Made by a program: the position numbers and the translations under genes | Origin: an uncultured Candidatus Kuenenia sp. | GTDB lineage: Bacteria; Planctomycetota; Phycisphaerae; Sedimentisphaerales; CAMDDF01 | Direction: 5' to 3' | Length of the DNA stretch: 55,158 nt | Assembly: GCA_964542055.1 (NCBI GenBank) | Contig: CAZITB010000001.1 | Location: forward strand, 1 to 55,158 | In this document: positions 1 to 55,158 of the stretch, piece after piece | How the letters are laid out: every line of letters starts with the position of its first letter | How positions within the stretch are numbered: position 1 is the stretch's first letter | Notes under the pieces: generated by a model | Databases searched by the model: none | What the model was told of the DNA's origin: nothing | What the model saw: only the letters and a program-made list of their open reading frames with translations

Positions 1-113
1 GATTTTTTTTGGCCATAAAATAATATTTGTGATTAATTTCAATTTGATCGATATTTTAACATGAAAATTGGAAAAATAAACACCGCAAAAAAACATATTT
101 TTTTCATTTTTTC

Positions 114-142
114 TGGACAATCATAAAATAAAAGAGTATATT
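114..142 (+). promoter_or_regulatory. candidate sigma70-type promoter for rpmA (TGGACA - 17 nt - TATATT)
   Basis: Hexamers read at 114-119 and 137-142 with a 17-nt spacer, about 60 nt upstream of the rpmA ATG. Sequence pattern only. Confidence 0.3.
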
Positions 143-203
143 TTTAGGTTCGAAGCAGTTTTGCGAATTGTACTATTTGATAATATAACATAGTGAGGTA
201 AAG

Positions 204-440
204 ATGGCCCATAAAAAAGGACAAGGTTCTACAAGAAACGGACGCGACAGTAATCCTCAATACAGAGGTGTTAAGCTTTATGCTGGCCAGGCTGCAAAAG
301 CCGGCTCGATCATAATCAGACAATGCGGAACAAAATTCCATCCCGGCTTTAATGTTGGAATTGGCAAAGACTACACACTTTTTGCTCTTAAAGAAGGAAC
401 CGTACGTTTCGATAACCGCAGAGTGCACATAGACGTATAA
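204..440 (+). CDS. rpmA: 50S ribosomal protein L27
   Basis: The 78-aa protein starts [24 protein letters not shown], the hallmark L27 N-terminus. Size is typical. Confidence 0.95.
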
Positions 441-463
441 TTATTTCAGATTTGACTTTAAAA

Positions 464-492
464 GGGTGAATCTTTGCGGTTCGCCCTTTTTT
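464..492 (+). terminator. rho-independent terminator after rpmA
   Basis: GGGTGAA (464-470) pairs with TTCGCCC (480-486), including one G-T pair, around a 9-nt loop. It is followed by TTTTTT (487-492). Confidence 0.6.
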
Positions 493-590
493 ATTGATTA
501 ATATTATCTCTGAATTTGCCAAATGAATACTCTTTTAATATCGGCCTGCCTGGACTGGCCGATAAAATAAAGTTAAGACCGTGAGGAAAT

Positions 591-1619
591 ATGGCAAGTA
601 GTATTAGCAGCAGGCAGCGGGTTAAAGATATATTTTCATTAAAAAATACAAACAAGCCGGCGACATGGATCGGACATCCCGACCCGAAAACTTTTGATAT
701 ATATCTAAAAAAACTTTCACTCAAAAGTAATCACCAGCTTTACGACCATTTCAATGATGATTGCAGGTGGATTTGCGCTGAATGGGACTGTTATAAACAT
801 CCTACCGGCAAACCGCATTGGGACTTCCACGGCGGCAAAGAAAAAACCCATCTCAGCCAGGAAGGTGTATTCGCAAAGTTTGAAACTGTAAAAGATGTTG
901 AAAATTTTGATTGGCCCGATGTTAAATATTGTGATTTCACCCACGTTATTGAAGAAATGAACAAATACCACGACCGTGCAGTATTTAGCGGAATGTGGGC
1001 ATGTTTTTTCCAGGTACTCTGCGAATTTTTCGGCATGGAAACTTATTTCATAAAAATGTACACTCACCCGGAAGTTGTTGAAGCTGCCACAGACAGAATG
1101 GTTGACTTTTACCTTCAGGCCAATGAAAAATTTCTTAAAGAAGCAGGTGATAGTTTCGATGTTTGTTTTTTCGGTAATGATTTCGGCAGTCAACTCGACT
1201 TGCTTGTTTCGCTCGAAACCTTCGAAAAATTCATTTTGCCCGGTTTTAGAAAATTAATTGACCAGGCTCATTCTTACGGCAAAAAAGCCCTGCTGCATTC
1301 CTGCGGCGCAATTGACAAATGCATTCCACTGCTTATTGATGCTGGTATTGACGGGCTTCACCCCCTCCAGGCCAAAGCGAAAAACATGGAAGCTGAAAAA
1401 ATCGGCCCTAAATATAAAGATAAAATCGCCTTCGTGGGTGGTTTAGATACCCAGGACTTGCTTGTCAATGCAACACCGCAGCAAGTCAGAGATGATGTTC
1501 TGCGTTTGATTGACCTGCTCGGCCCTAATTTGATTGTTTCACCAAGCCATGAAGCGGTGCTGCCGAATGTGCCTTTGGAAAATATCGAAATGATGATTAA
1601 AACTGTTCAGGAAAGTTAA
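591..1619 (+). CDS. uroporphyrinogen decarboxylase (URO-D) family protein, MtaA/CmuA-like methyltransferase-type paralogue
   Basis: 342 aa with a URO-D-like C-terminal half (LLHSCGAI...GIDGLHPLQ...AFVGGLDTQ). AGGA RBS lies before the ATG. Specific function cannot be assigned. Confidence 0.65.
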   Translation: MASSISSRQRVKDIFSLKNTNKPATWIGHPDPKTFDIYLKKLSLKSNHQLYDHFNDDCRWICAEWDCYKHPTGKPHWDFHGGKEKTHLSQEGVFAKFETVKDVENFDWPDVKYCDFTHVIEEMNKYHDRAVFSGMWACFFQVLCEFFGMETYFIKMYTHPEVVEAATDRMVDFYLQANEKFLKEAGDSFDVCFFGNDFGSQLDLLVSLETFEKFILPGFRKLIDQAHSYGKKALLHSCGAIDKCIPLLIDAGIDGLHPLQAKAKNMEAEKIGPKYKDKIAFVGGLDTQDLLVNATPQQVRDDVLRLIDLLGPNLIVSPSHEAVLPNVPLENIEMMIKTVQES

Positions 1620-1655
1620 AATTTTCAGGGCTCAAAACGCCTGCTTAGAGATGGG

Positions 1656-2879
1656 TCAAATAGAACTGAAATAGTTAAGTGAATCTTTGAACGGCTTCAA
1701 AGCCCTCTCAAAAATACCAAGCGAATATGAAATGCAAACACCGTAATTGGTAATTGGCACATTTGCGGATTTGCATTTCATTATTCGTGAAAGCATTTCC
1801 CGCCTGTTTGTCATACAACCGCCGCACTGAATGACCAGCGCATAATCCGAAAGATTATCAGGAAAATCATGCCCCTGACAGACATCGAATTCCAGCTTGC
1901 AACCAGTAAACTGCCTCAGCCATCTTGGAATTTTAACCCTGCCGATATCATCAGCTATAGGGTGATGCGTACAGGATTCTGCTATCAGAATTTTGTCCCC
2001 GCTCTTAAGATAATCGATCTTCAGCGCCCCATTTACAAACGTATTCAAATCACCCTTATACCTTGCAAACAAAATCGAAAACGAAGTCATCGGGATTCCA
2101 TCCGGTGTGTCTGCCGAAACTTTCAAAAATGCTTGAGAATCCGTAATCACTATCGCAGGCGGCATACTCAACTTGCTTAAAGCATCCTTAAGCTCCCGCT
2201 CTTTGACAACTACACAATATGAATCATTGTCCAGTAATTCACGTATTGTCTGCACCTGAGGCTGAATCAATCTCCCTTTCGGCGCCTCCTTATCGATCGG
2301 AACCACCAAAACCGCCATTTCACCCGGCTTAACAAGATCGCTTACAATAGAAGGATTGTTCAAAAACTCCGCAGGGGTTGATTTAATCAATGCCTGCCTC
2401 AGCTCTGTTATCCCTTTATTTTCGATAGCCGTCGCCAAAACCACCGGAACATTTTCACTTTTCAATTTAGTGACCAAATCCTCGGACGGTTCAGCGATAT
2501 CAGACTTGTTAAAAACCACGATGACAGGAATTTCAAATTTCTGCAGTTTCTCTTTAATAGTATCTTCGAACTGCCCCCACTGACCTTCGCTTGCCACAAT
2601 GATTCCAATATCAGTTCGATCGAATATCTGCCTTGTTCTTTCTATTCTTTTCTCACCCAGCGCCCCAATATCATCCACCCCTGCAGTATCAATAAACAGC
2701 ACCGGTCCAATAGGCAAAAGCTCCATCGGCTTTTCCACCGGATCCGTCGTTGTTCCCGCAACTTCAGAGACTATCGAAACAGACTGGCGAGTTATCGCAT
2801 TTAATAGCGAAGATTTACCTGCGTTTCGCCTGCCGAAAATTCCAATATGTAGCCTTAAAGATTTAGGTGTCTTTCTCAT
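1656..2879 (-). CDS. hydF: [FeFe] hydrogenase H-cluster maturation GTPase HydF
   Basis: N-terminal P-loop GRRNAGKSSLLN with NKSD and DTAG GTPase motifs. C-terminal Cys/His cluster-binding region (CTHH ... QCGGC). Sits in a cluster with hydE and hydG. Confidence 0.9.
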   Translation of the reverse strand: MRKTPKSLRLHIGIFGRRNAGKSSLLNAITRQSVSIVSEVAGTTTDPVEKPMELLPIGPVLFIDTAGVDDIGALGEKRIERTRQIFDRTDIGIIVASEGQWGQFEDTIKEKLQKFEIPVIVVFNKSDIAEPSEDLVTKLKSENVPVVLATAIENKGITELRQALIKSTPAEFLNNPSIVSDLVKPGEMAVLVVPIDKEAPKGRLIQPQVQTIRELLDNDSYCVVVKERELKDALSKLSMPPAIVITDSQAFLKVSADTPDGIPMTSFSILFARYKGDLNTFVNGALKIDYLKSGDKILIAESCTHHPIADDIGRVKIPRWLRQFTGCKLEFDVCQGHDFPDNLSDYALVIQCGGCMTNRREMLSRIMKCKSANVPITNYGVCISYSLGIFERALKPFKDSLNYFSSI

Positions 2880-4276
2880 TTTTTTATGTTAAACCCCAAT
2901 TTCGTTACTGCTTCAGGACTGATCATTTGCTCAAACTCATGAGCAGTCAAAATCTCTTTTTCGATAACAACCTGCTTTACAGTCTTATTTCCCGATGCAG
3001 CTAGCTGAACCACTTCCTCAGCTTTTTTATAGCCTATCCGCTCAATCAAAGCCGTTACCACAGCTGTTGAACTTTGTATATGCTGTTGGCACTTGTCCCG
3101 ATTAACTTCAATTCCGCTTATGCAATTTTTGGCAAGTACGCTGACTGCTTGTTTCAAAATAGATATTGAATGAAGCAAACAATCAGCTATCAAAGGCATA
3201 AATTGATTCAATTCTAAATTCCCAGCAGATGCCCCTTGAAAAATCGCCCGATCATAAGCATCAACCATAATAGCCGCTTGCGATACCGCCTCCGGAATTA
3301 CAGGATTAACTTTGCCCGGCATTATCGAAGAACCCGCCTGTTTAACCGGCAGCATAATTTCGCCTATACCCGCATCAGGGCCCGAAGATAGAACCCGCAA
3401 ATCATTCGATACTTTCAACAGCGAACTAGCCAGCCCTTTCAAAATACCCGAAACCTCAACGAAAACATCACAGTTTTGAGTATTATCGATTATATTTTCA
3501 GCCCGGCCAAGCGACAAACCAGTCAAGTTCTTTAATTCATCAACCACTTTAAAAATATATTGCCTGGGCGCTCCCAATCCCGTACCTATTGCGGTTCCTC
3601 CAAGATTTACCACCCTCAGCCTTTCACAGCATTTATATATTCGCCACCGATCCCTTGCAAACGCTTCCCCATACGCAGAAAACTGACGCCCCACCGTAGT
3701 CAAAACCGCATCCTGTAATTGTGTTCTTCCAACCTTAACGATATCGGCAAACTCATGTTCCTTCTGTTGACATGTTTCAGTTAAACCAATAACCTCATTT
3801 TCCAATTCATTAAGCAAAAAAATTGCTGCTGTCTTCAAACTTGTCGGATAAGCATCATTAGTGGATTGGTGGAGATTGACAGTACCGATAGGATCAATAA
3901 TATCATACCTGCCGATTTCCTGCCCCATTATCTGCAAAGCCCGGTTGGCTATCACTTCGTTCACATTCATATTGGTCGATGTCCCCGCACCTCCTTGCAA
4001 CGCATCAACCAGAATATGCCCGTCCAGCATACCAGCTATCATTTCATTACATGCCTGCTCAACAGCTGAAAAAATCTTTTCTTCAATAAACCCAAGCTCA
4101 TAATTAACCCTTACAGCCGCTAGCTTAACATAACCAAAGCCGCTGATTAGCTTCGGATGAACCATGCGACCGCTAATCGGAAAATTCTCCACCGCCCTTG
4201 CGGTATGAATCCCGTAAAGTACATCTCTGGGCAACTGCATTTCACCTAGCAAATCTTTTTCAATTCTACATTCCAT
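2876..4276 (-). CDS. aspA: aspartate ammonia-lyase / class II fumarase family lyase embedded in the hyd maturase cluster
   Basis: 466 aa with the family signature GSSIMPGKVNP and the TQLQDAV motif. Its stop overlaps the hydF start by 4 nt, and its start abuts the hydG stop. Confidence 0.75.
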   Translation of the reverse strand: MECRIEKDLLGEMQLPRDVLYGIHTARAVENFPISGRMVHPKLISGFGYVKLAAVRVNYELGFIEEKIFSAVEQACNEMIAGMLDGHILVDALQGGAGTSTNMNVNEVIANRALQIMGQEIGRYDIIDPIGTVNLHQSTNDAYPTSLKTAAIFLLNELENEVIGLTETCQQKEHEFADIVKVGRTQLQDAVLTTVGRQFSAYGEAFARDRWRIYKCCERLRVVNLGGTAIGTGLGAPRQYIFKVVDELKNLTGLSLGRAENIIDNTQNCDVFVEVSGILKGLASSLLKVSNDLRVLSSGPDAGIGEIMLPVKQAGSSIMPGKVNPVIPEAVSQAAIMVDAYDRAIFQGASAGNLELNQFMPLIADCLLHSISILKQAVSVLAKNCISGIEVNRDKCQQHIQSSTAVVTALIERIGYKKAEEVVQLAASGNKTVKQVVIEKEILTAHEFEQMISPEAVTKLGFNIKK

Positions 4277-5698
4277 TTAGAAACACATATCCCTATTATC
4301 TGTGTTTTTAATAATTTCTAATCTCTCGATAACCTTGGATTTGATATCGCCCTCAGGCAGCTTTTCAAGCTCATCTTTTATAAGCTTTTCACCAATCTTA
4401 CGAGTTTTTTCCGAAGCATAGTCCACAAGATATTCCTCCAAAGTTGTCAATGCATTTGGTGTGCAGTACCTTTTAATAAAACCAGGTATCGCAAATTCCA
4501 TAAAATGCTCACCGGTTCTGCCAAGCCGATAACAAGATGTACAAAAACTCGGCACATAACCATCCTGCATCAGTTCCGCCATAACTTCATCCAGACTCCG
4601 AATATCTCCAAGCGAAAACTGCTCTTTCTCCATAACCTGCGCATCACCAGCTTCGGTATATCCGCCAAGCTCGATCCTGCTGCCGGCATCTATTTGCGAC
4701 ACGCCAAAAGCCATAACCTCCCTTCGAAGTTTCGGCTTTTCACGTGCAGTCAGAATCAAACCGGTATAAGGCACCGCCAATCGTAAAATAGCCACCAGCT
4801 TCTTAAAATCATCATCATTTACAATATGATCTGTAACAATGTCGGCGCCGCTTGCAGGCTGCAGCCTTGGAAAACTAATCGTATGAGGCCCTACTCCATA
4901 AGTCCTCTGCAAAAACAGCGAATGTGCAACCAGACCAAGCACCTCAAATCTCCAGTCATAAAGCCCTATCAGCGCGCCTATTCCGACATCATCACAGCCC
5001 CCTTCAAACGCCCGGCTAAGCCCATCAAGCCTGTAAAGATAATCACCTTTCCTGGTCTTTTCAGGATGATATAACCGGTAAGCCTGCTTGTTATAAGTTT
5101 CCATAAAAATCTGGTATGTTCCGATGCCCGCCTGTTTAACGATCTTGTAACCCTCAACATTCAAAGGAGCCGCGTTTATATTAGCCCTGCGAATCTCTCC
5201 CGTGCCGCTCTTAATACTGTAAACATTTTTAACAGTCTTGGCGATAAACTCCGGATCATAATCCACATGCTCACCGAAAACCAGGATCAACCGTTTATGC
5301 CCGGCATTTTCTAATGCAACAACCTGTCCGGAAATTTCTTCTTCGCTTAGCGTTCGCCTGTACGCATCCGGATTTGATATCCTGAAACTGCAATATTTAC
5401 AATCATTAACGCATTTGCTGCCAATATAAAGAGGGGCAAAAAGAACTATCCTGTTTCCATAAACAGTTTCCTTGAGCGTGCGAGCCGCATCAAATATTTC
5501 CTCGACCAGTTCCTTATCAATGGTATTAACCAACACAGCCGTTTCTTCAACAGTAAGTGCCTCTTTGGAAAGGCTTTTACTTATTATTTCTCGCACACGT
5601 TCTTTGGACACATTCTCATTATTCAAAAGACCGTGCAAATAATCATCATCTATAAAATCGACCGCATTAGCGGAAAGTTTTTTTTCATTCTCAAACAT
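4277..5698 (-). CDS. hydG: [FeFe] hydrogenase maturase HydG (radical SAM tyrosine lyase)
   Basis: Radical-SAM motif CVNDCKYC plus the C-terminal Cx2Cx22C motif (CTSCYRLGRTGEHFMEFAIPGFIKRYC). 473 aa. Confidence 0.92.
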   Translation of the reverse strand: MFENEKKLSANAVDFIDDDYLHGLLNNENVSKERVREIISKSLSKEALTVEETAVLVNTIDKELVEEIFDAARTLKETVYGNRIVLFAPLYIGSKCVNDCKYCSFRISNPDAYRRTLSEEEISGQVVALENAGHKRLILVFGEHVDYDPEFIAKTVKNVYSIKSGTGEIRRANINAAPLNVEGYKIVKQAGIGTYQIFMETYNKQAYRLYHPEKTRKGDYLYRLDGLSRAFEGGCDDVGIGALIGLYDWRFEVLGLVAHSLFLQRTYGVGPHTISFPRLQPASGADIVTDHIVNDDDFKKLVAILRLAVPYTGLILTAREKPKLRREVMAFGVSQIDAGSRIELGGYTEAGDAQVMEKEQFSLGDIRSLDEVMAELMQDGYVPSFCTSCYRLGRTGEHFMEFAIPGFIKRYCTPNALTTLEEYLVDYASEKTRKIGEKLIKDELEKLPEGDIKSKVIERLEIIKNTDNRDMCF

Positions 5699-6749
5699 AA
5701 TTCTCCTGATGTTTTTTTAAATACTTTACTGAACTACCTCTGCCCTGTCCCACTGTCCTGCCGATTGCCTTAATCCTGTTGTGAATCTCCTCGTGAAAAC
5801 TATCGCATTCATTCACGCAAACCTTTTTCGGGTATATCGAGTAAAGCTTTCTAAACTTTTTAGGCGAAACATTCGGCATCACAACATTAGCACCTCTTGA
5901 CAAGGCTTTTTCATAGCCGTCAACCGGATTCAACGTCGCCAAAGCTGTCGTCGCAGGTATATTCGTCTCGGGACAAATTATTCGCGCCAGGGCATAAGCT
6001 TTATAAGTTGTTATTTCATCCGCTGGAACCTGCTGATCGGACAACATCAACTCAGCGGCATTTTTTCCTAAAATTGTATTCTCATCAGGAACATAAGGCC
6101 CCAACCCGATCATATGTAGGTCAAGAGTTCTAAACAACTCGATATCATCTGCTAAAGATTCATAGCTTTGCCCCGGAATACCAACCATTACTCCGCTGCC
6201 AACCTCATAATCCAGCTTTTTTAAAATCTCTAAAAGCTCTATCCTATGAACCTTGGAACCGGGATGAATCTTATCAAAAAGTTCACGATCAGACGTCTCA
6301 AACCTTAGCAGGTACCTGTCCGCACCTGCATCTCGCCAGAGCTTATAAACGCCCTGGTCCCATTCGCCTAAACTCAGAGTAATCGCAAAATTTCCGATCT
6401 CTTTGAGCTTTCTAATTATCCTGCTGACCCATTCCGGATCAATTGACTTGTCCTCACCCGACTGCAAAACCAAAGTATTATAGCCGTACTTTTTAGCTGA
6501 ATTTCCGCACTCGATTATCTCTTCCTCGCTGAGCCGATACCTTTCAATACTTTTATTTGAAGCATTCAAATTGCAGTACAAACATCCCCTAGAACAAATA
6601 TTAGAAACCTCGATCAACCCCCGCAAATGAACCTCATTACCAACTTTCTGACGCCTGACATGATCGGCCATATTCCAAAGCTCGTCCAGCCTCGCTTGGT
6701 CCTGCTCTCTAAGCCAGCGTAATATTTGACCTCGGTCCATTACCGACAC
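5691..6749 (-). CDS. hydE: [FeFe] hydrogenase maturase HydE (radical SAM)
   Basis: Radical-SAM motif CSRGCLYC near the N-terminus. 352 aa, BioB-like fold. Overlaps the hydG start by 8 nt. Confidence 0.88.
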   Translation of the reverse strand: MSVMDRGQILRWLREQDQARLDELWNMADHVRRQKVGNEVHLRGLIEVSNICSRGCLYCNLNASNKSIERYRLSEEEIIECGNSAKKYGYNTLVLQSGEDKSIDPEWVSRIIRKLKEIGNFAITLSLGEWDQGVYKLWRDAGADRYLLRFETSDRELFDKIHPGSKVHRIELLEILKKLDYEVGSGVMVGIPGQSYESLADDIELFRTLDLHMIGLGPYVPDENTILGKNAAELMLSDQQVPADEITTYKAYALARIICPETNIPATTALATLNPVDGYEKALSRGANVVMPNVSPKKFRKLYSIYPKKVCVNECDSFHEEIHNRIKAIGRTVGQGRGSSVKYLKKHQENYV

Positions 6750-6752
6750 CTG

Positions 6753-7880
6753 CTACTTAACATCAAAAAGTTCTACTCTAAAAGTCGAACCAACGTCCGG
6801 CTCACTTTCAACCTTCGCATCTCCGTTATAAAACGTCGCCAGCTTCTTAACAATTGAAAGCCCCAACCCAGAGCCAAGAATCTTATGCGTCTTTTGATTT
6901 TTGATCCTTACAAAATCCTTAAACAGTTTAGCCGCCTCTTCCTTGCTCATGCCGATACCTGTATCAGAGACCACAATTATAAGCTTATCGTCTTCAAGTC
7001 GAATATTCAAATCTACCCGCCCATTATCCTTATTGTACTTAACCGCATTTGAAAGCAGATTATTGAGAATAATTTGGATTTCACTTGGGTCAGCATGAAA
7101 ATAAATATCTCCCTCAATATCCTTATTGATCTGGATATTCCGATCTTTGCCCATGATTGCAACATTTTCAAGACTTAATTCCGCAATCTCATTTATATTA
7201 ACTTCCTTGATCTCACGTTTCTTTTGCTTCGATTCGATCCTGGTCATATCCAAGAGATCGAAGATCAATTTCTGCATTCCCTCCAAGCGAATAAGCGACC
7301 TGTCAATGATATGATCATAAGCAGCAGTATTATCGCCCAAATCCTTATTCTTGATAATGTTTAAATAACCCTCGATCGCCGCCAAAGGCGATTTTAATTC
7401 ATGGGCTAAAACTGAAATAAACTCAAATCTCAGCCGCTTCTTATCTTCAGCCATCTTTCTGGCCTGCCGTTGAAAGATCAATCGGCTTGAAGCTTTTTTA
7501 ATCATATTTTTAAGTTCAGTCGGTGTAAATGGCTTAGCCAGAAAATCATAAGCACCGTTTCGTGTCGCCTCAACCGCTGTTTCCAAAGAAGCATAAGCTG
7601 TAATCATTATCGCCAGAATATCTTTGCTTTTAAGATCTAATTTTTTGAGCAAATCCAGTCCTGTCATCCCGGGCAGCTTATGATCTAAAAGCAAAATATT
7701 AGGACAATCATTCTCAATCATCTCGAAGCCAATTTCCGCATTTTCGGCACTGGTAACTTCAAAGCTTACTTCCTGTCCCACATCCGGCAAATCAACAGTG
7801 AACTTCGACAAGGCTCTTTCAATTCCCGTACGCATTCCTGATTCATCATCGATAATGAGAATTTTCAGGATATCAGTCAT
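6753..7880 (-). CDS. hybrid receiver-histidine kinase (N-terminal REC, then HisKA + HATPase)
   Basis: REC motifs (IIDDE, LLLDHKLPGMTG, AKPF) are followed by the H-box SVLAHELKSPL and N/G boxes (LLSNAVKYN, DTGIGM, GSGLGLSIV). Confidence 0.85.
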   Translation of the reverse strand: MTDILKILIIDDESGMRTGIERALSKFTVDLPDVGQEVSFEVTSAENAEIGFEMIENDCPNILLLDHKLPGMTGLDLLKKLDLKSKDILAIMITAYASLETAVEATRNGAYDFLAKPFTPTELKNMIKKASSRLIFQRQARKMAEDKKRLRFEFISVLAHELKSPLAAIEGYLNIIKNKDLGDNTAAYDHIIDRSLIRLEGMQKLIFDLLDMTRIESKQKKREIKEVNINEIAELSLENVAIMGKDRNIQINKDIEGDIYFHADPSEIQIILNNLLSNAVKYNKDNGRVDLNIRLEDDKLIIVVSDTGIGMSKEEAAKLFKDFVRIKNQKTHKILGSGLGLSIVKKLATFYNGDAKVESEPDVGSTFRVELFDVK

Positions 7881-8265
7881 TATATTTCTCCAGCAGAAGA
7901 TCTATTTCATGCTTCAACTGCTCATAACGCAAAGGTTTCGAAAGAAACGCGTCAGCCTTGATCCATGAATGCTCTTCAGGGGTTCTTGCCTCGAAATCCA
8001 TCCCGGTATCGCTGGTTACCGCTGTAACTATTATCACCGGAATATCAGGGTCTTTCTGCTTGATATGGTACGCAAGCGCAAAACCACCGTCAGCGTTTTC
8101 CATCATCAAATCAACTATAGCCAAATCAGGCACAGTACTTTCAAGCAATGCTTCTGCTTCAGCCTGGCTGCACGCCTTTACTATTTCAAAATCTTTTTGG
8201 AGCATTATTTCCATCTGATCCAAAAAATCAGGATCATCGTCAACTAACAATACCTTCTTTGCCAT
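7873..8265 (-). CDS. single-domain response regulator (REC only)
   Basis: 130 aa with VLLVDDDPD, IVDLMM and SKPL receiver motifs and no output domain. Overlaps the downstream REC-HK start by 8 nt. Confidence 0.85.
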   Translation of the reverse strand: MAKKVLLVDDDPDFLDQMEIMLQKDFEIVKACSQAEAEALLESTVPDLAIVDLMMENADGGFALAYHIKQKDPDIPVIIVTAVTSDTGMDFEARTPEEHSWIKADAFLSKPLRYEQLKHEIDLLLEKYND

Positions 8266-8296
8266 TTTCGTTTTCCGTTACTAAGTTATCAAAATC

Positions 8297-10339
8297 TTAA
8301 TTCAAAGTTTCTTCTATTGTTATATCTTTTTTCGTCTCGTCTTTTTTCTTGGGCAGCACCACCGTAAACGTCGTGCCGGTGGGCCCTTTTTCAGCATCAG
8401 CATTCGATTCTACCAGGATATCGCCATTGTGCATTTTTACAATACCATAAGTTACCGCAAGGCCAAGACCTGTACCCAGCCCCATCTCCTTGGTTGTAAA
8501 AAACGGCTCAAAAATCTTCGATAGAATATCTTCCCTGATTCCGATTCCAGTATCACTTACTTTTATTTCAATTCTATCGTCTTTATCGTTAAGTTCAATG
8601 CTCAAATCTCCCTTTTCGTTCATGGCTGAAATCGCATTAGAAACAAGGTTAGTCAAAACCTGTCCGATTTGATCGCTATCAATATATACAATATTATCGT
8701 CTAGATTATTTTCAATTTTTATATGTATTCTTGGATCAGACCTGTATGTCTGAACGGTACGACAAATTAACTCATAAATATCCGTCGGATGAAGCATTAC
8801 TTTATTTTTACGTGCAAAATTAAGCAAACCTGAAACGATCTTCTTACACCTGTCTGCCTGCTCGGTTATAATTTGCAAATCATCGCTTACTTGCTGATTA
8901 TCCTTTAACTCATCGAGCAGCAAGTGGGCATACATCAAAACCACACCAAGCGGATTATTCACTTCATGAGCAATTCCCGCAGCAAGCTGACCCATACTCG
9001 CAAGCTTTTCGGACTGCATCAAAGCCTCCTGCGTACTGGCAAGCTGAGTATTCGAACTGGCTAGCTGCTTTATAGTCTTATGAAGCCGCTCAATTGTAAA
9101 CGGCAGACACATTTCACTTTCAGCTAAACCCTTCAATATCGCAACCGCATGTTCCCGGCAGGTATCATAACCGCATGCTCCGCAGTTAAGCTCATCTTCT
9201 TTAGTAAACTTGCCCATTCTATGCAAAACATCATCGAGAACGGTATCGACCGGTATTTGAATTCTTTGATCATACTTTTCAAATTTTCGCGTAAGATCAA
9301 GCCCTTTGAGATTTTCAACATGGGCTTTCCATTGCTCAATATCAAAATTCTCTCTTCTTGATCGCGCGAATTCGCTGATTTTAGCCTGGCGATTAAACCT
9401 CGGGTTTGAATTTGACATTCCAGGGCCCATTATACACCCGCTGCATGCCAGAACTTCTAACAATTTTACTTGAAGATCACCAGAATCGAACTCTTTAAAA
9501 GCATCGATATAGCTGCTGCCGCCCTCTACTGCGATAACTTCTCCCTGGACCAAATCATCATTGATTTCAGCTGCCTGAAACAGCCCTCTGCCAATTGGAA
9601 AAATTGCACCGGTGCCCGCATGAGGTCCATCAAATTCAGACTCTTCAACTTCGCCGGATGTAATACCAGCTTCATCTAGCATCTCTCTTAGCTCCGCAAA
9701 AGTTAAAACCGCCTCAACTTCATCAGGAAGATTAACGCTAGATGCTTCACCTTTTTTAGCAATACACGGACCAATAAAAACTATCTTCAAATCCTCGCCA
9801 TGAAACTTCTTTAATGCTCTTGCCATCGCCACCATAGGCGAAACTATAGGTGCCAGATTGCCAACAAGTTCAGGATGATATCTTTCAACGTAAGCAACTA
9901 TGGATGGGCAGGTCGTCGCGATAAAACGGCACTTCGGGTCACATTCGCTCAACAGCCTTTTATACGCCTCCGCAACTAAATCCGCACCAAATGCAACTTC
10001 ATTAACCAGGTCAAAACCTAACTTTCTCAGCATTGCGACCACGGCTTTATAATTATAATCAGTAAATTCAGCAGGAAAACTCGGAGCAACTATAGCTGCA
10101 ACCTTTACGTTTTCGCTTAATAACTTTTTTACTTGAGGCTTGGAATCCTGAATTTTCTTCGCGCTCTGACTGCAAACCCTTACACAGTTACCACAACCAA
10201 TACATCGCTGGGGAATCACCTCCGCCTGACCATCCGCGATCCGGATAGCTTTAGCGGGGCATTCACGAACACATGTAAAGCATATTCGACAATGCTCTTT
10301 GATCGTGGTTACCAATGGTTTATTATCAGAATCTTTCAT
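8297..10339 (-). CDS. [FeFe]-hydrogenase-like sensor domain fused to a histidine kinase (HydS-like, kinase-linked)
   Basis: From N to C: a 2x[4Fe-4S] ferredoxin ([23 protein letters not shown]), then an H-domain-like region ([28 protein letters not shown]). This is followed by a Cx2Cx4Cx16C motif ([26 protein letters not shown]), a coiled coil, the H-box AHEVNNPL and an HATPase (DTGIGI, GTGLGL). Confidence 0.8.
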
Positions 10340-10341
10340 AA

Positions 10342-12063
10342 TTATTTAACAACTTCTCTGCGACCGTATTTAGTATGTAAAAGCTCATGACTCTTATGGC
10401 TCAAAGGCTTGCCCAAAAATTCTTTATAAAGCTTCTCAATAGACTTATTCTTGTGCGACACACGAATAGGCTCATCCCTATCGATCTTATAAAGAGTTTT
10501 CATTCTTGCAGCAACCGCATCAGAATTAGCATTCAAAGGTTGACCGCCTCCAGCGATACACCCGCCCGGACATGTCATTACTTCGATAAAGTGAATATCG
10601 TCTCTGCCTTCTTTGATTTGATCAAGCAGCTTTGATGCATTACCAAGCCCGCTGACAACGGCGACACCTATTTCCATATCATTGACTTTAACCTTAGCTT
10701 CTTTGAGGCCTTTATTGCCGCGAACTTCTTTAACATTCAAATCTTCCATTTCTTTGCCGGTTAACAAGTAATGCGCCGTTCTAATCGCCGCTTCCATTAC
10801 TCCACCGCTTGAACCAAAGAGTTTACCCGCCGTCGAACGCTCACCAAAAGGATTATCAGCCAAAGACGGCTCAAGGTTATTCATATCAATTCCATAAAGT
10901 CTGATCAGTTCCGCAAACTCTCTTGTCGTCAAAACTACATCAACATCCTGTGTAGCATTTCTGCCCATTTCAGGCCGCTCAGCCTCAAATTTCTTGGCTG
11001 TACAAGGCATCACAGAAACACTGTATATCTTCTTAGGGTCTATTCCCTCATTTTCAGCATAATAACTTTTTATAATCGCCCCTAACATCTGCTGCGGGCT
11101 CTTACAGGTCGAAAGATTTTCCATAAACTCAGGATAATGCTGTTCTACGAACTTGATCCATCCCGGTGAACAGCTTGTAATCATTGGTAATTTACCGCCG
11201 GTCTTAATTCGTTCAACAAGCTCTGAACCTTCTTCCATAATTGTCAAATCAGCGGAAAAACTCGTGTTAAACACTTTGGCAAAACCAAGGTTTCTAAATG
11301 CTGTTGTCATTATTCCATCTACATCAACACCGGATTTCATCCCGAATTCCTCTGCCAAACTAACTGAAACCGCCGGAGCATGCTGAACAACAACATGCAG
11401 ATCAGGGTCCTTCAAAGCATTAATAACATCTTTAACATTGCTCTGCTCTTTCAAAGCACCTGTAGGACATGCCAGAATACACTGACCGCAATTTATGCAG
11501 CTCGAAACGTTCAATCCCTGGTCAAACGCGGTGCTTACAACAGATTTACTTCCTCGACCGGTAAAATCTATCGCCGAAACACCTTGCACTTCTTCACAAA
11601 TTCTTACACATCTGCCGCAAAGGATACATTTGCTTGGATCGCGTACGATCGAAGGGCTTGAATTATCAATTTTATAATTATTTTTTTCACCCACATAAAC
11701 TCGTTCGCGTACACCGAAATCAGCCGCAAGTTTTTGAAGTTCGCAGTTATTGTTTCTCACGCAAAACAAACAGTCATCCGGGTGGTCTGCCAAAAGCAGC
11801 TCAACAATACTTTTTCTTGCCAGCATGACCCTTTTCGAATGCGTCTGCACTTTCATTCCTTCAGCTACCGGGTAAGCACAACTCGGCACCAAACCCGGGA
11901 CACCTTCGATTTCTACAACACACATTCGACAAGCACCGCTCGGAGCAAGCCCTTCTATATAGCAAAGCGTTGGAATTTCTATACCCGCTCTCCTAAGAGC
12001 CGCCAAAAGCATTTCATCTTTACGTGCGTCAATTTTTTTGCCGTTTACTTCTAAATTTATCAT
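10342..12063 (-). CDS. hydA: [FeFe] hydrogenase catalytic subunit (M3-type, HydABC-type partner)
   Basis: N-terminal 2Fe-2S region, a His/Cys cluster (HPDDCLFCVRNNNC) and two 4Fe-4S motifs. H-cluster motifs are MPCTAKKFE and EVMTCPGGCIAGGGQP. The L1 motif reads TSCSPGW rather than TSCCPxW. Confidence 0.9.
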   Translation of the reverse strand: MINLEVNGKKIDARKDEMLLAALRRAGIEIPTLCYIEGLAPSGACRMCVVEIEGVPGLVPSCAYPVAEGMKVQTHSKRVMLARKSIVELLLADHPDDCLFCVRNNNCELQKLAADFGVRERVYVGEKNNYKIDNSSPSIVRDPSKCILCGRCVRICEEVQGVSAIDFTGRGSKSVVSTAFDQGLNVSSCINCGQCILACPTGALKEQSNVKDVINALKDPDLHVVVQHAPAVSVSLAEEFGMKSGVDVDGIMTTAFRNLGFAKVFNTSFSADLTIMEEGSELVERIKTGGKLPMITSCSPGWIKFVEQHYPEFMENLSTCKSPQQMLGAIIKSYYAENEGIDPKKIYSVSVMPCTAKKFEAERPEMGRNATQDVDVVLTTREFAELIRLYGIDMNNLEPSLADNPFGERSTAGKLFGSSGGVMEAAIRTAHYLLTGKEMEDLNVKEVRGNKGLKEAKVKVNDMEIGVAVVSGLGNASKLLDQIKEGRDDIHFIEVMTCPGGCIAGGGQPLNANSDAVAARMKTLYKIDRDEPIRVSHKNKSIEKLYKEFLGKPLSHKSHELLHTKYGRREVVK

Positions 12064-12078
12064 TATAAACCCTTATTT

Positions 12079-13962
12079 TTACTCAATAATAACAGCGTCA
12101 AATGGACAAACCTGTTTACAGTTTCCGCAACCGATACACAGTTCATCAACGATATAATGAGGAGCCTTTCTAACACCCTTGATCGCGTCAACAGGGCACT
12201 TCTTGGCACACAAGGTACAACCTTTACACTTTTCCTCATCAATCTTATAATTCAGCAATTCAGTACAAACTCCGGCTGAACATTTTCTCTCATAAATATG
12301 ATCTTCATATTCTTTACGGAACCATCGCAAGGTACTCAAAACCGGATTAGGAGCTGTTTGACCAAGCCCGCAAAGACTCGTATCTTTAATCACATTGGCA
12401 AGCCTCTGCAAATTCATAATGCCCTTAAACCTGACAAGTGCATCTTTACCTTTTTCGTTCTTATGGCTTTGAGTTATCCTGTGCAAAATCTCAAGCATTC
12501 TCCGGGTACCTTCACGGCACGGAATACATTTTCCGCAACTTTCCCGCTGGATAAAATCCATAAAGAACTTCGCGACATCGACCATGCAGGTTCCTTCATC
12601 CATAACTACCATACCGCCCGAACCCATCATCGCGCCAACCGTTTTAAGCGATTCATAATCGATCTGAATATCGATATGCTCAGCAGGAATACATCCGCCC
12701 GAGGGTCCGCCCATCTGAACCGCCTTGAACTTCTTATCATTTTCGATACCGCCGCCGATATCATTGACTATTTCCCGAACAGTAGTTCCCATTGCAACTT
12801 CGATCAAACCGGTATTCTTGACTTTACCGCTTAACGCAAAAACTTTAGTACCTTTGCTTGTCTCTGTTCCGATTGAATGGAAAAACTCAGGACCCTTGGA
12901 AATGATCTCAGGCAGGTTTGCCAGTGTTTCGACATTATTGATGACCGTAGGCTTATTAAATACTCCCTGAACCGCTGGATACGGTGGCCTCGGCCTGGGC
13001 ATACCGCGTTTACCTTCGATACTGTGAATAAGAGCTGTCTCTTCACCGCAAACAAAAGCACCGGCACCCTTTTTGATTACTATATTCAACTCGAAACCGC
13101 TTCTAAGGATATTCTCACCAAGCAAACCAAACTTCTTCGCTTCCTCGATAGCCTTCTCTAACCTCTTAATTGCCAGAGGATATTCTGCACGGATATAAAT
13201 ATAAGCCTTTGTAGCCCCAATCGCGTAAGCAGCTATCGCAATACCTTCCAGCAGCCTGTGCGGATCGCCTTCGATTACCGCCCTGTCCATAAACGCACCC
13301 GGATCACCTTCATCAGCATTGCATACCAGGTACTTCTGGTCCGCCGAAGCATTCAAGGCGAACTTCCACTTCCTTCCAGCAGGAAATCCGCCGCCGCCGC
13401 GGCCTCTCAATCCGCTTGATTCAACCAGGTCACAAACTTCAACTGGTGTGTGATTCGAAATTATCTTCGCAAATCCCTTGTAACCGCCCTTGGCTGCATA
13501 TTCCTCGATACTGGTCGGGTCAATCAGTCCGCAGTTCTTAAGCACTAGCCGAGTCTGAGACTTAAAGAACGGATGTTCATTGATAAACACAACACCATCC
13601 CAGCCCTGCGTTTCTTCCGATAGCTTCTGCTGATACAAAACGCTTTCACTCAACGGCTGACCGTCCAAAACACTCTTTAGAATCTCTTCTACATTATCAT
13701 TCTTAACTCGCTTAAACGCCAGCCTGTTCTTGCCCGGTACTTCAACTTCCATGATCGGCTCAACTGTACAATAACCGATACAGCCAACCTCAACCACTTC
13801 GGCATTTACTTTTTGAGCATCAATAAATTCATTGATCTTTTGCAATGTTTCACCGGCACCGGCACCAAGCCCGCAGGTTCCGGTTCCAAGATAGATATAT
13901 GTTTTCGCCTGGTCTTTTTCTTTGACAGGTATATTGATAATAGGTTCATTAACTTTGGTCAT
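12079..13962 (-). CDS. hydB: NADH-binding flavoprotein subunit of bifurcating hydrogenase (NuoF-like)
   Basis: 627 aa. Thioredoxin-like 2Fe-2S N-terminus, NuoF core (GRGGGGFPAG, NADEGDPGAF, CGKCIPCREG) and a C-terminal 2x[4Fe-4S] (CKGCTLCAKKCP, CIGCGNCKQVCP). Confidence 0.9.
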   Translation of the reverse strand: MTKVNEPIINIPVKEKDQAKTYIYLGTGTCGLGAGAGETLQKINEFIDAQKVNAEVVEVGCIGYCTVEPIMEVEVPGKNRLAFKRVKNDNVEEILKSVLDGQPLSESVLYQQKLSEETQGWDGVVFINEHPFFKSQTRLVLKNCGLIDPTSIEEYAAKGGYKGFAKIISNHTPVEVCDLVESSGLRGRGGGGFPAGRKWKFALNASADQKYLVCNADEGDPGAFMDRAVIEGDPHRLLEGIAIAAYAIGATKAYIYIRAEYPLAIKRLEKAIEEAKKFGLLGENILRSGFELNIVIKKGAGAFVCGEETALIHSIEGKRGMPRPRPPYPAVQGVFNKPTVINNVETLANLPEIISKGPEFFHSIGTETSKGTKVFALSGKVKNTGLIEVAMGTTVREIVNDIGGGIENDKKFKAVQMGGPSGGCIPAEHIDIQIDYESLKTVGAMMGSGGMVVMDEGTCMVDVAKFFMDFIQRESCGKCIPCREGTRRMLEILHRITQSHKNEKGKDALVRFKGIMNLQRLANVIKDTSLCGLGQTAPNPVLSTLRWFRKEYEDHIYERKCSAGVCTELLNYKIDEEKCKGCTLCAKKCPVDAIKGVRKAPHYIVDELCIGCGNCKQVCPFDAVIIE

Positions 13963-14442
13963 TTATGACACCTTCTTTCGATATATTTCCAAAATTCTTT
14001 TTACATCATCCGGGTTGACATTCGCATGGAATTGTCCATCGATACAAATAACAGGAGCAAGCCCGCACGCACCTATACAAGCCACAACTTCCAAACTGAA
14101 ATTACCGTCTTTGGTCGTCTCGCCCGCATCGATGGCCAATTCACTTTTGAGTGCTTCCAGAACCTTCGCCGATCCTTTTACATGGCAAGCCGTTCCCCGA
14201 CATACCTGTATTTCGAATTTCCCCGGCTTATTGAACCTGAACTGATTATAAAATGTAGCAACTCCGTAAATCTTAGCCGCTGACAGATTTAAATGCTGCC
14301 CAATTTCGATAATGGCTTGCTTTGATAAATAACCATCCAATTGCTGAACTTCCTGCAGAATCGGGATCAAACTGTCCCTTTTCGCATCTGTGTACTTTTT
14401 CAAAACTTCCTGTGCTTTAGTTGTTACCACTTTTTTCTCCAT
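13963..14442 (-). CDS. hydC: NuoE-like 2Fe-2S subunit of bifurcating hydrogenase
   Basis: NuoE motifs LIPILQEVQ, VCRGTACHVKG and CIGACGLAP. Start moved to the internal MEKKVV, since the tracked ORF start at 14502 lies deep inside rex. The start remains uncertain because the RBS is weak. Confidence 0.85.
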   Translation of the reverse strand: MEKKVVTTKAQEVLKKYTDAKRDSLIPILQEVQQLDGYLSKQAIIEIGQHLNLSAAKIYGVATFYNQFRFNKPGKFEIQVCRGTACHVKGSAKVLEALKSELAIDAGETTKDGNFSLEVVACIGACGLAPVICIDGQFHANVNPDDVKRILEIYRKKVS

Positions 14443-15070
14443 CAACTTTTTGAGTTTTTCTAGCAAAATGCGCCACTTTCTCCAGCGACATTGTGAAATC
14501 AACTTTATCTACATAAACATTTTCCGGAACATTGAGTTTTACCGGTGCAAAATTTACTATTCCATTAACCCCAGCGGAAACCAGCTTTTCAGCCACTTCC
14601 TGTGCGTAAGTAACGGGTACTGCTATTATTGCCAGATTGATTTTGTCTTTTTTGATGACATCTTCCATTTCATCAGTGGCATAAACTCTGCATCCATGAA
14701 TTACTCGACCGATTTTGTCTGGGTCTTTATCAAAACACGCTTTGATTACAACATTTGGCCTACGGCCGTGAAAAAAAGCCAATACCGCCCTGCCTAAATT
14801 ACCCACACCCACCAATGCCACACCATCGGGCTCATGCGAGACAAGAAACTTATCTATACCTTCTTTTAGATCTTTCAGATCATATCCAGTATTGGCCCGC
14901 CCCTGGGTACCAATAAACATAAAATCCCTGCGAACCTGGGAACTGGTAACACCTGATAGTTCTGCAAGTTGATGAGAATAAACAGACTTTTTGCCGCCTT
15001 TGAGCATCTCCTCAATAAGCCTTCTGTAAAAGCTCAATCTTTCAACAGTTTTAACTGGGGTAGAATTCAC
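14417..15070 (-). CDS. rex: redox-sensing transcriptional repressor Rex
   Basis: Winged-helix N-terminus (RLSFYRRLIEEM, SHQLAELSGVTSSQVRRD) and Rossmann motif GVGNLGRAV. GTG start with an AGAGGG RBS. Its 3' end overlaps hydC. Confidence 0.9.
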   Translation of the reverse strand: MNSTPVKTVERLSFYRRLIEEMLKGGKKSVYSHQLAELSGVTSSQVRRDFMFIGTQGRANTGYDLKDLKEGIDKFLVSHEPDGVALVGVGNLGRAVLAFFHGRRPNVVIKACFDKDPDKIGRVIHGCRVYATDEMEDVIKKDKINLAIIAVPVTYAQEVAEKLVSAGVNGIVNFAPVKLNVPENVYVDKVDFTMSLEKVAHFARKTQKVDGEKSGNN

Positions 15071-15093
15071 TTAAAATTCCCTCTTCTACAATA

Positions 15094-15111
15094 TTGTTAT
15101 TAGGTTAACAG
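15094..15111. promoter_or_regulatory. candidate Rex operator
   Basis: TTGTTAT-TAGG-TTAACAG matches the TTGTTAA-N4-TTAACAA variant of the Rex box at 16 of 18 positions, counting the 4 unconstrained spacer bases (12 of the 14 specified half-site positions). It lies 24-41 nt upstream of the rex GTG. Extra TTGTGAA/TTGTTAA half-sites lie at 15119-15140. Confidence 0.4.
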
Positions 15112-15130
15112 CGTTACAATATTCACAATA

Positions 15131-15159
15131 ATATTAACAAATACGCACAAGATCATCAA
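15131..15159 (-). promoter_or_regulatory. candidate promoter of the rex-hyd operon (TTGATG - 17 nt - TAATAT on the minus strand)
   Basis: Hexamers read on the reverse complement, with the Rex-like sites immediately downstream. Pattern only. Confidence 0.25.
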
Positions 15160-15250
15160 GAAGTTTTGGGTAATTTTTAAAAATATTGTGAAAAAAAAGA
15201 CGATTTAATAAATAACATGACAATACAACGTTTGAAATATGCTTTTGTTC

Positions 15251-16048
15251 TTACAAATTTTCCTTTACATAATTCACCGCGTTTTTAAATATTGTCACTC
15301 CGTCTTGCCGTTTTTCACCCCCTAGCCTGGTCCAGTGTGGATGCTGGCTATGCCTGACAAACCTCTCAGGATGAGGCATTAAACCCAATATACGACCTGT
15401 TCTATCGGTCAATCCCGCAATATCGCAAGTCGAACCATTAGGATTGACCGGAAAACAACCGCTGTTACCTTCACAATCGACATATCTAAAAGCCACATGA
15501 CCATCTGATTTTAACTTCTCCAATACCCCATCATCTTTTACCAGAACTTTGCCTTCTCCGTGAGCAACAGGCAGATAAATAATCTCATCGGGATTGATAA
15601 AGACGCATTTATTGCCGACAGGCATCAAATGCACCCACCTATCCTCAAATCTGCCAGAATCATTATAAGTGATAGTAACCTGCTGCTGCGCACCGTTTGC
15701 ATCCATATTTTCATCGATCGCTGGCAAAAGACCACTTTTAACCAGTACCTGAAAACCATTACAAATTCCCAGAATAAGCTTTCCATCAGCCACAAACTTT
15801 TTGAACACTTCCGAAAGATGATGAATAACCTGGTTTGCCAGAATCTTCCCTGCCGCAACGTCATCACCAAAACTGAATCCTCCCGGGAAAACCGCTATCT
15901 GGTAATCATCCAGCATGCTCTTATTGTCGATTATTTTATTTATATGAACCATATCAGCATCTGCCCCTGCCAATTCAAGAGCATAAGCCGTTTCCTTATC
16001 ACAGTTTATCCCTGCCGCACGCAAAACTAAAGCTTTTACATTTTCCAT
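15251..16048 (-). CDS. purQ: phosphoribosylformylglycinamidine synthase, glutamine amidotransferase subunit
   Basis: 265 aa. Class I amidotransferase with the GICNGFQ nucleophile elbow and the MPHPER motif. Adjacent to purL. Confidence 0.9.
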   Translation of the reverse strand: MENVKALVLRAAGINCDKETAYALELAGADADMVHINKIIDNKSMLDDYQIAVFPGGFSFGDDVAAGKILANQVIHHLSEVFKKFVADGKLILGICNGFQVLVKSGLLPAIDENMDANGAQQQVTITYNDSGRFEDRWVHLMPVGNKCVFINPDEIIYLPVAHGEGKVLVKDDGVLEKLKSDGHVAFRYVDCEGNSGCFPVNPNGSTCDIAGLTDRTGRILGLMPHPERFVRHSQHPHWTRLGGEKRQDGVTIFKNAVNYVKENL

Positions 16049-16075
16049 TGCTATTTCATTCCAAACTAAATTATC

Positions 16076-18949
16076 TTACCAGTTAAACCTGCTCTGCCAA
16101 CTGCCTTTTAACTCATCAATACTTGCCTCGATCAACTTCTTGCTACCATCACTAACTTTCAGGGAATTGCTTTCAACAATCTCACCAATTTGACCAAACG
16201 GAACATTAAGCATGATCTTGGCAAACTCATTGTAATTTTCCGGCTTGACTTCAATAACATACCTGCTGTTAGACTCGCTAAAGAGCTTCGCGAAACTCTT
16301 AACACAATCACTTGAAACCGGCAGTCCCGCCAGATCAGCTTCAACGCCCAGACCACCCGCAAAAGCCATCTCCGCAAGCGCCACAGCTATTCCGCCCTCA
16401 CTGCAGTCATGACAGCTTCGAACGATTCCTGCCTGAATAGCCTTATAAACTCTCGCCGCAATTTCCGGTCCAAGCTCCAGATCAACCACCGGAACACCCG
16501 CGCCAAGTTCACCATTGATCTTATAATAATGCGATCCGCCAAGCTCATTTTTCGTCAGCCCGACCATAAACAACAGATTCCCTTTTTCTTTCAAATCCAT
16601 CGTCACACACTTATCCACATCATCAACAATACTCAATGCACTTATAAGCAGCGTCGAAGGTATTGTTATACGGGTACCGTCTTCACGTTGAAATTCGTTG
16701 TTCAGCGAATCCTTACCCGAAATAAACGGAGCACCATACGCCATCGCACCATCATGGCAAGCCTGTGCGGCTCGAACAAGCGAACCGAACGTCTGCTCCC
16801 TAGTGCAATTACCCCAGCAGAAATTATCCAGCAGAGCTACTCTGTCAGGCCTTCCGCCAACACAAACGATATTCCTCACCGCTTCATCTATTCCCGAAAG
16901 AGCCATCTGATATGGATCAATATCGCCGTACATCGGGTTCATCCCGCAGCTAAGCGCAACACCCTTATCCGAATCATACTTGGGCTTGACTACCGCCGCA
17001 TCCGAAGGCCCGTCATTGGCTACGCCCGTCAAAGGCTTGATCACAGACCCGCCCTGCACTTCGTGGTCATACTGCCTGATGATCCATTCTTTACTCGCAA
17101 CATTGTAACTGGCAAGAATCTTATGCAAATCATCATTATAACTGCCCTTTTCTTCCAGAACCGGCTCAGATAACTTGACCTTATCAAAACGCGCCTTGCG
17201 AGTATATTTTGGTACACCATCATGCAGAAATTCCATATCGATCTGCCCAACTTCAACACCCTCATACCTCAGCGTCAACTTTTTATCATCTGTAAAACGC
17301 CCGATCACGGTAGCTTCAACGTTCTCAGCCTTGAAAATCTTCATAATAGCCTCAAGATTCTCCGGCTTAACAGAAATAACCATCCTCTCCTGTGCTTCGC
17401 TGATCCATATCTCGGCATAACTCAAACCCGCATACTTCAGCGGAACCTTCTCAAGATCAACTTCCACACCGGTTTCCTCACCCATCTCACCAACCGCACT
17501 GCTAAGCCCGCCCGCACCGCAATCGGTTATCGAATCATAAAGCTCCGCATCTCGCGCCTGTATTATCGTATCAAGCACTTTCTTCTCGGTTATCGCGTTA
17601 CCGATCTGCACCGCGTGAGCAAATTCCGTCTCATGCTCGTGAGTCATCTCTCCGCTGGAAAAAGTCGCTCCGTGAATACCGTCTCGTCCGGTCCTTCCGC
17701 CGACCACAACAACCAGATTGCCCGGCTTGGACGTTTTAAAACATTTATCCGCCGGCAAAATACCAAGATTACCGCAAAATACAAGCGGGTTCGCCATATA
17801 TCTGTCATCGAAATAAACCGCACCGTTTACCGTCGGTATTCCCATCCTGTTTCCGTAATCCCTAACGCCAGAAACCACACCCTTCATTATCCGCCTCGGA
17901 TGCAGCACACCTTTGGGAATCTCATCAAGCCCTTTATCCGGCTCAGCAAAACAGAATATATCCGTATTGGCAATTGGCTTTGCTCCCATCCCTGTCCCCA
18001 TCGGGTCACGAATAACACCGCCAATACCTGTCGCCGCACCACCATAAGGATCAAGTGCCGAAGGATGGTTATGAGTCTCAACCTTAAAACAAACCGCATC
18101 ATCTTCATCAAATTCAACCACCCCGGCATTATCTGCAAATACCGAAATGCACCACGGCTTATTGAGTTGCTTGGTCGCGTTAAAAACCGTATCTTTCAAA
18201 AGATTATCAAAATGATACTTCTTGCCTTCATATTCGAACTCAACACTGCTTTTCAATGTCTTATGCACACAATGTTCCGACCATGTCTGGGCCAGCGTCT
18301 CCAATTCAACATCGCTAGGTTCCCTGCTGATAGATTTGAAATAATCCTGAATCTGTTTCATCTCTTTAAGATCAAGGAACATGTCCATATCTTTGCTGAG
18401 TTTCTCCAGCCCCGCATCATCCAACCCTAAAATAGGAACAGTAATAACATTTAGCTGGTACGGCCTCGTATGCGGACTCGGCGGCTCACCCTGCATTCCC
18501 GAAATAACATCCTCGATACAGTCATTTGCCAGAACCCGCCTCTGAATAAGCTCCAACTGCTCATCGGACAATTCACCGACAATTTCATACTTCCGTGCTG
18601 TCCTTACCATCTCGACATCGACATCCATATCCGCCAGCGCTATCTCAACCGACCTGGCAACCGGATCTGTTACACCGCTTTTCAAATGCACCTCAAGTAT
18701 ATGCGAATTTTCAACACTCCTGTCCTTTTTGCCGATAAAATATTCCTCGCTGACAGAATCGGTCAAAAGCTCCCGGGCTACCCTCTCAGCCGCCGCATCA
18801 TCAAAGTTACCATCTATCAAAAAAACCCTGGTAAACTTCACATCTTTAACGGTATCGATTCCCAGTTCAACTATATCGTGATGTGCTGCTTTGCCGCTGA
18901 CATCAGTAACATTTTCCTTGTTGAATATTTCAAATCTGAAATGTGCCAT
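16076..18949 (-). CDS. purL: phosphoribosylformylglycinamidine synthase subunit PurL with fused N-terminal PurS-like region
   Basis: FGAM synthase core motifs (ETHNHPSA, DCGAGGLSSAVGEM). About 150 N-terminal residues are PurS-like. ATG at 18949 is preferred over the TTG at 18958. Confidence 0.9.
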   Translation of the reverse strand: MAHFRFEIFNKENVTDVSGKAAHHDIVELGIDTVKDVKFTRVFLIDGNFDDAAAERVARELLTDSVSEEYFIGKKDRSVENSHILEVHLKSGVTDPVARSVEIALADMDVDVEMVRTARKYEIVGELSDEQLELIQRRVLANDCIEDVISGMQGEPPSPHTRPYQLNVITVPILGLDDAGLEKLSKDMDMFLDLKEMKQIQDYFKSISREPSDVELETLAQTWSEHCVHKTLKSSVEFEYEGKKYHFDNLLKDTVFNATKQLNKPWCISVFADNAGVVEFDEDDAVCFKVETHNHPSALDPYGGAATGIGGVIRDPMGTGMGAKPIANTDIFCFAEPDKGLDEIPKGVLHPRRIMKGVVSGVRDYGNRMGIPTVNGAVYFDDRYMANPLVFCGNLGILPADKCFKTSKPGNLVVVVGGRTGRDGIHGATFSSGEMTHEHETEFAHAVQIGNAITEKKVLDTIIQARDAELYDSITDCGAGGLSSAVGEMGEETGVEVDLEKVPLKYAGLSYAEIWISEAQERMVISVKPENLEAIMKIFKAENVEATVIGRFTDDKKLTLRYEGVEVGQIDMEFLHDGVPKYTRKARFDKVKLSEPVLEEKGSYNDDLHKILASYNVASKEWIIRQYDHEVQGGSVIKPLTGVANDGPSDAAVVKPKYDSDKGVALSCGMNPMYGDIDPYQMALSGIDEAVRNIVCVGGRPDRVALLDNFCWGNCTREQTFGSLVRAAQACHDGAMAYGAPFISGKDSLNNEFQREDGTRITIPSTLLISALSIVDDVDKCVTMDLKEKGNLLFMVGLTKNELGGSHYYKINGELGAGVPVVDLELGPEIAARVYKAIQAGIVRSCHDCSEGGIAVALAEMAFAGGLGVEADLAGLPVSSDCVKSFAKLFSESNSRYVIEVKPENYNEFAKIMLNVPFGQIGEIVESNSLKVSDGSKKLIEASIDELKGSWQSRFNW

Positions 18950-18961
18950 CAAATACAACCT

Positions 18962-19837
18962 TTATGTAAGAATTTCACCTTTATTTATTTTGTAATCTAT
19001 CAGCTTGGCCCGTTTATCACGAGCCTTGTTGAGCAGTTTTTCAATTTTATCCGGGTCACCCGAAACTATCGCCGCTTTCAACTTGTTCAGTTCTTTAATA
19101 ACATTATCTATATCTTTAACCGTATTTTTGGAATTGGTAACAAAAATATCCGACCATACGTTCGCCGGACCCGAAGCGATCCTCGAAGTATCAAGAAATC
19201 CACGCCCTGCCAACTTCAAATCCTCGAACCTGGACGCATTGACCAGTGCCGCCGCCATCAGATGCGGCAAATGGCTGATCGAACCCAGCATCCTGTCATG
19301 TTTAACCGGGCTCATCTCATAAATAAACGACCCCAGCTTTTCCCAAAATTCTATGACAGTTTTAACAGCTTCTTTGTTAGCATTCGCATCGGACGTAACT
19401 ATACAGCTGGCACTGTTAAAAAGATCGTCCCTGGCAAATTCCAGACCACGCTTTTCCGAACCGGCTATCGGATGTGAGCCAACATAGTAAGCCTTTTTCG
19501 TCAGCCTCTTTTTTGCCCACTTATGAGCAAGCACCTTGGTAGAACCAACATCGGTAACAATACACCCGTTCTTGATAAACTCAGAAATTAACTTAAAATA
19601 CTCTTCAAACTTACCGATCGGCGTTGCCAGTATCACAATATCAGCATTTTTAACCGCTGACTCCACATTATCACAAATAATATCGGCTATTTCAAATTCT
19701 ACCGCCTTCTTCCGGGTGGATTCACGGTGAGAATAACCAACCGTTTTTACTCCAGGCAAAGAACGTTTGATCGCCAGCGTAACCGACCCGCCAAGCAAAC
19801 CGACACCAATTACTGTTATTTGTTTGATTTTCTGCAT
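18962..19837 (-). CDS. tyrA: prephenate dehydrogenase
   Basis: N-terminal Rossmann motif VIGVGLLGGS and the GSHPIAG catalytic motif. 291 aa. Confidence 0.8.
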   Translation of the reverse strand: MQKIKQITVIGVGLLGGSVTLAIKRSLPGVKTVGYSHRESTRKKAVEFEIADIICDNVESAVKNADIVILATPIGKFEEYFKLISEFIKNGCIVTDVGSTKVLAHKWAKKRLTKKAYYVGSHPIAGSEKRGLEFARDDLFNSASCIVTSDANANKEAVKTVIEFWEKLGSFIYEMSPVKHDRMLGSISHLPHLMAAALVNASRFEDLKLAGRGFLDTSRIASGPANVWSDIFVTNSKNTVKDIDNVIKELNKLKAAIVSGDPDKIEKLLNKARDKRAKLIDYKINKGEILT

Positions 19838-20059
19838 TAGAAATCGAAATTTATAAAGAGAATCTGACCGGCAGAGTGCTTATCAAAAAATCTAATCTCT
19901 TATTCCAGCTAAACTTACACAGTATCGCTAAAAATTATAAACAGTAAAAGTATACGCGCACACTCGCAATGTCAATTTTTTTCTTTAATTTAACCATGGA
20001 AAATGTTATTTTAATCGCACAATTAGGTTTTTGTTAGTTTTAGTTATGGTTTGGAATCT

Positions 20060-21148
20060 ATGGATAAATTAGAAAATATAAATTTGGACTCCGCCCAGTA
20101 TCTTGAATTTGAAAAAAATGTCGCCCAACTCGACACAAGCATCAAACAGCTCAGGGAACTTGGCAAAAAAGACAACATGGATTACTCCGCCGAAATTCTC
20201 AAACTTCAGCGAAGACAGGTCCAGGAGTTAAAAGACATCTACGAAAACCTCAGCCCATGGCAAACCGTCCAGGTCGCCCGGCACCCCCAACGTCCATTGC
20301 TGACCGACTATATCAATTTAATGGTTAAAGATTTTCGCGAATTGCACGGCGACCGCTGTTTCGGCGATGGTCGAGCAATCGTCACCGGCTTAGGCCAGAT
20401 AGGCCATTATAAAGTAATGCTCGTCGGCCAAAACAAAGGACGCGATATAAAAGATAAAATCGCATGCAACTTCGGCTGTCCCAACCCTGAAGAATACCGC
20501 AAGGCACTGGCCAAAATGAAACTCGCTGAAAAGTTCGGCCTGCCTATTGTAACATTGATAGACACCCCCGGCGCATATCCCGGAATCGGTGCCGAAGAAA
20601 GAGGCCAGGCACAAGCTATCGCTCTAAACCTTATGGAAATGAGCAGGCTTAAAGTACCTATTGTCTGTATCGTAATCGGCGAAGGCGGCAGCGGCGGAGC
20701 TCTGGGTATCGGCGTCGGAGATAAAATGGCAATTTTGGAATACGCGTATTATTCGGTTATCTCTCCAGAAGGCTGTGCAGCCATTCTTTGGAGAGACGGA
20801 GCACAGGCCCCCAGCGCAGCAGACGCGCTAAAACTTACCAGCAAGGACCTCCACAGACTAGGCCTGATCGATACGGTCATCAAAGAACCTCTAGGCGGCG
20901 CTCACAGAAATGTTCACGATACTATTTACAATGTCGAACAATTTATCACAAAAACTCTTCGCAGCCTTAACAGAACAAAGATAGATACACTCATCGATAA
21001 CAGGTACAAAAAACTAAGAAACCTCGGCTCTGAAACTATCGGAACTTACACTCAAAAAAAAACTCAACCCCAAATTCGGATAGCCGAAAACAAGCCTAAA
21101 ACAACAAAAAAATCCCATCTAGCAAGTGCAAATATCATAAACCATTAA
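20060..21148 (+). CDS. accA: acetyl-CoA carboxylase carboxyltransferase alpha subunit
   Basis: AccA motifs (RHPQRP, TLIDTPGAYPG, GEGGSGGALG). ATG at 20060 is preferred over the TTG at 20051. Carries a C-terminal Lys/Thr-rich extension of about 40 aa. Confidence 0.9.
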   Translation: MDKLENINLDSAQYLEFEKNVAQLDTSIKQLRELGKKDNMDYSAEILKLQRRQVQELKDIYENLSPWQTVQVARHPQRPLLTDYINLMVKDFRELHGDRCFGDGRAIVTGLGQIGHYKVMLVGQNKGRDIKDKIACNFGCPNPEEYRKALAKMKLAEKFGLPIVTLIDTPGAYPGIGAEERGQAQAIALNLMEMSRLKVPIVCIVIGEGGSGGALGIGVGDKMAILEYAYYSVISPEGCAAILWRDGAQAPSAADALKLTSKDLHRLGLIDTVIKEPLGGAHRNVHDTIYNVEQFITKTLRSLNRTKIDTLIDNRYKKLRNLGSETIGTYTQKKTQPQIRIAENKPKTTKKSHLASANIINH

Positions 21149-21238
21149 ATTGCTTTATGCCGACAAGGCGGCACATGGCCCCTGATCATACTGTTTCCGG
21201 AGGATTCGCCGTTAGATGTAAATACTGACCCTCCAAAT

Positions 21239-22210
21239 TCAGCACCTTTTGGCGAGGATGACAGCCCGCACCGGCGCGGGATGGCCCTCAATGGTCTTGG
21301 CCGGGTCGACTGGGTCCAAAAAATCTTCAAGCGACTCAAACGTCATCCACTGAGTCTTTGACTGCTCAGCCGCGGTGGTCCTTGTAACATCAATAACCCT
21401 TATATTCCCAAAGCCCGCTCTGCTTATCCAATCGGTGAGGGTCTTAATCGATGGTATTGCAAAAACATTTCGCATCTTGGCGTAACGGCCTTTTGGTTTT
21501 AAACAATCGCAATCCTTGCCCTCGATCACCAGCGTCTCGATTACCGCCTGACCGCCGGGTGCCAGCAGATTACGTATATGATTGAGGTGCTCCAGCGGGT
21601 CCCTGCGGTGGTAAAGCACGCCCATCGAGAAGATGCTGTCGAAACATCCGTCCTCCTTTGGAATATCCTCGATACCCAGCGGCAGCACTGCGACATTTTC
21701 TAAACCAGCGTAACGGTTAACTGCATGAAACTGCATTACATAGAGCAAAAAGGGATCGATGCCGATTACCCCCGAGGGCCGGTCTTGTGCCATACGGAAA
21801 CAATGATAGCCGTTGCCGCAGCCGATATCCAAAACGAGCTTGCCCTCCAGCGGGTCAATGTGATCCTTTAGCCGGTCCCATTTGAGATCGCTGCGCCACT
21901 CGGTATCGATATGGGTGCCAAACAGCTCAAAGGGCCCCTTCCGCCACGGATGAAACTGCTTCAGACATTCTGCAATTCTTGCCCGGGTCTCCTCGCTGCA
22001 ATCGTCTGCACTGCCGATACAAACCGTCGAACCAAGGTCTATGACCGATGGTTCAATCTCGGGCAGGCCATCCAGCCCAGCTAGCCATTTTTCCAAATCG
22101 CCGTGTCTGATGTTTTGAACCGCGGTTATAGTATCCCGGCAGAGCCGCTGGGCAATATCACCGATGCCGGTCTGCTCAAGGCAGTCAAAGAATTTACCGT
22201 AATCGATCAT
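21239..22210 (-). CDS. cmoB: tRNA U34 carboxymethyltransferase
   Basis: 323 aa, the typical CmoB length. SAM-MTase motif VLDIGCGNGY, paired with cmoA through a 4-nt overlap. G+C is markedly higher than the flanks. Confidence 0.8.
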   Translation of the reverse strand: MIDYGKFFDCLEQTGIGDIAQRLCRDTITAVQNIRHGDLEKWLAGLDGLPEIEPSVIDLGSTVCIGSADDCSEETRARIAECLKQFHPWRKGPFELFGTHIDTEWRSDLKWDRLKDHIDPLEGKLVLDIGCGNGYHCFRMAQDRPSGVIGIDPFLLYVMQFHAVNRYAGLENVAVLPLGIEDIPKEDGCFDSIFSMGVLYHRRDPLEHLNHIRNLLAPGGQAVIETLVIEGKDCDCLKPKGRYAKMRNVFAIPSIKTLTDWISRAGFGNIRVIDVTRTTAAEQSKTQWMTFESLEDFLDPVDPAKTIEGHPAPVRAVILAKRC

Positions 22211-22944
22211 CTCTTAAATGCCGCGATGGAAACGAAGTTAAAGCATCTAAACCACAGGTAGCTCTCGCCAAACCCAGCCGCCTTCAGCCTTTGAAAATGG
22301 CCATCGATGGTATCGGGCAAAAGCACGTTTTCCAGCGACTTTCGCTTCTGGCTGACCTCCAGATCACTGTAGCCGTTTAGCTTCTTAAAGTGATGGTGCA
22401 TATCCATCTGGAACTCTTGCTCTTTTTGGTCTTCGAACTTAACCTTCTCCGACAACAGCAGCGCCCCGCCATCCAGCATGGAATCGAATATCCGCCTGAC
22501 AAGCTCATCGCGCTTCTGCGGCGAGAAAAACTGCAGGGTATAATTTAACACCACGATGGAGGCATTATGAATTTCCAGCTGGTCAATGTCGCCCTCGATC
22601 ACCTCGACCGGTACCGGTGAGATATCGGCAGCGATAATCTGACGAGCCCGTCCAACCATCGCCGGTGAGTTATCGACCGCTATGATCTTGCAATTTGGCT
22701 TGTCGATCCCCCGGCGCATCGCCAGCGTTGATGCACCAAGTGAACAGCCCAGGTCATAGCAATTGGAATCGCTCTGTGCAAAATGCTCTGCAAAAACCTT
22801 GCACATCGCCACTGCAGTCGCGTAGCCGGGCACCGAGCGGCGTATCATATCGTCAAAGACAGCAGCGACGCTGTCATCGAAGACGAAATCAGCCACCTTG
22901 TCGCGGTAGTGCAAATATATGTTATCAATATTACTGTCCATCAA
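22207..22944 (-). CDS. cmoA: carboxy-S-adenosyl-L-methionine synthase
   Basis: 245 aa. CmoA-like N-terminus (VADFVFDDSVAAVFDDMIRRSVPGY) and the MTase motif YDLGCSLGA. Confidence 0.8.
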   Translation of the reverse strand: MMDSNIDNIYLHYRDKVADFVFDDSVAAVFDDMIRRSVPGYATAVAMCKVFAEHFAQSDSNCYDLGCSLGASTLAMRRGIDKPNCKIIAVDNSPAMVGRARQIIAADISPVPVEVIEGDIDQLEIHNASIVVLNYTLQFFSPQKRDELVRRIFDSMLDGGALLLSEKVKFEDQKEQEFQMDMHHHFKKLNGYSDLEVSQKRKSLENVLLPDTIDGHFQRLKAAGFGESYLWFRCFNFVSIAAFKR

Positions 22945-23254
22945 ACTACAGCATTTCGGTAAATTTAATACTTTTTTTTATCTTACTAATAATACATAAC
23001 AACCATTAATATTCAAATATTTTTACATATTAATCGAACAAAATCTAATACCCATCAGATATTTTACCCTCTATCACATTTATACTTGATTTTCCCAAAT
23101 TCCAGCGTATCATATACATATAGACGTACTTTGACTTCTTTTGACTTCACAAACCTTTTTTATGAAATTAGGGTTTGGTTAAGATTAAGCCTTTTTTTGT
23201 ATTTTAATATAAAAATACTAATTGGTCACTTTAATCTTTTTAGGAGGTCATATT

Positions 23255-24826
23255 ATGAAAACTTTTCTAAATTTTATCTTACTTTTCCTGTGCTTTTGTT
23301 TTGTATCATCAGCCATAGCTGGCTATCAGGCATCCGGGAAAATCTACACTTCATCAGGAGGCGTTAAATCGCCAGCCAGTGGAGCAACTGGTACTTTAAG
23401 CACTAACAACGGATCAAGCACCACTCCTATGACAACCAGTAATCAGAATAGCAACTGGTACGCAGGCTGGTCATCTGGCGATTTGAGCGGCAAACAAATG
23501 CGAGGAAGTGCATATTTAGGTTCTTTCATGGGTTCTTATAGCTGGTATGCTTCATCAACGGGCGTAGATAAGGGTAAGGATATTACCCTCTATTCAACCA
23601 TTGCATACAATCCCGGCCTTGGTATTGACATGGAAACCCTCGCATTTACAGGTCCGGGGCCTCAGGCTCCTGTAGGAGTTGCGGTAATAAATAACACCGG
23701 AGTACCAATTGAGATTACCGGATTTAGTGCCAATTTAGCTTTTGATGAAAGTAAAATTATGCTTAACGGCGCTTTACCTCCGCCGGATTCATTCTTTGAT
23801 GTTTTTTGGGAATTGCCTGAACCTAATAACGCTGGCGTAACAGGAAACAGCACACAAGGTCCTGTGGTAATACAACCAGAACAATCTTTTGTATTATTTA
23901 ATTGCGAACTTGAGGTTCTTCCCTTTAGCTCAAGAGATATGACAAGTTTCAAATTCAACCTTCATCTTGATATTTCATCACCAATGGGTATTGAGCCAGA
24001 TGCTGTTCCGCATGAAGCATCAATAATTCTCGGCAGCTTGGAACAAGAAGACCCTTATTTGGCATTGAATACAGAAATCGACTGGGCAGATGTTAATATC
24101 TTACCTATGCTTTCAGAAGAATTTGAGGGTTATCTAATGCAGTGGCAAGACCCTGAAAATCTTCAGTATCCATCTTTACCATATCCTGCAGACCCATTCT
24201 TACCTCCGGAACTTTATGTTTATGAAGGCGATGGAACCGAAGGAGGCGAACCGAATGAGCCAGGCCTTGTTATGAGGTGGGGTGATGACACTACTACTGA
24301 TGGCAACTATACATCGGCATGGAAATATTCTTATGACGATGACCCGGATTATACTAATTGTATAATTAGCGTAACGGTTATCGCCCCGCAGTTTAGCCCG
24401 ACTCCGCCTAATAACCAAATAAACAAGGTATCACTTGGTATGCAAAATATCCCTGCTATTGGCGGAGCGGTTCGTTCGTGGTACTGGAATTGTGGACCTG
24501 GTCAGCCAATTCCGTGGAATACTCCTGTAACTATTACTATTGACACCTCAAAAACAGGTGTAACAGCTGCAACAAATCGGGATCATCCCCGGCTCGATGG
24601 CCACACCCGGCTTTGTCGTTCGCGGCAAAGGCAACGAGCAATCGCTCAATTCCGCCGCCCATGGCGCGGGCAGGCGGATGAGTCGAAAGGCGGCCAAAAA
24701 GGACCTGACCTGGGGCTCACTGACCGAGTTTCTAAAACAAAAAGGTGTAACGCTGCTCTCGGCGGGACTGGACGAATCGCCCATGGCATACAAGGATATC
24801 GAAAAGGTAATGGCTGCTCAAAGTGA
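23255..24826 (+). CDS. secreted protein of unknown function, with its native frame lost at about 24570
   Basis: AGGAGG RBS at 23242-23247 and signal peptide MKTFLNFILLFLCFCFVSSAIAG. After about 24570 the frame gives an Arg-rich junk tail (RLCRSRQRQRAIAQFRRPWRG). Over the same DNA another frame encodes the RtcB C-terminus. About 85 codons are out-of-frame read-through of that rtcB remnant. Confidence 0.6.
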   Translation: MKTFLNFILLFLCFCFVSSAIAGYQASGKIYTSSGGVKSPASGATGTLSTNNGSSTTPMTTSNQNSNWYAGWSSGDLSGKQMRGSAYLGSFMGSYSWYASSTGVDKGKDITLYSTIAYNPGLGIDMETLAFTGPGPQAPVGVAVINNTGVPIEITGFSANLAFDESKIMLNGALPPPDSFFDVFWELPEPNNAGVTGNSTQGPVVIQPEQSFVLFNCELEVLPFSSRDMTSFKFNLHLDISSPMGIEPDAVPHEASIILGSLEQEDPYLALNTEIDWADVNILPMLSEEFEGYLMQWQDPENLQYPSLPYPADPFLPPELYVYEGDGTEGGEPNEPGLVMRWGDDTTTDGNYTSAWKYSYDDDPDYTNCIISVTVIAPQFSPTPPNNQINKVSLGMQNIPAIGGAVRSWYWNCGPGQPIPWNTPVTITIDTSKTGVTAATNRDHPRLDGHTRLCRSRQRQRAIAQFRRPWRGQADESKGGQKGPDLGLTDRVSKTKRCNAALGGTGRIAHGIQGYRKGNGCSK

Positions 24827-24902
24827 CCTGGTAGAAATCATCGCCCGCTTTGACCCAAAAATAGTAAAAATGGCCACACCCGGCCAGCGCCCCGAAGATT
24901 GA
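24576..24902 (+). pseudogene. rtcB: 3' remnant of RNA ligase rtcB (C-terminal ~109 codons only)
   Basis: The translation IIPGSMATPGFVVRGKGNEQSLNSAAHGAGRRMSR...SPMAYKDIEKVMAAQSDLVEII matches the conserved RtcB C-terminus. A TAA at 24561-24563 closes the frame upstream. No N-terminal three quarters is present. Confidence 0.8.
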
Positions 24903-24918
24903 TCATTTTTAATCGCTG

Positions 24919-24938
24919 ACACCCGCGGGGTGTTTTTT
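24919..24938 (+). terminator. rho-independent terminator after the rtcB remnant
   Basis: ACACCC-GCG-GGGTGT hairpin followed by TTTTTT. Confidence 0.55.
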
Positions 24939-24941
24939 CTT

Positions 24942-25002
24942 AGCCACTGATTAACTCAGATTAACACAGACACCCACCGTGATTGATTATTGACTTATGA
25001 CA
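24942..25002 (+). repeat. composite repeat: module A plus a short module B
   Basis: Read directly. Module A is AGCCACTGAT followed by two 10-bp CAGA units. The short module B is CACCCACCGTG followed by three heptads. An imperfect inverted copy of module A lies at 28631-28659. Confidence 0.5.
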
Positions 25003-25058
25003 CAGAAATGTCATTCCTGCGGCCTTACTCATGTGCCCGATGGCACCAGGAATCCTGA

Positions 25059-25128
25059 CACCCACAGGGTGATTGATTATTGACTTATAACTATTGACTA
25101 ATTAACTATTGACTGATGACCATTGATT
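25059..25128 (+). repeat. module B repeat: hairpin followed by eight ATTGACT-like heptads
   Basis: The hairpin is CACCCACAGGGTG. The heptads parse as ATTGATT ATTGACT TATAACT ATTGACT AATTAACT ATTGACT GATGACC ATTGATT. A direct-orientation copy lies at 28058-28125. Confidence 0.6.
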
Positions 25129-25230
25129 ATTTTTTTGAATCCTGAGATCTGAAATCTGACACCCAAACAATGATACTTAAAATCCACGGGGTGTTTTTTC
25201 TTTCTAATCATTATCGGGCGGGTCATATAT

Positions 25231-27936
25231 TCAACGACAAACCCGGAACCCGATTACCTGAGACATGACATAAGGGTAGCTCAAACCAATGGTGGAGATT
25301 TTGTAGCCGTAGCCGTACCAGCAGTCTCCTAAATGAGCGAATTTGACGTCAAAGACAGAACTGGTCCATTCTGTAATATTACCGGCCATATCTGCCAAAC
25401 CATGGCCAAAGGTGCCAAAATACCCAACCTCGCTGGTTCCATGCTCGACCCAGGGATGATACAACAGGTCATTGGGAGCAGTTCCATCATAGCCATTTGC
25501 ACGGTAATTTGCCAGGAACCTTTCGTTATCATAGAGTGCGTTTCCAGTTGCATAGACCCTGCCATCATTATAGTCGGCCACCGCCTGCCATTCCGGTTGA
25601 GTCGGCAAACGCCAGCCATAATAACTGGCAAAAGCCGTCGCCCCGTACCAGCTGACATAAGTAACCGGATGGCTGCCAAAGCCGCTCTCCACGCGAAATC
25701 TACCGTCACTGTAATTGATTCGCGATCTGCCGCCATTTACGGCTCCAGCCTCAGTCAAACCCGGTCCATCCAGACGATAATAATTCTGACCCGAATAAAG
25801 CCCGCTGTTACCTTTGATATAATTGCCCTCTAAAACAATGTCACCCGATGCCAGAGCGGCATTCAGATATTGCGAAAATTCTGTGTTACTGATCTCATAT
25901 TTGCTCATCTTACCGTTAAAACCACTATCTGCAATATCAACCCATACCAGTATCGGTTGCGTCAGAGGTTCAGGCACATCAAAGCCTGCCTGCCAGTAGG
26001 AGGCAAGAATCGCCATATCCGCCAAAGCGACCATGCCGTCACAGTTTAAATCTGCTCCCGCCAAATCCCCTGAAGATAGCGCCCAATTAGCAGCAATAAT
26101 ACTTAAATCATCAAAACTGACTCGCCCCGATCCGGTTATGTCCGCTGGCAAGAACTCATAGGCTCCCATATCCACAACCGGTGCCGTTCCATTGCCCGAA
26201 TCCATCTTACACATATCATCGATAAACCGCGGCCACCCGTTCAAATCGGTCGTTGTGCCCGCCGTCACAGAGGAATTATTTCCTGCATCGATGCAAGGCG
26301 ATCCGAAAGACAGCCATAAATTCCCACCGGCCGCATCGACAAACAGCGGATCGGCATTGATATTGCCCGTGCCTGTATAACCGCCCTGCACATTACTGTA
26401 GATAACGTTGGGACTGCTGTTAACGTTGTATATCTGACCGCTGCTGTTGGCCCAGAAAATACTGTTGCTAACGGTCGAATTGCAATTTTCCAGATTGAAT
26501 ATCGCACCCCCATCTGCAGCAGTATTCTGGCTGAACGTGCAGTTGCTAATGGTTGGCTGGCTGTAATAGTAATTATAGATCGCCCCGCCTTTGTCAACGG
26601 TCGTATTTCCCTGGAAGATACAGTTGACCATTTTGGCAGGGGTAGCAACCGAGTTTACCATTGCACCGCCCCCGCCGGGTGCAGAATTGCCGGTGAACAT
26701 GCTGTCGGTTATTACAGGGCTGCTGTAATGACGGCTGTACATCCCGCCGCCGGTAGTGGTTGCTTTATTGCTGTTAAAGCTGCAACGGGACACCTTTGGG
26801 CTGCTCTGGTAGTTATACATCCCGCCGCCAGCTGCGCCGGAGCTGTTATTTTTAAAGATACAGCCGTTCACCGCCGGGCTGCTGTTCAAGTTGTACATCC
26901 CGCCGCCGTCATAAGCTGTGTTCGCCGCGAAGATGCAATTGCTCACCGTCGGGCTGCTCTGTTTGTTGTACATTCCCCCGCCGATTTTATCGATATCATA
27001 ACCATCGGAACTGCCCCCCGTAATGGTAAAGCCATCAATAACGGTATCAGCACCTTCTCCGCTGACACACTGGACAGTATAGGCGAGCTTTTTCACCACA
27101 ATATTATCAAAGTATGTTCCCTCATTACCCCAGCAGAACAATGCCGCCGAGCCGCCGGAAAACGTAGAATCGATGGCTGACAGGATTGGGTAATCGTTGA
27201 TCAAAGCCTGCAGATACGCTCCCGACACGACGATCTTTATGTTATAGGTCATGTTAATTTCGTAGGCGCCATTGGAATGAGCCAGAACTGTAAACACTCC
27301 GTTTTGCATTCTGGAAAGCTGTAGGCGCCCGACTCCCTGATTGTGGTTCTCTCTGAGCCAGCATAAACGATAATAATTATTTTCATCCTGATATCGGAAC
27401 ATCACACCCATCGCGTCGTCATCAGCCGACATCATCGTAAAAGTCAGAGCATAATTATCCCACGACATCGCTTGCGTATCGTCCCACACAGCAAAGGTTC
27501 CAAGCATTTTGGGATCCGTCAAAGGGCTGTTGTGAATATTGCTTTCCTGCACAAACCGCCCCGACAGTACCTTCCAATCGCTGGGTCCATTGGCGTTACC
27601 CTGATCGACAATCCTCCATCCGTCATAGTTTCCGTCACTGAAGTCATCATTCAACAGAATCACTGGCTCTGAGCCGTCGATAATGGTTACCTGGGGCCCG
27701 TGACTGCTGTATAAACGCACTTGCTTGCCGAGTAAGTTGACCTTCTCAAAATAAGTACCAGGGGCAACCTCAATCTCATCACCGCTGTTGGCGATGTCAA
27801 TGGCCGCTTGAATACTGTTGAAATTATAACCAGCGTGGGGCCCCACTGTGATCTTTGCTCCTTGGCAGGTACCTGATAGGTATGCAGTAAAAACAAAACA
27901 AAGAATCAGGACTAACTTTAACCGCTCCATAAACAC
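25231..27936 (-). CDS. secreted multidomain protein: beta-helix with inserted LamG/DUF1080-like domain, dockerin-like repeats, C-terminal FGE-sulfatase-like domain
   Basis: Signal peptide, then repeated GGGMYN/GGAIYN-type beta-helix turns. A jelly-roll-like insert spans aa ~93-285. Two DxxxxGxxxxxD dockerin-like repeats follow (ADITGSGRVSFDD, ADLNCDGMVALAD). The C-terminal FGE-like motifs are PVTYVSWYGATAF, WRLPTQPEW, GNITEWT and GFRVCR. Confidence 0.8.
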   Translation of the reverse strand: MFMERLKLVLILCFVFTAYLSGTCQGAKITVGPHAGYNFNSIQAAIDIANSGDEIEVAPGTYFEKVNLLGKQVRLYSSHGPQVTIIDGSEPVILLNDDFSDGNYDGWRIVDQGNANGPSDWKVLSGRFVQESNIHNSPLTDPKMLGTFAVWDDTQAMSWDNYALTFTMMSADDDAMGVMFRYQDENNYYRLCWLRENHNQGVGRLQLSRMQNGVFTVLAHSNGAYEINMTYNIKIVVSGAYLQALINDYPILSAIDSTFSGGSAALFCWGNEGTYFDNIVVKKLAYTVQCVSGEGADTVIDGFTITGGSSDGYDIDKIGGGMYNKQSSPTVSNCIFAANTAYDGGGMYNLNSSPAVNGCIFKNNSSGAAGGGMYNYQSSPKVSRCSFNSNKATTTGGGMYSRHYSSPVITDSMFTGNSAPGGGGAMVNSVATPAKMVNCIFQGNTTVDKGGAIYNYYYSQPTISNCTFSQNTAADGGAIFNLENCNSTVSNSIFWANSSGQIYNVNSSPNVIYSNVQGGYTGTGNINADPLFVDAAGGNLWLSFGSPCIDAGNNSSVTAGTTTDLNGWPRFIDDMCKMDSGNGTAPVVDMGAYEFLPADITGSGRVSFDDLSIIAANWALSSGDLAGADLNCDGMVALADMAILASYWQAGFDVPEPLTQPILVWVDIADSGFNGKMSKYEISNTEFSQYLNAALASGDIVLEGNYIKGNSGLYSGQNYYRLDGPGLTEAGAVNGGRSRINYSDGRFRVESGFGSHPVTYVSWYGATAFASYYGWRLPTQPEWQAVADYNDGRVYATGNALYDNERFLANYRANGYDGTAPNDLLYHPWVEHGTSEVGYFGTFGHGLADMAGNITEWTSSVFDVKFAHLGDCWYGYGYKISTIGLSYPYVMSQVIGFRVCR

Positions 27937-28043
27937 CTCTCTCTTTCAGATGACCGCTTGAGTCTATTTTCCCTGTCTCCGGCAGGAACAGTAGTATTGT
28001 ACAATAATAATACTTAAAAGATATATTTATAATTTATTTTTAT

Positions 28044-28125
28044 CAGCCACCCGCGGGCACCCACGGGGTGATTGACTATTAACTATTGACTATTAACTAT
28101 TGAGTATTGACTATTCCTATTGATT
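28044..28125 (+). repeat. module B repeat preceded by a CCCGCGGG palindrome
   Basis: After the palindrome comes the hairpin CACCCACGGGGTG. The heptads parse as ATTGACT ATTAACT ATTGACT ATTAACT ATTGAGT ATTGACT ATTCCT ATTGATT. The array abuts the 3' end of the IS256 remnant. Confidence 0.6.
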
Positions 28126-28530
28126 AAGCAACATTTTTTCTGTAAAAATTCTTTTTGTCTGATCTGACGGATTCGTTTTCGTTCTCTGTTTCCGCGTTCA
28201 TATTCAAATATCTTTTCCCAGCCATTCTTCGCTGATTTCCATCTCAATGGCACTTACCAGTCTCAGCAGTGATGCCTCATTTGGAAACATTCTTGCAACC
28301 CTCGTTCTTCGGTTAATTTCCTAGTGAAGCCTTTCCAACGGATTGCTCGTTCTCATCCGCCTTCTGTGCTTCTGAGGAGATTCAAAAACCGTCAATCCTT
28401 CTGGCAGATTTTCTTCCATCCATTCGGATAACACAGGTGCAGACTCAGCATATTTCTCAGTATAATATTTCAGCCTTGCCTGGGCCAACTGGCCATTAGG
28501 AGCGGCAAAAATGTTTTTCTTTTTACCCAT
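28126..28530 (-). mobile_element. IS256-family (Mutator-like) transposase remnant, C-terminal part only, with an in-frame stop and a frameshift
   Basis: The translation reads ...YAESAPVLSEWMEENLPEGLTVFESPQKHRRRMRTSNPLERLH*EINRRTRVARMFPNEASLLRLVSAIEMEISEEW. The in-frame TAG is at 28321-28323. The frame breaks again near 28204. The N-terminal two thirds of the transposase are absent. Confidence 0.8.
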
Positions 28531-28586
28531 GCGGTTATTTTGTGATTATTCATAAACAAAAAATCAGTGTCATCAGAGAAATCAGC

Positions 28587-28659
28587 GTCTAATAATCAAT
28601 AGTCATTAGTGTTAAATAAAGAAGATAAAATCTGTGCACATCTGTGTTCATCAGTGGCT
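28587..28659 (-). repeat. inverted partial copy of modules B and A
   Basis: The reverse complement reads AGCCACTGATGAACACAGATGTGCACAGAT...ACTAATGACTATTGATTATTAGAC, resembling 24942-25002. Confidence 0.45.
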
Positions 28660-29115
28660 TTAGACTGATCAAAAAATTTCTTAAAAATTTTTGAAAAAAA
28701 ACTTGCCGCCTGTTTTTGTACCAAAACTGCAAAATGGCTCAAAACTGACCTAAAGTGATACCAAACTGAACAAAACTTGGGGTAAACTCAACTAAACTCG
28801 CCAAAAACCGAGCGAAACTGACAATTTCCAAAACGCCTCTTCCCAAGACATAAACCCCTTAGGATTATACACTTACAATCTCCCAGGCAAAAAGTCTTAA
28901 AAACTTAGTGTCCTGTTTGGCCTTGCAGATTTGGTACAATTTCGACCATTCACGCAAGTACAAATGAGCCGAACTTGACCGGCCAATGCTTTCAAAAATC
29001 GCCCAATCCACAAGTCGAACAGGGCGCTAATTTAAATCTTTTCAATTGACAAGTTTGCAGGTTTGTAGAAAATGTTCCTTTTTATATACTACTTATCTTT
29101 TTAAGGATCGATGAT

Positions 29116-29256
29116 ATGGGCAAATATACAAAAGCAGTTTTACTGACATTGATTTTAACAGTGATGACGGTCGTTTTTTGCGGATGCAATACGATGGAAG
29201 GTCTGGGACAGGATATACAGGCGACTGGCAGAGCCTTGGAAGATGCTGCTGATTAG
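29116..29256 (+). CDS. entericidin A/B-family small lipoprotein (46 aa, absent from the ORF track)
   Basis: Hand translation gives MGKYTKAVLLTLILTVMTVVFCGCNTMEGLGQDIQATGRALEDAAD. It has a signal/lipobox-like FCGC and the family core CNTxxGxGxDIxxxG. Its stop overlaps the convergent transporter stop. Confidence 0.7.
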   Translation: MGKYTKAVLLTLILTVMTVVFCGCNTMEGLGQDIQATGRALEDAAD

Positions 29257-30215
29257 GCAACTACCATGTTCCACAAAGCCAGTGAAAGCGGGACAGTTAT
29301 AATTGACAGCCCGTAACAAATAAGGGTTATCGAACTTATCTTTTCTTCTTCGCCGCCGTAATGCTTTACCTGCATCAGGTTGGCAGTGGCTGGTGCGACG
29401 GCTGCCTCCAGAACTAAAAAGCTGCAAAGCATGGGATAGTTGTCATTCAAACCGGAAAAGTACAAGACGACTATAGTTACTACCGGAAGGATCACCAGTT
29501 TAACCAGGCTTACCTTTAGACCATCATATAAATATTTTCCTATCCGCATACTTACACTGCCAAGCATACCGCCAAGAATAAATATCGCAATTGGAACAGC
29601 CGCCCTGCCTAACAGGTTTACACTTTCCAGGGCTATAGGGGGTATGAATCTTCGCAATTCAGTAAATACCAGCAAAATAGCAGTAACGCTTGCAATAAGA
29701 GGTGGGGTCTTTAGAACCGAAAATGAAAATCCCTGTCCTTTTGATTCTGTGATGAAATACTTTCCCACCGACCATACTATCGGATTGACTCCGAGGAAAA
29801 ATAAAAAGCAGTAAAGATTGAATGTTTCCACCCGCTCGGAAAAGAGAACCGCTCCCAGGGGCAGAATGAAATAGCCTGCATTTTGCATACTGGTCAGTGA
29901 GAGCATGTTCTTTTTTGCGGGAAGTTCACGAATGAATAGCAGTGCTCCAAACCCTATGCCCACGGCCATCATTAAAATCGCGGATATCGGCAGCAAAGGC
30001 CAGATTCTCAGTTCGGAAGCATCGAAATTTTTTACGATGTTAGAGAATATCAAACATGGTAAAAATATCTTGACCACCGATGAAGCCATACCTTTGAGTA
30101 TATCCTGGCTTATATAATTTTTGCGAACCAGTAAACCGGCAGCAATTATTATGAAAAAAATTTTCAAAACTGCTAAAAATGTTACCCAAAAACTTGTGAA
30201 AAAAATCTCTTGCAT
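29253..30215 (-). CDS. AEC (auxin efflux carrier) family membrane transporter
   Basis: 320 aa, about 10 hydrophobic segments, and an N-terminus typical of the family (KIFFIIIAAGLLVRKNYISQD). Confidence 0.75.
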   Translation of the reverse strand: MQEIFFTSFWVTFLAVLKIFFIIIAAGLLVRKNYISQDILKGMASSVVKIFLPCLIFSNIVKNFDASELRIWPLLPISAILMMAVGIGFGALLFIRELPAKKNMLSLTSMQNAGYFILPLGAVLFSERVETFNLYCFLFFLGVNPIVWSVGKYFITESKGQGFSFSVLKTPPLIASVTAILLVFTELRRFIPPIALESVNLLGRAAVPIAIFILGGMLGSVSMRIGKYLYDGLKVSLVKLVILPVVTIVVLYFSGLNDNYPMLCSFLVLEAAVAPATANLMQVKHYGGEEEKISSITLICYGLSIITVPLSLALWNMVVA

Positions 30216-30503
30216 ATAAATACCTTATCTGGGCTCAAAAGCCAAAAGCTTACAACATCTTGTGGCAAAAGAAAATCTTTTTTTATAAAGTTAAACAAAG
30301 CTTATTGAATTTGATATATATTTTTTTCGGAAAATAAACTCAATTAAGCAACAAAAAAAGGCAATTTTATCGGACATCGATTTTAAACTCTTGTTAAATA
30401 TGATTTTACATGCTTGAGAAATCCGTTCAAGAAAATTTTCGGTTTATGCCGATATCGAAATTAATGCAAAAGAGAAGTTAAACTTAAATAAGAGGATTTT
30501 GAA

Positions 30504-30911
30504 ATGGTAACAAGCACAATCATCGAAACGAACTCTTCTAACAAAACTATGGAAGCGGCACAGGAGATGGCAAGCGATAATAAGTATTCTGCCATTAAAG
30601 AAGTTTCGAAAAAACCCGAAGTTGAAGCATCACTTTCTAAGAAAAGAGGCAGAGATTACAACAGCGGAATGGATTTGCTTGAAATGGATTTCATTCTCAG
30701 TGTTGTTGAAGAAACATCTGGCGAAAATGAACATGATGTTAAGATGCGTCAGATGTGTTTTAAGGAAATGCTTCGCAGGGAATCGAGACATGAGATCGCA
30801 AGTGCCGCATTGAAAGTATATGCCACAAACGGCAAGACTTATGGAAAAGATATACAGTGTCAAGCCATGCAGGAGCTGACATTTAGAACGAACCAAAACT
30901 GCAAATCATAA
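30504..30911 (+). CDS. hypothetical protein
   Basis: 135-aa ORF with an AGAGGA RBS and a strong downstream terminator. No recognisable motif. Confidence 0.5.
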   Translation: MVTSTIIETNSSNKTMEAAQEMASDNKYSAIKEVSKKPEVEASLSKKRGRDYNSGMDLLEMDFILSVVEETSGENEHDVKMRQMCFKEMLRRESRHEIASAALKVYATNGKTYGKDIQCQAMQELTFRTNQNCKS

Positions 30912-30965
30912 TAGAGCAAGGATGCTCGTTGAACAACAAGGTTTACGCGGTAAAATGTGCTTGGG

Positions 30966-31000
30966 AGCTGTGAGTAAGGACACTCACAGCTTTCTTTTTT
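30966..31000 (+). terminator. rho-independent terminator
   Basis: Perfect 10-bp stem AGCTGTGAGT/ACTCACAGCT with a 6-nt loop, followed by TTTCTTTTTT. Overlaps the stop of the convergent oxidoreductase gene. Confidence 0.65.
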
Positions 31001-31877
31001 ATTTATTTTTACTACTCAACTGTCTAATAACATCATACAAAGCCTGTGTTCCGTCATCTCCCCTGCCCTGGGCTTGCAGAGACATCATTAATTGCTTTAC
31101 CAATGCGACTCCAGGCAATGGCTGTTTGATCTTGTCTGCGAATTCGAGCACCAGTTTCAGGTCTTTCATTTGCAGATCAACTTTAAAGCCCGGTTTGTAG
31201 TCGCCTTTTGCGACCTTGGGGCCGAAAACCTGCAAAGATTTGCTTCCGCCGGCACCTGCGGTTGTTACTTTCAAAGTAGTATCAAGGTCAAGTCCCATTT
31301 TATGGGCAAGTGCCAGACCCTCTGCCATAGATAAAGTGGTGTGAATAACCATTACCTGATTGACAAGCTTTGTCATTTGGCCGTAGCCGCTTGGTCCGCA
31401 GTAAACTATGTTGCGACCGACGGCATCAAAAACCGGTTTCATTTTTTCGAATGTTTCCTTCGGCCCTCCTACCATTATGGAAAGCTTGGCTTCGATTGCT
31501 CCAATTTCACCGCCGCTGATTGGTGCATCCAGCAAAGTTACGCCGTTACTGTCGAGTATTTGAGCCATTTCCTGCGTCCGGGACGGGCTTATGGTACTTG
31601 TGTCGATACAGATTAGACCTTCTCTGGCAGTTTTGATTACGCCGTTTTCACCCAAAAGGACTTGTTCAACGTCGGGCGTATCAGAAACGCAGGTTATCAC
31701 AATATCCTGATCTCGGGCGCATTCGGCTGGGGTATCTGCCCATTTAGCACCAGCTTCAAGTACAGGCTCTGCCTTTACTTTTGTGCGGTTATGGACCGTT
31801 ACTTCATATCCGGCGTCAAGCAGATTTTCCGCCATCGGCCCTCCCATTATTCCTATGCCAATGAAACCGATCTTCAT
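30999..31877 (-). CDS. NAD(P)-dependent beta-hydroxyacid dehydrogenase (3-hydroxyisobutyrate / tartronate semialdehyde reductase family)
   Basis: N-terminal motif IGFIGIGIMGGPMAENL and family-typical length of 292 aa. Confidence 0.8.
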   Translation of the reverse strand: MKIGFIGIGIMGGPMAENLLDAGYEVTVHNRTKVKAEPVLEAGAKWADTPAECARDQDIVITCVSDTPDVEQVLLGENGVIKTAREGLICIDTSTISPSRTQEMAQILDSNGVTLLDAPISGGEIGAIEAKLSIMVGGPKETFEKMKPVFDAVGRNIVYCGPSGYGQMTKLVNQVMVIHTTLSMAEGLALAHKMGLDLDTTLKVTTAGAGGSKSLQVFGPKVAKGDYKPGFKVDLQMKDLKLVLEFADKIKQPLPGVALVKQLMMSLQAQGRGDDGTQALYDVIRQLSSKNK

Positions 31878-31878
31878 T

Positions 31879-32655
31879 TTACTCGATTCCCAACCGTCTC
31901 AAAGTTGAATTAGCCCATTTGGCTGTGCGTCTTTGAGTTACAAAGAGCAAAATCAATACCACTAACCACCATAAAACAAATCGCATGTAGTAAAGTATGT
32001 TTTCGACAACTGACACGTTTTCTTTATTTAGAACTGCTTGTTTCAGTTCCTCTGGAAGGTAGATTGCTCCAATGGTGACAGGTCCCAAGTACTTTTGCCA
32101 TGGAAATATAAATACCAACAAGAACAAGGACCCGAAAAATGCCTTTGTTATGTGGCTCATTCCGCCAAGTCTTCCGACAAGCGAAACTTTCAGGCACAAC
32201 AGCAATGTCAATGCATAAAGTGCAGCTGCGAGGACCAGTACGAAATTACTTATTTGGATTATTTTAGCGAGATATGCATAATCAATTTTAAAATCAGCGG
32301 GTAAACCCATTTCGTTGTCCTGGGTCTCGGCTTGTTCAAGGTCTTCTACAACTATAACATTTGTGTCTTCGGTTACCTTTTCGACGGCTTTGGCTACGGC
32401 GGAAGCAACCGAATTGGGCTCGGGCTTGTCTTGCTCGGGCAGGGGAACATCAACAATATTCCGGTTTTCTACCGAATCCGGGGTGTCCTGAAATTTAACG
32501 ATGCCAAGGTCTGCCAGCCAAAAGCTTAAACCAAGAAGCACAATTGCCAGAAACATAATTATAAAGAGCAGATTCTTCATAGATTTGCAAACACCTATTG
32601 TTTCAAGACAATCTGTGACATTTACGAAATCTTCATTTTTCTTTTCTTCAGCCAT
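31879..32655 (-). CDS. membrane protein of unknown function
   Basis: Several hydrophobic segments. Start moved to the ATG at 32655, which has an AGGAGA RBS. Abuts the downstream oxidoreductase gene. Confidence 0.55.
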   Translation of the reverse strand: MAEEKKNEDFVNVTDCLETIGVCKSMKNLLFIIMFLAIVLLGLSFWLADLGIVKFQDTPDSVENRNIVDVPLPEQDKPEPNSVASAVAKAVEKVTEDTNVIVVEDLEQAETQDNEMGLPADFKIDYAYLAKIIQISNFVLVLAAALYALTLLLCLKVSLVGRLGGMSHITKAFFGSLFLLVFIFPWQKYLGPVTIGAIYLPEELKQAVLNKENVSVVENILYYMRFVLWWLVVLILLFVTQRRTAKWANSTLRRLGIE

Positions 32656-32843
32656 TTTTATCTCCTGAAAAATTATTTCCAATTGTAGATATAATAAACC
32701 AGCAAAGACCTAAGAGCAAATAAAAAAATTAGTGAAATTCCGGCAAGAATTTTTCCCCGTTTTAAGTAATAACAGAAGCGCCATTAAAATGTATGCAGGA
32801 TTTTTGCAAACGACAACAAAACGGAGGATATTCCATCTCAAAA

Positions 32844-33530
32844 TCAGTCAAGAGATTTTTTTATAACCCCAAATTCCCTTGGATATTCAACCATGGTTTC
32901 AGCGGTTTTGGTCAGTTTGATGATTTTGCATTCGCTCAGTTTAGTTAAACCTTCTCCCAGATGGTAGGGAATTTCACCAGGCAAATTCATGCCCAAATTT
33001 GGAAGCATATTTTTGGTCAATTCAATTTCATGGGTAACTTTTGGCCCTTTCCACGCCAGAATTATCCCTGTCTCTTTTAAGAAACCTGATGCAAGCTCCG
33101 TTATCAAGGCCAGGTGTCCAACCGCCCTTGCGGTTGCGATATCGAATTTACCACGGAACATTTTATCGTGAGCGTATTTTTCAGCGCGGCCATTTAAGAC
33201 CTTAAAATTCTTTAAACCAAGTTTCTCCGCTGCCATTTCTTGAAAACGGGCCTTTTTGCCTGTTGCCTCTATCGAGGTAAATTTCCAGTTCTCAAAAACA
33301 ATGGCAAGAGCGAGCGACGGAAAACCAGCGCCTGAACCGATATCCACCAATTCCGGTTGATAGTCAACTGTTTGCTGGTACTCTTTTAAAATGTCAGTTA
33401 CGATCAACGAATCCTGGAAGTGTCTGACTTGAATTTCCTGAGGATCGGTAATCCTTGTTAAGTTATACTTTTGGTTTTCTTCGATTAGAAGTTTTTGAAG
33501 AATTTGAAATTTTTCTCTATGTTGTTCCAT
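32844..33530 (-). CDS. rsmG: 16S rRNA (guanine527-N7)-methyltransferase
   Basis: GidB/RsmG-like sequence with LVDIGSGAGFPSLALAI and ARAV motifs. 228 aa. Confidence 0.85.
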   Translation of the reverse strand: MEQHREKFQILQKLLIEENQKYNLTRITDPQEIQVRHFQDSLIVTDILKEYQQTVDYQPELVDIGSGAGFPSLALAIVFENWKFTSIEATGKKARFQEMAAEKLGLKNFKVLNGRAEKYAHDKMFRGKFDIATARAVGHLALITELASGFLKETGIILAWKGPKVTHEIELTKNMLPNLGMNLPGEIPYHLGEGLTKLSECKIIKLTKTAETMVEYPREFGVIKKSLD

Positions 33531-33623
33531 TTCATCAAATCATAATCTTCTAAAATCGAAAGTAAAGATTTTTCGCAATCTTTTTACCATCTCCCCAAAT
33601 TTATAATTTGTTAGGTTTAAAAC

Positions 33624-33652
33624 TTGACAAAGAGAATTTGGAATAATAAAAT
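33624..33652 (+). promoter_or_regulatory. candidate sigma70-type promoter (TTGACA - 17 nt - TAAAAT)
   Basis: Consensus -35 at 33624-33629 and -10 at 33647-33652, about 70 nt upstream of the response-regulator gene. Confidence 0.35.
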
Positions 33653-33719
33653 AGGCAAAACCGTTAATATAGGTAACTAAATAACTGTTGTTTATGAGAA
33701 AAGGCGAGGGCAAGGTAAA

Positions 33720-34283
33720 ATGAAGGAACTATTTACCACTGGTGAAGCGGCCGAAATCTGCAATATTAGTCAGCAGACAATAATTCGTTGTTTTGATTCA
33801 GGAAGATTGGACGGTTTCAGGATACCGGGTTCACGATTCAGGCGGATTCCGCGTGAAAGTTTGATTCAGTTCATGAAAGAAAACAAAATCCCGCTTGATA
33901 ATCTGGCAACAGGAAAAAAGAAGATCCTTATTGTTGATGATGATGCTGAAATTGTTGAACTTCTTAATGATGTTCTGATCCGTGACGGCAGATTCGATGT
34001 AGAAACCGCATCCAGCGGCTATGACGCAGGTATTCTTACTCAACAGTTCGAACCCGATCTGATTCTTCTTGATTACATGCTGCCGGACGTAAATGGTAAT
34101 ATAGTTTGCCAGACGATAAAGAAAAATCCTAAGTTTGCCAAAACGAAGGTTATTATTGTCAGCGGTGTTATTAACAGAAGCGAAATCGATGATCTTCTAA
34201 GTACAGGCGCAGAGGATTTTATTCAGAAACCATTTAATATATCTAACCTAATTGATAAGATTTCACAAACACTCAATGTTTAG
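33720..34283 (+). CDS. response regulator with N-terminal excisionase/MerR-type HTH and C-terminal REC
   Basis: HTH segment LFTTGEAAEICNISQQTIIRCFDSGRL...FRRIPRESL, then the receiver (ILIVDDD, LLDYMLPDVNG, QKPF). Confidence 0.8.
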   Translation: MKELFTTGEAAEICNISQQTIIRCFDSGRLDGFRIPGSRFRRIPRESLIQFMKENKIPLDNLATGKKKILIVDDDAEIVELLNDVLIRDGRFDVETASSGYDAGILTQQFEPDLILLDYMLPDVNGNIVCQTIKKNPKFAKTKVIIVSGVINRSEIDDLLSTGAEDFIQKPFNISNLIDKISQTLNV

Positions 34284-34302
34284 TCCAACGAGTGAGGAGT
34301 TG

Positions 34303-36528
34303 ATGAACCAAGAAACTAAAAATCAGACAACCAGCAGGAAAATTGAACTGGTAATCAGAAAGATTAATTCTTTATCAACATTGCCCTCGATTTTAGCGGA
34401 ACTGCTGGGCCTGGTTAAAGAAAATAGAGCCTTACATGATCAAATTGCGAAAATAGTGGAGTCCGATCCGGCACTGACCGCTAATATACTTTGCATCGCA
34501 AATGCCGGCAAGTCTAACAAAGCATCTAGCGTTTATAGTGCTGTTGAAAATCTGTCCAACGAAGAATTACGGCAAGCAGTAATGTCAACAAAAGTTCATC
34601 GCTGTTTATCTGAACCGTTAACTGATGAAAGAACAAAACGTAAAGAGCTGGTCAAGTTTTCGATAGCGGTGGCTTGTGCTTCAAAAGCAGTTGGATATAT
34701 CATTCTTGATGATCATCTCAAAGATTTTACTTTCACAGCAGGAATTTTGCACAACCTGGGGAAGTTGGCAATAGAAGAAACGATGCCAAAGAGCTATGAT
34801 AAGATCAATGAGGAGACTCAACTTCTTGGTGAAAGTGACTTGGTTATCGAACGTAAGTACCTGGGGATCGATAACACGATAATCGGCAAAAGGCTTGCTG
34901 ATAAATGGAAGTTGCCTGATGAGATTTCCAGTTCTATCTGGCTATGCAGAAGTGATATCGAGGCGATAATCACTGCCGTATCGAGCAATCATCCGGCAGT
35001 TGCGGTTGCTCTTGGATACTTGATCGCGAGAGATTCTCAAATTGGAGATTCGGGCAGTTACGAGCCTATTTTGTCGCCGGAATCGTTTGCTTATAATTTG
35101 AATATCACCAATGAGCAAATATCTGAAATCAAGAAGAATCTTTCCGAGCAGGTAAATGAGAGAGCTAATTTATTGAGGCTTGAGATTGAACAGCCTGAAA
35201 AAATTTATTCACAGGCTGTCTGGGAACTTGCAACTAATCTCGCGAAAGACAATTCCAGTTTATCAGAGCAAAATAATGAACTTACATCTAATTTAGGTAT
35301 CTGGGATTTCGCGAATAATTTTCTGCCGCAAGTTGGTGCAACTTCAACACCTTTGGAAGTCATCAGCAGCTTTGGGCAACATTGGCAAAGGTACTATCAA
35401 ACTGGACCGGTATGTATGTATCTTTGCAGAGATCAAAACCAGGACCTTATTGACGCTGTCACTTTTAACCACAATGGCCAGATCAATGTCGAACTTTTGA
35501 GTTTACCCGGTCAAGAGCAGCTGATACCAGATGCTATTAAAAACCAGTTTGAAGTTATTGATGCTGATGAGAAACTTTTTAAATGGGTTTACGATCAGAT
35601 AGAAGTAAAGATTAATTCTCAACGAGCCAAAGCAATACCTGTAATTTCTTCAGGCAAAACAGTTGCCGTTTTAGTATGGGAATACAGGTATTTGCCGCAA
35701 AATAATGAAATTTCTAAATTATTAAGCGGACCCGTAAATATCCTGGGGCCGGTGATTGAACTTTCCTATGCTTATGAAAATCAGCAGCGGATTGCTGAAG
35801 AGTTTGCTTCTTTGCTGGGAAGATTGGGCAGCATAAAAGAAAAGCTTTCCAAAACAGAGAATCTGGAAGGGCTTGCAGAAATGGCTGCCGGAGCGGCTCA
35901 CGAGCTGAATAACCCGATCACAATTGCAAGCGGAAGGCTGCAGATGGTGATTAATCAGGAAACAGATGAAAGTAAATCTCAATCGCTTAAACTTGTAAAT
36001 GAAAAAATCGAGGACATATCAAAAATAGTTTCAGACCTTATGGAATTTGCAGTTCCAAAAGAACCACAACCCCGAATGGTTAGTCCTGCGGTATTGATAG
36101 ATTCAGCCGTTGACTATGTAAGGCAAAGATTCGGTATAACCGATATCGAAACCAATATAAGTAACCTTGAGCCACTTCGTGACATTTACGTGGATTCTCA
36201 GCAGGTAAAAGAAGCGATAGCAAATGTAATTCGAAATGCATATGAATCGTATCATGATACCGGTAAATCGGTCAGTATATCAGGAGCAGAACAAAGCGAA
36301 ACTTTTGTAAGATTACAGATTTCAGACGAAGGTTGCGGAATGGATAGCCAGACGCTTATCAAAGCTCGTCAACCATTCTTTTCGGGCCAGCCTGCGGGAC
36401 GTAAACGCGGGATGGGGCTAGCTCATACCCAGAGGCTTTTGGCAGTCAACAACGGATCACTGCACATTGCAAGTCAGCCCGGCAAGGGAACCACAGTAAC
36501 GATTTTACTGCCTTGCGGTCAGAAATAA
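34303..36528 (+). CDS. HDOD-domain sensor histidine kinase
   Basis: HDOD-like N-terminus (LSTLPSILAELLGLV...SDPALTANIL...HNLGKL). C-terminal H-box AAHELNNPI and an HATPase (DEGCGM, GMGLA). Start set at the ATG with a GAGGAG RBS. Confidence 0.8.
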   Translation: MNQETKNQTTSRKIELVIRKINSLSTLPSILAELLGLVKENRALHDQIAKIVESDPALTANILCIANAGKSNKASSVYSAVENLSNEELRQAVMSTKVHRCLSEPLTDERTKRKELVKFSIAVACASKAVGYIILDDHLKDFTFTAGILHNLGKLAIEETMPKSYDKINEETQLLGESDLVIERKYLGIDNTIIGKRLADKWKLPDEISSSIWLCRSDIEAIITAVSSNHPAVAVALGYLIARDSQIGDSGSYEPILSPESFAYNLNITNEQISEIKKNLSEQVNERANLLRLEIEQPEKIYSQAVWELATNLAKDNSSLSEQNNELTSNLGIWDFANNFLPQVGATSTPLEVISSFGQHWQRYYQTGPVCMYLCRDQNQDLIDAVTFNHNGQINVELLSLPGQEQLIPDAIKNQFEVIDADEKLFKWVYDQIEVKINSQRAKAIPVISSGKTVAVLVWEYRYLPQNNEISKLLSGPVNILGPVIELSYAYENQQRIAEEFASLLGRLGSIKEKLSKTENLEGLAEMAAGAAHELNNPITIASGRLQMVINQETDESKSQSLKLVNEKIEDISKIVSDLMEFAVPKEPQPRMVSPAVLIDSAVDYVRQRFGITDIETNISNLEPLRDIYVDSQQVKEAIANVIRNAYESYHDTGKSVSISGAEQSETFVRLQISDEGCGMDSQTLIKARQPFFSGQPAGRKRGMGLAHTQRLLAVNNGSLHIASQPGKGTTVTILLPCGQK

Positions 36529-36604
36529 CTTTTAAATATTCTGATTAGGTAAATTGAGGAATTTCCTTATTTTGAAATTCTTAAATTTGGGCTAAAAATA
36601 GGGT

Positions 36605-36997
36605 ATGAAAAATGAAAGATTTTCCAAAGAAGAGATTGAAGAATTCAAACAGCAGTTGTTATCCAAAAGACATGAGCTTTTAGAAGATCGTAGCCAATTG
36701 GAAGATGAGGGTTTAAGTAAAACGTCCAAATCAGATAAGACCGGCGATATAACATCTGTTCATACACATATGGCTGATATGAGTGCTGACATGTTTCAGC
36801 AGGAAGTAGAACTTGGACGATTGGAACGTGAAGGCCAGGAGATCAGGGAAATAGACGCTGCTATCGAGAAAATTGAGAATGGCGAATTCGGTATTTGCGA
36901 GCTTAACGGTGAGGAAATTTCAAAAGAAAGACTCCATGCAATACCGTGGACAAGGTATTGCATAGAGTGTGAATCCAAACGTGAAAAAAGCATCTAA
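36605..36997 (+). CDS. DksA/TraR-family protein with degenerate zinc finger
   Basis: Coiled-coil N-terminus. The C-terminal GICELNGEEIS...RYCIEC shows three of the four canonical Cys, since CxxC reads CELN. Confidence 0.7.
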   Translation: MKNERFSKEEIEEFKQQLLSKRHELLEDRSQLEDEGLSKTSKSDKTGDITSVHTHMADMSADMFQQEVELGRLEREGQEIREIDAAIEKIENGEFGICELNGEEISKERLHAIPWTRYCIECESKREKSI

Positions 36998-37585
36998 CTA
37001 CTTGCTTCCGTGACCTCCAGCACCAGGTTTAAACACAATTTCTACTGAGGTGGCCTGTAGGCCTTTGTCCCCTTGTTCAGCGGTAAATCGAACACCAGTG
37101 CCAACTTCCATCCTTTCATAATCATGATGCAGAACGCTGTTTTTGTGAAAGTAAATATCTTCCTGGCTTTCAACCGTTTTGATAAAACCATAACCATCAT
37201 CTTTTGAGACACTATGTACGATTCCCATTACCTGCTGATGTGGATGGGTCTTTACCTCGCCATGAAGACGCCGATTAAGTTCTTTAAGCTGTCTTTCGGC
37301 GGCATGAAATGTTCTATTTATAACTGTTAAAAGATTATCGTGAATTCCGCCCTGGCTGGCAGATTCTTTAGCTATAATCTCATGTGAGGGTGGAACAGTT
37401 ATGTATATACGTACCCTGTAAGGGTTGGCAGTATCGGGATACTTTTGAGGACGTTCCACAATGACGCGACAGCTAATCATGTAATTACAAAATTTCTCGA
37501 GTTTTGCAATTTTATCCCTGATAATCTGTTCATATTCAGGCGATTTATTAATATCTTTAAAAGTGATTTCTACAGTTCCCTGCAT
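36998..37585 (-). CDS. HPF/RaiA-like ribosome-associated domain fused to a cold-shock domain
   Basis: The N-terminal ~105 aa resemble the S30EA/HPF fold. The C-terminus GIVHSVSKDDGYGFIKT...IYFHKNSV is a CSD with RNP1-like GYGFI. Confidence 0.7.
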   Translation of the reverse strand: MQGTVEITFKDINKSPEYEQIIRDKIAKLEKFCNYMISCRVIVERPQKYPDTANPYRVRIYITVPPSHEIIAKESASQGGIHDNLLTVINRTFHAAERQLKELNRRLHGEVKTHPHQQVMGIVHSVSKDDGYGFIKTVESQEDIYFHKNSVLHHDYERMEVGTGVRFTAEQGDKGLQATSVEIVFKPGAGGHGSK

Positions 37586-37663
37586 GATAATCTCCTATTT
37601 TAATTATAAAATGCTGTACATCAGCTTCGAAGATAAAACTGTCTATATCAATACCAGTTAAAA

Positions 37664-38083
37664 CTATGGAATCAGCTCACGAATCTCCGGGGGCAAATTG
37701 TTTTTTACATCCTCTATCTGACCGTGAGACATTCTATTTTCAAGGACATTGAAAACTGACTTAATAGCTTCTTCCGGTGAATATCTTCCCATAAATCTGT
37801 CAGAAACTTTGGCAAGGAATTCTTCTCTGCTTCGAATTTTCTCAGGCTTACCTGCAGGTGTCCATTCATGGTAATAAAGCCCTTGCAGAAGCATTGGAAG
37901 CTGTGCTGCAAAATCAGCGGCTTCATTTACTGTCAACCTGTCACGAATGGTGTGCAAAACTGCCCTTGTAACTTCTACGGCCTGTTCCTGATCATCAAGT
38001 GACATTTCATTTTTTATGTCTTCAAGCCATTCTTTAGTTGTTATGATCGAACTGTCGAATGTTCTAATTCCAATAGTAGTCAT
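37664..38083 (-). CDS. DUF2267-family protein
   Basis: 139 aa with the characteristic AVLHTIRDRLTVNEAADFAAQLP pattern. Confidence 0.6.
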   Translation of the reverse strand: MTTIGIRTFDSSIITTKEWLEDIKNEMSLDDQEQAVEVTRAVLHTIRDRLTVNEAADFAAQLPMLLQGLYYHEWTPAGKPEKIRSREEFLAKVSDRFMGRYSPEEAIKSVFNVLENRMSHGQIEDVKNNLPPEIRELIP

Positions 38084-38109
38084 AATAGTCTCCTAAATAA
38101 AAGAATATA

Positions 38110-39180
38110 TTATTTTTCGAATTCAATTAACGGTTTGATTATATTATCTTCTTTTGTTTCCATCATCTTAAAAGCTTTTTCAATATCATCAAATTTGAAA
38201 GTATGAGTTGTCATCAATGTTGGATCCACTCGTTTATATTCTATTAAACGGAGCAATCGCTGCATTCGCTCTCTACCACCCGGACAAAGAGCAGTTTTGA
38301 TCGTTTTATCACTCATTCCGACACCCCATTCCAGTCGGGGTATATTTACATATTCACCTTTTCCATGATAACCTATATTTGAAATGGTACCTCCCGGTTT
38401 TGTGACTTTTATACAACTTTCAAACGTTAGATTTGAACCCAACGATTCTATTGCAGAATCAACTCCTTTGCCGTCTGTTAGTTCCAGAATTGTTTTTACA
38501 GCATCTGCTTGTTTAAAATCAACGACAATGTCCGCTCCATAATGTTTTGCTAACTCTTTTCTGTTTGGTACTGATTCGACAGCAATTACAAAACCCGCAC
38601 CCAGAAGGCGAGAACCGACTGTTGCCATAAGCCCAACAGGGCCCTGTGCGAAAATCGCAACTGTTCCTCCTATCGGAATATCTGCATGTTCAGCGCCTAC
38701 GAATCCGGTTGACAACATATCGGCAGTATAGACTGCTGCATGATCGTCAATAGTATCGGGTATCGGCGTCAGGTTAGCATCAGCAGCATTGACATGGAAA
38801 AATTCCGCGAATACGCCATCTTTTATATTCGCAAATTTCCAACCTCCGAGCATATTATCACATTGAGATGTATATCCACGCAGACAGTTATCACAATGAA
38901 AACATGGAGTAATTGCGTTTACTGCAACTCGCTGACCTTCTTCGATATTTTTAACATTTGAGCCCAGTTTGTAAACAGTTCCTACCGCTTCATGACCCAA
39001 AGTTAAATTATGTCTTTCGCCAATACCACCGTTAACGGTATGTACATCAGAAGTGCAAATTAGGGCCTTGGTTGTTTTGATAATCGCATCATTTGGCCCT
39101 GGATCTTGAGGAAGAGGTTTTTCCATCAATCCAATTTGTCCGATTTCCTTCATTACGAAACATTTCATCATTTTCGTCAT
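38110..39180 (-). CDS. adh: NADP-dependent zinc alcohol dehydrogenase (secondary-alcohol/isopropanol dehydrogenase type)
   Basis: Close colinear resemblance to Thermoanaerobacter/Clostridium secondary ADHs (GHEAVG, GWKFANIKDGVFAEFFHVN, LCPGGRERM). Confidence 0.85.
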   Translation of the reverse strand: MTKMMKCFVMKEIGQIGLMEKPLPQDPGPNDAIIKTTKALICTSDVHTVNGGIGERHNLTLGHEAVGTVYKLGSNVKNIEEGQRVAVNAITPCFHCDNCLRGYTSQCDNMLGGWKFANIKDGVFAEFFHVNAADANLTPIPDTIDDHAAVYTADMLSTGFVGAEHADIPIGGTVAIFAQGPVGLMATVGSRLLGAGFVIAVESVPNRKELAKHYGADIVVDFKQADAVKTILELTDGKGVDSAIESLGSNLTFESCIKVTKPGGTISNIGYHGKGEYVNIPRLEWGVGMSDKTIKTALCPGGRERMQRLLRLIEYKRVDPTLMTTHTFKFDDIEKAFKMMETKEDNIIKPLIEFEK

Positions 39181-39336
39181 TTTTCAATTCCTTTCATTTT
39201 TTTAAGTCTGATTTTCACAATCGCTCCAAAAATACATTATATTCCAAATTATAAGATCGGGTGATGAATTTTAATAAGAGATTTACTTAGTAAACGGTAG
39301 CGATTTGTTTAGAGGGGACTAAATTAGAGAGAAAAG

Positions 39337-39410
<74 letters not shown>

Positions 39411-39428
39411 AAGTATATGCAGGCGGGT

Positions 39429-39457
39429 ATTATATTGTTTATAACAGCGACTGTCTA
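39429..39457 (-). promoter_or_regulatory. candidate promoter of tRNA-Arg (TAGACA - 17 nt - TATAAT on the minus strand)
   Basis: Consensus -10 lies 18 nt upstream of the mature 5' end, with a 5/6 -35 match at 17-nt spacing. Confidence 0.45.
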
Positions 39458-39589
39458 TAATTTTTGGGTACAATCAGCAGAAAAATCGTAAAAAATGAGT
39501 TTTTTGCCGAAATTGGCTTGCAAAGAAGACCATATTTTACAAAAACTTAAACTTCAACGAACTTTCGGACTAGTACGACAATGGTAAAA

Positions 39590-41422
39590 TTAATGAAATA
39601 ATTCTGAATGCTGATCACCATTTCCGCTGGACAGCAAGTGCAAGCGACGGAATAAGCCTTCAGTTTGTGCAAGTTGGTCGTAATTACCGTCCTGAAGTAT
39701 TTTACCGTCCCCTATAACTAAAATCCTGTCGGCTCGTCGGATGGTACTTAGTCTATGAGCAATAATGAACACGGTACGATCTTTGAATAAATTATCAAAG
39801 GCTTGCTGAATAGCGTGTTCCGATTCAAGATCTAAAGCAGATGTCGGCTCATCAAGTATCACGAATTTCGTTTCAGTTAAAAGAGCCCTTGCTATGGCAA
39901 GTCTTTGTCTCTGGCCGCCTGAAAGTGAGCCTCCGCCTTCGCCGACTACATTATCGATGCCTTCAGGCAGCTGCTTTACAAAATCCCATGCGTTTGCTCG
40001 TTTAAGGGCACTGATAATTTCTTGTTCAGTAACCGAAGGATTTGCGTATTTCATATTATCCCGAATGGTTTCGTTGAATAGATAAGGATCCTGCAGGACA
40101 ACACCATAAAGTGAGCGGTATGGGCGGATAGGTAAATGGCGGATATCATTGCCATCCAAAAGCAATTGGCCCTGATCAGGATCGTAAAATCTCAGCAACA
40201 GATTGGTTATTGTTGTTTTGCCCCCACCGCTAGTTCCGACTAAAGCAATATTTTGGCCGGCGGGTATATTAAGGTTAAGATTTTTTAAGATCGGCTTATC
40301 CGGCTCGTATCCAAAGGTCACGTTGCGGAATTCAATATTTCCGGTAATTTTTTCCGGCATTTTAGAATTCGCTTTCTCGGGGGTATCACTGGTCATGCCA
40401 AGAATGGTAAAAAGCTGGTCTAATCCTGCACGGGTGCCGCTGACACTTCCATATATATTGGCTAGAGTTGAAACTATTGTAGTGAAAGTCGCTTGATAGC
40501 CTATAAATGCTACCAGGTCACCTAAACTCAAATCCAGATTGAAAATAGAATAAGAACCAACAATCATTATCGATGAAGTAACAATATAACCACAACCTTC
40601 TGTTGTTATGGAAAGCTTAAAAGCCTCTTTTGCGGCCTGAAGAGATTTTAACTGAGTTGACCATAGCCGGTTTTCAAAATCATTCTGGACACGGTCTTCC
40701 ATTGCAAAAGCCTGAATTGTTTTCGTTCCGCGAAGGCGATCGACTATAAAATCTGTTATTTGATTTTGAGCTTCCTGATTTATCCTTGTTTTTCGGTAGA
40801 TTCGAGGTGAAGAAAACCGGGCGATGGCTACATAGGCCAAACTGCCCAGCAAAACCACAACTGTCATCAGCGGACTCAGGAAAAAGCAAGAAATCAGACT
40901 AATAGTAATTGCTGTTATATAAAGAGAGAGCTGTTTGAATACAGTCTGCATACAACTGCCGACGGTATTTATGGCGGTTCCGAAAATACTCTGATATAGA
41001 AAACCAGAAGGGTATTTACTATGGAATTTCAGCGAAAGTCTTTGTAGATGACCGAACCCTTTTGTTCGCAAAGAATATGTTATCTTTTCCTGGGTAAGCA
41101 ATATCTGTCTCATCGCAAGATACCAGATGGAAATTCTTATGATATGCAGTAAAAGAAAGCCACCAGCGATCATTATCGCTAGTTTCATATTTTCATTAGG
41201 TATTGCCTCATCGATCAGAAACTTGCTGAATAGCGGCATAAGCCCGTAAATCCCCCCTGCTATTGCTATGAGAAAGCAACCTATCCCTAAACGCCATTTT
41301 AAAGGCTTTATGATCTGCCAAAGTTTTTTGCCAAGCACTTTCAAAGAATGCTGTTTGACATCTAACCTGGGGAAAAAATCGTCGTCGCTTTTCCGTTTTC
41401 CGTTTTTCATATCAATTGCCAA
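39590..41422 (-). CDS. ABC exporter, fused permease/ATPase (MsbA-like type I exporter)
   Basis: Six N-terminal TM segments. Walker A GTSGGGKTT, signature LSGGQRQR and Walker B FVILDEPTSALD. Confidence 0.85.
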   Translation of the reverse strand: MAIDMKNGKRKSDDDFFPRLDVKQHSLKVLGKKLWQIIKPLKWRLGIGCFLIAIAGGIYGLMPLFSKFLIDEAIPNENMKLAIMIAGGFLLLHIIRISIWYLAMRQILLTQEKITYSLRTKGFGHLQRLSLKFHSKYPSGFLYQSIFGTAINTVGSCMQTVFKQLSLYITAITISLISCFFLSPLMTVVVLLGSLAYVAIARFSSPRIYRKTRINQEAQNQITDFIVDRLRGTKTIQAFAMEDRVQNDFENRLWSTQLKSLQAAKEAFKLSITTEGCGYIVTSSIMIVGSYSIFNLDLSLGDLVAFIGYQATFTTIVSTLANIYGSVSGTRAGLDQLFTILGMTSDTPEKANSKMPEKITGNIEFRNVTFGYEPDKPILKNLNLNIPAGQNIALVGTSGGGKTTITNLLLRFYDPDQGQLLLDGNDIRHLPIRPYRSLYGVVLQDPYLFNETIRDNMKYANPSVTEQEIISALKRANAWDFVKQLPEGIDNVVGEGGGSLSGGQRQRLAIARALLTETKFVILDEPTSALDLESEHAIQQAFDNLFKDRTVFIIAHRLSTIRRADRILVIGDGKILQDGNYDQLAQTEGLFRRLHLLSSGNGDQHSELFH

Positions 41423-41424
41423 AT

Positions 41425-42159
41425 CTATTCATTTTTAGGCATCCATCCTAAGATTTGTTTTACACGGTCGTTAGGAAAATGTCTGCCTTGCATGTCTCCG
41501 CTTGCCTGGAAAAGATGGAACCCTGGTTTGTAAAATTTTACTGCCGCTGTAAAAAGGTTTTGTGTATCTTTGGGGCCGGTCGCATAGTAGTTTCGTTGTT
41601 TGTTGGGATCATATTTGAAGTTGGGCCAATCCTGGTCATTTTTGGGCTGAATAAGACGGATAGCTGTAACACACGATGTTTGATGATTCTGGGCTGCACA
41701 GCTGCAAACAAACTCCCCGGTACGTTTACTTAATCCATAAGGTATCCAGGAATCGGCTTGTACATTTTCATCTATGACAGAATCTCTACATAGTCCACTA
41801 TAGACACTTAGAGTACTGGCATATATAAATCGGTTTGCCCCGGCAGCCAAAGAGGCATAAAGGAACTTATACAAACCACAGACATTTACATTGAATGCGG
41901 CATTTATATCATTCACATCTGGGCAACCCTGGTTAGTAGGTGGATTTTTACCTACTCCCATTGCAAGGTAAACAACCGCGTCAATATTTTCTGCTGCCTG
42001 TCGAACCTTGTCATCGTCAGCAACATCTGCTATTATAGTACGATTTTCATAACCTTTTACTGGTTTGATATCGAAATATCTGCATTCAAATTGCTTTTCT
42101 AAAACGGGAATAATGATGGAACCCAAGTACCCCGCGCCGCCAACTACCAAAATCTTCAT
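41425..42159 (-). CDS. NAD-dependent epimerase/dehydratase (extended SDR) family protein
   Basis: VVGGAGYLGS Rossmann motif and the YGLSK catalytic motif. 244 aa. Confidence 0.7.
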   Translation of the reverse strand: MKILVVGGAGYLGSIIIPVLEKQFECRYFDIKPVKGYENRTIIADVADDDKVRQAAENIDAVVYLAMGVGKNPPTNQGCPDVNDINAAFNVNVCGLYKFLYASLAAGANRFIYASTLSVYSGLCRDSVIDENVQADSWIPYGLSKRTGEFVCSCAAQNHQTSCVTAIRLIQPKNDQDWPNFKYDPNKQRNYYATGPKDTQNLFTAAVKFYKPGFHLFQASGDMQGRHFPNDRVKQILGWMPKNE

Positions 42160-42286
42160 TTTACCGCACTTAAAATAATTTAGTAATTCTCAAATAGCCG
42201 CTCAATTTAAAAGTAAAACATGTTATAATATTAACTTGCTTAGAATCAAATACAACTCCAAAATTAAAAGATTTTCTAAAAAAAAT

Positions 42287-43465
42287 CTATTTGAAATTGG
42301 CTGCTGAACTAATCAGGTTGCAGAATTTGAGGCACGCTGGAGAGGGAATGGTGATGGAATTTTGACTTTGATCTAATCTGCCGGTTTCTTCGTCTATCCT
42401 AAAAATACTAACAGAGTCAGAACGTTCATTAGCAGTAAGCAGCCATTTTCCAGTCGGGTCGATGCCAAAATGACGCGGCCATTTACCTCCGCATGGCTGA
42501 ATTTCAATCAGTTTCAATATTCCACTGTCCAAATCGAGTCCAAAAACAGCTATGCTGTCATGTCCGCGATTAGCTGCATAAAGAAACTTGCCGGATGGAT
42601 GTACCTGGATTTCAGATGCATAACTTTGAGAAGTGTAATCCGACGGCAAAGTAGAAACTGTTCCAGTTTCGGTAAGCTGGCCTTCTGCATAGTTAAATGA
42701 GGTGATAGTGTTGTTAAGTTCGTTTATCAAATAAGCATACCTTCCGGATGGATCAAATGTAAAGTGCCTTGGACCGGAACCTGGCGATATTGGTACATAT
42801 GGTATTTTACCCGGATCGACTGTGCCGTTTACAGGATCGAAACTGTACTGAAAAAGTTTATCCTGACCCAGATCAGCAACAATAATATAATTGTTTTGCT
42901 GATCGAAATTTGCAGAGTGAATATGCGGACCTCTTTGACGATTGGGATCAATGCCTGACCCTTTATGCTGGATTACCTTTATCGCTTCTGACAAATCACC
43001 ATCTTTTTCAATAGAGAAAACAGCCATATTGCCCGAGGAATAATTGGAAACAACTGCATATTTGCCGGTGTTGTCTATCGCAATATGGCAGGGAGTTTGG
43101 CCGCAGGATGAAACCTTATTGATTAAGGAAAGACTGCACGTTTGTCTGTCTATGGAAAAGACACTTACTAACCCCTCTGGACCGCCGCCGCCTACAGCAA
43201 AGAGATACCGGCTATCGGAGTCGATGGCAATAAAATTCGGATTAGGCGATTCGATTGCTAATTGTAATTCACTGAATCGGCCATTTGCAGGATCGAACCT
43301 GCAATAATAAATACCTCCATTACTAGTGCCGAAATATAAAGCCGCTTCGCGGCCAATTGCAGGAGCTTTACCGCCAAAAATGGTTTGATAGAAAATAAAT
43401 ACCACAATTGAAACACTTACTATCGTAAAGCCAATTGCTAAATAGCTTTTAGTTTCATCTGTCAT
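42287..43465 (-). CDS. membrane-anchored 7-bladed beta-propeller lactonase family protein (6-phosphogluconolactonase-like)
   Basis: N-terminal TM segment followed by repeated blade motifs (GPRHFTFDPSGRYAY, PRHFGIDPTGKWLL, HIAIDNTGKYAVV). Confidence 0.75.
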   Translation of the reverse strand: MTDETKSYLAIGFTIVSVSIVVFIFYQTIFGGKAPAIGREAALYFGTSNGGIYYCRFDPANGRFSELQLAIESPNPNFIAIDSDSRYLFAVGGGGPEGLVSVFSIDRQTCSLSLINKVSSCGQTPCHIAIDNTGKYAVVSNYSSGNMAVFSIEKDGDLSEAIKVIQHKGSGIDPNRQRGPHIHSANFDQQNNYIIVADLGQDKLFQYSFDPVNGTVDPGKIPYVPISPGSGPRHFTFDPSGRYAYLINELNNTITSFNYAEGQLTETGTVSTLPSDYTSQSYASEIQVHPSGKFLYAANRGHDSIAVFGLDLDSGILKLIEIQPCGGKWPRHFGIDPTGKWLLTANERSDSVSIFRIDEETGRLDQSQNSITIPSPACLKFCNLISSAANFK

Positions 43466-43957
43466 TTGAATTCCGTTCCCTTTTTCAAGTTTCCTTGGGG
43501 ACCGACATAGCGATCAGACCCCAATAAAGTTACAAATGAAGCAAATTGATTTACATAATTATACATCAGCATGTTTTCATAATAAACTATAAATAAAGAA
43601 ATTACAACTAAATGTTGCATAATCACTCTGAGCCAGATTCAATACTAAATATTACATGAACTGTAATTATTGGAAATCAGCGGAGAATAGATTGACAAAG
43701 TTGAAGCGTTGATTACTAATAGACCAGGCATCGGGCACCCCATGAAGCGTCTTTTCTGGATTTTGAAGTAAAATTTTCGGCTTAGATATCGAATTTTTTC
43801 TGTGAACGGTTACGAAGATTTTACCTTTAATTTTCTTGCAATACTGGCCGGGATTCAAAATTCCATTAATTTTAGCTTTGCTGCGAAACTTGGGTTAAGA
43901 CCATTTTTATTGTATAATCACGCGATTAGCAGGGTAACATGATCCGGATGATGAAAT

Positions 43958-45019
43958 TTATTGAATTTTCTTTTGGCGTTCCAACTCATTATAAGCCATT
44001 TCTAAACGCCAACTTCTCTCTTGAAGTCTTTTTTCCAGTTCATCGTTGAATATCTGCAATTGACGTTCAAGCTCTTTACGTTCGGATATATCCACATCAA
44101 TACTAAACAAAACAGGCTCTTCGCCCGGCGTACAAACTGCTGTATGAACTGAATACACTTGAACTTTTTCACTATTCTTATTCACTAGCTCAAGTTCATG
44201 AGAAGAAAAAAAACATCCCGATCTATTGGCCTGTTTTCCTGCTTCTAAGCATTCTTTAAATAAAGGTTTCAAACTTTCGGGAACGATCAGATCAGCGATA
44301 TTTTTACCAAGTACCTCACTTTCATGATACCCATATAAGTTTTCATTTGCCTTATTCCAATATAGAATTTTTCCCTGAGTATCAAATCCCTGAACCGCCG
44401 CGGGCAAGCTGTCCAAAATGGTTTTAAACTTTTCCTGACTTTTTTTAAGTTCCCGCTCTATATTCAGTCTGTGTATTGCCTGAGTTAAGCCTGCCGCAGC
44501 AGTTTTAAGATAATCGATTTCATCCTCTCGCCAGGGTCTATCTTCGCTGCAATTATCGAATCCTATAAAGCCAAAGAGTTCCTGTTTATAGATCAACGGC
44601 AGCACAAGCAAACTTTTAATTCCTTGCGGTTCCAAATATCTCCGTTCTGAATCCGGAAAGCTCAACACTGACCCTTGTATAATTCCACCTTTAAAAAGAA
44701 TATCACACCATCGAGGTACAGACTCTTCAAAAGGCATATTTTGAAGTTCGGGGTTATCAATTTGAGGGTCGATACCCTCATTACACCATTCACCTGTTTG
44801 GCTCAAAAGCAATTTGCCTTTTTTATCTCTACTATTCAGAAAAACATATACCCTGCTCGTACCCGAAGCCTTGCCTAAACAAGCCAGGTATTCATTGTAG
44901 GGAATTTCATTTTCTACTCCCAACAGAATGTACGCAGCTTCGCTTAGCCCCTCTAGGTAACGTGTCTTTGTCTCAAATTTAAGACCCTGTAAATTTGCAA
45001 AATCCTTTGTTTTTTCCAT
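43958..45019 (-). CDS. GAF-PAS sensor protein without recognisable output domain
   Basis: GAF-like segment (LLVLPLIYKQELFGFIGFDN). PAS-like segment (FKTILDSLPAAVQGFDTQGKILYWNKANENLYGY). C-terminal coiled coil. Confidence 0.65.
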   Translation of the reverse strand: MEKTKDFANLQGLKFETKTRYLEGLSEAAYILLGVENEIPYNEYLACLGKASGTSRVYVFLNSRDKKGKLLLSQTGEWCNEGIDPQIDNPELQNMPFEESVPRWCDILFKGGIIQGSVLSFPDSERRYLEPQGIKSLLVLPLIYKQELFGFIGFDNCSEDRPWREDEIDYLKTAAAGLTQAIHRLNIERELKKSQEKFKTILDSLPAAVQGFDTQGKILYWNKANENLYGYHESEVLGKNIADLIVPESLKPLFKECLEAGKQANRSGCFFSSHELELVNKNSEKVQVYSVHTAVCTPGEEPVLFSIDVDISERKELERQLQIFNDELEKRLQERSWRLEMAYNELERQKKIQ

Positions 45020-45087
45020 CCCTTTTCCTCTGAACCAAATATTGATTTCAATTCTTATATCAAAAATAAACTGAAAATCAAGGCTTT

Positions 45088-46101
45088 CTATAACTTTCGA
45101 ATCAAAAGATAAATAAAGAAAACTCCACCTGTAAGAGCCGTTATTATTCCTGTAGGCATCTCGCTTGGCGATATAACAATCCGGGCAAAAGTATCACAAC
45201 TGACCAAAAACCCCCCGCCAATCAAAAACACTCCCGGCAATATGATCCTGTGGTCGTAACCTGATATCCGTCGGATAATGTGGGGAACCAGCAGCCCAAC
45301 AAAAGCAATCGGCCCTGCAGCTGAAACTATGCTGGCTGTCGCGACCGAACCGGCTGCAAAACAAATCAAGTGAACAGACTTGACATCAACTCCATGTCCT
45401 TTGGCCATTTCTTCACCGAATGAAAGGTGATTCAAAACATTTGTCTGCATAAAAAGCAATCCAACACTTGCTATCAAAATCGGAAGTATTACCGCAATTT
45501 GCTTATATCCAACCACGTCCAGGGACCCCATCGTCCACCGGTCCATTGAAACAAGCAAATTGGGTTCAGCCAGGTAACGTATTAAAAGCAAAAACGCGCT
45601 GCTGAGTATCCCGATTGTAACACCTGCCAAAAGCAGCGACGTCATTGAAACCCCGCCGGGCTTTTTGGCAATGTAATAAATGAAAACCATCGTAATGCCC
45701 GCCCCGACAAAAGCAAAAAGCTGAACCGATGAAAAAAAAGCAATGTTGAAAGCAAAAATATCAAAGGCTATACTCAAATAAGCACCTATGGCAGCTCCGC
45801 CGGTTATTCCTAATGTATAGGGCGTAGCAAGGGGATTCCGCAAAATTGCCTGAAAAACCGCACCAACCAGGGCGAGTGTTCCGCCAGCTAAAAAACCAAG
45901 CAGCACACGCGGCAAACGTAGGTTGAAAAATATTCTTGAATCTATATTTTCCTGGCCCTCTGAAAGGAAGCTCTTTATGTTTCCAATGTTTATTGCTTCA
46001 CTGCCGATAAACGGTGAAATACAAATAACTGCAAGTGTTATCAAAAAATAGATCGAAAGATGGACCACAAATTTATTCCTGATCTTATTCATTAATGGCA
46101 C
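45088..46101 (-). CDS. FecCD/BtuC-family ABC importer permease (iron-chelate or cobalamin)
   Basis: 337 aa, polytopic. Family-typical segments RLPRVLLGFLAGGTLALVGAVFQAILRNPLATPYTLG. Confidence 0.85.
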   Translation of the reverse strand: MPLMNKIRNKFVVHLSIYFLITLAVICISPFIGSEAINIGNIKSFLSEGQENIDSRIFFNLRLPRVLLGFLAGGTLALVGAVFQAILRNPLATPYTLGITGGAAIGAYLSIAFDIFAFNIAFFSSVQLFAFVGAGITMVFIYYIAKKPGGVSMTSLLLAGVTIGILSSAFLLLIRYLAEPNLLVSMDRWTMGSLDVVGYKQIAVILPILIASVGLLFMQTNVLNHLSFGEEMAKGHGVDVKSVHLICFAAGSVATASIVSAAGPIAFVGLLVPHIIRRISGYDHRIILPGVFLIGGGFLVSCDTFARIVISPSEMPTGIITALTGGVFFIYLLIRKL

Positions 46102-46882
46102 CTCTTTTCAAAGGCAAAACAATCGGCGTTCCACTAACAGGATGATTGCTGACATAAACATTGCCCGGATAAATCTCGTCAAGCGTTTGCTTGTTTATAA
46201 CTTCCTCAACGCTGCCTGTCTTTGCGATCTTACCATCTTGAACAAGCATCAATCTATCACAAAACATCCCAGCCAGATTCAAATCATGCGTTACCGTTAC
46301 TATCGACAAACCCTCCCGGCTCAGCTTACCCAGCAGTTCAAAAAATAAAACCTGGTGATGCATATCCAATCCGGTTGTCGGCTCATCAAGAACCAGAATT
46401 TCCGGGTTCTGGCACAAAACACTGGCAAGCAAAACTCTTTGCTTCTCACCGCCGCTCAACTGATTCAAGTACCGCCCCGCATACTTTTTTATCTCTGTCA
46501 GTTCCATGCTGCGATGGATCTGCTCCAAGTCATTTTCACCCAGAAAACCCATACCCTCAAGATAAGCATACCGGCCCATCGCCACAACTTCTTCAACCTT
46601 GTAATTGAACACACTTTCAACACTTTGCGGAAGATAACCCAATACTCTGGCGATATCTCTACGGCTGACAGCACTCATATTTTCATTTTTTAAAACGATC
46701 TGCCCTTTGTCTGCCTTCAATATTCCGCCAGCCAGTTTTACAAATGTGCTCTTACCAGAACCGTTAGGCCCTACTATTCCCACAAACTCCCCTTCTTCGA
46801 TTTCAAAGCTGACCGGTCCCATGCTCCAATCACTGCGCTGATAACTGTATTCAACATTTTTAACTTTTAAAATTTTATTCAT
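46085..46882 (-). CDS. ABC importer ATP-binding protein (FepC/BtuD type)
   Basis: Walker A GPNGSGKST, signature LSGGEKQR and Walker B LVLDEPTTGLD. Confidence 0.85.
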   Translation of the reverse strand: MNKILKVKNVEYSYQRSDWSMGPVSFEIEEGEFVGIVGPNGSGKSTFVKLAGGILKADKGQIVLKNENMSAVSRRDIARVLGYLPQSVESVFNYKVEEVVAMGRYAYLEGMGFLGENDLEQIHRSMELTEIKKYAGRYLNQLSGGEKQRVLLASVLCQNPEILVLDEPTTGLDMHHQVLFFELLGKLSREGLSIVTVTHDLNLAGMFCDRLMLVQDGKIAKTGSVEEVINKQTLDEIYPGNVYVSNHPVSGTPIVLPLKRGAINE

Positions 46883-47798
46883 CGAATGCCTCTGGATGTA
46901 TCATCCGCGCTAAAACTTCGGCAGCTTCGCCCAGTCTCGGACCCGGCTTTAAAACCAGATCGGCATCAGGAAAATAAATCCTGCCCTTTACAACCGCAGG
47001 GATTTCCTGGAGCTTTTGCCATTGATTAACAAACCGCTGCCTCATTTGTTTATCGAAACCTTCCATGCTCCGAGGCTCGATTATTACTTCCGGTTTTCGG
47101 ACCAGTAAACTTTCCTTCGATATTTTCGGGTAAGATATTTTTAGATCACCAAAGACATTTTTCCCGCCAGCTATCTCGATCAGATTATTAAGATGAGTCC
47201 CCCCCCCGACTGTTGACAAACTCGCCAGTGAATCATCCGAACGGAAAAATGACAGAAAAACTTTCGGCCTCTCAAGCCCTGCAACCTTTGCCTGAACTCG
47301 GCCAAGCTGCTTTTTTATATCAGCAGTTAACTTGCCTGCTTTCTCAACAGCCCCCAAACGTTTTCCCAAAACCGCAATATCTTTATAAAGCCCTTCAACA
47401 TCATACATGTCCAGCCGCAGAACTTCTATCTCATTTCGCCTGCAAAATTCACTAATCTTATCATTGACCCCCATAATTATTACTACATCAGGATTTAAAA
47501 CAGATATGCGTTCAAAATTAGGGTAAATTGAATCCCCAACCTGCAATTTGTCTTTTACCGCTTCGGGATAATTGCAAAAACCACTGACCCCCACCAGCTT
47601 TTCATCCTCTCCCAATGCAAAAATTACCTCTGCCGCCGCAGGCGAAAAAGTAATTACCCTCTCAACCACATCCATTTTCTCAAGTGTCGAACCTGCGTTA
47701 TCGCCTTCAAGACGCAATAAACCCGCCGATAGAATAACACCGACAAACGCTAAAAGGATAAACAAAAATAGCTGCTTACTGGTTTTCATAACCCGCAA
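46875..47798 (-). CDS. periplasmic binding protein of the iron-chelate/cobalamin ABC importer (BtuF-like)
   Basis: Signal anchor plus a class III SBP pattern (RVITFSPAAAEVIFALG, PDVVII). Overlaps the ATPase gene by 8 nt. Confidence 0.75.
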   Translation of the reverse strand: MRVMKTSKQLFLFILLAFVGVILSAGLLRLEGDNAGSTLEKMDVVERVITFSPAAAEVIFALGEDEKLVGVSGFCNYPEAVKDKLQVGDSIYPNFERISVLNPDVVIIMGVNDKISEFCRRNEIEVLRLDMYDVEGLYKDIAVLGKRLGAVEKAGKLTADIKKQLGRVQAKVAGLERPKVFLSFFRSDDSLASLSTVGGGTHLNNLIEIAGGKNVFGDLKISYPKISKESLLVRKPEVIIEPRSMEGFDKQMRQRFVNQWQKLQEIPAVVKGRIYFPDADLVLKPGPRLGEAAEVLARMIHPEAFDE

Positions 47799-47831
47799 TT
47801 ATACAAACATTTGCAGCCAACTCAACCCAAT

Positions 47832-48278
47832 TTACAGTGCAAAATAATCCGGCAGATTTTCAAAAGTTATTTTCCGCCCTAATTCATCCACATGCTCCAG
47901 GCGTACGTCTATACATTCGATATCTTTTAGAACATTTTTGACCTTATCCGCCCACTCTACCACAACTACCGATCCCGGGCTGATCATATCATCGAATCCG
48001 AGCTTTTCGAAATCTTCCTCGCTGTCAAGCCGATAAGCATCTATATGGTAAATGTCAAACCTGCCCTCATATTCATTGACCAGCACAAACGTCGGGCTAT
48101 TGACAACATCGCCCTCAGTCACACCTGCCCCCAACGCAAGCCCTTTAATCAAATGCGTTTTGCCGGTTCCAAGATTACCCCGCAACGCCAGAACCTCACC
48201 CCCGCGCAACTGACCACCAATCTTCTTACCAACTTCAACCGTCTCACCCGGCGAATTCGTTATAACTTCAATTACCAA
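47832..48278 (-). CDS. tsaE: tRNA t6A37 biosynthesis ATPase TsaE
   Basis: 148 aa. P-loop GNLGTGKTHLIKG and the NSPTFVLVNEY...HIDAYRL motif. Confidence 0.85.
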   Translation of the reverse strand: MVIEVITNSPGETVEVGKKIGGQLRGGEVLALRGNLGTGKTHLIKGLALGAGVTEGDVVNSPTFVLVNEYEGRFDIYHIDAYRLDSEEDFEKLGFDDMISPGSVVVVEWADKVKNVLKDIECIDVRLEHVDELGRKITFENLPDYFAL

Positions 48279-48314
48279 AATTTACTCCATTTTTTTTGCT
48301 TTTAGTTCGCTTCT

Positions 48315-49694
48315 TTATGAAAGTTTTCTTTTCCAGAATGCGACTTGTTTTTTTGTCTGCTTTACTCCGCCCGCACCTTCGGTCTTATACTTTTTGACTA
48401 TACCAGCCGCGCCGAGATAATCATAAACGTCATCATCGATCTTATCAGAAAACTTTTTGAATTCCTCAATCGTCAAATCCGAGAGCCGTTTGCCTTTCTT
48501 TTCACATTTGGCAACCGCTGCACCGACTATCCCATGGCCCTGCCGAAACGGAACACCCTTGCTTACAAGATACTCCGCAAGTGCCGTCGCATCCAGAAAA
48601 CCTTCATCCATCCCCGCCAGAATCTTTTCAGCCTTAAATTCAGTATGAGCAACTATCCCTGCCGCAATCTCCAGACAAGCTGAAACCGTATCCCCCGCCC
48701 TGAAAACGTGCAATTTATCTTCCTGCATATCCCGATTATAAGTCGAAGGCTGCCCCTTAAGCATCGCAAGCATTGCCGCCAAACACCCAAGCACGCCCCC
48801 GCTTTTGCCCCGGATCAACTCCAGCATATCCGGGTTTCGCTTCTGCGGCATCATACTCGACGATGTACAATACTTATCACTTATCCGCACAAAATCAAAC
48901 TCGCTGGTCGAAAAGATAATAAAATCTTCCGCCAGCCGAGACAGATGAACCGCAATCATCGAGCAACAGAAAATAAATTCCGCGCAAAAATCACGGTCAC
49001 TCATCCCGTCCATACTGTTTCGCATTATATCGCTGAACCCAAGCCGCTTGGCAGTATTTTTCCTGTCCAGCCCAAGCGTAGAACCCGCAACAGCACCGCA
49101 ACCAAGCGGCGAAACGTTCATCATATCCCTGCAATTGGCCAGCCGGCAATAATCCCTCGCCAGCATCTCAACAAAACTCAGCAGATACCCCCCGACACTC
49201 ACCGGCTGAGCCCGCTGAAAATGCGTATAAGCAGGCATAACGTTATCAACATTAGCCTGTGCCAATTCAACAAGCGCCCGCTGCAAATTTTCGATCTTAC
49301 CCTGCAAACTGGCAATCTCATCACGCATCCAAAGCCGCATATCCGTCGCAACCTGGTCATTCCTGCTCCGCCCCGTATGCAGCTTCTTACCAGCATCGCC
49401 GATCTTCTTCACCAGCGCCGCCTCGATCGCCATGTGAATATCCTCATACACAATATCGAACTCAAACTGACCAGCCTCGATTTCCTTCCGTATTTCCACC
49501 AAGCCTTTCTCAATCGCCCCCGCTTCCTTGGCCGTCAATATCCCAACATCCGCCAGCATCGCCGAATGCGCGATCGACCCTTCAATATCATACTTATACA
49601 ACCGCTTATCATAAGAAAGCGACTCCACAAACCGCATCGCCATTTCATCGGGCCCGCCGCTTAGCCTGTGCTCCCAGCTTTTATCCTTAGCCAT
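48315..49694 (-). CDS. argH: argininosuccinate lyase
   Basis: 459 aa. HTGRSRNDQV and SSSMMPQKRNPD signature motifs. Confidence 0.92.
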   Translation of the reverse strand: MAKDKSWEHRLSGGPDEMAMRFVESLSYDKRLYKYDIEGSIAHSAMLADVGILTAKEAGAIEKGLVEIRKEIEAGQFEFDIVYEDIHMAIEAALVKKIGDAGKKLHTGRSRNDQVATDMRLWMRDEIASLQGKIENLQRALVELAQANVDNVMPAYTHFQRAQPVSVGGYLLSFVEMLARDYCRLANCRDMMNVSPLGCGAVAGSTLGLDRKNTAKRLGFSDIMRNSMDGMSDRDFCAEFIFCCSMIAVHLSRLAEDFIIFSTSEFDFVRISDKYCTSSSMMPQKRNPDMLELIRGKSGGVLGCLAAMLAMLKGQPSTYNRDMQEDKLHVFRAGDTVSACLEIAAGIVAHTEFKAEKILAGMDEGFLDATALAEYLVSKGVPFRQGHGIVGAAVAKCEKKGKRLSDLTIEEFKKFSDKIDDDVYDYLGAAGIVKKYKTEGAGGVKQTKKQVAFWKRKLS

Positions 49695-49715
49695 ATTATA
49701 TCCTTATATCAAAAA

Positions 49716-50033
49716 TCAATATCTAATCTTATAAAGCCCAACGATTCCAGCAACAATCATTGAAATAAAAAAAATCCGCCAGAATCCAAAGGGTTCCTTG
49801 AAAATCATAATTCCCAGTATCGCCGTTGCAACCGCACCGATTCCCGTCCAGACCGCATAAGCCGTACCAATCGCCAGATGCCTTAGCGAAATCGAAAGCA
49901 GATAAATGCTTATTGCCATTGTGATGAGGGTATAAACGCTGGGCCAGAATTTAGTAAATCCACAGCTTAGCTTGAGCCCAATGGCCCATGCCGCCTCAAA
50001 CAACCCTGCAATCAATAATATAATCCAACTCAT
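49716..50033 (-). CDS. sugE: SMR-family small multidrug/guanidinium exporter (SugE/Gdx-like)
   Basis: 105 aa with four TM segments. N-terminal MSWIILLIAGLFEAAWAIGLK carries the conserved membrane Glu. Confidence 0.85.
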   Translation of the reverse strand: MSWIILLIAGLFEAAWAIGLKLSCGFTKFWPSVYTLITMAISIYLLSISLRHLAIGTAYAVWTGIGAVATAILGIMIFKEPFGFWRIFFISMIVAGIVGLYKIRY

Positions 50034-50161
50034 AACGCCAAATCCATTACTAAAGCCATGATAATACGAAAAATCCCCCCAAATAACAACTTTTTTCCAG
50101 AGTACCCGATACTGAGCTTACATCAATGGTGCGTATTTCAAGGCAAGCAAGCGTGGATTCT

Positions 50162-51706
50162 TTAAAGTCTTTCGCTGACAGTCTTACGCATCAACTTCTC
50201 ATCTGCCCCCTGACCTGTGAAGTGTTTGTACTGCCCCAACCCCTGGTAAACAAACATTTCGACACCTGATATTGTTTTCGCTCCAACTGATTTTGCCTGT
50301 TTTAAAAGCCTGGTTTCCACCGGATTGTAAACAGTATCAAAAACGATCATTTGGTCATTCAAAACTTTTTCAGGTACCGGCGATTCATCCACATCCGGGT
50401 ACATGCCGACGCTGGTACAGTTTACAAGTATAGATGCGTCTATGTCCTCGATTTCATCTATGTCCGCGTACTTGCAAACGAACTCTTTAGCAAGTTTTTT
50501 CGCACGGGAAACTGTCCGGTTATAAATAGTAACTTTGGCCCCGCAATCAGTCAAAGCCGCGACAACCGCCCGACTGACTCCGCCAGCCCCGACAACTGCC
50601 GCCGTCTTATGCTCAAGGTAGCTTTTATTGCCCCCTGCCGCATTTACAATGGCATCAAGGGCTCCTTCATAATCGGTATTATAAGCACAAATTCTATCAT
50701 TGTAACCAATCGTTAATGTATTTACTGCTGCTATTTTGACCGCCTGGTCATCAACGAAGCCCCCGGTACTGCTTACGTAAACCATCGCATTTTCTTTATG
50801 CGGAATAGTTACACTAAAACCCTTGATGTCAAGCCACTGGCGATCTTTCAAAACTTCCATAAACTTATTGAATTCTACACTATCGCCTTTCAATAAAAAC
50901 GGCACATACACACCGTTATATCCGCTTGCCTCAAAACATCCATTGTGAATTGCCGGGCTCATTGAATGGCTTACGGGATTGCCGATAACACCGAAAACTT
51001 CTGTTTGAGGGTTAATTTTATCGAATCTATATATCTTTTTCATCTGATCGATGGTAACCTGGCCCGGGGCAGTCGTGTTATCATGATTTAAAGAGGCAAA
51101 ACAAACCAGGCAATCATATTTTTTAGCCAGAATTCGCGTCAACTCCCCTTCCTGTCCCATGGCAATAACTATAGCGTCACCCTCTTTGTTATGCAAAATA
51201 TCCAAACCTTCGAAACAATCGGAAATATGCCTGGGTTTATAGACAAGTTTTGGAACACAATCGGGATAAGCAAGCAGCATCCCGTCATATATTGCTTCGA
51301 TTTTTTTGAACGGCTTTTCAAAATCATGTGCTGAAAGTATCAAACGAGTTGAACTATGCTCCAGGGCATCCCTTAAAGCTATCTCAAATTTGTCTTTCAC
51401 AAAGTTTGCATATTCACAGTCAACAAAATCAGATCCCAATTTTATAGCATGCTCTAGAATATTCAATCGAAGTTTTTCCGAATAATCATGTGCCCCCCCC
51501 TCTGAAACATCCCTGCAGGTAACTATTATTTGTATATCTAACTTTTCAACCTGATTGTAAAGTTCTTCAAATTTTCCAACGGACAGATTTTCAATGTAAT
51601 CAGTGCGAAGCTCAACCATCTCGGCTCCGAGTACCACCGCCTTTTTGGCTTGTTCAAATGCCTTTTCAATTGTTTCTGCCGAAATCGGGACTGCCAGATA
51701 TGTCAT
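50162..51706 (-). CDS. aroDE: bifunctional 3-dehydroquinate dehydratase (type I) / shikimate 5-dehydrogenase
   Basis: The AroD-like N-half starts MTYLAVPISAETIE. The AroE half has GNPVSHSMSP, NVT.PHK-like SVTIPHK and GAGGVSRAV. Start trimmed from 51889 to the ATG at 51706. Confidence 0.85.
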   Translation of the reverse strand: MTYLAVPISAETIEKAFEQAKKAVVLGAEMVELRTDYIENLSVGKFEELYNQVEKLDIQIIVTCRDVSEGGAHDYSEKLRLNILEHAIKLGSDFVDCEYANFVKDKFEIALRDALEHSSTRLILSAHDFEKPFKKIEAIYDGMLLAYPDCVPKLVYKPRHISDCFEGLDILHNKEGDAIVIAMGQEGELTRILAKKYDCLVCFASLNHDNTTAPGQVTIDQMKKIYRFDKINPQTEVFGVIGNPVSHSMSPAIHNGCFEASGYNGVYVPFLLKGDSVEFNKFMEVLKDRQWLDIKGFSVTIPHKENAMVYVSSTGGFVDDQAVKIAAVNTLTIGYNDRICAYNTDYEGALDAIVNAAGGNKSYLEHKTAAVVGAGGVSRAVVAALTDCGAKVTIYNRTVSRAKKLAKEFVCKYADIDEIEDIDASILVNCTSVGMYPDVDESPVPEKVLNDQMIVFDTVYNPVETRLLKQAKSVGAKTISGVEMFVYQGLGQYKHFTGQGADEKLMRKTVSERL

Positions 51707-51811
51707 GAAAACCTCAAAAATAAATCTCAGATTAATATAGATTTTAACTTTCTCGATGGATATTTCCATTGAAAAATTGACTTTTTCGAAATGTTTTAGA
51801 TAATCATTTGT

Positions 51812-52204
51812 ATGAAAAACCCCGGAATAACTAATCAGAAATTTGAAAAACTGCTTAAACGCATGGAGTTTCTGGATATCAGGGAACAAGACCTGGAAGA
51901 AAAGTTTACCTGTTCAACAGGACCAGGCGGCCAAAATGTCAACAAACTCGCCACTTGCGTACAGCTCAAACACACCCCCAGCGGTATCGAAATAAAAGCT
52001 CAACAGGCCAGAACCCAGGCAATGAACCGATATTACGCACGTAAAAAGTTGTGCGAAATCCTTGAAGAAAAAAAGCTAGGAAAAAAAAGCCCTGCCCAGC
52101 GAAAAATTGACAAAATCAGAAAGCAAAAGCAAAAAAGAAAATCTCGGGCCAGGCAAAAGACCCAAATCAAACCGCTTCGAGAATCTCAAGATTCAGAGGG
52201 TTAA
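51812..52204 (+). CDS. arfB: ArfB/ICT1-like peptidyl-tRNA hydrolase (RF-1 domain, GGQ motif, basic tail)
   Basis: STGPGGQNVNK motif and a Lys/Arg-rich C-terminal tail. 130 aa. Confidence 0.75.
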   Translation: MKNPGITNQKFEKLLKRMEFLDIREQDLEEKFTCSTGPGGQNVNKLATCVQLKHTPSGIEIKAQQARTQAMNRYYARKKLCEILEEKKLGKKSPAQRKIDKIRKQKQKRKSRARQKTQIKPLRESQDSEG

Positions 52205-53489
52205 GCCTTTTGAGTCCAACCAACTGATTATGGCCTATTCTTGCTCTAATCTGATACTGCTTTTCTCCATATTGTTCGTCAAGAATTGTACTGTTAGCCC
52301 TGAGGTAACTTTGAATTTTACCTTCGCTGTTTTCACCGCATACCTTAACGTCAACTTCCCTGCCTTTGAAATATTTTAAAACTTCATCTCTAAGCTGATC
52401 CAGATTAAGACCGGATTTCGCTGAAACACATACCGCATCGGGATACATTGCGCTAAGCAGCTCGAAATTACTGCGGTTTGAGATCAGGTCTGCTTTGTTC
52501 AAAACCATAATTACCGGCTTATCTCCACAGCCGATCTGGTCAAGAACTTCTTTTACAGAATTAAGATGTACCTGCACATCCTCATCGCTGGAATCTACCA
52601 CATGCAAGAGCAGATCAGCATGAACCGCTTCTTCAAGCGTAGCTTTAAATGAAGCAACCAAATGGTGCGGAAGGTGTTTAACGAAACCCACAGTATCACT
52701 AAGTAACGCCTCGATTCCGCCTTCAAGGTTCCATTTTTTCGTCCTTGTATCAAGCGTGGCAAAGAGCCTGTCTTCAACAAAAACATCGGCATCTGTCAAT
52801 GCATTCATCAGTGTGCTTTTGCCGGCATTGGTATAGCCCACAAGGCAAATTTTATAAAGCCCATGGCGACCATCAATCTCACGCAATTTACGTTTGTCGA
52901 TGTTTACAAGTTCCCTTTTTAATTCCGTTATGCGCTTATTTACAAGCCTTCTATCGATTTCCAGCTGCTTTTCACCAGTACCTCTTGTTCCAATACCACC
53001 TACAGAACCAGCTGCCCCAGCACCCCCGGCACCTGTTACCGTATCAAGGTGCGACCACATTCTTGTTAGCCTTGGATATGTATATTCAAGCTGAGCAAGT
53101 TCAACCTGAAGTTTGGCTTGTTTGGTCTTGGCACGAGTAGCAAATATATCCAGAATCAACTCACTGCGGTCAAGGACTTTTACTTTGACAAGCTTTTCAA
53201 GTTCCCTTATCTGCCCGGGAGTCAGATCATTATCAAAAACTACCACATCGGCTTCATGCTCTTTGACCCGATTAGCCAGCACTTCGACTTTCCCTTTACC
53301 GATAAAAGTCGATGGATTGATTTCCCTTATTTTCTGCTGGAATTTATCAACTACAATTGCCCCAGCAGTTTCAGCCAGACTCGCCAATTCGGACAGATCA
53401 TCGAAAATTTCTTCATTTCCCCTCAAAATCGCTCCACATAAAATGGCGCGCTCTTTAGATACCTTTAACTGCTCTCGTACTTTTTCCAC
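52167..53489 (-). CDS. hflX: GTPase HflX
   Basis: HflX N-domain, G-domain GYTNAGKSTLMNALT, DTVGF and NKAD. 440 aa. Confidence 0.9.
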   Translation of the reverse strand: MEKVREQLKVSKERAILCGAILRGNEEIFDDLSELASLAETAGAIVVDKFQQKIREINPSTFIGKGKVEVLANRVKEHEADVVVFDNDLTPGQIRELEKLVKVKVLDRSELILDIFATRAKTKQAKLQVELAQLEYTYPRLTRMWSHLDTVTGAGGAGAAGSVGGIGTRGTGEKQLEIDRRLVNKRITELKRELVNIDKRKLREIDGRHGLYKICLVGYTNAGKSTLMNALTDADVFVEDRLFATLDTRTKKWNLEGGIEALLSDTVGFVKHLPHHLVASFKATLEEAVHADLLLHVVDSSDEDVQVHLNSVKEVLDQIGCGDKPVIMVLNKADLISNRSNFELLSAMYPDAVCVSAKSGLNLDQLRDEVLKYFKGREVDVKVCGENSEGKIQSYLRANSTILDEQYGEKQYQIRARIGHNQLVGLKRLNPLNLEILEAV

Positions 53490-53849
53490 CTAAAACTTAA
53501 TTCTCCATAAAAGTGGTAATAATTAAATATGCTACAACTATTATATCACATCAAGTATTATATTTCAATAATCCCAAAAAGTTCGACTTGAAAACCCCAA
53601 AAAAACCTATTTATCGTCTCCATGCGGCTTTTCGCACCATAAGAGGTGGAAGTTGTGCCGGTTTAGCATCCTGCATATCCATTTTAACGCAGCTTTGTGT
53701 ACTGGGATACCACAAAACCTTATGAATATCTAAGTTTTGTGGTTTAGATTGTCTTTTCCAGATTCTTTTAACTAAGTTCTTCATATATGACGTATCGACA
53801 GCAAAAAAAGGCTCCTTAATCAAATAAATTATTTTTTTTACTTGAAAAG

Positions 53850-53893
53850 TTTGGCAAGCCTAACTAGAATAATGTTCGTTAAGCCTAACTTTT
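53850..53893. promoter_or_regulatory. two DtxR/IdeR-box-like sites sharing the core AAGCCTAAC
   Basis: TTTGGCAAGCCTAACTAGA (53850-53868) and TTCGTTAAGCCTAACTTTT (53875-53893) match TTAGGTTAGCCTAACCTAA at about 12-13 of 19 positions. They lie directly upstream of the dtxR-family gene. Confidence 0.35.
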
Positions 53894-53902
53894 GGAAATA
53901 TT

Positions 53903-54370
53903 ATGGATAAAAGCTTACAAAACACAAAATTAAGTGCTTCGCTTGAAGATTATCTGGAGGTCATTTTCAACCTTCTGGAAAAGAGCGAAACTGCCCGAAG
54001 TAAAGATATTGCAGATACACTCGGTGTGGCAAAACCATCCGTTACCGGTGCCCTAAAAGCACTTTCCGAACGAGGACTCGTCAATTACAAGCCTTACGGA
54101 TATGTCACTTTGACTGAATTGGGCAGAAAAAGTGCTTCGAACATTGCAGCTAAACACAATGTTATAGAAAATTTTCTCATCGAGGTCCTGGGCGTTGAAA
54201 AAGAGTCAGCCAAAACAGCCGCATGTAAACTCGAACACAATTTAGGACCTAAAATAACCGCTAAACTGCTTAGCTTCACAGAGTTTGCAAATAAAAAGAT
54301 CTACAACGGCCATAATCTGGCCGAAATGTTTATAAATTATTGCAATAACGATTTGCAGGAAGATAAATAA
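53903..54370 (+). CDS. DtxR/MntR-family metal-dependent transcriptional regulator
   Basis: 155 aa. N-terminal SLEDYLEVIFNL...ARSKDIADTLGVAKPSVTGALKAL winged-helix pattern, plus the metal/dimerisation domain. Confidence 0.85.
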   Translation: MDKSLQNTKLSASLEDYLEVIFNLLEKSETARSKDIADTLGVAKPSVTGALKALSERGLVNYKPYGYVTLTELGRKSASNIAAKHNVIENFLIEVLGVEKESAKTAACKLEHNLGPKITAKLLSFTEFANKKIYNGHNLAEMFINYCNNDLQEDK

Positions 54371-54372
54371 TT

Positions 54373-54624
54373 ATGGAACAATTAGTACCGCTTTCATCAA
54401 CAACTAAGGGACAAAAAGTTATACTTCAGGAAATAATCGGAGGACATCAGTTACGCCAACGCCTTAGTGCAATGGGCTTAATCCCGGGAACCGATTTTCT
54501 TGTTGTAAGCAACGGCCATCCCGGGCCGTTTGTACTTAAAATCAAAGAATCAAAAATTGTCCTGGGCAGAGGAATGGCTAACCAAATCAAAGTTCGAGTA
54601 GTAAACAGGTGTAACAATGAGTAA
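54373..54624 (+). CDS. feoA: ferrous iron transport protein A
   Basis: 83-aa SH3-like FeoA pattern (LRQRLSAMGLIPGTDF...GRGMANQIKV). Overlaps the feoB start. Confidence 0.85.
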   Translation: MEQLVPLSSTTKGQKVILQEIIGGHQLRQRLSAMGLIPGTDFLVVSNGHPGPFVLKIKESKIVLGRGMANQIKVRVVNRCNNE

Positions 54625-55158
54625 ACAAATCAAAATAGCCCTCGCTGGCAATCCCAATAGCGGTAAAACCACTATTTTCAATATGCTAACCGGTTCTCGC
54701 CAGAAAGTTGCGAATTATCCCGGCGTAACAGTAGAAACCAAAACTGGCAAATGCCTTTATGATCACAACTGGATTGAGATAGTTGATCTGCCCGGGACAT
54801 ATTCACTTTCTGCTTATTCTCAGGAAGAATTGATCGCCAGGCATTTTATACTAAACGAAAAGCCAGATGTGGTAGTTGATGTTCTGGACGCTTCGAATAT
54901 CGAACGGCACCTGTATTTAGCGATTCAGCTGATAGAAATGAAAGTTCCGCTGCTGCTGGTTTTCAATATGGCTGATGTAGCCAAAAAAAAGGGATTGGAC
55001 TTTGACCTGGATCAGCTGCAAAAATTGCTGGGTGTGCCGATAGTTGAAACAGTGGCAAGCAAAGAAACAGGTAAAGAAAAACTTCTTGAAACTATCATAA
55101 AAGTTTCAAAAGACAAACCCATCAATAAAACTACTATCAGCTACGGTAAAGAAATAAA
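54617..55158 (+). CDS. feoB: ferrous iron transporter B, N-terminal G-domain (partial, runs off the window)
   Basis: Hand translation gives MSKQIKIALAGNPNSGKTTIFNMLTG...DLPGTYSL. G1 and G3 motifs are present. Confidence 0.9.
   Translation, partial: MSKQIKIALAGNPNSGKTTIFNMLTGSRQKVANYPGVTVETKTGKCLYDHNWIEIVDLPGTYSLSAYSQEELIARHFILNEKPDVVVDVLDASNIERHLYLAIQLIEMKVPLLLVFNMADVAKKKGLDFDLDQLQKLLGVPIVETVASKETGKEKLLETIIKVSKDKPINKTTISYGKEI

What the first reader, a model, noticed from the sequence alone, without database searches (positions are those of the whole stretch)
6753..8265. Relay partners lack any output domain: a REC-only protein plus a REC-to-kinase hybrid
Immediately downstream of the sensor-kinase are a 130-aa stand-alone receiver and a 375-aa protein. 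In the latter, an N-terminal receiver precedes its own HisKA/HATPase core (H-box SVLAHELKSPL). The two genes overlap by 8 nt.

None of the three signalling proteins has a DNA-binding, enzymatic or HPt domain that I can recognise. The signal must therefore either branch to an unlinked regulator or act through protein-protein contacts. The only transcription factor in the block is Rex.

This kinase, receiver, receiver-kinase cascade embedded in a hydrogenase operon is the part I would call uncharacterised.
Basis: partly seen in the sequence, partly recalled or inferred. Interest (0 to 1): 0.65.

Follow-up and report, generated by a model that had tools for sequence, protein, structure and literature searches.

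The report
Hydrogen-sensor kinase relay with Rec-HK
Two signalling genes inside a hydrogenase operon, a stand-alone receiver and a receiver-controlled histidine kinase, are real and travel with a hydrogenase-like sensor kinase across several phyla; they most likely form a three-step phosphate relay that reports hydrogen, and its final target is still unknown.

Summary
Window 7873-8265 (-) encodes a 130-aa receiver-only protein (REC130). Window 6753-7880 (-) encodes a 375-aa REC-HisKA-HATPase protein. The genes overlap by 8 nt (ATGACTGA). Neither protein has room for a hidden domain.

No DNA-binding, enzymatic or HPt output exists in the operon. However, the 375-aa protein belongs to a known class, the Rec-controlled histidine kinases (prototype LvrB), whose kinase is the receiver's output.

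The sensor kinase (HydS-HK, [FeFe] group C1 type) lies directly upstream of the Rec-HK in 28 of 29 orthologous loci long enough to judge. REC130 is present in 24 of 29, at varying positions.

A paralogous REC-only + Rec-HK module sits in [NiFe] group-3b-like hydrogenase loci with a Cache-HAMP kinase. There the Rec-HK receiver carries the same specificity residues as the co-resident NtrC-type regulator.

Best model (confidence about 0.5): HydS-HK, then the Rec-HK receiver, then the Rec-HK kinase, then REC130. REC130 would act through protein contacts. Covariation was inconclusive and no phosphotransfer has been measured.

Verdict: a new variant of a known kind, of moderate interest.

The parts
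7873..8265 (-). REC130: stand-alone receiver (130 aa), phospho-acceptor D52. It belongs to a tightly conserved REC-only family with the signature DDDxDF / DLMME..DGGF / SETGxEFDAxTxEExSW / KP[IV]RFEQL.
   Evidence: Pfam Response_reg 5-121 only. The 120 best homologues are all REC-only, at 57-77% identity. Invariant residues are listed. The AF2 model is a canonical receiver, except that the sequence-conserved alpha4 region (residues about 81-100) has low pLDDT of about 53-56.
6753..7880 (-). Rec-HK: receiver-controlled histidine kinase (375 aa). It has an NtrC-like receiver (D66) with an extra beta-hairpin, one long helix that runs from REC alpha5 into DHp alpha1 (H160), and a CA domain with intact ATP boxes.
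   Evidence: Pfam. Invariant D11, D12, D66, T94, K116, H160, N273/N274/N278, D306/G308/G310 and G336/G338/G340. AF2 helix 120-177. Best PDB fold hit is LvrB 8vc9 over the full length, followed by HK853.
8297..10339 (-). HydS-HK: hydrogenase-like sensor fused to a histidine kinase (680 aa), the presumed phosphodonor of the relay. Order of parts: Fer4, H-domain, 4-Cys FeS domain, coiled coil, HisKA (H458), HATPase. There is no PAS domain.
   Evidence: Pfam. Invariant H-cluster ligands C144, C192, C299, C302 and K195; FeS-domain C386, C389, C394, C411; H458. The kinase core is closest to AtoS and ZraS.
10342..14502 (-). hydC (13963-14502 as listed; the real start is probably the ATG at about 14442), hydB (12079-13962) and hydA (10342-12063). 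This is a HydABC-type NADH-linked [FeFe] hydrogenase, the enzyme whose product or substrate the sensor is presumed to read.
   Evidence: Pfam: 2Fe-2S_thioredx; Complex1_51K with NADH_4Fe-4S; Fe_hyd_lg_C with Fe_hyd_SSU.
14417..15070 (-). rex: redox-sensing repressor. It is the first gene of the operon and the only transcription factor in it.
   Evidence: Pfam Put_DNA-bind_N plus CoA_binding. Same position in L001, L003, L018, L021, L093, L096, L098 (N-terminal DNA-binding domain not called there) and L099.
15094..15111 (-). Rex-box-like palindrome cTGTTAAcctaATAACAa, 41 nt upstream of the rex start. It is the likely operator for autoregulation of the whole operon.
   Evidence: Sequence. It has 2 mismatches to TTGT[GT]AA-N4-TT[CA]ACAA. 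Comparable boxes (0-3 mismatches) lie upstream of rex in 11 of 11 loci tested.
1656..6749 (-). hydE (5691-6749), hydG (4277-5698), an aspartate-ammonia-lyase-like gene (2876-4276) and hydF (1656-2879). These H-cluster maturases are packed directly behind the Rec-HK gene, with gaps or overlaps of 0-8 nt.
   Evidence: Pfam. NCBIfam aspartate ammonia-lyase subfamily, 618 bits against a cutoff of 510. Coordinates. No more terminator-like sites than expected by chance inside the block.

Best explanation
The three genes form a three-tier phosphorelay that reports H2 status.

Proposed steps:
1. The H-cluster domain of HydS-HK reacts with H2. Through its C-terminal [4Fe-4S] domain and coiled coil, it shifts the fused AtoS/ZraS-type kinase between kinase and phosphatase states (inferred).
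2. HydS-HK phosphorylates D66 of the NtrC-like receiver of the Rec-HK (inferred from conserved adjacency and from the paralogous [NiFe] loci).
3. As shown for LvrB, receiver phosphorylation lets the long linker helices form a coiled coil and frees the CA domain, so the Rec-HK autophosphorylates on H160 (by analogy).
4. The Rec-HK, a PhoR/WalK/HK853-type kinase whose H+4 residue is S or A rather than the T/N usually needed for phosphatase activity, passes the phosphate to D52 of REC130. The REC130 gene overlaps the Rec-HK gene (inferred).
5. REC130~P has no output domain. It acts through protein-protein contacts made by its strongly conserved alpha4-beta5 face on a target not encoded in the operon (speculative).

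Transcription of the operon itself is probably set by Rex through a Rex box upstream of rex. The relay would therefore add an H2-dependent layer on top of NADH sensing.
For: Adjacency:
- HydS-HK lies directly upstream of the Rec-HK in 28 of 29 orthologous loci with at least 2.6 kb of upstream sequence (counting L096).
- The same holds in two loci reached from HydS-HK homologues instead.
- The trio occurs in Planctomycetota, in contigs labelled Marinimicrobia, and in one contig labelled Pacebacteria.

Kinase and receiver types:
- The HydS-HK kinase core matches AtoS (4e-61) and ZraS best; both have NtrC-family partners.
- The Rec-HK core matches PnpS, PhoR, WalK and HK853 best.
- The Rec-HK receiver matches NtrC1, DctD and NtrC receivers.
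- The best PDB hits of REC130 include YycF, RpaA and RR468, the partner of HK853.

Paralogous [NiFe] loci:
- The Cache-HAMP kinase has a core 39-46% identical to the HydS-HK core and the same HE[VI]NNPLG H-box. In a subset of the loci an NtrC-type regulator follows it directly.
- The co-resident Rec-HK receiver carries the same alpha1 specificity residues as that regulator (A-M/I-R-D-S-C-x-Q-I/V-L). One kinase very likely serves both.

Exclusion argument:
- REC130 alpha1 (D13, F14, Q17, M18) is unlike the Rec-HK receiver alpha1 (G15, M16, G19, I20).
- The two receivers are therefore unlikely to share one donor, and the operon holds exactly two kinases.

Conserved pairing of REC130 with the Rec-HK:
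- REC130-type genes sit next to Rec-HK genes in both hydrogenase contexts, often overlapping them.

Rec-HK architecture and precedent:
- AF2 shows REC, a 58-residue continuous helix, DHp and CA.
- The top fold hit is LvrB.
- LvrA to LvrB to LvrC is an experimentally shown HK to Rec-HK to RR chain (PMC13269768).

No hidden domain, and no fused output among close REC130 relatives.
Against: - No phosphotransfer has been measured. Every arrow is inferred.
- REC130 is absent from 5 of 29 loci that keep HydS-HK and/or the Rec-HK (L020, L023, L024, L025, L034). It is therefore dispensable, encoded elsewhere, or not the main target.
- Covariation at known HK-RR contact positions is inconclusive. With both locus types pooled: sensor x Rec-HK receiver z=2.4, sensor x REC-only z=0.3, Rec-HK kinase x REC-only z=1.4, Rec-HK kinase x own receiver z=2.1. 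With [FeFe]-type loci only: 1.44, 0.96, 0.79 and 0.58.
- The rule 'HE.NNP kinases pair with NtrC-type receivers' is not strict. In this same window the HDOD kinase (H-box HELNNP) sits next to an HTH_17-REC whose receiver is nearer the REC130 type.
- The top NCBIfam hits of REC130 (GlrR, PgtA) are NtrC-family regulators, with weak scores.
- In the Lvr precedent the final regulator LvrC is unlinked and has an output domain. The same could hold here.
- H2 sensing by any HydS-type protein is still unproven.
Confidence: 0.5

Rival explanations
1. Branched pathway with an unlinked output. HydS-HK phosphorylates the Rec-HK receiver. The Rec-HK then phosphorylates a response regulator encoded elsewhere that has an output domain (DNA-binding, anti-sigma or similar), as LvrB does with LvrC. 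REC130 is a side branch: a phosphate sink or an allosteric modulator of one of the kinases (DivK- or LovR-like), not the output.
For: - The partner of LvrB is unlinked and was found only by profiling 50 response regulators.
- REC130 is missing from 5 of 29 loci while the Rec-HK stays.
- REC-only genes vary in number and position: 0, 1 or 2, before or after HydS-HK.
- Some [NiFe]-type loci have a full transcriptional output (an NtrC-type activator) alongside the REC-only + Rec-HK module. There the module does something other than the main output.
Against: - No candidate regulator with an output domain recurs near any of roughly 45 [FeFe]-type loci or in the NtrC-less [NiFe]-type loci.
- The REC130 family is very strongly conserved (mean 60% identity across phyla), including a surface outside the phosphorylation site. 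That is more than a simple sink needs.
- The REC130 specificity residues differ from those of the Rec-HK receiver, so a sink for HydS-HK is not the obvious role.
Confidence: 0.3
2. Feedback or sink module. The Rec-HK receiver mainly drains phosphate from HydS-HK or competes with an unlinked NtrC-type regulator. Together with REC130 it shapes the timing or threshold of the response (adaptation or ultrasensitivity) and does not carry the signal forward.
For: - In [NiFe]-type loci of layout (i) the REC and Rec-HK genes lie at the end of the hydrogenase operon, downstream of Cache-HK and NtrC. The Rec-HK receiver shares the specificity residues of NtrC, which is the arrangement expected for a competitor.
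- In the window the relay genes are co-transcribed with the hydrogenase genes they might regulate.
Against: - The kinase half of the Rec-HK is under strong purifying selection. H160 and all ATP-binding boxes are invariant, which a pure sink would not need.
- No NtrC-type regulator is present in the [FeFe]-type loci.
- No sigma-54 promoter lies upstream of the operon.
Confidence: 0.12
3. The two genes belong to an unrelated pathway and merely sit inside the hyd operon.
For: Orthologous Rec-HK genes occur without any hydrogenase gene nearby in L002 (labelled Latescibacterota) and L020.
Against: - The trio is conserved with hydCBA and hydEGF in dozens of contigs from several phyla.
- A paralogous module accompanies a second, unrelated hydrogenase class.
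Confidence: 0.03

Closest known systems
Lvr pathway of pathogenic Leptospira: LvrA (hybrid HK), LvrB (Rec-HK), LvrC (REC + anti-sigma); PMC13269768, PMC5863495
   Same: - A sensor kinase is followed by a Rec-DHp-CA kinase whose only input is its own receiver.
- Neither of these two proteins has a DNA-binding domain.
- The window's Rec-HK model has the same REC, long helix, DHp, CA layout, and LvrB (8vc9) is its best fold hit.
   Different: - Only about 20% identity, so it is not an orthologue.
- The kinase core here is PhoR/HK853-like. The NCBIfam LvrB model matched HydS-HK rather than the Rec-HK among the hits shown.
- The upstream sensor is a hydrogenase-like H2 sensor, not a PAS hybrid kinase.
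- The candidate acceptor is a linked REC-only protein, not an unlinked REC-anti-sigma protein.
- The function is linked to hydrogen metabolism, not virulence.
[FeFe] hydrogenase group C1, 'histidine kinase-linked (putative)' sensory hydrogenases (HydDB, PMC5037454)
   Same: - H-domain protein linked to a histidine kinase.
- It lies next to a bifurcating-type HydABC enzyme.
[quoted passage not shown]
   Different: - The class was defined on the hydrogenase-like protein only. The downstream REC-only and Rec-HK partners and their conservation are not part of the description.
- A 2024 survey in Hydrogenedentota could hardly find H-cluster motifs in its C1 proteins. Here all four Cys ligands and K195 are invariant.
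- I did not run HydDB itself.
HydS of Thermotoga maritima (group C, PAS) and Thermoanaerobacter mathranii (group D)
   Same: - Fer4, H-domain and C-terminal 4-Cys FeS cluster.
- The active-site surroundings are altered. Here the proton-relay Cys is replaced (T-T-C-P instead of T-S-C-C-P) and the position equivalent to Met353 is Gly (my reading).
- It lies next to HydABC.
   Different: - No PAS domain. The FeS domain is joined by a coiled coil directly to HisKA/HATPase, so the output is a measurable phosphorylation.
- The characterised HydS proteins are linked to Ser/Thr phosphatase/kinase genes or AraC-type regulators, and their signalling is untested.
HoxBC-HoxJ-HoxA (Ralstonia) and HupUV-HupT-HupR (Rhodobacter) H2-sensing systems
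   Same: The logic is the same: a hydrogenase-like sensor controls a histidine kinase that governs hydrogenase-related functions.
   Different: - Those systems use a [NiFe] regulatory hydrogenase as a separate complex, a single kinase, and an NtrC-type DNA-binding regulator.
- Here the sensor is of [FeFe] type and fused to the kinase, there are two kinases in series, and the locus has no DNA-binding regulator.
Multi-kinase networks with REC-only proteins (my own knowledge, not tested here): Myxococcus RedCDEF, Caulobacter DivJ/PleC-DivK, LovK-LovR
   Same: REC-only proteins act as terminal or modulating elements between several kinases, with no linked transcription factor.
   Different: There is no sequence-level relationship beyond the shared domains. 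None of these systems is tied to a hydrogenase sensor.

Membership tests
Rec-controlled histidine kinases (Rec-HK; prototype LvrB) | N-terminal receiver with a complete phospho-acceptor pocket as the only input domain | tested here: met
   Pfam finds only Response_reg 7-128 before HisKA. D11, D12, D66, T94 and K116 are invariant in 37 homologues. The AF2 model shows no further domain.
Rec-controlled histidine kinases (Rec-HK; prototype LvrB) | Continuous helical linker (alphaS) joining REC alpha5 to DHp alpha1 | tested here: met
   The AF2 model has one helix spanning residues 120-177, followed by DHp alpha2 at 185-216. This is a model only; pLDDT is 66-86 along this helix.
Rec-controlled histidine kinases (Rec-HK; prototype LvrB) | Catalytically competent HK core (phospho-His and the N, G1, F, G2 boxes) | tested here: met
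   H160, N273/N274/N278, D306/G308/G310, F320/F323 and G336/G338/G340 are invariant. HisKA and HATPase_c score above the Pfam cutoffs.
Rec-controlled histidine kinases (Rec-HK; prototype LvrB) | Overall fold resembles full-length LvrB | tested here: met
   The Foldseek best hits are the six chains of 8vc9 (LvrB), with E 8e-23 to 8e-22, about 403 aligned columns and 20% identity. TM is only 0.37-0.38 because the domain orientations differ.
Rec-controlled histidine kinases (Rec-HK; prototype LvrB) | Receiver phosphorylation by an upstream kinase switches on autophosphorylation | not testable with these tools
   This needs biochemistry. It is inferred only from adjacency to HydS-HK and from the LvrB mechanism.
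Stand-alone (CheY-like) response regulators | Single (beta-alpha)5 receiver with acidic pocket, T/S and K, and no output domain | tested here: met
   Pfam Response_reg 5-121 of 130 aa. D9, D52 and K110 are invariant and D10 is at 90% or more; T81 was read by eye as T or S. The AF2 model has five strands and helices over residues 4-129, with a weakly predicted alpha4. The 120 closest homologues are all REC-only.
[FeFe] group C1 'histidine kinase-linked' sensory hydrogenase system | H-domain with H-cluster ligands, fused or linked to a histidine kinase | tested here: met
   Fe_hyd_lg_C 79-306, FeS 384-413, HisKA 449-511 and HATPase 554-665 in one protein. C144, C192, C299, C302 and K195 are invariant.
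[FeFe] group C1 'histidine kinase-linked' sensory hydrogenase system | Assignment to subgroup C1 by the HydDB classifier or by phylogeny | not tested
   No HydDB classifier or reference tree was available. The assignment rests on architecture and on the HydDB class description.
[FeFe] group C1 'histidine kinase-linked' sensory hydrogenase system | H2 binding changes kinase output | not testable with these tools
   No experimental data exist for any member.
His-Asp-His-Asp phosphorelay with HPt or Spo0B-type transferase | An HPt domain, or a degenerate kinase that cannot bind ATP, between two receivers | tested here: not met
   No HPt domain appears in any of the proteins. The Rec-HK keeps all ATP-binding boxes, so it is a true kinase and not a Spo0B-like transferase.
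HoxJ/HoxA- or HupT/HupR-type H2-responsive two-component system | [NiFe] regulatory hydrogenase plus a kinase plus an NtrC-type DNA-binding regulator | tested here: not met
   The sensor is of [FeFe] type and is fused to the kinase. There is no sigma-54 activator or HTH regulator in the operon and no sigma-54 promoter upstream. The resemblance is one of logic only.

The most novel reading that the evidence does not exclude
The REC130-type stand-alone receivers and their Rec-HK form a hydrogenase-dedicated relay module. It has been recruited independently to NADH-linked [FeFe] HydABC enzymes (with an H-cluster sensor kinase) and to [NiFe] group-3b-like enzymes (with a Cache sensor kinase) in at least six phyla.

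Its end point would not be transcription. It would be a direct, phosphorylation-dependent protein contact of the REC-only protein with the hydrogenase or its electron-transfer partners. That would be a post-translational H2 feedback on hydrogenase activity.

Three observations hint at this. REC-only genes repeatedly sit as the first gene of a hydrogenase structural operon (L033, L035, L037, L038, L041, L042, L045, L047, L097, L099). The module co-exists with a complete Cache-HK/NtrC transcriptional system in some loci. The REC130 alpha4 face is strongly conserved but poorly predicted.
Probability: 0.15. Interest if true: 0.8.

Novelty: new variant of a known kind. Interest (0 to 1): 0.55.

Why it matters
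- **An open question becomes testable.** Whether 'sensory' [FeFe] hydrogenases really sense H2, and how they pass the signal on, has been open since these proteins were first noticed; a 2026 paper still calls it untested.
- **The read-out here is simple.** The sensor is fused to a kinase and its likely partners are encoded next to it. Three soluble proteins and a phosphorylation assay would therefore be enough to test H2 sensing and the signal path.
- **It may be a general way to couple H2 metabolism to signalling.** The same REC-only + Rec-HK module stands beside an unrelated [NiFe] hydrogenase class.
- **It would be a natural H2 biosensor part.**
- **It gives Rec-HKs an environmental example.** This class has so far been studied in a pathogen (LvrB) and is named in a plant pathogen (PhcR). 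This would be a widespread example from environmental bacteria.

Tried and rejected
1. **Hidden output domain: rejected.** Pfam covers both proteins end to end. The AF2 models show only REC, or REC-helix-DHp-CA. NCBIfam gives no equivalog name.

2. **HPt or Spo0B-like transfer role for the Rec-HK: rejected**, because all ATP-binding boxes are invariant.

3. **Sigma-54 promoter upstream of the operon** (which would point to an unlinked NtrC-type activator): none found in 15071-15250. Window-wide matches are no more than chance.

4. **Covariation (MI with APC) at known HK-RR contact positions, for all four kinase-receiver combinations.**
   - It leans weakly toward HydS-HK x Rec-HK receiver but is not significant. 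I treat it as inconclusive.

5. **Fused relatives of REC130 as a clue to its function.**
   - The profile search found 155 clusters at E<=1e-30.
   - Full-length matches are REC-only or REC-REC tandems.
   - The few HTH or GGDEF fusions are multi-REC or partial matches and say nothing about orthologues.

6. **Genome-contig scan with the single protein:** it returned only one true orthologue (L003) because the peptide patterns were too specific. The metagenome scan with an alignment worked.

7. **Expression:** one run labelled metatranscriptomic has short contigs that lie on the Rec-HK gene (4 differences in 279 nt, and 17 in 236 nt) and on hydE. This is weak, because DNA may be present and the strain differs. 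It is not used as evidence.

8. **The HTH_17-REC regulator at 33720-34283 as the missing output: not favoured**, since it overlaps its own HDOD kinase gene.
Full report
**1. What is there**

All relevant genes are on the minus strand and tightly packed. In order of transcription:

| Gene | Coordinates |
|---|---|
| rex | 14417-15070 |
| hydC | 13963-14502 |
| hydB | 12079-13962 |
| hydA | 10342-12063 |
| 680-aa sensor kinase (HydS-HK) | 8297-10339 |
| 130-aa receiver (REC130) | 7873-8265 |
| 375-aa receiver-kinase (Rec-HK) | 6753-7880 |
| hydE | 5691-6749 |
| hydG | 4277-5698 |
| aspartate-ammonia-lyase-like gene | 2876-4276 |
| hydF | 1656-2879 |

Gaps or overlaps between neighbours are 0-31 nt. 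Terminator-like sites inside the block are no more frequent than chance. A single transcription unit is therefore plausible.

- REC130 is Response_reg 5-121 and nothing else.
- The 375-aa protein is Response_reg 7-128, HisKA 153-217 and HATPase_c 264-371.
- The 680-aa protein is Fer4, an [FeFe]-hydrogenase H-domain (79-306), a 4-Cys FeS domain (384-413), HisKA and HATPase_c.

The 8-nt overlap ATGACTGA is real. The H-box SVLAHELKSPL is present.

**2. Are the proteins functional, and is a domain hidden?**

In 37 homologues of the receiver-kinase, these residues are invariant:
- the acidic pocket (D11, D12), the acceptor D66, T94 and K116;
- the phospho-His H160;
- the ATP-binding N, G1, F and G2 boxes.

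In 40 homologues of REC130, D9, D52, K110 and P111 are invariant and D10 is at 90% or more. A long stretch outside the active site is also conserved: DLMME..DGGF and SETGxEFDAxTxEExSWIKAD. T81 was read by eye from the alignment as T or S.

AlphaFold models:
- Receiver-kinase (mean pLDDT 81): a receiver with an extra beta-hairpin (28-45), one continuous helix 120-177 that runs from receiver alpha5 into DHp alpha1, DHp alpha2, then the CA domain.
- REC130 (mean pLDDT 87): a canonical receiver, but its alpha4 region (residues about 81-100) is poorly predicted although its sequence is conserved.

No residues are left over for a cryptic output domain.

**3. What kind of protein is the 375-aa one?**

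The best structural match of its model in the PDB is full-length LvrB of Leptospira (8vc9; E about 1e-22; about 403 aligned columns). The HK853 kinase core comes next.

[quoted passage not shown] Phosphorylation of the N-terminal receiver by the upstream kinase LvrA makes the linker helices form a coiled coil. That frees the CA domain for autophosphorylation. LvrB then phosphorylates a separate regulator, LvrC (PMC13269768).

The window's protein therefore does not lack an output. Its receiver's output is its kinase. Only the end of the chain has no recognisable effector.

**4. Conservation with hydrogenase loci**

A metagenome scan with an alignment of homologues returned 80 loci. I mapped them with the window's proteins.

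Among 44 loci that carry an orthologous Rec-HK (at least 44% identity):
- 29 have at least 2.6 kb of upstream sequence.
- 28 of those 29 have HydS-HK directly upstream. L096 is counted from its gene table. L020 is the exception.
- L002, labelled Latescibacterota, is a further orphan.

A REC130-type gene is present in 24 of the 29. Its place varies:
- between HydS-HK and the Rec-HK, as in the window;
- between hydA and hydS;
- in both places;
- downstream of the Rec-HK only.

It is absent from L020, L023, L024, L025 and L034.

Pfam-annotated contigs give the same rex-hydCBA-hydS(HK)-REC-RecHK layout, in most cases followed by hydE, hydG and hydF. These were reached from REC130 homologues (labelled Marinimicrobia and Pacebacteria, plus one unnamed 135-kb contig), from a Rec-HK homologue, and from HydS-HK homologues.

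Names attached to the homologues place the window's organism near Phycisphaerae, Sedimentisphaerales or Anaerohalosphaeraceae. Public runs that hold the sequence come from sediment, hypersaline-lake and microbial-mat metagenomes.

**5. A parallel module beside a different hydrogenase**

The more distant Rec-HK relatives (30-40% identity; L049-L092) were unexpected.

At least 22 of these 42 loci show a four-gene [NiFe] hydrogenase. Its subunits are a Fer4_22 protein, an FAD/NAD protein, a small subunit and a large subunit. That is the group-3b gene order as I know it from Pyrococcus. The loci also hold a Cache-HAMP histidine kinase and one or two REC-only genes flanking a Rec-HK.

Three layouts recur:

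| Layout | Gene order | Loci |
|---|---|---|
| (i) | CacheHK, NtrC-type activator, 4 hyd genes, RECa, RECb, Rec-HK | L049, L050, L056, L063, L069, L070 |
| (ii) | RECb, Rec-HK, RECb', 4 hyd genes, CacheHK; no DNA-binding regulator | L055, L061, L067, L068, L072, L082, L097; L076 in a different gene order (for L097) |
| (iii) | CacheHK, NtrC, REC(s), Rec-HK, 4 hyd genes | L074, L079 |

Named members come from candidate division TA06, Terriglobales and Candidatus Hydromicrobium.

So 'sensor kinase + REC-only + Rec-HK next to a hydrogenase' is a recurring design, with two different sensors and two unrelated hydrogenase classes.

**6. Who phosphorylates whom?**

Four lines of indirect evidence point to the order HydS-HK, then the Rec-HK receiver, then the Rec-HK kinase, then REC130.

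(a) *Kinase and receiver types.*
- The HydS-HK core is closest to AtoS and ZraS, whose partners are NtrC-family regulators. It shares the HE[VI]NNPLG H-box and 39-46% identity with the Cache kinase.
- The Rec-HK core is closest to PnpS, PhoR, WalK and HK853.
- The Rec-HK receiver matches NtrC1, DctD and NtrC receivers.
- REC130 and the [NiFe]-locus RECb share their own signature: DDDPDF, D[LIV]MME, KP[VI].
- The best PDB hits of REC130 include YycF, RpaA and RR468, the partner of HK853.

(b) *Shared specificity residues in the [NiFe] loci.*
- The Rec-HK receiver has the same alpha1 specificity residues as the NtrC-type regulator encoded right after the Cache kinase: A-M/I-R-D-S-C-x-Q-I/V-L.
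- Paralogous receivers in one genome normally diverge at these positions unless they share a kinase.
- The Cache kinase therefore very likely feeds both. By homology, HydS-HK feeds the Rec-HK receiver.

(c) *Exclusion.*
- REC130 alpha1 (D13, F14, Q17, M18) is very different from the Rec-HK receiver alpha1 (G15, M16, G19, I20).
- They probably have different donors, and the operon offers exactly two kinases.

(d) *Gene arrangement.*
- The REC130 gene overlaps the Rec-HK gene, the classic regulator-then-kinase arrangement of PhoB/PhoR-type pairs.
- The Rec-HK follows HydS-HK, as in kinase-then-regulator NtrB/NtrC-type pairs. This point rests on my own knowledge of operon conventions.

*Caveats.*
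- The type rule is not strict. In this very window an HDOD kinase with an HELNNP H-box sits next to an HTH_17-REC whose receiver is nearer the REC130 type.
- The top NCBIfam hits of REC130 are weak matches to NtrC-family regulators.
- Mutual-information tests at known contact positions were inconclusive:

| Pair tested | z, both locus types | z, [FeFe]-type only |
|---|---|---|
| Sensor kinase x Rec-HK receiver | 2.4 | 1.44 |
| Sensor kinase x REC-only | 0.3 | 0.96 |
| Rec-HK kinase x REC-only | 1.4 | 0.79 |
| Rec-HK kinase x own receiver | 2.1 | 0.58 |

- Clade-level substitutions fit the model but do not discriminate. One clade (L037-L047) changes HydS-HK alpha1 at several positions together with G15-M16-R17 of the Rec-HK receiver. 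It also changes the Rec-HK H+7 (A to N) together with Q17-M18 of REC130.

One further detail concerns phosphatase capacity. HydS-HK has N at H+4, which suggests it is phosphatase-competent. The Rec-HK has S or A there instead of T/N. This suggests, from general knowledge of HisKA kinases, that it is mainly a kinase.

**7. Where does the signal end?**

This is unknown.
- No DNA-binding regulator recurs near any of roughly 45 [FeFe]-type loci or near the layout (ii) [NiFe] loci.
- Close relatives of REC130 are all REC-only or REC-REC tandems.
- There is no sigma-54 promoter upstream of the operon.
- A Rex-box-like palindrome lies 41 nt upstream of rex (15094-15111). Similar boxes occur in 11 of 11 related loci. 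Transcription of the operon itself is therefore probably under Rex (NADH/NAD+) control.

I commit to REC130~P as the last phosphorylated component, acting by protein contacts through its conserved alpha4-beta5 face. This last step is speculation. The LvrC precedent, an unlinked regulator with an output domain, keeps the branched rival alive at about 0.3.

**8. Comparison with what is known**

[quoted passage not shown] I did not run HydDB.
- A 2024 survey of Hydrogenedentota noted C1 genes next to A3 hydrogenases but did not analyse partners.
- The biochemically studied HydS proteins (groups C and D) have no fused kinase, and their signalling is still untested in 2026.
- The Rec-HK is a member of a described class (section 3).
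- The H2-sensing [NiFe] systems HoxJ/HoxA and HupT/HupR are analogous in logic only.
- I found no paper describing the HydS-HK, REC-only and Rec-HK trio or its [NiFe] counterpart. The library does not cover subscription-only journals.

**9. Verdict**

- This is a new variant of a known kind: a Rec-HK cascade wired to a hydrogenase-like H2 sensor, with a dedicated REC-only family.
- It is notable for its conservation across phyla and its reuse beside a second hydrogenase class.
- Interest is moderate (0.55), mainly because it turns the open question of H2 sensing by [FeFe] sensory hydrogenases into a simple three-protein phosphorylation experiment.

Noticed in passing
L049-L092 (for example L070:1027-11098) and L097: A paralogous REC-only + Rec-HK module sits inside four-gene [NiFe] hydrogenase loci with group-3b-like gene order. 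These loci carry a Cache-HAMP kinase, with or without an NtrC-type sigma-54 activator. Named members come from TA06, Terriglobales and Ca. Hydromicrobium. Several loci (layout ii) have no DNA-binding regulator at all.
   Followed up: partly
window 2876-4276 (-); also L003, L023, L025, L026, L047, L095, L096, L099: An aspartate-ammonia-lyase-like gene is conserved between hydG and hydF (NCBIfam subfamily PRK12273, 618 bits against a cutoff of 510). Its role in H-cluster maturation, if it has one, was not examined.
   Followed up: partly
window 8297-10339 (-): HydS-HK keeps all four H-cluster Cys ligands and K195 but has T-T-C-P in place of the usual T-S-C-C-P, so the proton-relay Cys is lost. 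It has no PAS domain. The 4-Cys FeS domain is joined to HisKA by a predicted coiled coil.
   Followed up: partly
L047:11703-17483; similar in L033, L035, L037, L038, L041, L042, L045, L099: Downstream of the Rec-HK, many loci carry another REC-only gene as the first gene of a second hydrogenase set. That set is hydC', a short hydB' (398 aa, without the terminal Fer4 domains) and hydA'. In L047 a GAF-HisKA-HATPase kinase follows, a third kinase, and still no DNA-binding regulator.
   Followed up: partly
window 33720-36528 (+): A separate two-component pair: an HTH_17-REC regulator (187 aa) overlapping an HDOD-HisKA-HATPase kinase (758 aa; H-box HELNNP). The HTH lies N-terminal to the receiver, which is an unusual order.
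   Followed up: no
window 15094-15111 (-) and upstream of rex in L001, L003, L018, L021, L023-L025, L034, L093, L096: Rex-box-like palindromes (0-3 mismatches to TTGT[GT]AA-N4-TT[CA]ACAA) precede rex in all 11 loci tested. The boxes in L018 and L096 are perfect matches.
   Followed up: yes
L070:9116-9484 and L074:8628-9530 (RECa): The RECa proteins of the [NiFe] loci look like atypical or pseudo-receivers. They have DPD instead of DD at the acidic pocket and K-S instead of K-P. In some loci RECa seems to be fused to RECb as a tandem REC-REC protein.
   Followed up: no
L093:9681-9929 and L094:8244-8492: In the two contigs reached from a Marinimicrobia-labelled REC130 homologue, a small TM1266-like protein (82 aa) lies between the Rec-HK and hydE.
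   Followed up: no
window 25231-27936 (-) and 20000-28000: A 901-aa protein carries an FGE-sulfatase domain and a Chlamydia-PMP repeat hit. It lies in a stretch with higher G+C (0.44-0.50, against about 0.41 elsewhere) and a weaker GC skew.
   Followed up: no
window 43958-45019 (-): A 353-aa GAF-PAS protein with no recognisable output domain lies next to an iron-siderophore-type ABC transporter (FecCD, ABC_tran, Peripla_BP_2).
   Followed up: no
window 16076-18958 (-): A 960-aa FGAM synthase in which a PurS-like domain appears to be fused to PurL. The separate purQ (15251-16048) lies directly upstream of the rex promoter region.
   Followed up: no

What the first reader, a model, noticed from the sequence alone, without database searches (positions are those of the whole stretch)
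8297..10339. Hydrogenase-like H-domain wired directly to a histidine kinase, with no PAS domain between them
The 680-aa protein begins with two CxxCxxCxxxCP ferredoxin motifs. It then carries counterparts of the three H-cluster motifs, all modified:
- ATTCPS aligns with TSCCP, so Thr sits at the proton-relay Cys position and only the cluster-ligand Cys is kept.
- GPCIAKKGE aligns with MPCxxKxxE.
- [13 protein letters not shown] aligns with ExMxCxxGCxxGGGQP, but with Cx2C spacing and no GGGQP.

Next comes an exact Cx2Cx4Cx16C motif (CGACGYDTC...C), as in HydS-type putative sensory hydrogenases. This is followed by a coiled coil running straight into the kinase H-box (AHEVNNPL) and ATPase domain.

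Loss of the relay Cys is the known hallmark of sensory (group C) [FeFe] hydrogenases. Kinase-linked members are, to my knowledge, known only from genome classification.

Whether this divergent site binds a true H-cluster or just an FeS cluster cannot be told from sequence. The location between hydA and the maturases suggests H2- or redox-dependent phosphorylation.
Basis: partly seen in the sequence, partly recalled or inferred. Interest (0 to 1): 0.75.

Follow-up and report, generated by a model that had tools for sequence, protein, structure and literature searches.

The report
Hydrogenase-like sensor fused to histidine kinase
This gene encodes a signalling kinase whose sensor half is a hydrogenase-like iron-sulfur domain; it is real and probably a hydrogen or redox sensor, but it belongs to a widespread type that is already catalogued and has never been tested biochemically.

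Summary
Window 8297-10339, on the minus strand, encodes a 680-aa protein with two [4Fe-4S] motifs, an [FeFe]-hydrogenase H-domain, a Cx2Cx4Cx16C motif, a coiled coil and a HisKA/HATPase_c kinase. There is no PAS domain.

All four H-cluster cysteines and nearly all diiron-pocket positions are invariant in 80 homologues from many phyla. The group-A proton-relay positions are lost or variable. The Cx2C spacing in motif 3 defines the clade.

The distance from the last cluster cysteine to the phospho-accepting histidine changes only in steps of seven residues. This argues for direct coiled-coil coupling.

The gene sits in a tight operon: rex-hydCBA, this gene, a receiver, a receiver-kinase hybrid, then hydE-hydG-lyase-hydF. 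That order recurs across phyla.

The type is not new. HydDB (2016) lists kinase-linked group C [FeFe] hydrogenases. A 2024 Hydrogenedentota paper describes this cassette as "bfuT" with a histidine-kinase domain, also found in Caldithrix abyssi and Bacteroidota. No biochemical study was found.

Best reading: an H2 or redox-poise sensor kinase that governs hydrogen metabolism. Cofactor identity and signal are unproven.

Verdict: a new member of a known kind, of moderate interest.

The parts
8297..10339 (-). Complete ORF, 680 aa: hydrogenase-domain sensor histidine kinase (HydS/'BfuT'-type with a fused kinase)
10163..10300 (-). N-terminal F-domain, residues 14-59, with two [4Fe-4S] motifs (C17/20/23/27 and C46/49/52/56)
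   Evidence: Pfam Fer4 families. All eight Cys are conserved in 79-80 of 80 homologues. Coordinates checked.
9413..10105 (-). [FeFe]-hydrogenase H-domain, residues 79-309
   Evidence: Pfam PF02906, E 1.9e-49. PDB sequence hits to HydA1 and CpI, E 1e-28 to 1e-23. Model pLDDT is mostly 86-97 over residues 61-240 and 69-86 over 241-310. Foldseek top hits are all [FeFe] hydrogenases, TM 0.64-0.69 normalised to target.
9902..9922 (-). Motif 1 equivalent, IATTCPS. Thr143 sits at the CpI C299 relay position and Cys144 at the C300 ligand position.
9746..9772 (-). Motif 2 equivalent, GPCIAKKGE: Gly190/M353, Cys192/C355, Lys195/K358, Glu198/E361
9419..9457 (-). Motif 3 equivalent, [13 protein letters not shown]: Leu297/M497, then Cys299-x2-Cys302 in place of C499-x3-C503
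9191..9412 (-). [quoted passage not shown] It is the least conserved segment.
9107..9184 (-). C-terminal Cx2Cx4Cx16C cluster motif (C386, C389, C394, C411), Pfam FeS PF04060
   Evidence: (81 of 82 homologues). The motif is shared with TmHydS and TamHydS according to PMC8163306.
8996..9106 (-). Signalling coiled coil, residues 412-448. Heptad positions are L419, L426, L433, L440 and A447. It starts directly after the last cluster ligand, Cys411.
   Evidence: Helices in the model. The Cys-to-His distance is quantised in steps of 7 across the family.
8807..8995 (-). HisKA/DHp domain, residues 449-511. The phospho-accepting His458 has its codon at 8966-8968.
8345..8680 (-). HATPase_c catalytic domain, residues 554-665. 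N, G1, F and G2 boxes are intact.
7873..8265 (-). Stand-alone receiver protein (130 aa), 31 nt downstream. Likely phosphotransfer partner or phosphate sink.
   Evidence: Pfam Response_reg. Adjacent to the kinase in 50 of 67 loci.
6753..7880 (-). Receiver-HisKA-HATPase_c hybrid (375 aa), overlapping the receiver gene by 8 nt. It is the most consistently linked partner.
   Evidence: Pfam. Downstream of the kinase in 59 of 67 loci.
10342..15070 (-). Upstream operon genes: rex (14417-15070), hydC (2Fe-2S thioredoxin-like, 13963-14502), hydB (NuoF-like, 12079-13962), hydA (10342-12063)
   Evidence: Synteny.
1656..6749 (-). Downstream maturase genes: hydE (5691-6749), hydG (4277-5698), aspartase-class lyase (2876-4276), hydF (1656-2879)
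   Evidence: Gene gaps run from -8 to +3 nt. No convincing internal terminator.

Best explanation
The gene encodes a soluble sensor histidine kinase. Its input module is a HydS-type ('sensory', group C) [FeFe]-hydrogenase unit made of three parts: an F-domain with two [4Fe-4S] clusters, an H-domain, and a C-terminal Cx2Cx4Cx16C cluster.

Proposed mechanism:
1. The HydE/G/F proteins encoded in the same operon mature the H-domain into an H-cluster. That cluster lacks the fast proton relay, so it binds and slowly equilibrates H2 rather than turning it over (inferred).
2. The H2-dependent redox or conformational state of the H-domain and FeS module reaches the kinase through a continuous coiled coil. 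The coil begins right after the fourth ligand of the C-terminal cluster (Cys411) and runs in fixed heptad register to His458 in the DHp domain. The geometry is shown. That this is the signal path is inferred.
3. This shifts the balance between autokinase and phosphatase activity (inferred).
4. Phosphate passes to the adjacent stand-alone receiver and/or to the receiver domain of the adjacent receiver-kinase hybrid. The hybrid relays to an unidentified output. Linkage is shown; transfer is inferred.

The physiological role would be to adjust the co-encoded NADH-linked HydABC hydrogenase, and hydrogen metabolism generally, to H2 partial pressure or to H2/ferredoxin redox poise. Rex in the same operon would handle NADH/NAD+ sensing.
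For: Architecture:
- Domains and motifs are established. No PAS is found in the protein or the family.
- The fold of residues 1 to about 430 matches only [FeFe] hydrogenases.

Conservation in 80 homologues from species genomes across more than 12 phyla:
- The CpI-equivalent cluster ligands and diiron-pocket positions are invariant: A230, P231, I268(V), A272, C300, P301, S323, P324, P354, C355, K358, E361, G422, C499 and C503.
- S232 is conserved in 79 of 80. F417 is F or Y in 79 of 80.
- The group-A proton-path positions are variable or lost: C299, E279, E282, R286 and S319.
- This pattern is what selection for a bound [2Fe] site without fast catalysis would produce.

Precedent: characterised TmHydS and TamHydS lack the same relay residues and both methionines, yet bind an H-cluster and react with H2 (PMC8163306).

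Coupling to the kinase: the distance from the last cluster Cys to the H-box His is 47 residues in 118 of 120 close relatives and 76 of 79 GTDB-locus homologues. Among 50%-identity representatives it takes the values 33, 40, 47, 54 and 68, with 26 of 29 in one heptad register.

Modularity: the same Fer4/H-domain/FeS module is found N-terminal to several output types. These are HK, HK+REC, PAS-HK, GAF-HK, sigma-54 activators (direct or through PAS), PAS alone and MCP domains. This is typical of a portable input domain.

Kinase competence: H, N, G1 and G2 residues are invariant.

Synteny:
- hydA immediately upstream in 60 of 75 loci.
- Receiver-kinase hybrid downstream in 59 of 67.
- Receiver adjacent in 50 of 67.
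- hydE/G/F downstream in 25 of 54.

The operon is tightly packed, with gaps of -8 to +31 nt apart from the nominal rex/hydC overlap, and has no convincing terminator.
Against: - No experiment exists for any kinase-fused member.
- The C499-C503 loop is one residue shorter (Cx2C) than in every characterised [FeFe] hydrogenase and in PAS-type HydS, and GGGQP is replaced by G(P/A/S)G. Because C503 bridges the cubane and the diiron site, this could change or abolish [2Fe] binding.
- The mSystems authors reported difficulty recognising P1-P3 motifs in another kinase-like-ATPase-bearing group C subtype.
- In TamHydS the C-terminal cluster is not reduced by H2, and its mutation barely affects activity (PMC13104023). 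A simple model of 'H2 reduces the C-terminal cluster, which moves the helix' is therefore doubtful.
- hydE/G/F linkage is equally explained by the neighbouring catalytic HydA.
- No DNA-binding output is encoded in the cassette, so the regulated target is unknown.
- I could not inspect model coordinates, so the pocket geometry was not examined.
Confidence: 0.6

Rival explanations
1. FeS-only redox sensor. The H-domain binds only the [4Fe-4S] cubane, with no diiron subsite. Together with the F-domain and the C-terminal cluster, it reports the reduction state of the ferredoxin pool, or of HydABC, to the kinase.
For: The Cx2C spacing and the loss of GGGQP in motif 3 are unique to this clade. A ferredoxin-like F-domain is present. 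Related proteins with clearly degenerate H-domains exist (L093 and L035: motif 2 lost, only a partial Fe_hyd_lg_C match), so decay of the site has happened in this superfamily.
Against: Positions that matter only for the [2Fe] subsite are invariant across phyla. These are the K358/E361 pair, the A230-P231-S232 loop, S323-P324, A272, and the F417 and G422 equivalents. A plain cubane site would not need them. The degenerate relatives show what relaxation looks like, and this family does not look like that.
Confidence: 0.2
2. Sensor of O2, CO or other cluster damage. Oxidative loss or inhibition of the H-cluster or the C-terminal cluster switches the kinase. This would protect the oxygen-sensitive hydrogenase system, in analogy to the FeS-containing kinase NreB.
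For: H-clusters and exposed [4Fe-4S] clusters are intrinsically sensitive to O2 and CO (established knowledge). TamHydS reacts rapidly with O2 and has unusual CO behaviour (PMC8163306). The fourth ligand of the C-terminal cluster sits at the start of the signalling helix.
Against: Nothing specific in the sequence points to O2 rather than H2. The strict linkage to hydABC and frequent linkage to hydEFG, and the conserved diiron pocket, are explained more simply by H2 sensing.
Confidence: 0.1
3. Catalytic or electron-transfer subunit. The protein is a fourth subunit ('T') of the HydABC complex with a metabolic role, and the kinase part is secondary.
For: The mSystems paper names it BfuT and treats it as part of the cluster. 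The Ace Lake study raised a metabolic role for another group C enzyme that lies next to bifurcating subunits.
Against: The group-A proton pathway is absent. Characterised relatives have very low turnover. The kinase motifs are invariant. The module is fused to many signalling outputs.
Confidence: 0.07

Closest known systems
'BfuT' of sub-type V BfuABC clusters: a HydDB group C3 [FeFe] hydrogenase with a histidine-kinase domain. Reported in Hydrogenedentota, Caldithrix abyssi DSM 13497 (HydDB reference WP_006928132.1) and Bacteroidota (PMC11406978).
   Same: The position directly downstream of hydA/bfuA is the same. My related loci include Hydrogenedentota and Calditrichota genomes, among them the CSSed162cmA_463 genome used in that paper (L061). 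They also include Bacteroidales loci with a second HydS-like gene upstream, as that paper reports. The fused kinase domain matches the paper's description.
   Different: Sequence only: 50-62% identity to those phyla, with the nearest database relative at 73%. The window appears to be planctomycete (Phycisphaerae-like), judged from the names of its best hits. That paper never uses the term 'response regulator', and the passages I read do not discuss the Cx2C variant or the coiled-coil register.
TmHydS (Thermotoga maritima, M2f, group C) and PAS-type HydS with an adjacent PP2C phosphatase, for example the Clostridium amylolyticum protein in L002
   Same: Both have an F-domain with two [4Fe-4S] clusters, an H-domain lacking the C299 relay and the proton path, Gly at M353, Cx2Cx4Cx16C, and linkage to hydABC. 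The L002 protein is 38% identical over residues 14-414.
   Different: HydS has a PAS domain after the C-terminal cluster, no kinase, and the normal Cx3C spacing in motif 3. Here the PAS domain is absent, the kinase is fused directly and the spacing is Cx2C.
TamHydS (Thermoanaerobacter mathranii, M2e, 'group D')
   Same: No PAS domain. Leu at M497. C-terminal Cx2Cx4Cx16C. [quoted passage not shown]
   Different: In TamHydS the kinase-like ATPase is a separate gene and M353 is Ser; here the kinase is fused and M353 is Gly. I could not obtain the TamHydS sequence, so its identity and motif 3 spacing were not compared.
Regulatory [NiFe] hydrogenase HoxBC with the kinase HoxJ and regulator HoxA (group 2b, 'histidine kinase-linked'; HydDB Table 1)
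   Same: The functional logic is the same: a slow, non-energy-conserving hydrogenase reports H2 to a histidine kinase that controls hydrogenase expression.
   Different: The metal site and fold are unrelated. Sensor and kinase are separate polypeptides, and HoxJ carries a PAS-like domain. This is an analogy only.
Coiled-coil-coupled sensor kinases in which linker length shows heptad periodicity, such as engineered LOV/PAS-kinase fusions and S-helix kinases (own knowledge, not checked here)
   Same: Linker lengths are restricted to one heptad register between the sensor and the phospho-accepting His.
   Different: The sensor here is an FeS/hydrogenase module, not a PAS, LOV or HAMP domain.

Membership tests
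[FeFe] hydrogenase superfamily (H-domain, Pfam PF02906) | H-domain fold and sequence profile | tested here: met
   PF02906 E 1.9e-49. PDB hits to HydA1 and CpI. Foldseek top 50 hits are all [FeFe] hydrogenases.
[FeFe] hydrogenase superfamily (H-domain, Pfam PF02906) | Four cysteines that ligate the [4Fe-4S]H cubane (CpI C300, C355, C499, C503) | tested here: met
   C144, C192, C299 and C302 align to them and are invariant in 80 of 80 homologues. The spacing of the last pair is Cx2C rather than Cx3C.
[FeFe] hydrogenase superfamily (H-domain, Pfam PF02906) | Canonical signatures TSCCP / MPCxxKxxE / ExMxCxxGCxxGGGQP | tested here: not met
   The protein reads ATTCP / GPCIAKKGE / [13 protein letters not shown]. 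NCBIfam hydrogenase models score below their cut-offs (B1: 193 vs 450; group A: 109 vs 406).
[FeFe] hydrogenase superfamily (H-domain, Pfam PF02906) | Bound [2Fe] subcluster and H2/H+ reactivity | not testable with these tools
   Only indirect evidence is available: the pocket residues K358, E361, A230-P231-S232, S323-P324, A272, F417 and G422 are conserved.
Putative sensory [FeFe] hydrogenases (HydDB group C; HydS, M2f/M2e-like) | Loss of the C299 relay and of the group-A proton pathway (E279, S319, E282, R286) | tested here: met
   The aligned residues are T143, A125, A163, R128 and E132. These positions vary across the family. The criterion comes from PMC8163306.
Putative sensory [FeFe] hydrogenases (HydDB group C; HydS, M2f/M2e-like) | N-terminal 2x[4Fe-4S] domain plus a C-terminal Cx2Cx4Cx16C motif | tested here: met
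   The motif is present in 81 of 82 homologues.
Putative sensory [FeFe] hydrogenases (HydDB group C; HydS, M2f/M2e-like) | Phylogenetic placement with HydS-type sequences, apart from group A | tested here: met
   Neighbour-joining tree on 296 columns. The kinase family is one clade. Its sisters are the Bacteroidales HydS-like proteins and then PAS-type HydS. There were no bootstraps, and HydDB reference sequences, Nar1 and TamHydS were not included.
Putative sensory [FeFe] hydrogenases (HydDB group C; HydS, M2f/M2e-like) | PAS domain after the C-terminal cluster (defines M2f/TmHydS-type) | tested here: not met
   No PAS hit in the protein or in 45 of 45 relatives. The model is all-helical over residues 310-450.
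Putative sensory [FeFe] hydrogenases (HydDB group C; HydS, M2f/M2e-like) | Genomic linkage to a group A hydrogenase and to regulatory genes | tested here: met
   hydA lies upstream in 60 of 75 loci, and the receiver and receiver-kinase genes are adjacent.
Putative sensory [FeFe] hydrogenases (HydDB group C; HydS, M2f/M2e-like) | HydDB k-NN subgroup call (C1, C2 or C3) | not testable with these tools
   HydDB was not available. The literature assigns the kinase-domain 'bfuT' type to C3, and assigns to C1 another type that carries a histidine-kinase-like ATPase domain and in which P1-P3 are hard to recognise. HydDB's own label for C1 is 'histidine kinase-linked'.
HisKA-class two-component sensor histidine kinases | H-box His in a DHp domain, and N, G1, F and G2 boxes in the HATPase_c domain | tested here: met
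   HisKA 2.8e-15 and HATPase_c 1.1e-26. H458, D596, G598, G600, G622, G624 and G626 are invariant in 80 of 80; N564 and N568 are conserved in 79 of 80 with one gap.
HisKA-class two-component sensor histidine kinases | Cognate receiver domain | tested here: inconclusive
   Two receiver-containing genes are adjacent and conserved, and both have the acidic pocket, Asp, Thr and Lys residues by inspection. Which one, if either, is phosphorylated was not testable.
   No Nar1 sequences were available to include. Indirectly, the nearest relatives are all bacterial HydS-type proteins and the K358/E361 pair is invariant.

The most novel reading that the evidence does not exclude
The Cx2C motif-3 variant marks a distinct, unstudied subclade of hydrogenase-derived input modules. 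Members are fused without PAS to histidine kinases or sigma-54 activators, and the Bacteroidales paralogue belongs with them. In this subclade the cofactor or its chemistry would differ from every characterised H-cluster. Signalling would work mechanically, from the last ligand of the C-terminal cluster through a register-locked coiled coil. Here it would feed a receiver plus receiver-kinase relay that has no DNA-binding output and could act post-translationally on HydABC or on H-cluster maturation.
Probability: 0.2. Interest if true: 0.7.

Novelty: new member of a known kind. Interest (0 to 1): 0.4.

Why it matters
Whether 'sensory' [FeFe] hydrogenases really sense H2, and how they signal, is still open. 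Only TmHydS and TamHydS have been characterised, and neither has a measurable output. Recent work argues against the obvious redox-relay model (PMC13104023).

A member whose H-domain is fused in fixed register to a histidine kinase provides a direct biochemical readout: autophosphorylation with and without H2. This would make the question testable. The family is common in anaerobes from many phyla that drive H2 cycling in sediments, digesters and guts, so its function bears on how fermenters tune H2 production.

This window adds no new principle beyond what genome surveys already list. Its value is as one more well-conserved candidate. The family-level observations made here also matter: an invariant diiron pocket, Cx2C as a clade marker, a heptad-locked linker and a conserved two-receiver relay.

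Tried and rejected
- The + strand translation of the given coordinates is full of stops; the gene is on the minus strand.
- The search for related loci with the single protein chose poorly conserved peptides and returned only 16 loci. It was replaced by an alignment-based scan.
It was redone with A2.
- Greening et al. 2016 (ISME J) could not be read. The HydDB paper was used instead.
- A Rex operator consensus search gave chance-level matches (6 found against 5.15 expected). A palindrome upstream of rex, found by eye, is only a candidate.
- No sigma-54 promoter and no sigma-54 activator was found in the window.
- No exact copy of the protein is on record in the assembly index, so the source sample is unknown.
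- The TSCSP motif of the neighbouring HydA at first looked anomalous, with Ser at the C300 position. The same motif occurs in the solved A. woodii HydA1 structure, so I dropped it as an anomaly.
- I considered whether the extra Cys in the 'EVLCCxGC' relatives could restore Cx3C spacing. It cannot for this protein: that position is Ala here and in a subset of relatives, while the Cx2C pair is invariant.
- A Pfam scan of all 150 representatives exceeded the size limit and was split in two.
Full report
**1. Observation**

The ORF listing places a 680-aa ATG-initiated ORF at exactly 8297..10339, but on the minus strand. The plus-strand translation is full of stops, and the minus-strand translation is open.

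All quoted motifs are present, and their nucleotide coordinates were verified:
- [12 protein letters not shown], residues 17-28.
- [12 protein letters not shown], residues 46-57. This motif ends in CS rather than CP.
- IATTCPS, 140-146.
- GPCIAKKGE, 190-198.
- [13 protein letters not shown], 295-307.
- CGACGYDTC-x16-C, 386-411.
- AHEVNNPL, with His458.

Pfam finds Fer4-type domains at 14-59, Fe_hyd_lg_C at 79-306 (E 1.9e-49), the 'FeS' family PF04060 at 384-413, HisKA at 449-511 and HATPase_c at 554-665. It finds no PAS domain.

**2. Equivalence to the H-cluster site**

The HMMER alignment to Clostridium pasteurianum CpI chains reproduces published numbering (Q195, A230-S232, C299/C300, S319, P324, M353, C355, K358, F417, M497, C499, C503). 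It gives these equivalences:
- Relay and first ligand: T143/C299 and C144/C300.
- Motif 2: G190/M353, C192/C355, K195/K358 and E198/E361.
- Motif 3: L297/M497, C299/C499 and C302/C503, with a one-residue deletion between the last two cysteines.
- Proton path: A125/E279, R128/E282, A163/S319 and E132/R286.
- Pocket: A85-P86-S87 / A230-P231-S232, S167-P168 / S323-P324, and F247/F417.

The protein lacks the group-A proton pathway entirely but keeps the ligands and most residues that contact the diiron subsite.

**3. Structure**

An AlphaFold2 model built on a 45-sequence alignment has mean pLDDT 76.6. Block means are mostly 86-97 over residues 61-240 and fall to 69-86 over residues 241-310. The DHp helices score low, as expected for a monomer model of a dimeric kinase.

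Between residues 310 and 450 the model contains only helices, with no PAS-like sheet. The Foldseek top 50 PDB hits are all [FeFe] hydrogenases (DdH, CpI, CbA5H, HydABC), with target-normalised TM of 0.47-0.69. No HydS-type structure appears among the PDB matches. Model coordinates could not be inspected.

**4. Family and distribution**

More than 7,900 proteins match at E<=1e-10. The best 120 are 59-73% identical and all share the Fer4/Fe_hyd_lg_C/FeS/HisKA/HATPase_c architecture. Their names point to Phycisphaerae, Sedimentisphaerales, Anaerohalosphaeraceae and Planctomycetes MAGs.

The best 80 span Planctomycetota, Hydrogenedentota, Lentisphaerae/Victivallales, Calditrichota, Fermentibacteria, Neomarinimicrobiota, Bacteroidales, Myxococcota, Spirochaetota, Acidobacteriota, Caldisericia and others.

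Against 1.84 billion 50%-identity representatives, residues 1-420 give 1,063 clusters at E<=1e-30.

**5. Conservation pattern**

I aligned 80 kinase-fused homologues taken from those genomes.
- Invariant in 80 of 80: the equivalents of A230, P231, I268 (Val), A272, C300, P301, S323, P324, M353 (Gly), P354, C355, K358, E361, G422, C499 and C503.
- Nearly invariant: S232 in 79 of 80, and F417 as F in 72 and Y in 7.
- Variable: C299 (T 40, S 25, D 7, N 5, A 3), and E279, E282 and R286. S319 is Ala in 73.

Only 25 of 250 H-domain positions are invariant, and most of them are these cluster or pocket positions. All sixteen accessory-cluster cysteines and the kinase H, N, G1 and G2 residues are also conserved, in 79 or 80 of 80.

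This is the pattern expected if a diiron site is retained and fast proton transfer is not selected. It is indirect evidence, not proof.

Characterised TmHydS (M497S, M353G) and TamHydS (M497L, M353S) lack the same residues and still carry an H-cluster that reacts with H2 (PMC8163306).

**6. The Cx2C variant**

All 74 of 82 homologues whose motif 3 matched the search pattern read E[VIL][LN][AC]CxGC[IV][MS]G[PAS]G. The C499/C503 pair itself is invariant in 80 of 80.

PAS-type HydS proteins recovered in the same searches have the usual Cx3C. An example is the 574-aa Clostridium amylolyticum protein, which is followed by a PP2C-like gene: EVSSCKGSCIGGP.

Among the 150 nearest representatives:
- Cx2C is found in all 31 scorable kinase-type proteins.
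- Cx2C is found in 13 of 15 sigma-54-activator-type proteins.
- Cx3C is found in 58 of the rest, and Cx2C in 27.

Many relatives have an extra Cys (EVLCCxGC). That position is Ala in this protein and is not invariant, so it cannot restore Cx3C here.

Cx2C is thus a clade marker. Its consequence for the bridging Cys is the main structural uncertainty.

**7. Phylogeny**

A neighbour-joining tree used 296 F- and H-domain columns from 72 sequences.
- The kinase-fused proteins form one clade.
- Their sister is a group of Bacteroidales HydS-like proteins of 616-630 aa, which also have the one-residue deletion.
- Next come the PAS-type HydS proteins.
- An MCP-fused protein and two degenerate proteins fused to a kinase-like ATPase domain (Pfam HATPase_c_2) lie further out.
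- Group A HydA sequences are well separated.

The tree has no bootstraps and does not include HydDB references, TamHydS or Nar1.

**8. Coupling to the kinase**

The fourth ligand of the C-terminal cluster, Cys411, is followed directly by a helix. Its positions 419, 426, 433, 440 and 447 are Leu, Leu, Leu, Leu and Ala.

The distance from that Cys to the H-box His:
- It is 47 residues in 118 of 120 close relatives and in 76 of 79 GTDB-locus homologues.
- Among 50%-identity representatives it takes the values 33, 40, 47, 54 and 68.
- That puts 26 of 29 in a single heptad register. The three exceptions are 38, 48 and 49.

Length variation in steps of seven is what a continuous signalling coiled coil predicts.

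One caution applies. In TamHydS the C-terminal cluster is not reduced by H2 and its disruption barely alters activity (PMC13104023). The transmitted signal is therefore probably not simply the redox state of that cluster.

**9. Genomic context**

On the minus strand the order is: rex, hydC (2Fe-2S thioredoxin-like), hydB (NuoF-like), hydA, this gene, a 130-aa receiver, a 375-aa receiver-HisKA-HATPase_c hybrid, hydE, hydG, an aspartase-class lyase, and hydF. NCBIfam assigns hydA to 'NADH-dependent [FeFe] hydrogenase, group A6' at 852 bits against a cut-off of 765.

Gene gaps run from -8 to +31 nt, apart from the nominal rex/hydC overlap. No convincing terminator lies inside.

In related loci:
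- hydA lies immediately upstream in 60 of 75.
- The receiver-kinase hybrid follows in 59 of 67.
- A receiver is adjacent in 50 of 67.
- hydB is upstream in 46 of 55 and rex in 32 of 55.
- hydE/G/F are downstream in 25 of 54.

No DNA-binding output is encoded in the cassette. No sigma-54 activator or sigma-54 promoter was found in the window.

**10. The module as a portable input domain**

Among the 150 nearest representatives, 43 carry HisKA, several dozen carry PAS (individual PAS models hit 7-10 and 18-27 members in the two halves) and 15 carry a sigma-54 interaction domain. Individual architectures include:
- Direct HK.
- HK+REC.
- PAS-HK.
- GAF-GAF-HK.
- A direct sigma-54 AAA+/HTH_8 activator.
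- A PAS-sigma-54 activator.
- PAS alone and MCP.

Such promiscuous fusion to signalling outputs is strong comparative evidence that the Fer4/H-domain/FeS unit is a sensor input.

**11. What is already known**

HydDB (PMC5037454, Table 1) defines three [FeFe] group C subtypes, all labelled putative:
- C1, 'histidine kinase-linked'.
- C2, 'chemotactic'.
- C3, 'phosphatase-linked'.

The 2024 mSystems study of Hydrogenedentota (PMC11406978) describes 'sub-type V' BfuABC clusters. [quoted passage not shown]
- The paper shows a predicted structure and cites a HydDB reference, WP_006928132.1.
- It reports the same organisation in Caldithrix abyssi DSM 13497.
- It reports a second bfuT upstream in three cultured Bacteroidota.

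My loci reproduce this, including the Bacteroidales second copy and the genome CSSed162cmA_463 (L061). That paper never uses the term 'response regulator'.

I found no paper reporting spectroscopy or phosphorylation assays on a kinase-fused member. This is limited to the held library.

**12. Verdict**

The finding is real and correctly read. The protein is a new member (closest relative 73% identical) of a known, widespread and genomically described kind.

The most likely function is an H2 or redox-poise sensor kinase for the hydrogenase operon (confidence about 0.6). The main rival is a cubane-only redox sensor (about 0.2).

Interest is moderate. The family is a good experimental handle on an open question, but this window adds no new principle.

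Noticed in passing
window 10342-12063 (-), hydA; HydA genes in loci L001-L096: The neighbouring catalytic HydA reads MITSCSPGW. By alignment this puts Ser at the position of the CpI C300 cubane ligand while keeping the C299 relay Cys. Of 70 HydA genes next to kinase-fused sensors, 57 share TSCSP. The solved Acetobacterium woodii HydA1 (PDB 7Q4V) has the same motif, so it is a known natural variant rather than a defect. I did not look up how the cubane is ligated there.
   Followed up: partly
P0143, P0165, P0169, P0174, P0191, P0198, P0203, P0209, P0210, P0219, P0220, P0243, P0253 and others: The same Fer4/H-domain/Cx2Cx4Cx16C module is fused directly, or through a PAS domain, to a sigma-54 AAA+ activator with an HTH_8 DNA-binding domain. 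These would be one-component, hydrogenase-domain transcription activators. There are 15 among the 150 nearest 50%-identity clusters, and most have Cx2C. I found no mention of this architecture in the literature searched.
   Followed up: partly
L087:2198-4090(-), L088:3062-4921(-), L092:3358-5208(-), L096:2448-4325(-): Bacteroidales loci carry a second HydS-like gene of 616-630 aa, transcribed divergently upstream of hydC. It has no recognisable PAS or kinase domain. It shares the one-residue deletion in motif 3, but the Lys and Glu of motif 2 are not in register with K358/E361 (L087, L088, L092), and L092 also lacks the first Cys of the pair. It is the sister clade of the kinase family and matches the 'second bfuT' reported in PMC11406978.
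   Followed up: partly
L093:453-2015(+), L035:2686-4290(-): These proteins consist of an N-terminal kinase-like ATPase domain of the anti-sigma-factor type (Pfam HATPase_c_2), then Fer4, a truncated H-domain and the FeS motif. Motif 2 is lost and only a partial Fe_hyd_lg_C match remains. They may be the 'group C1 with HATPase_C but no recognisable P1-P3' described for Hydrogenedentota. They show what a degenerate H-domain looks like.
   Followed up: partly
window 2876-4276 (-): An aspartase/fumarase-class lyase gene (Pfam Lyase_1 + FumaraseC_C) lies between hydG and hydF, with overlapping or abutting stop and start codons. The same placement occurs in 12 of the related loci. A role in H-cluster maturation, for example ammonia supply, is conceivable but was not examined.
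   Followed up: no
window ~15100-15117 (read on the - strand), upstream of rex: The palindrome CTGTTAACCTAATAACAA lies about 35 nt upstream of the rex start and resembles Rex operators (TTGTTAA-N4-TTAACAA type, recalled from memory). The consensus search gave only chance-level matches, so this is a candidate only.
   Followed up: partly
window 13963-14502 (-) vs 14417-15070 (-): The mechanical hydC ORF (TTG start, 179 aa) overlaps rex by 86 nt. Homologues are typically about 153-186 aa, so the true start is probably the internal Met (MEKKVV...).
   Followed up: no
window 33681-34283 (+) and 34252-36528 (+): A second two-component pair lies in the window: an HTH_17-receiver regulator (200 aa) and an HDOD-HisKA-HATPase_c kinase (758 aa). 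Nothing links it to the hydrogenase operon.
   Followed up: no
L017 (CAMDDF010000054.1): The closest species-genome locus has 69-81% protein identity across the operon and identical gene order. It is a 14.5-kb contig binned as 'Candidatus Kuenenia stuttgartiensis', whereas all other close relatives are named Phycisphaerae or Planctomycetes. It may be mis-binned.
   Followed up: no
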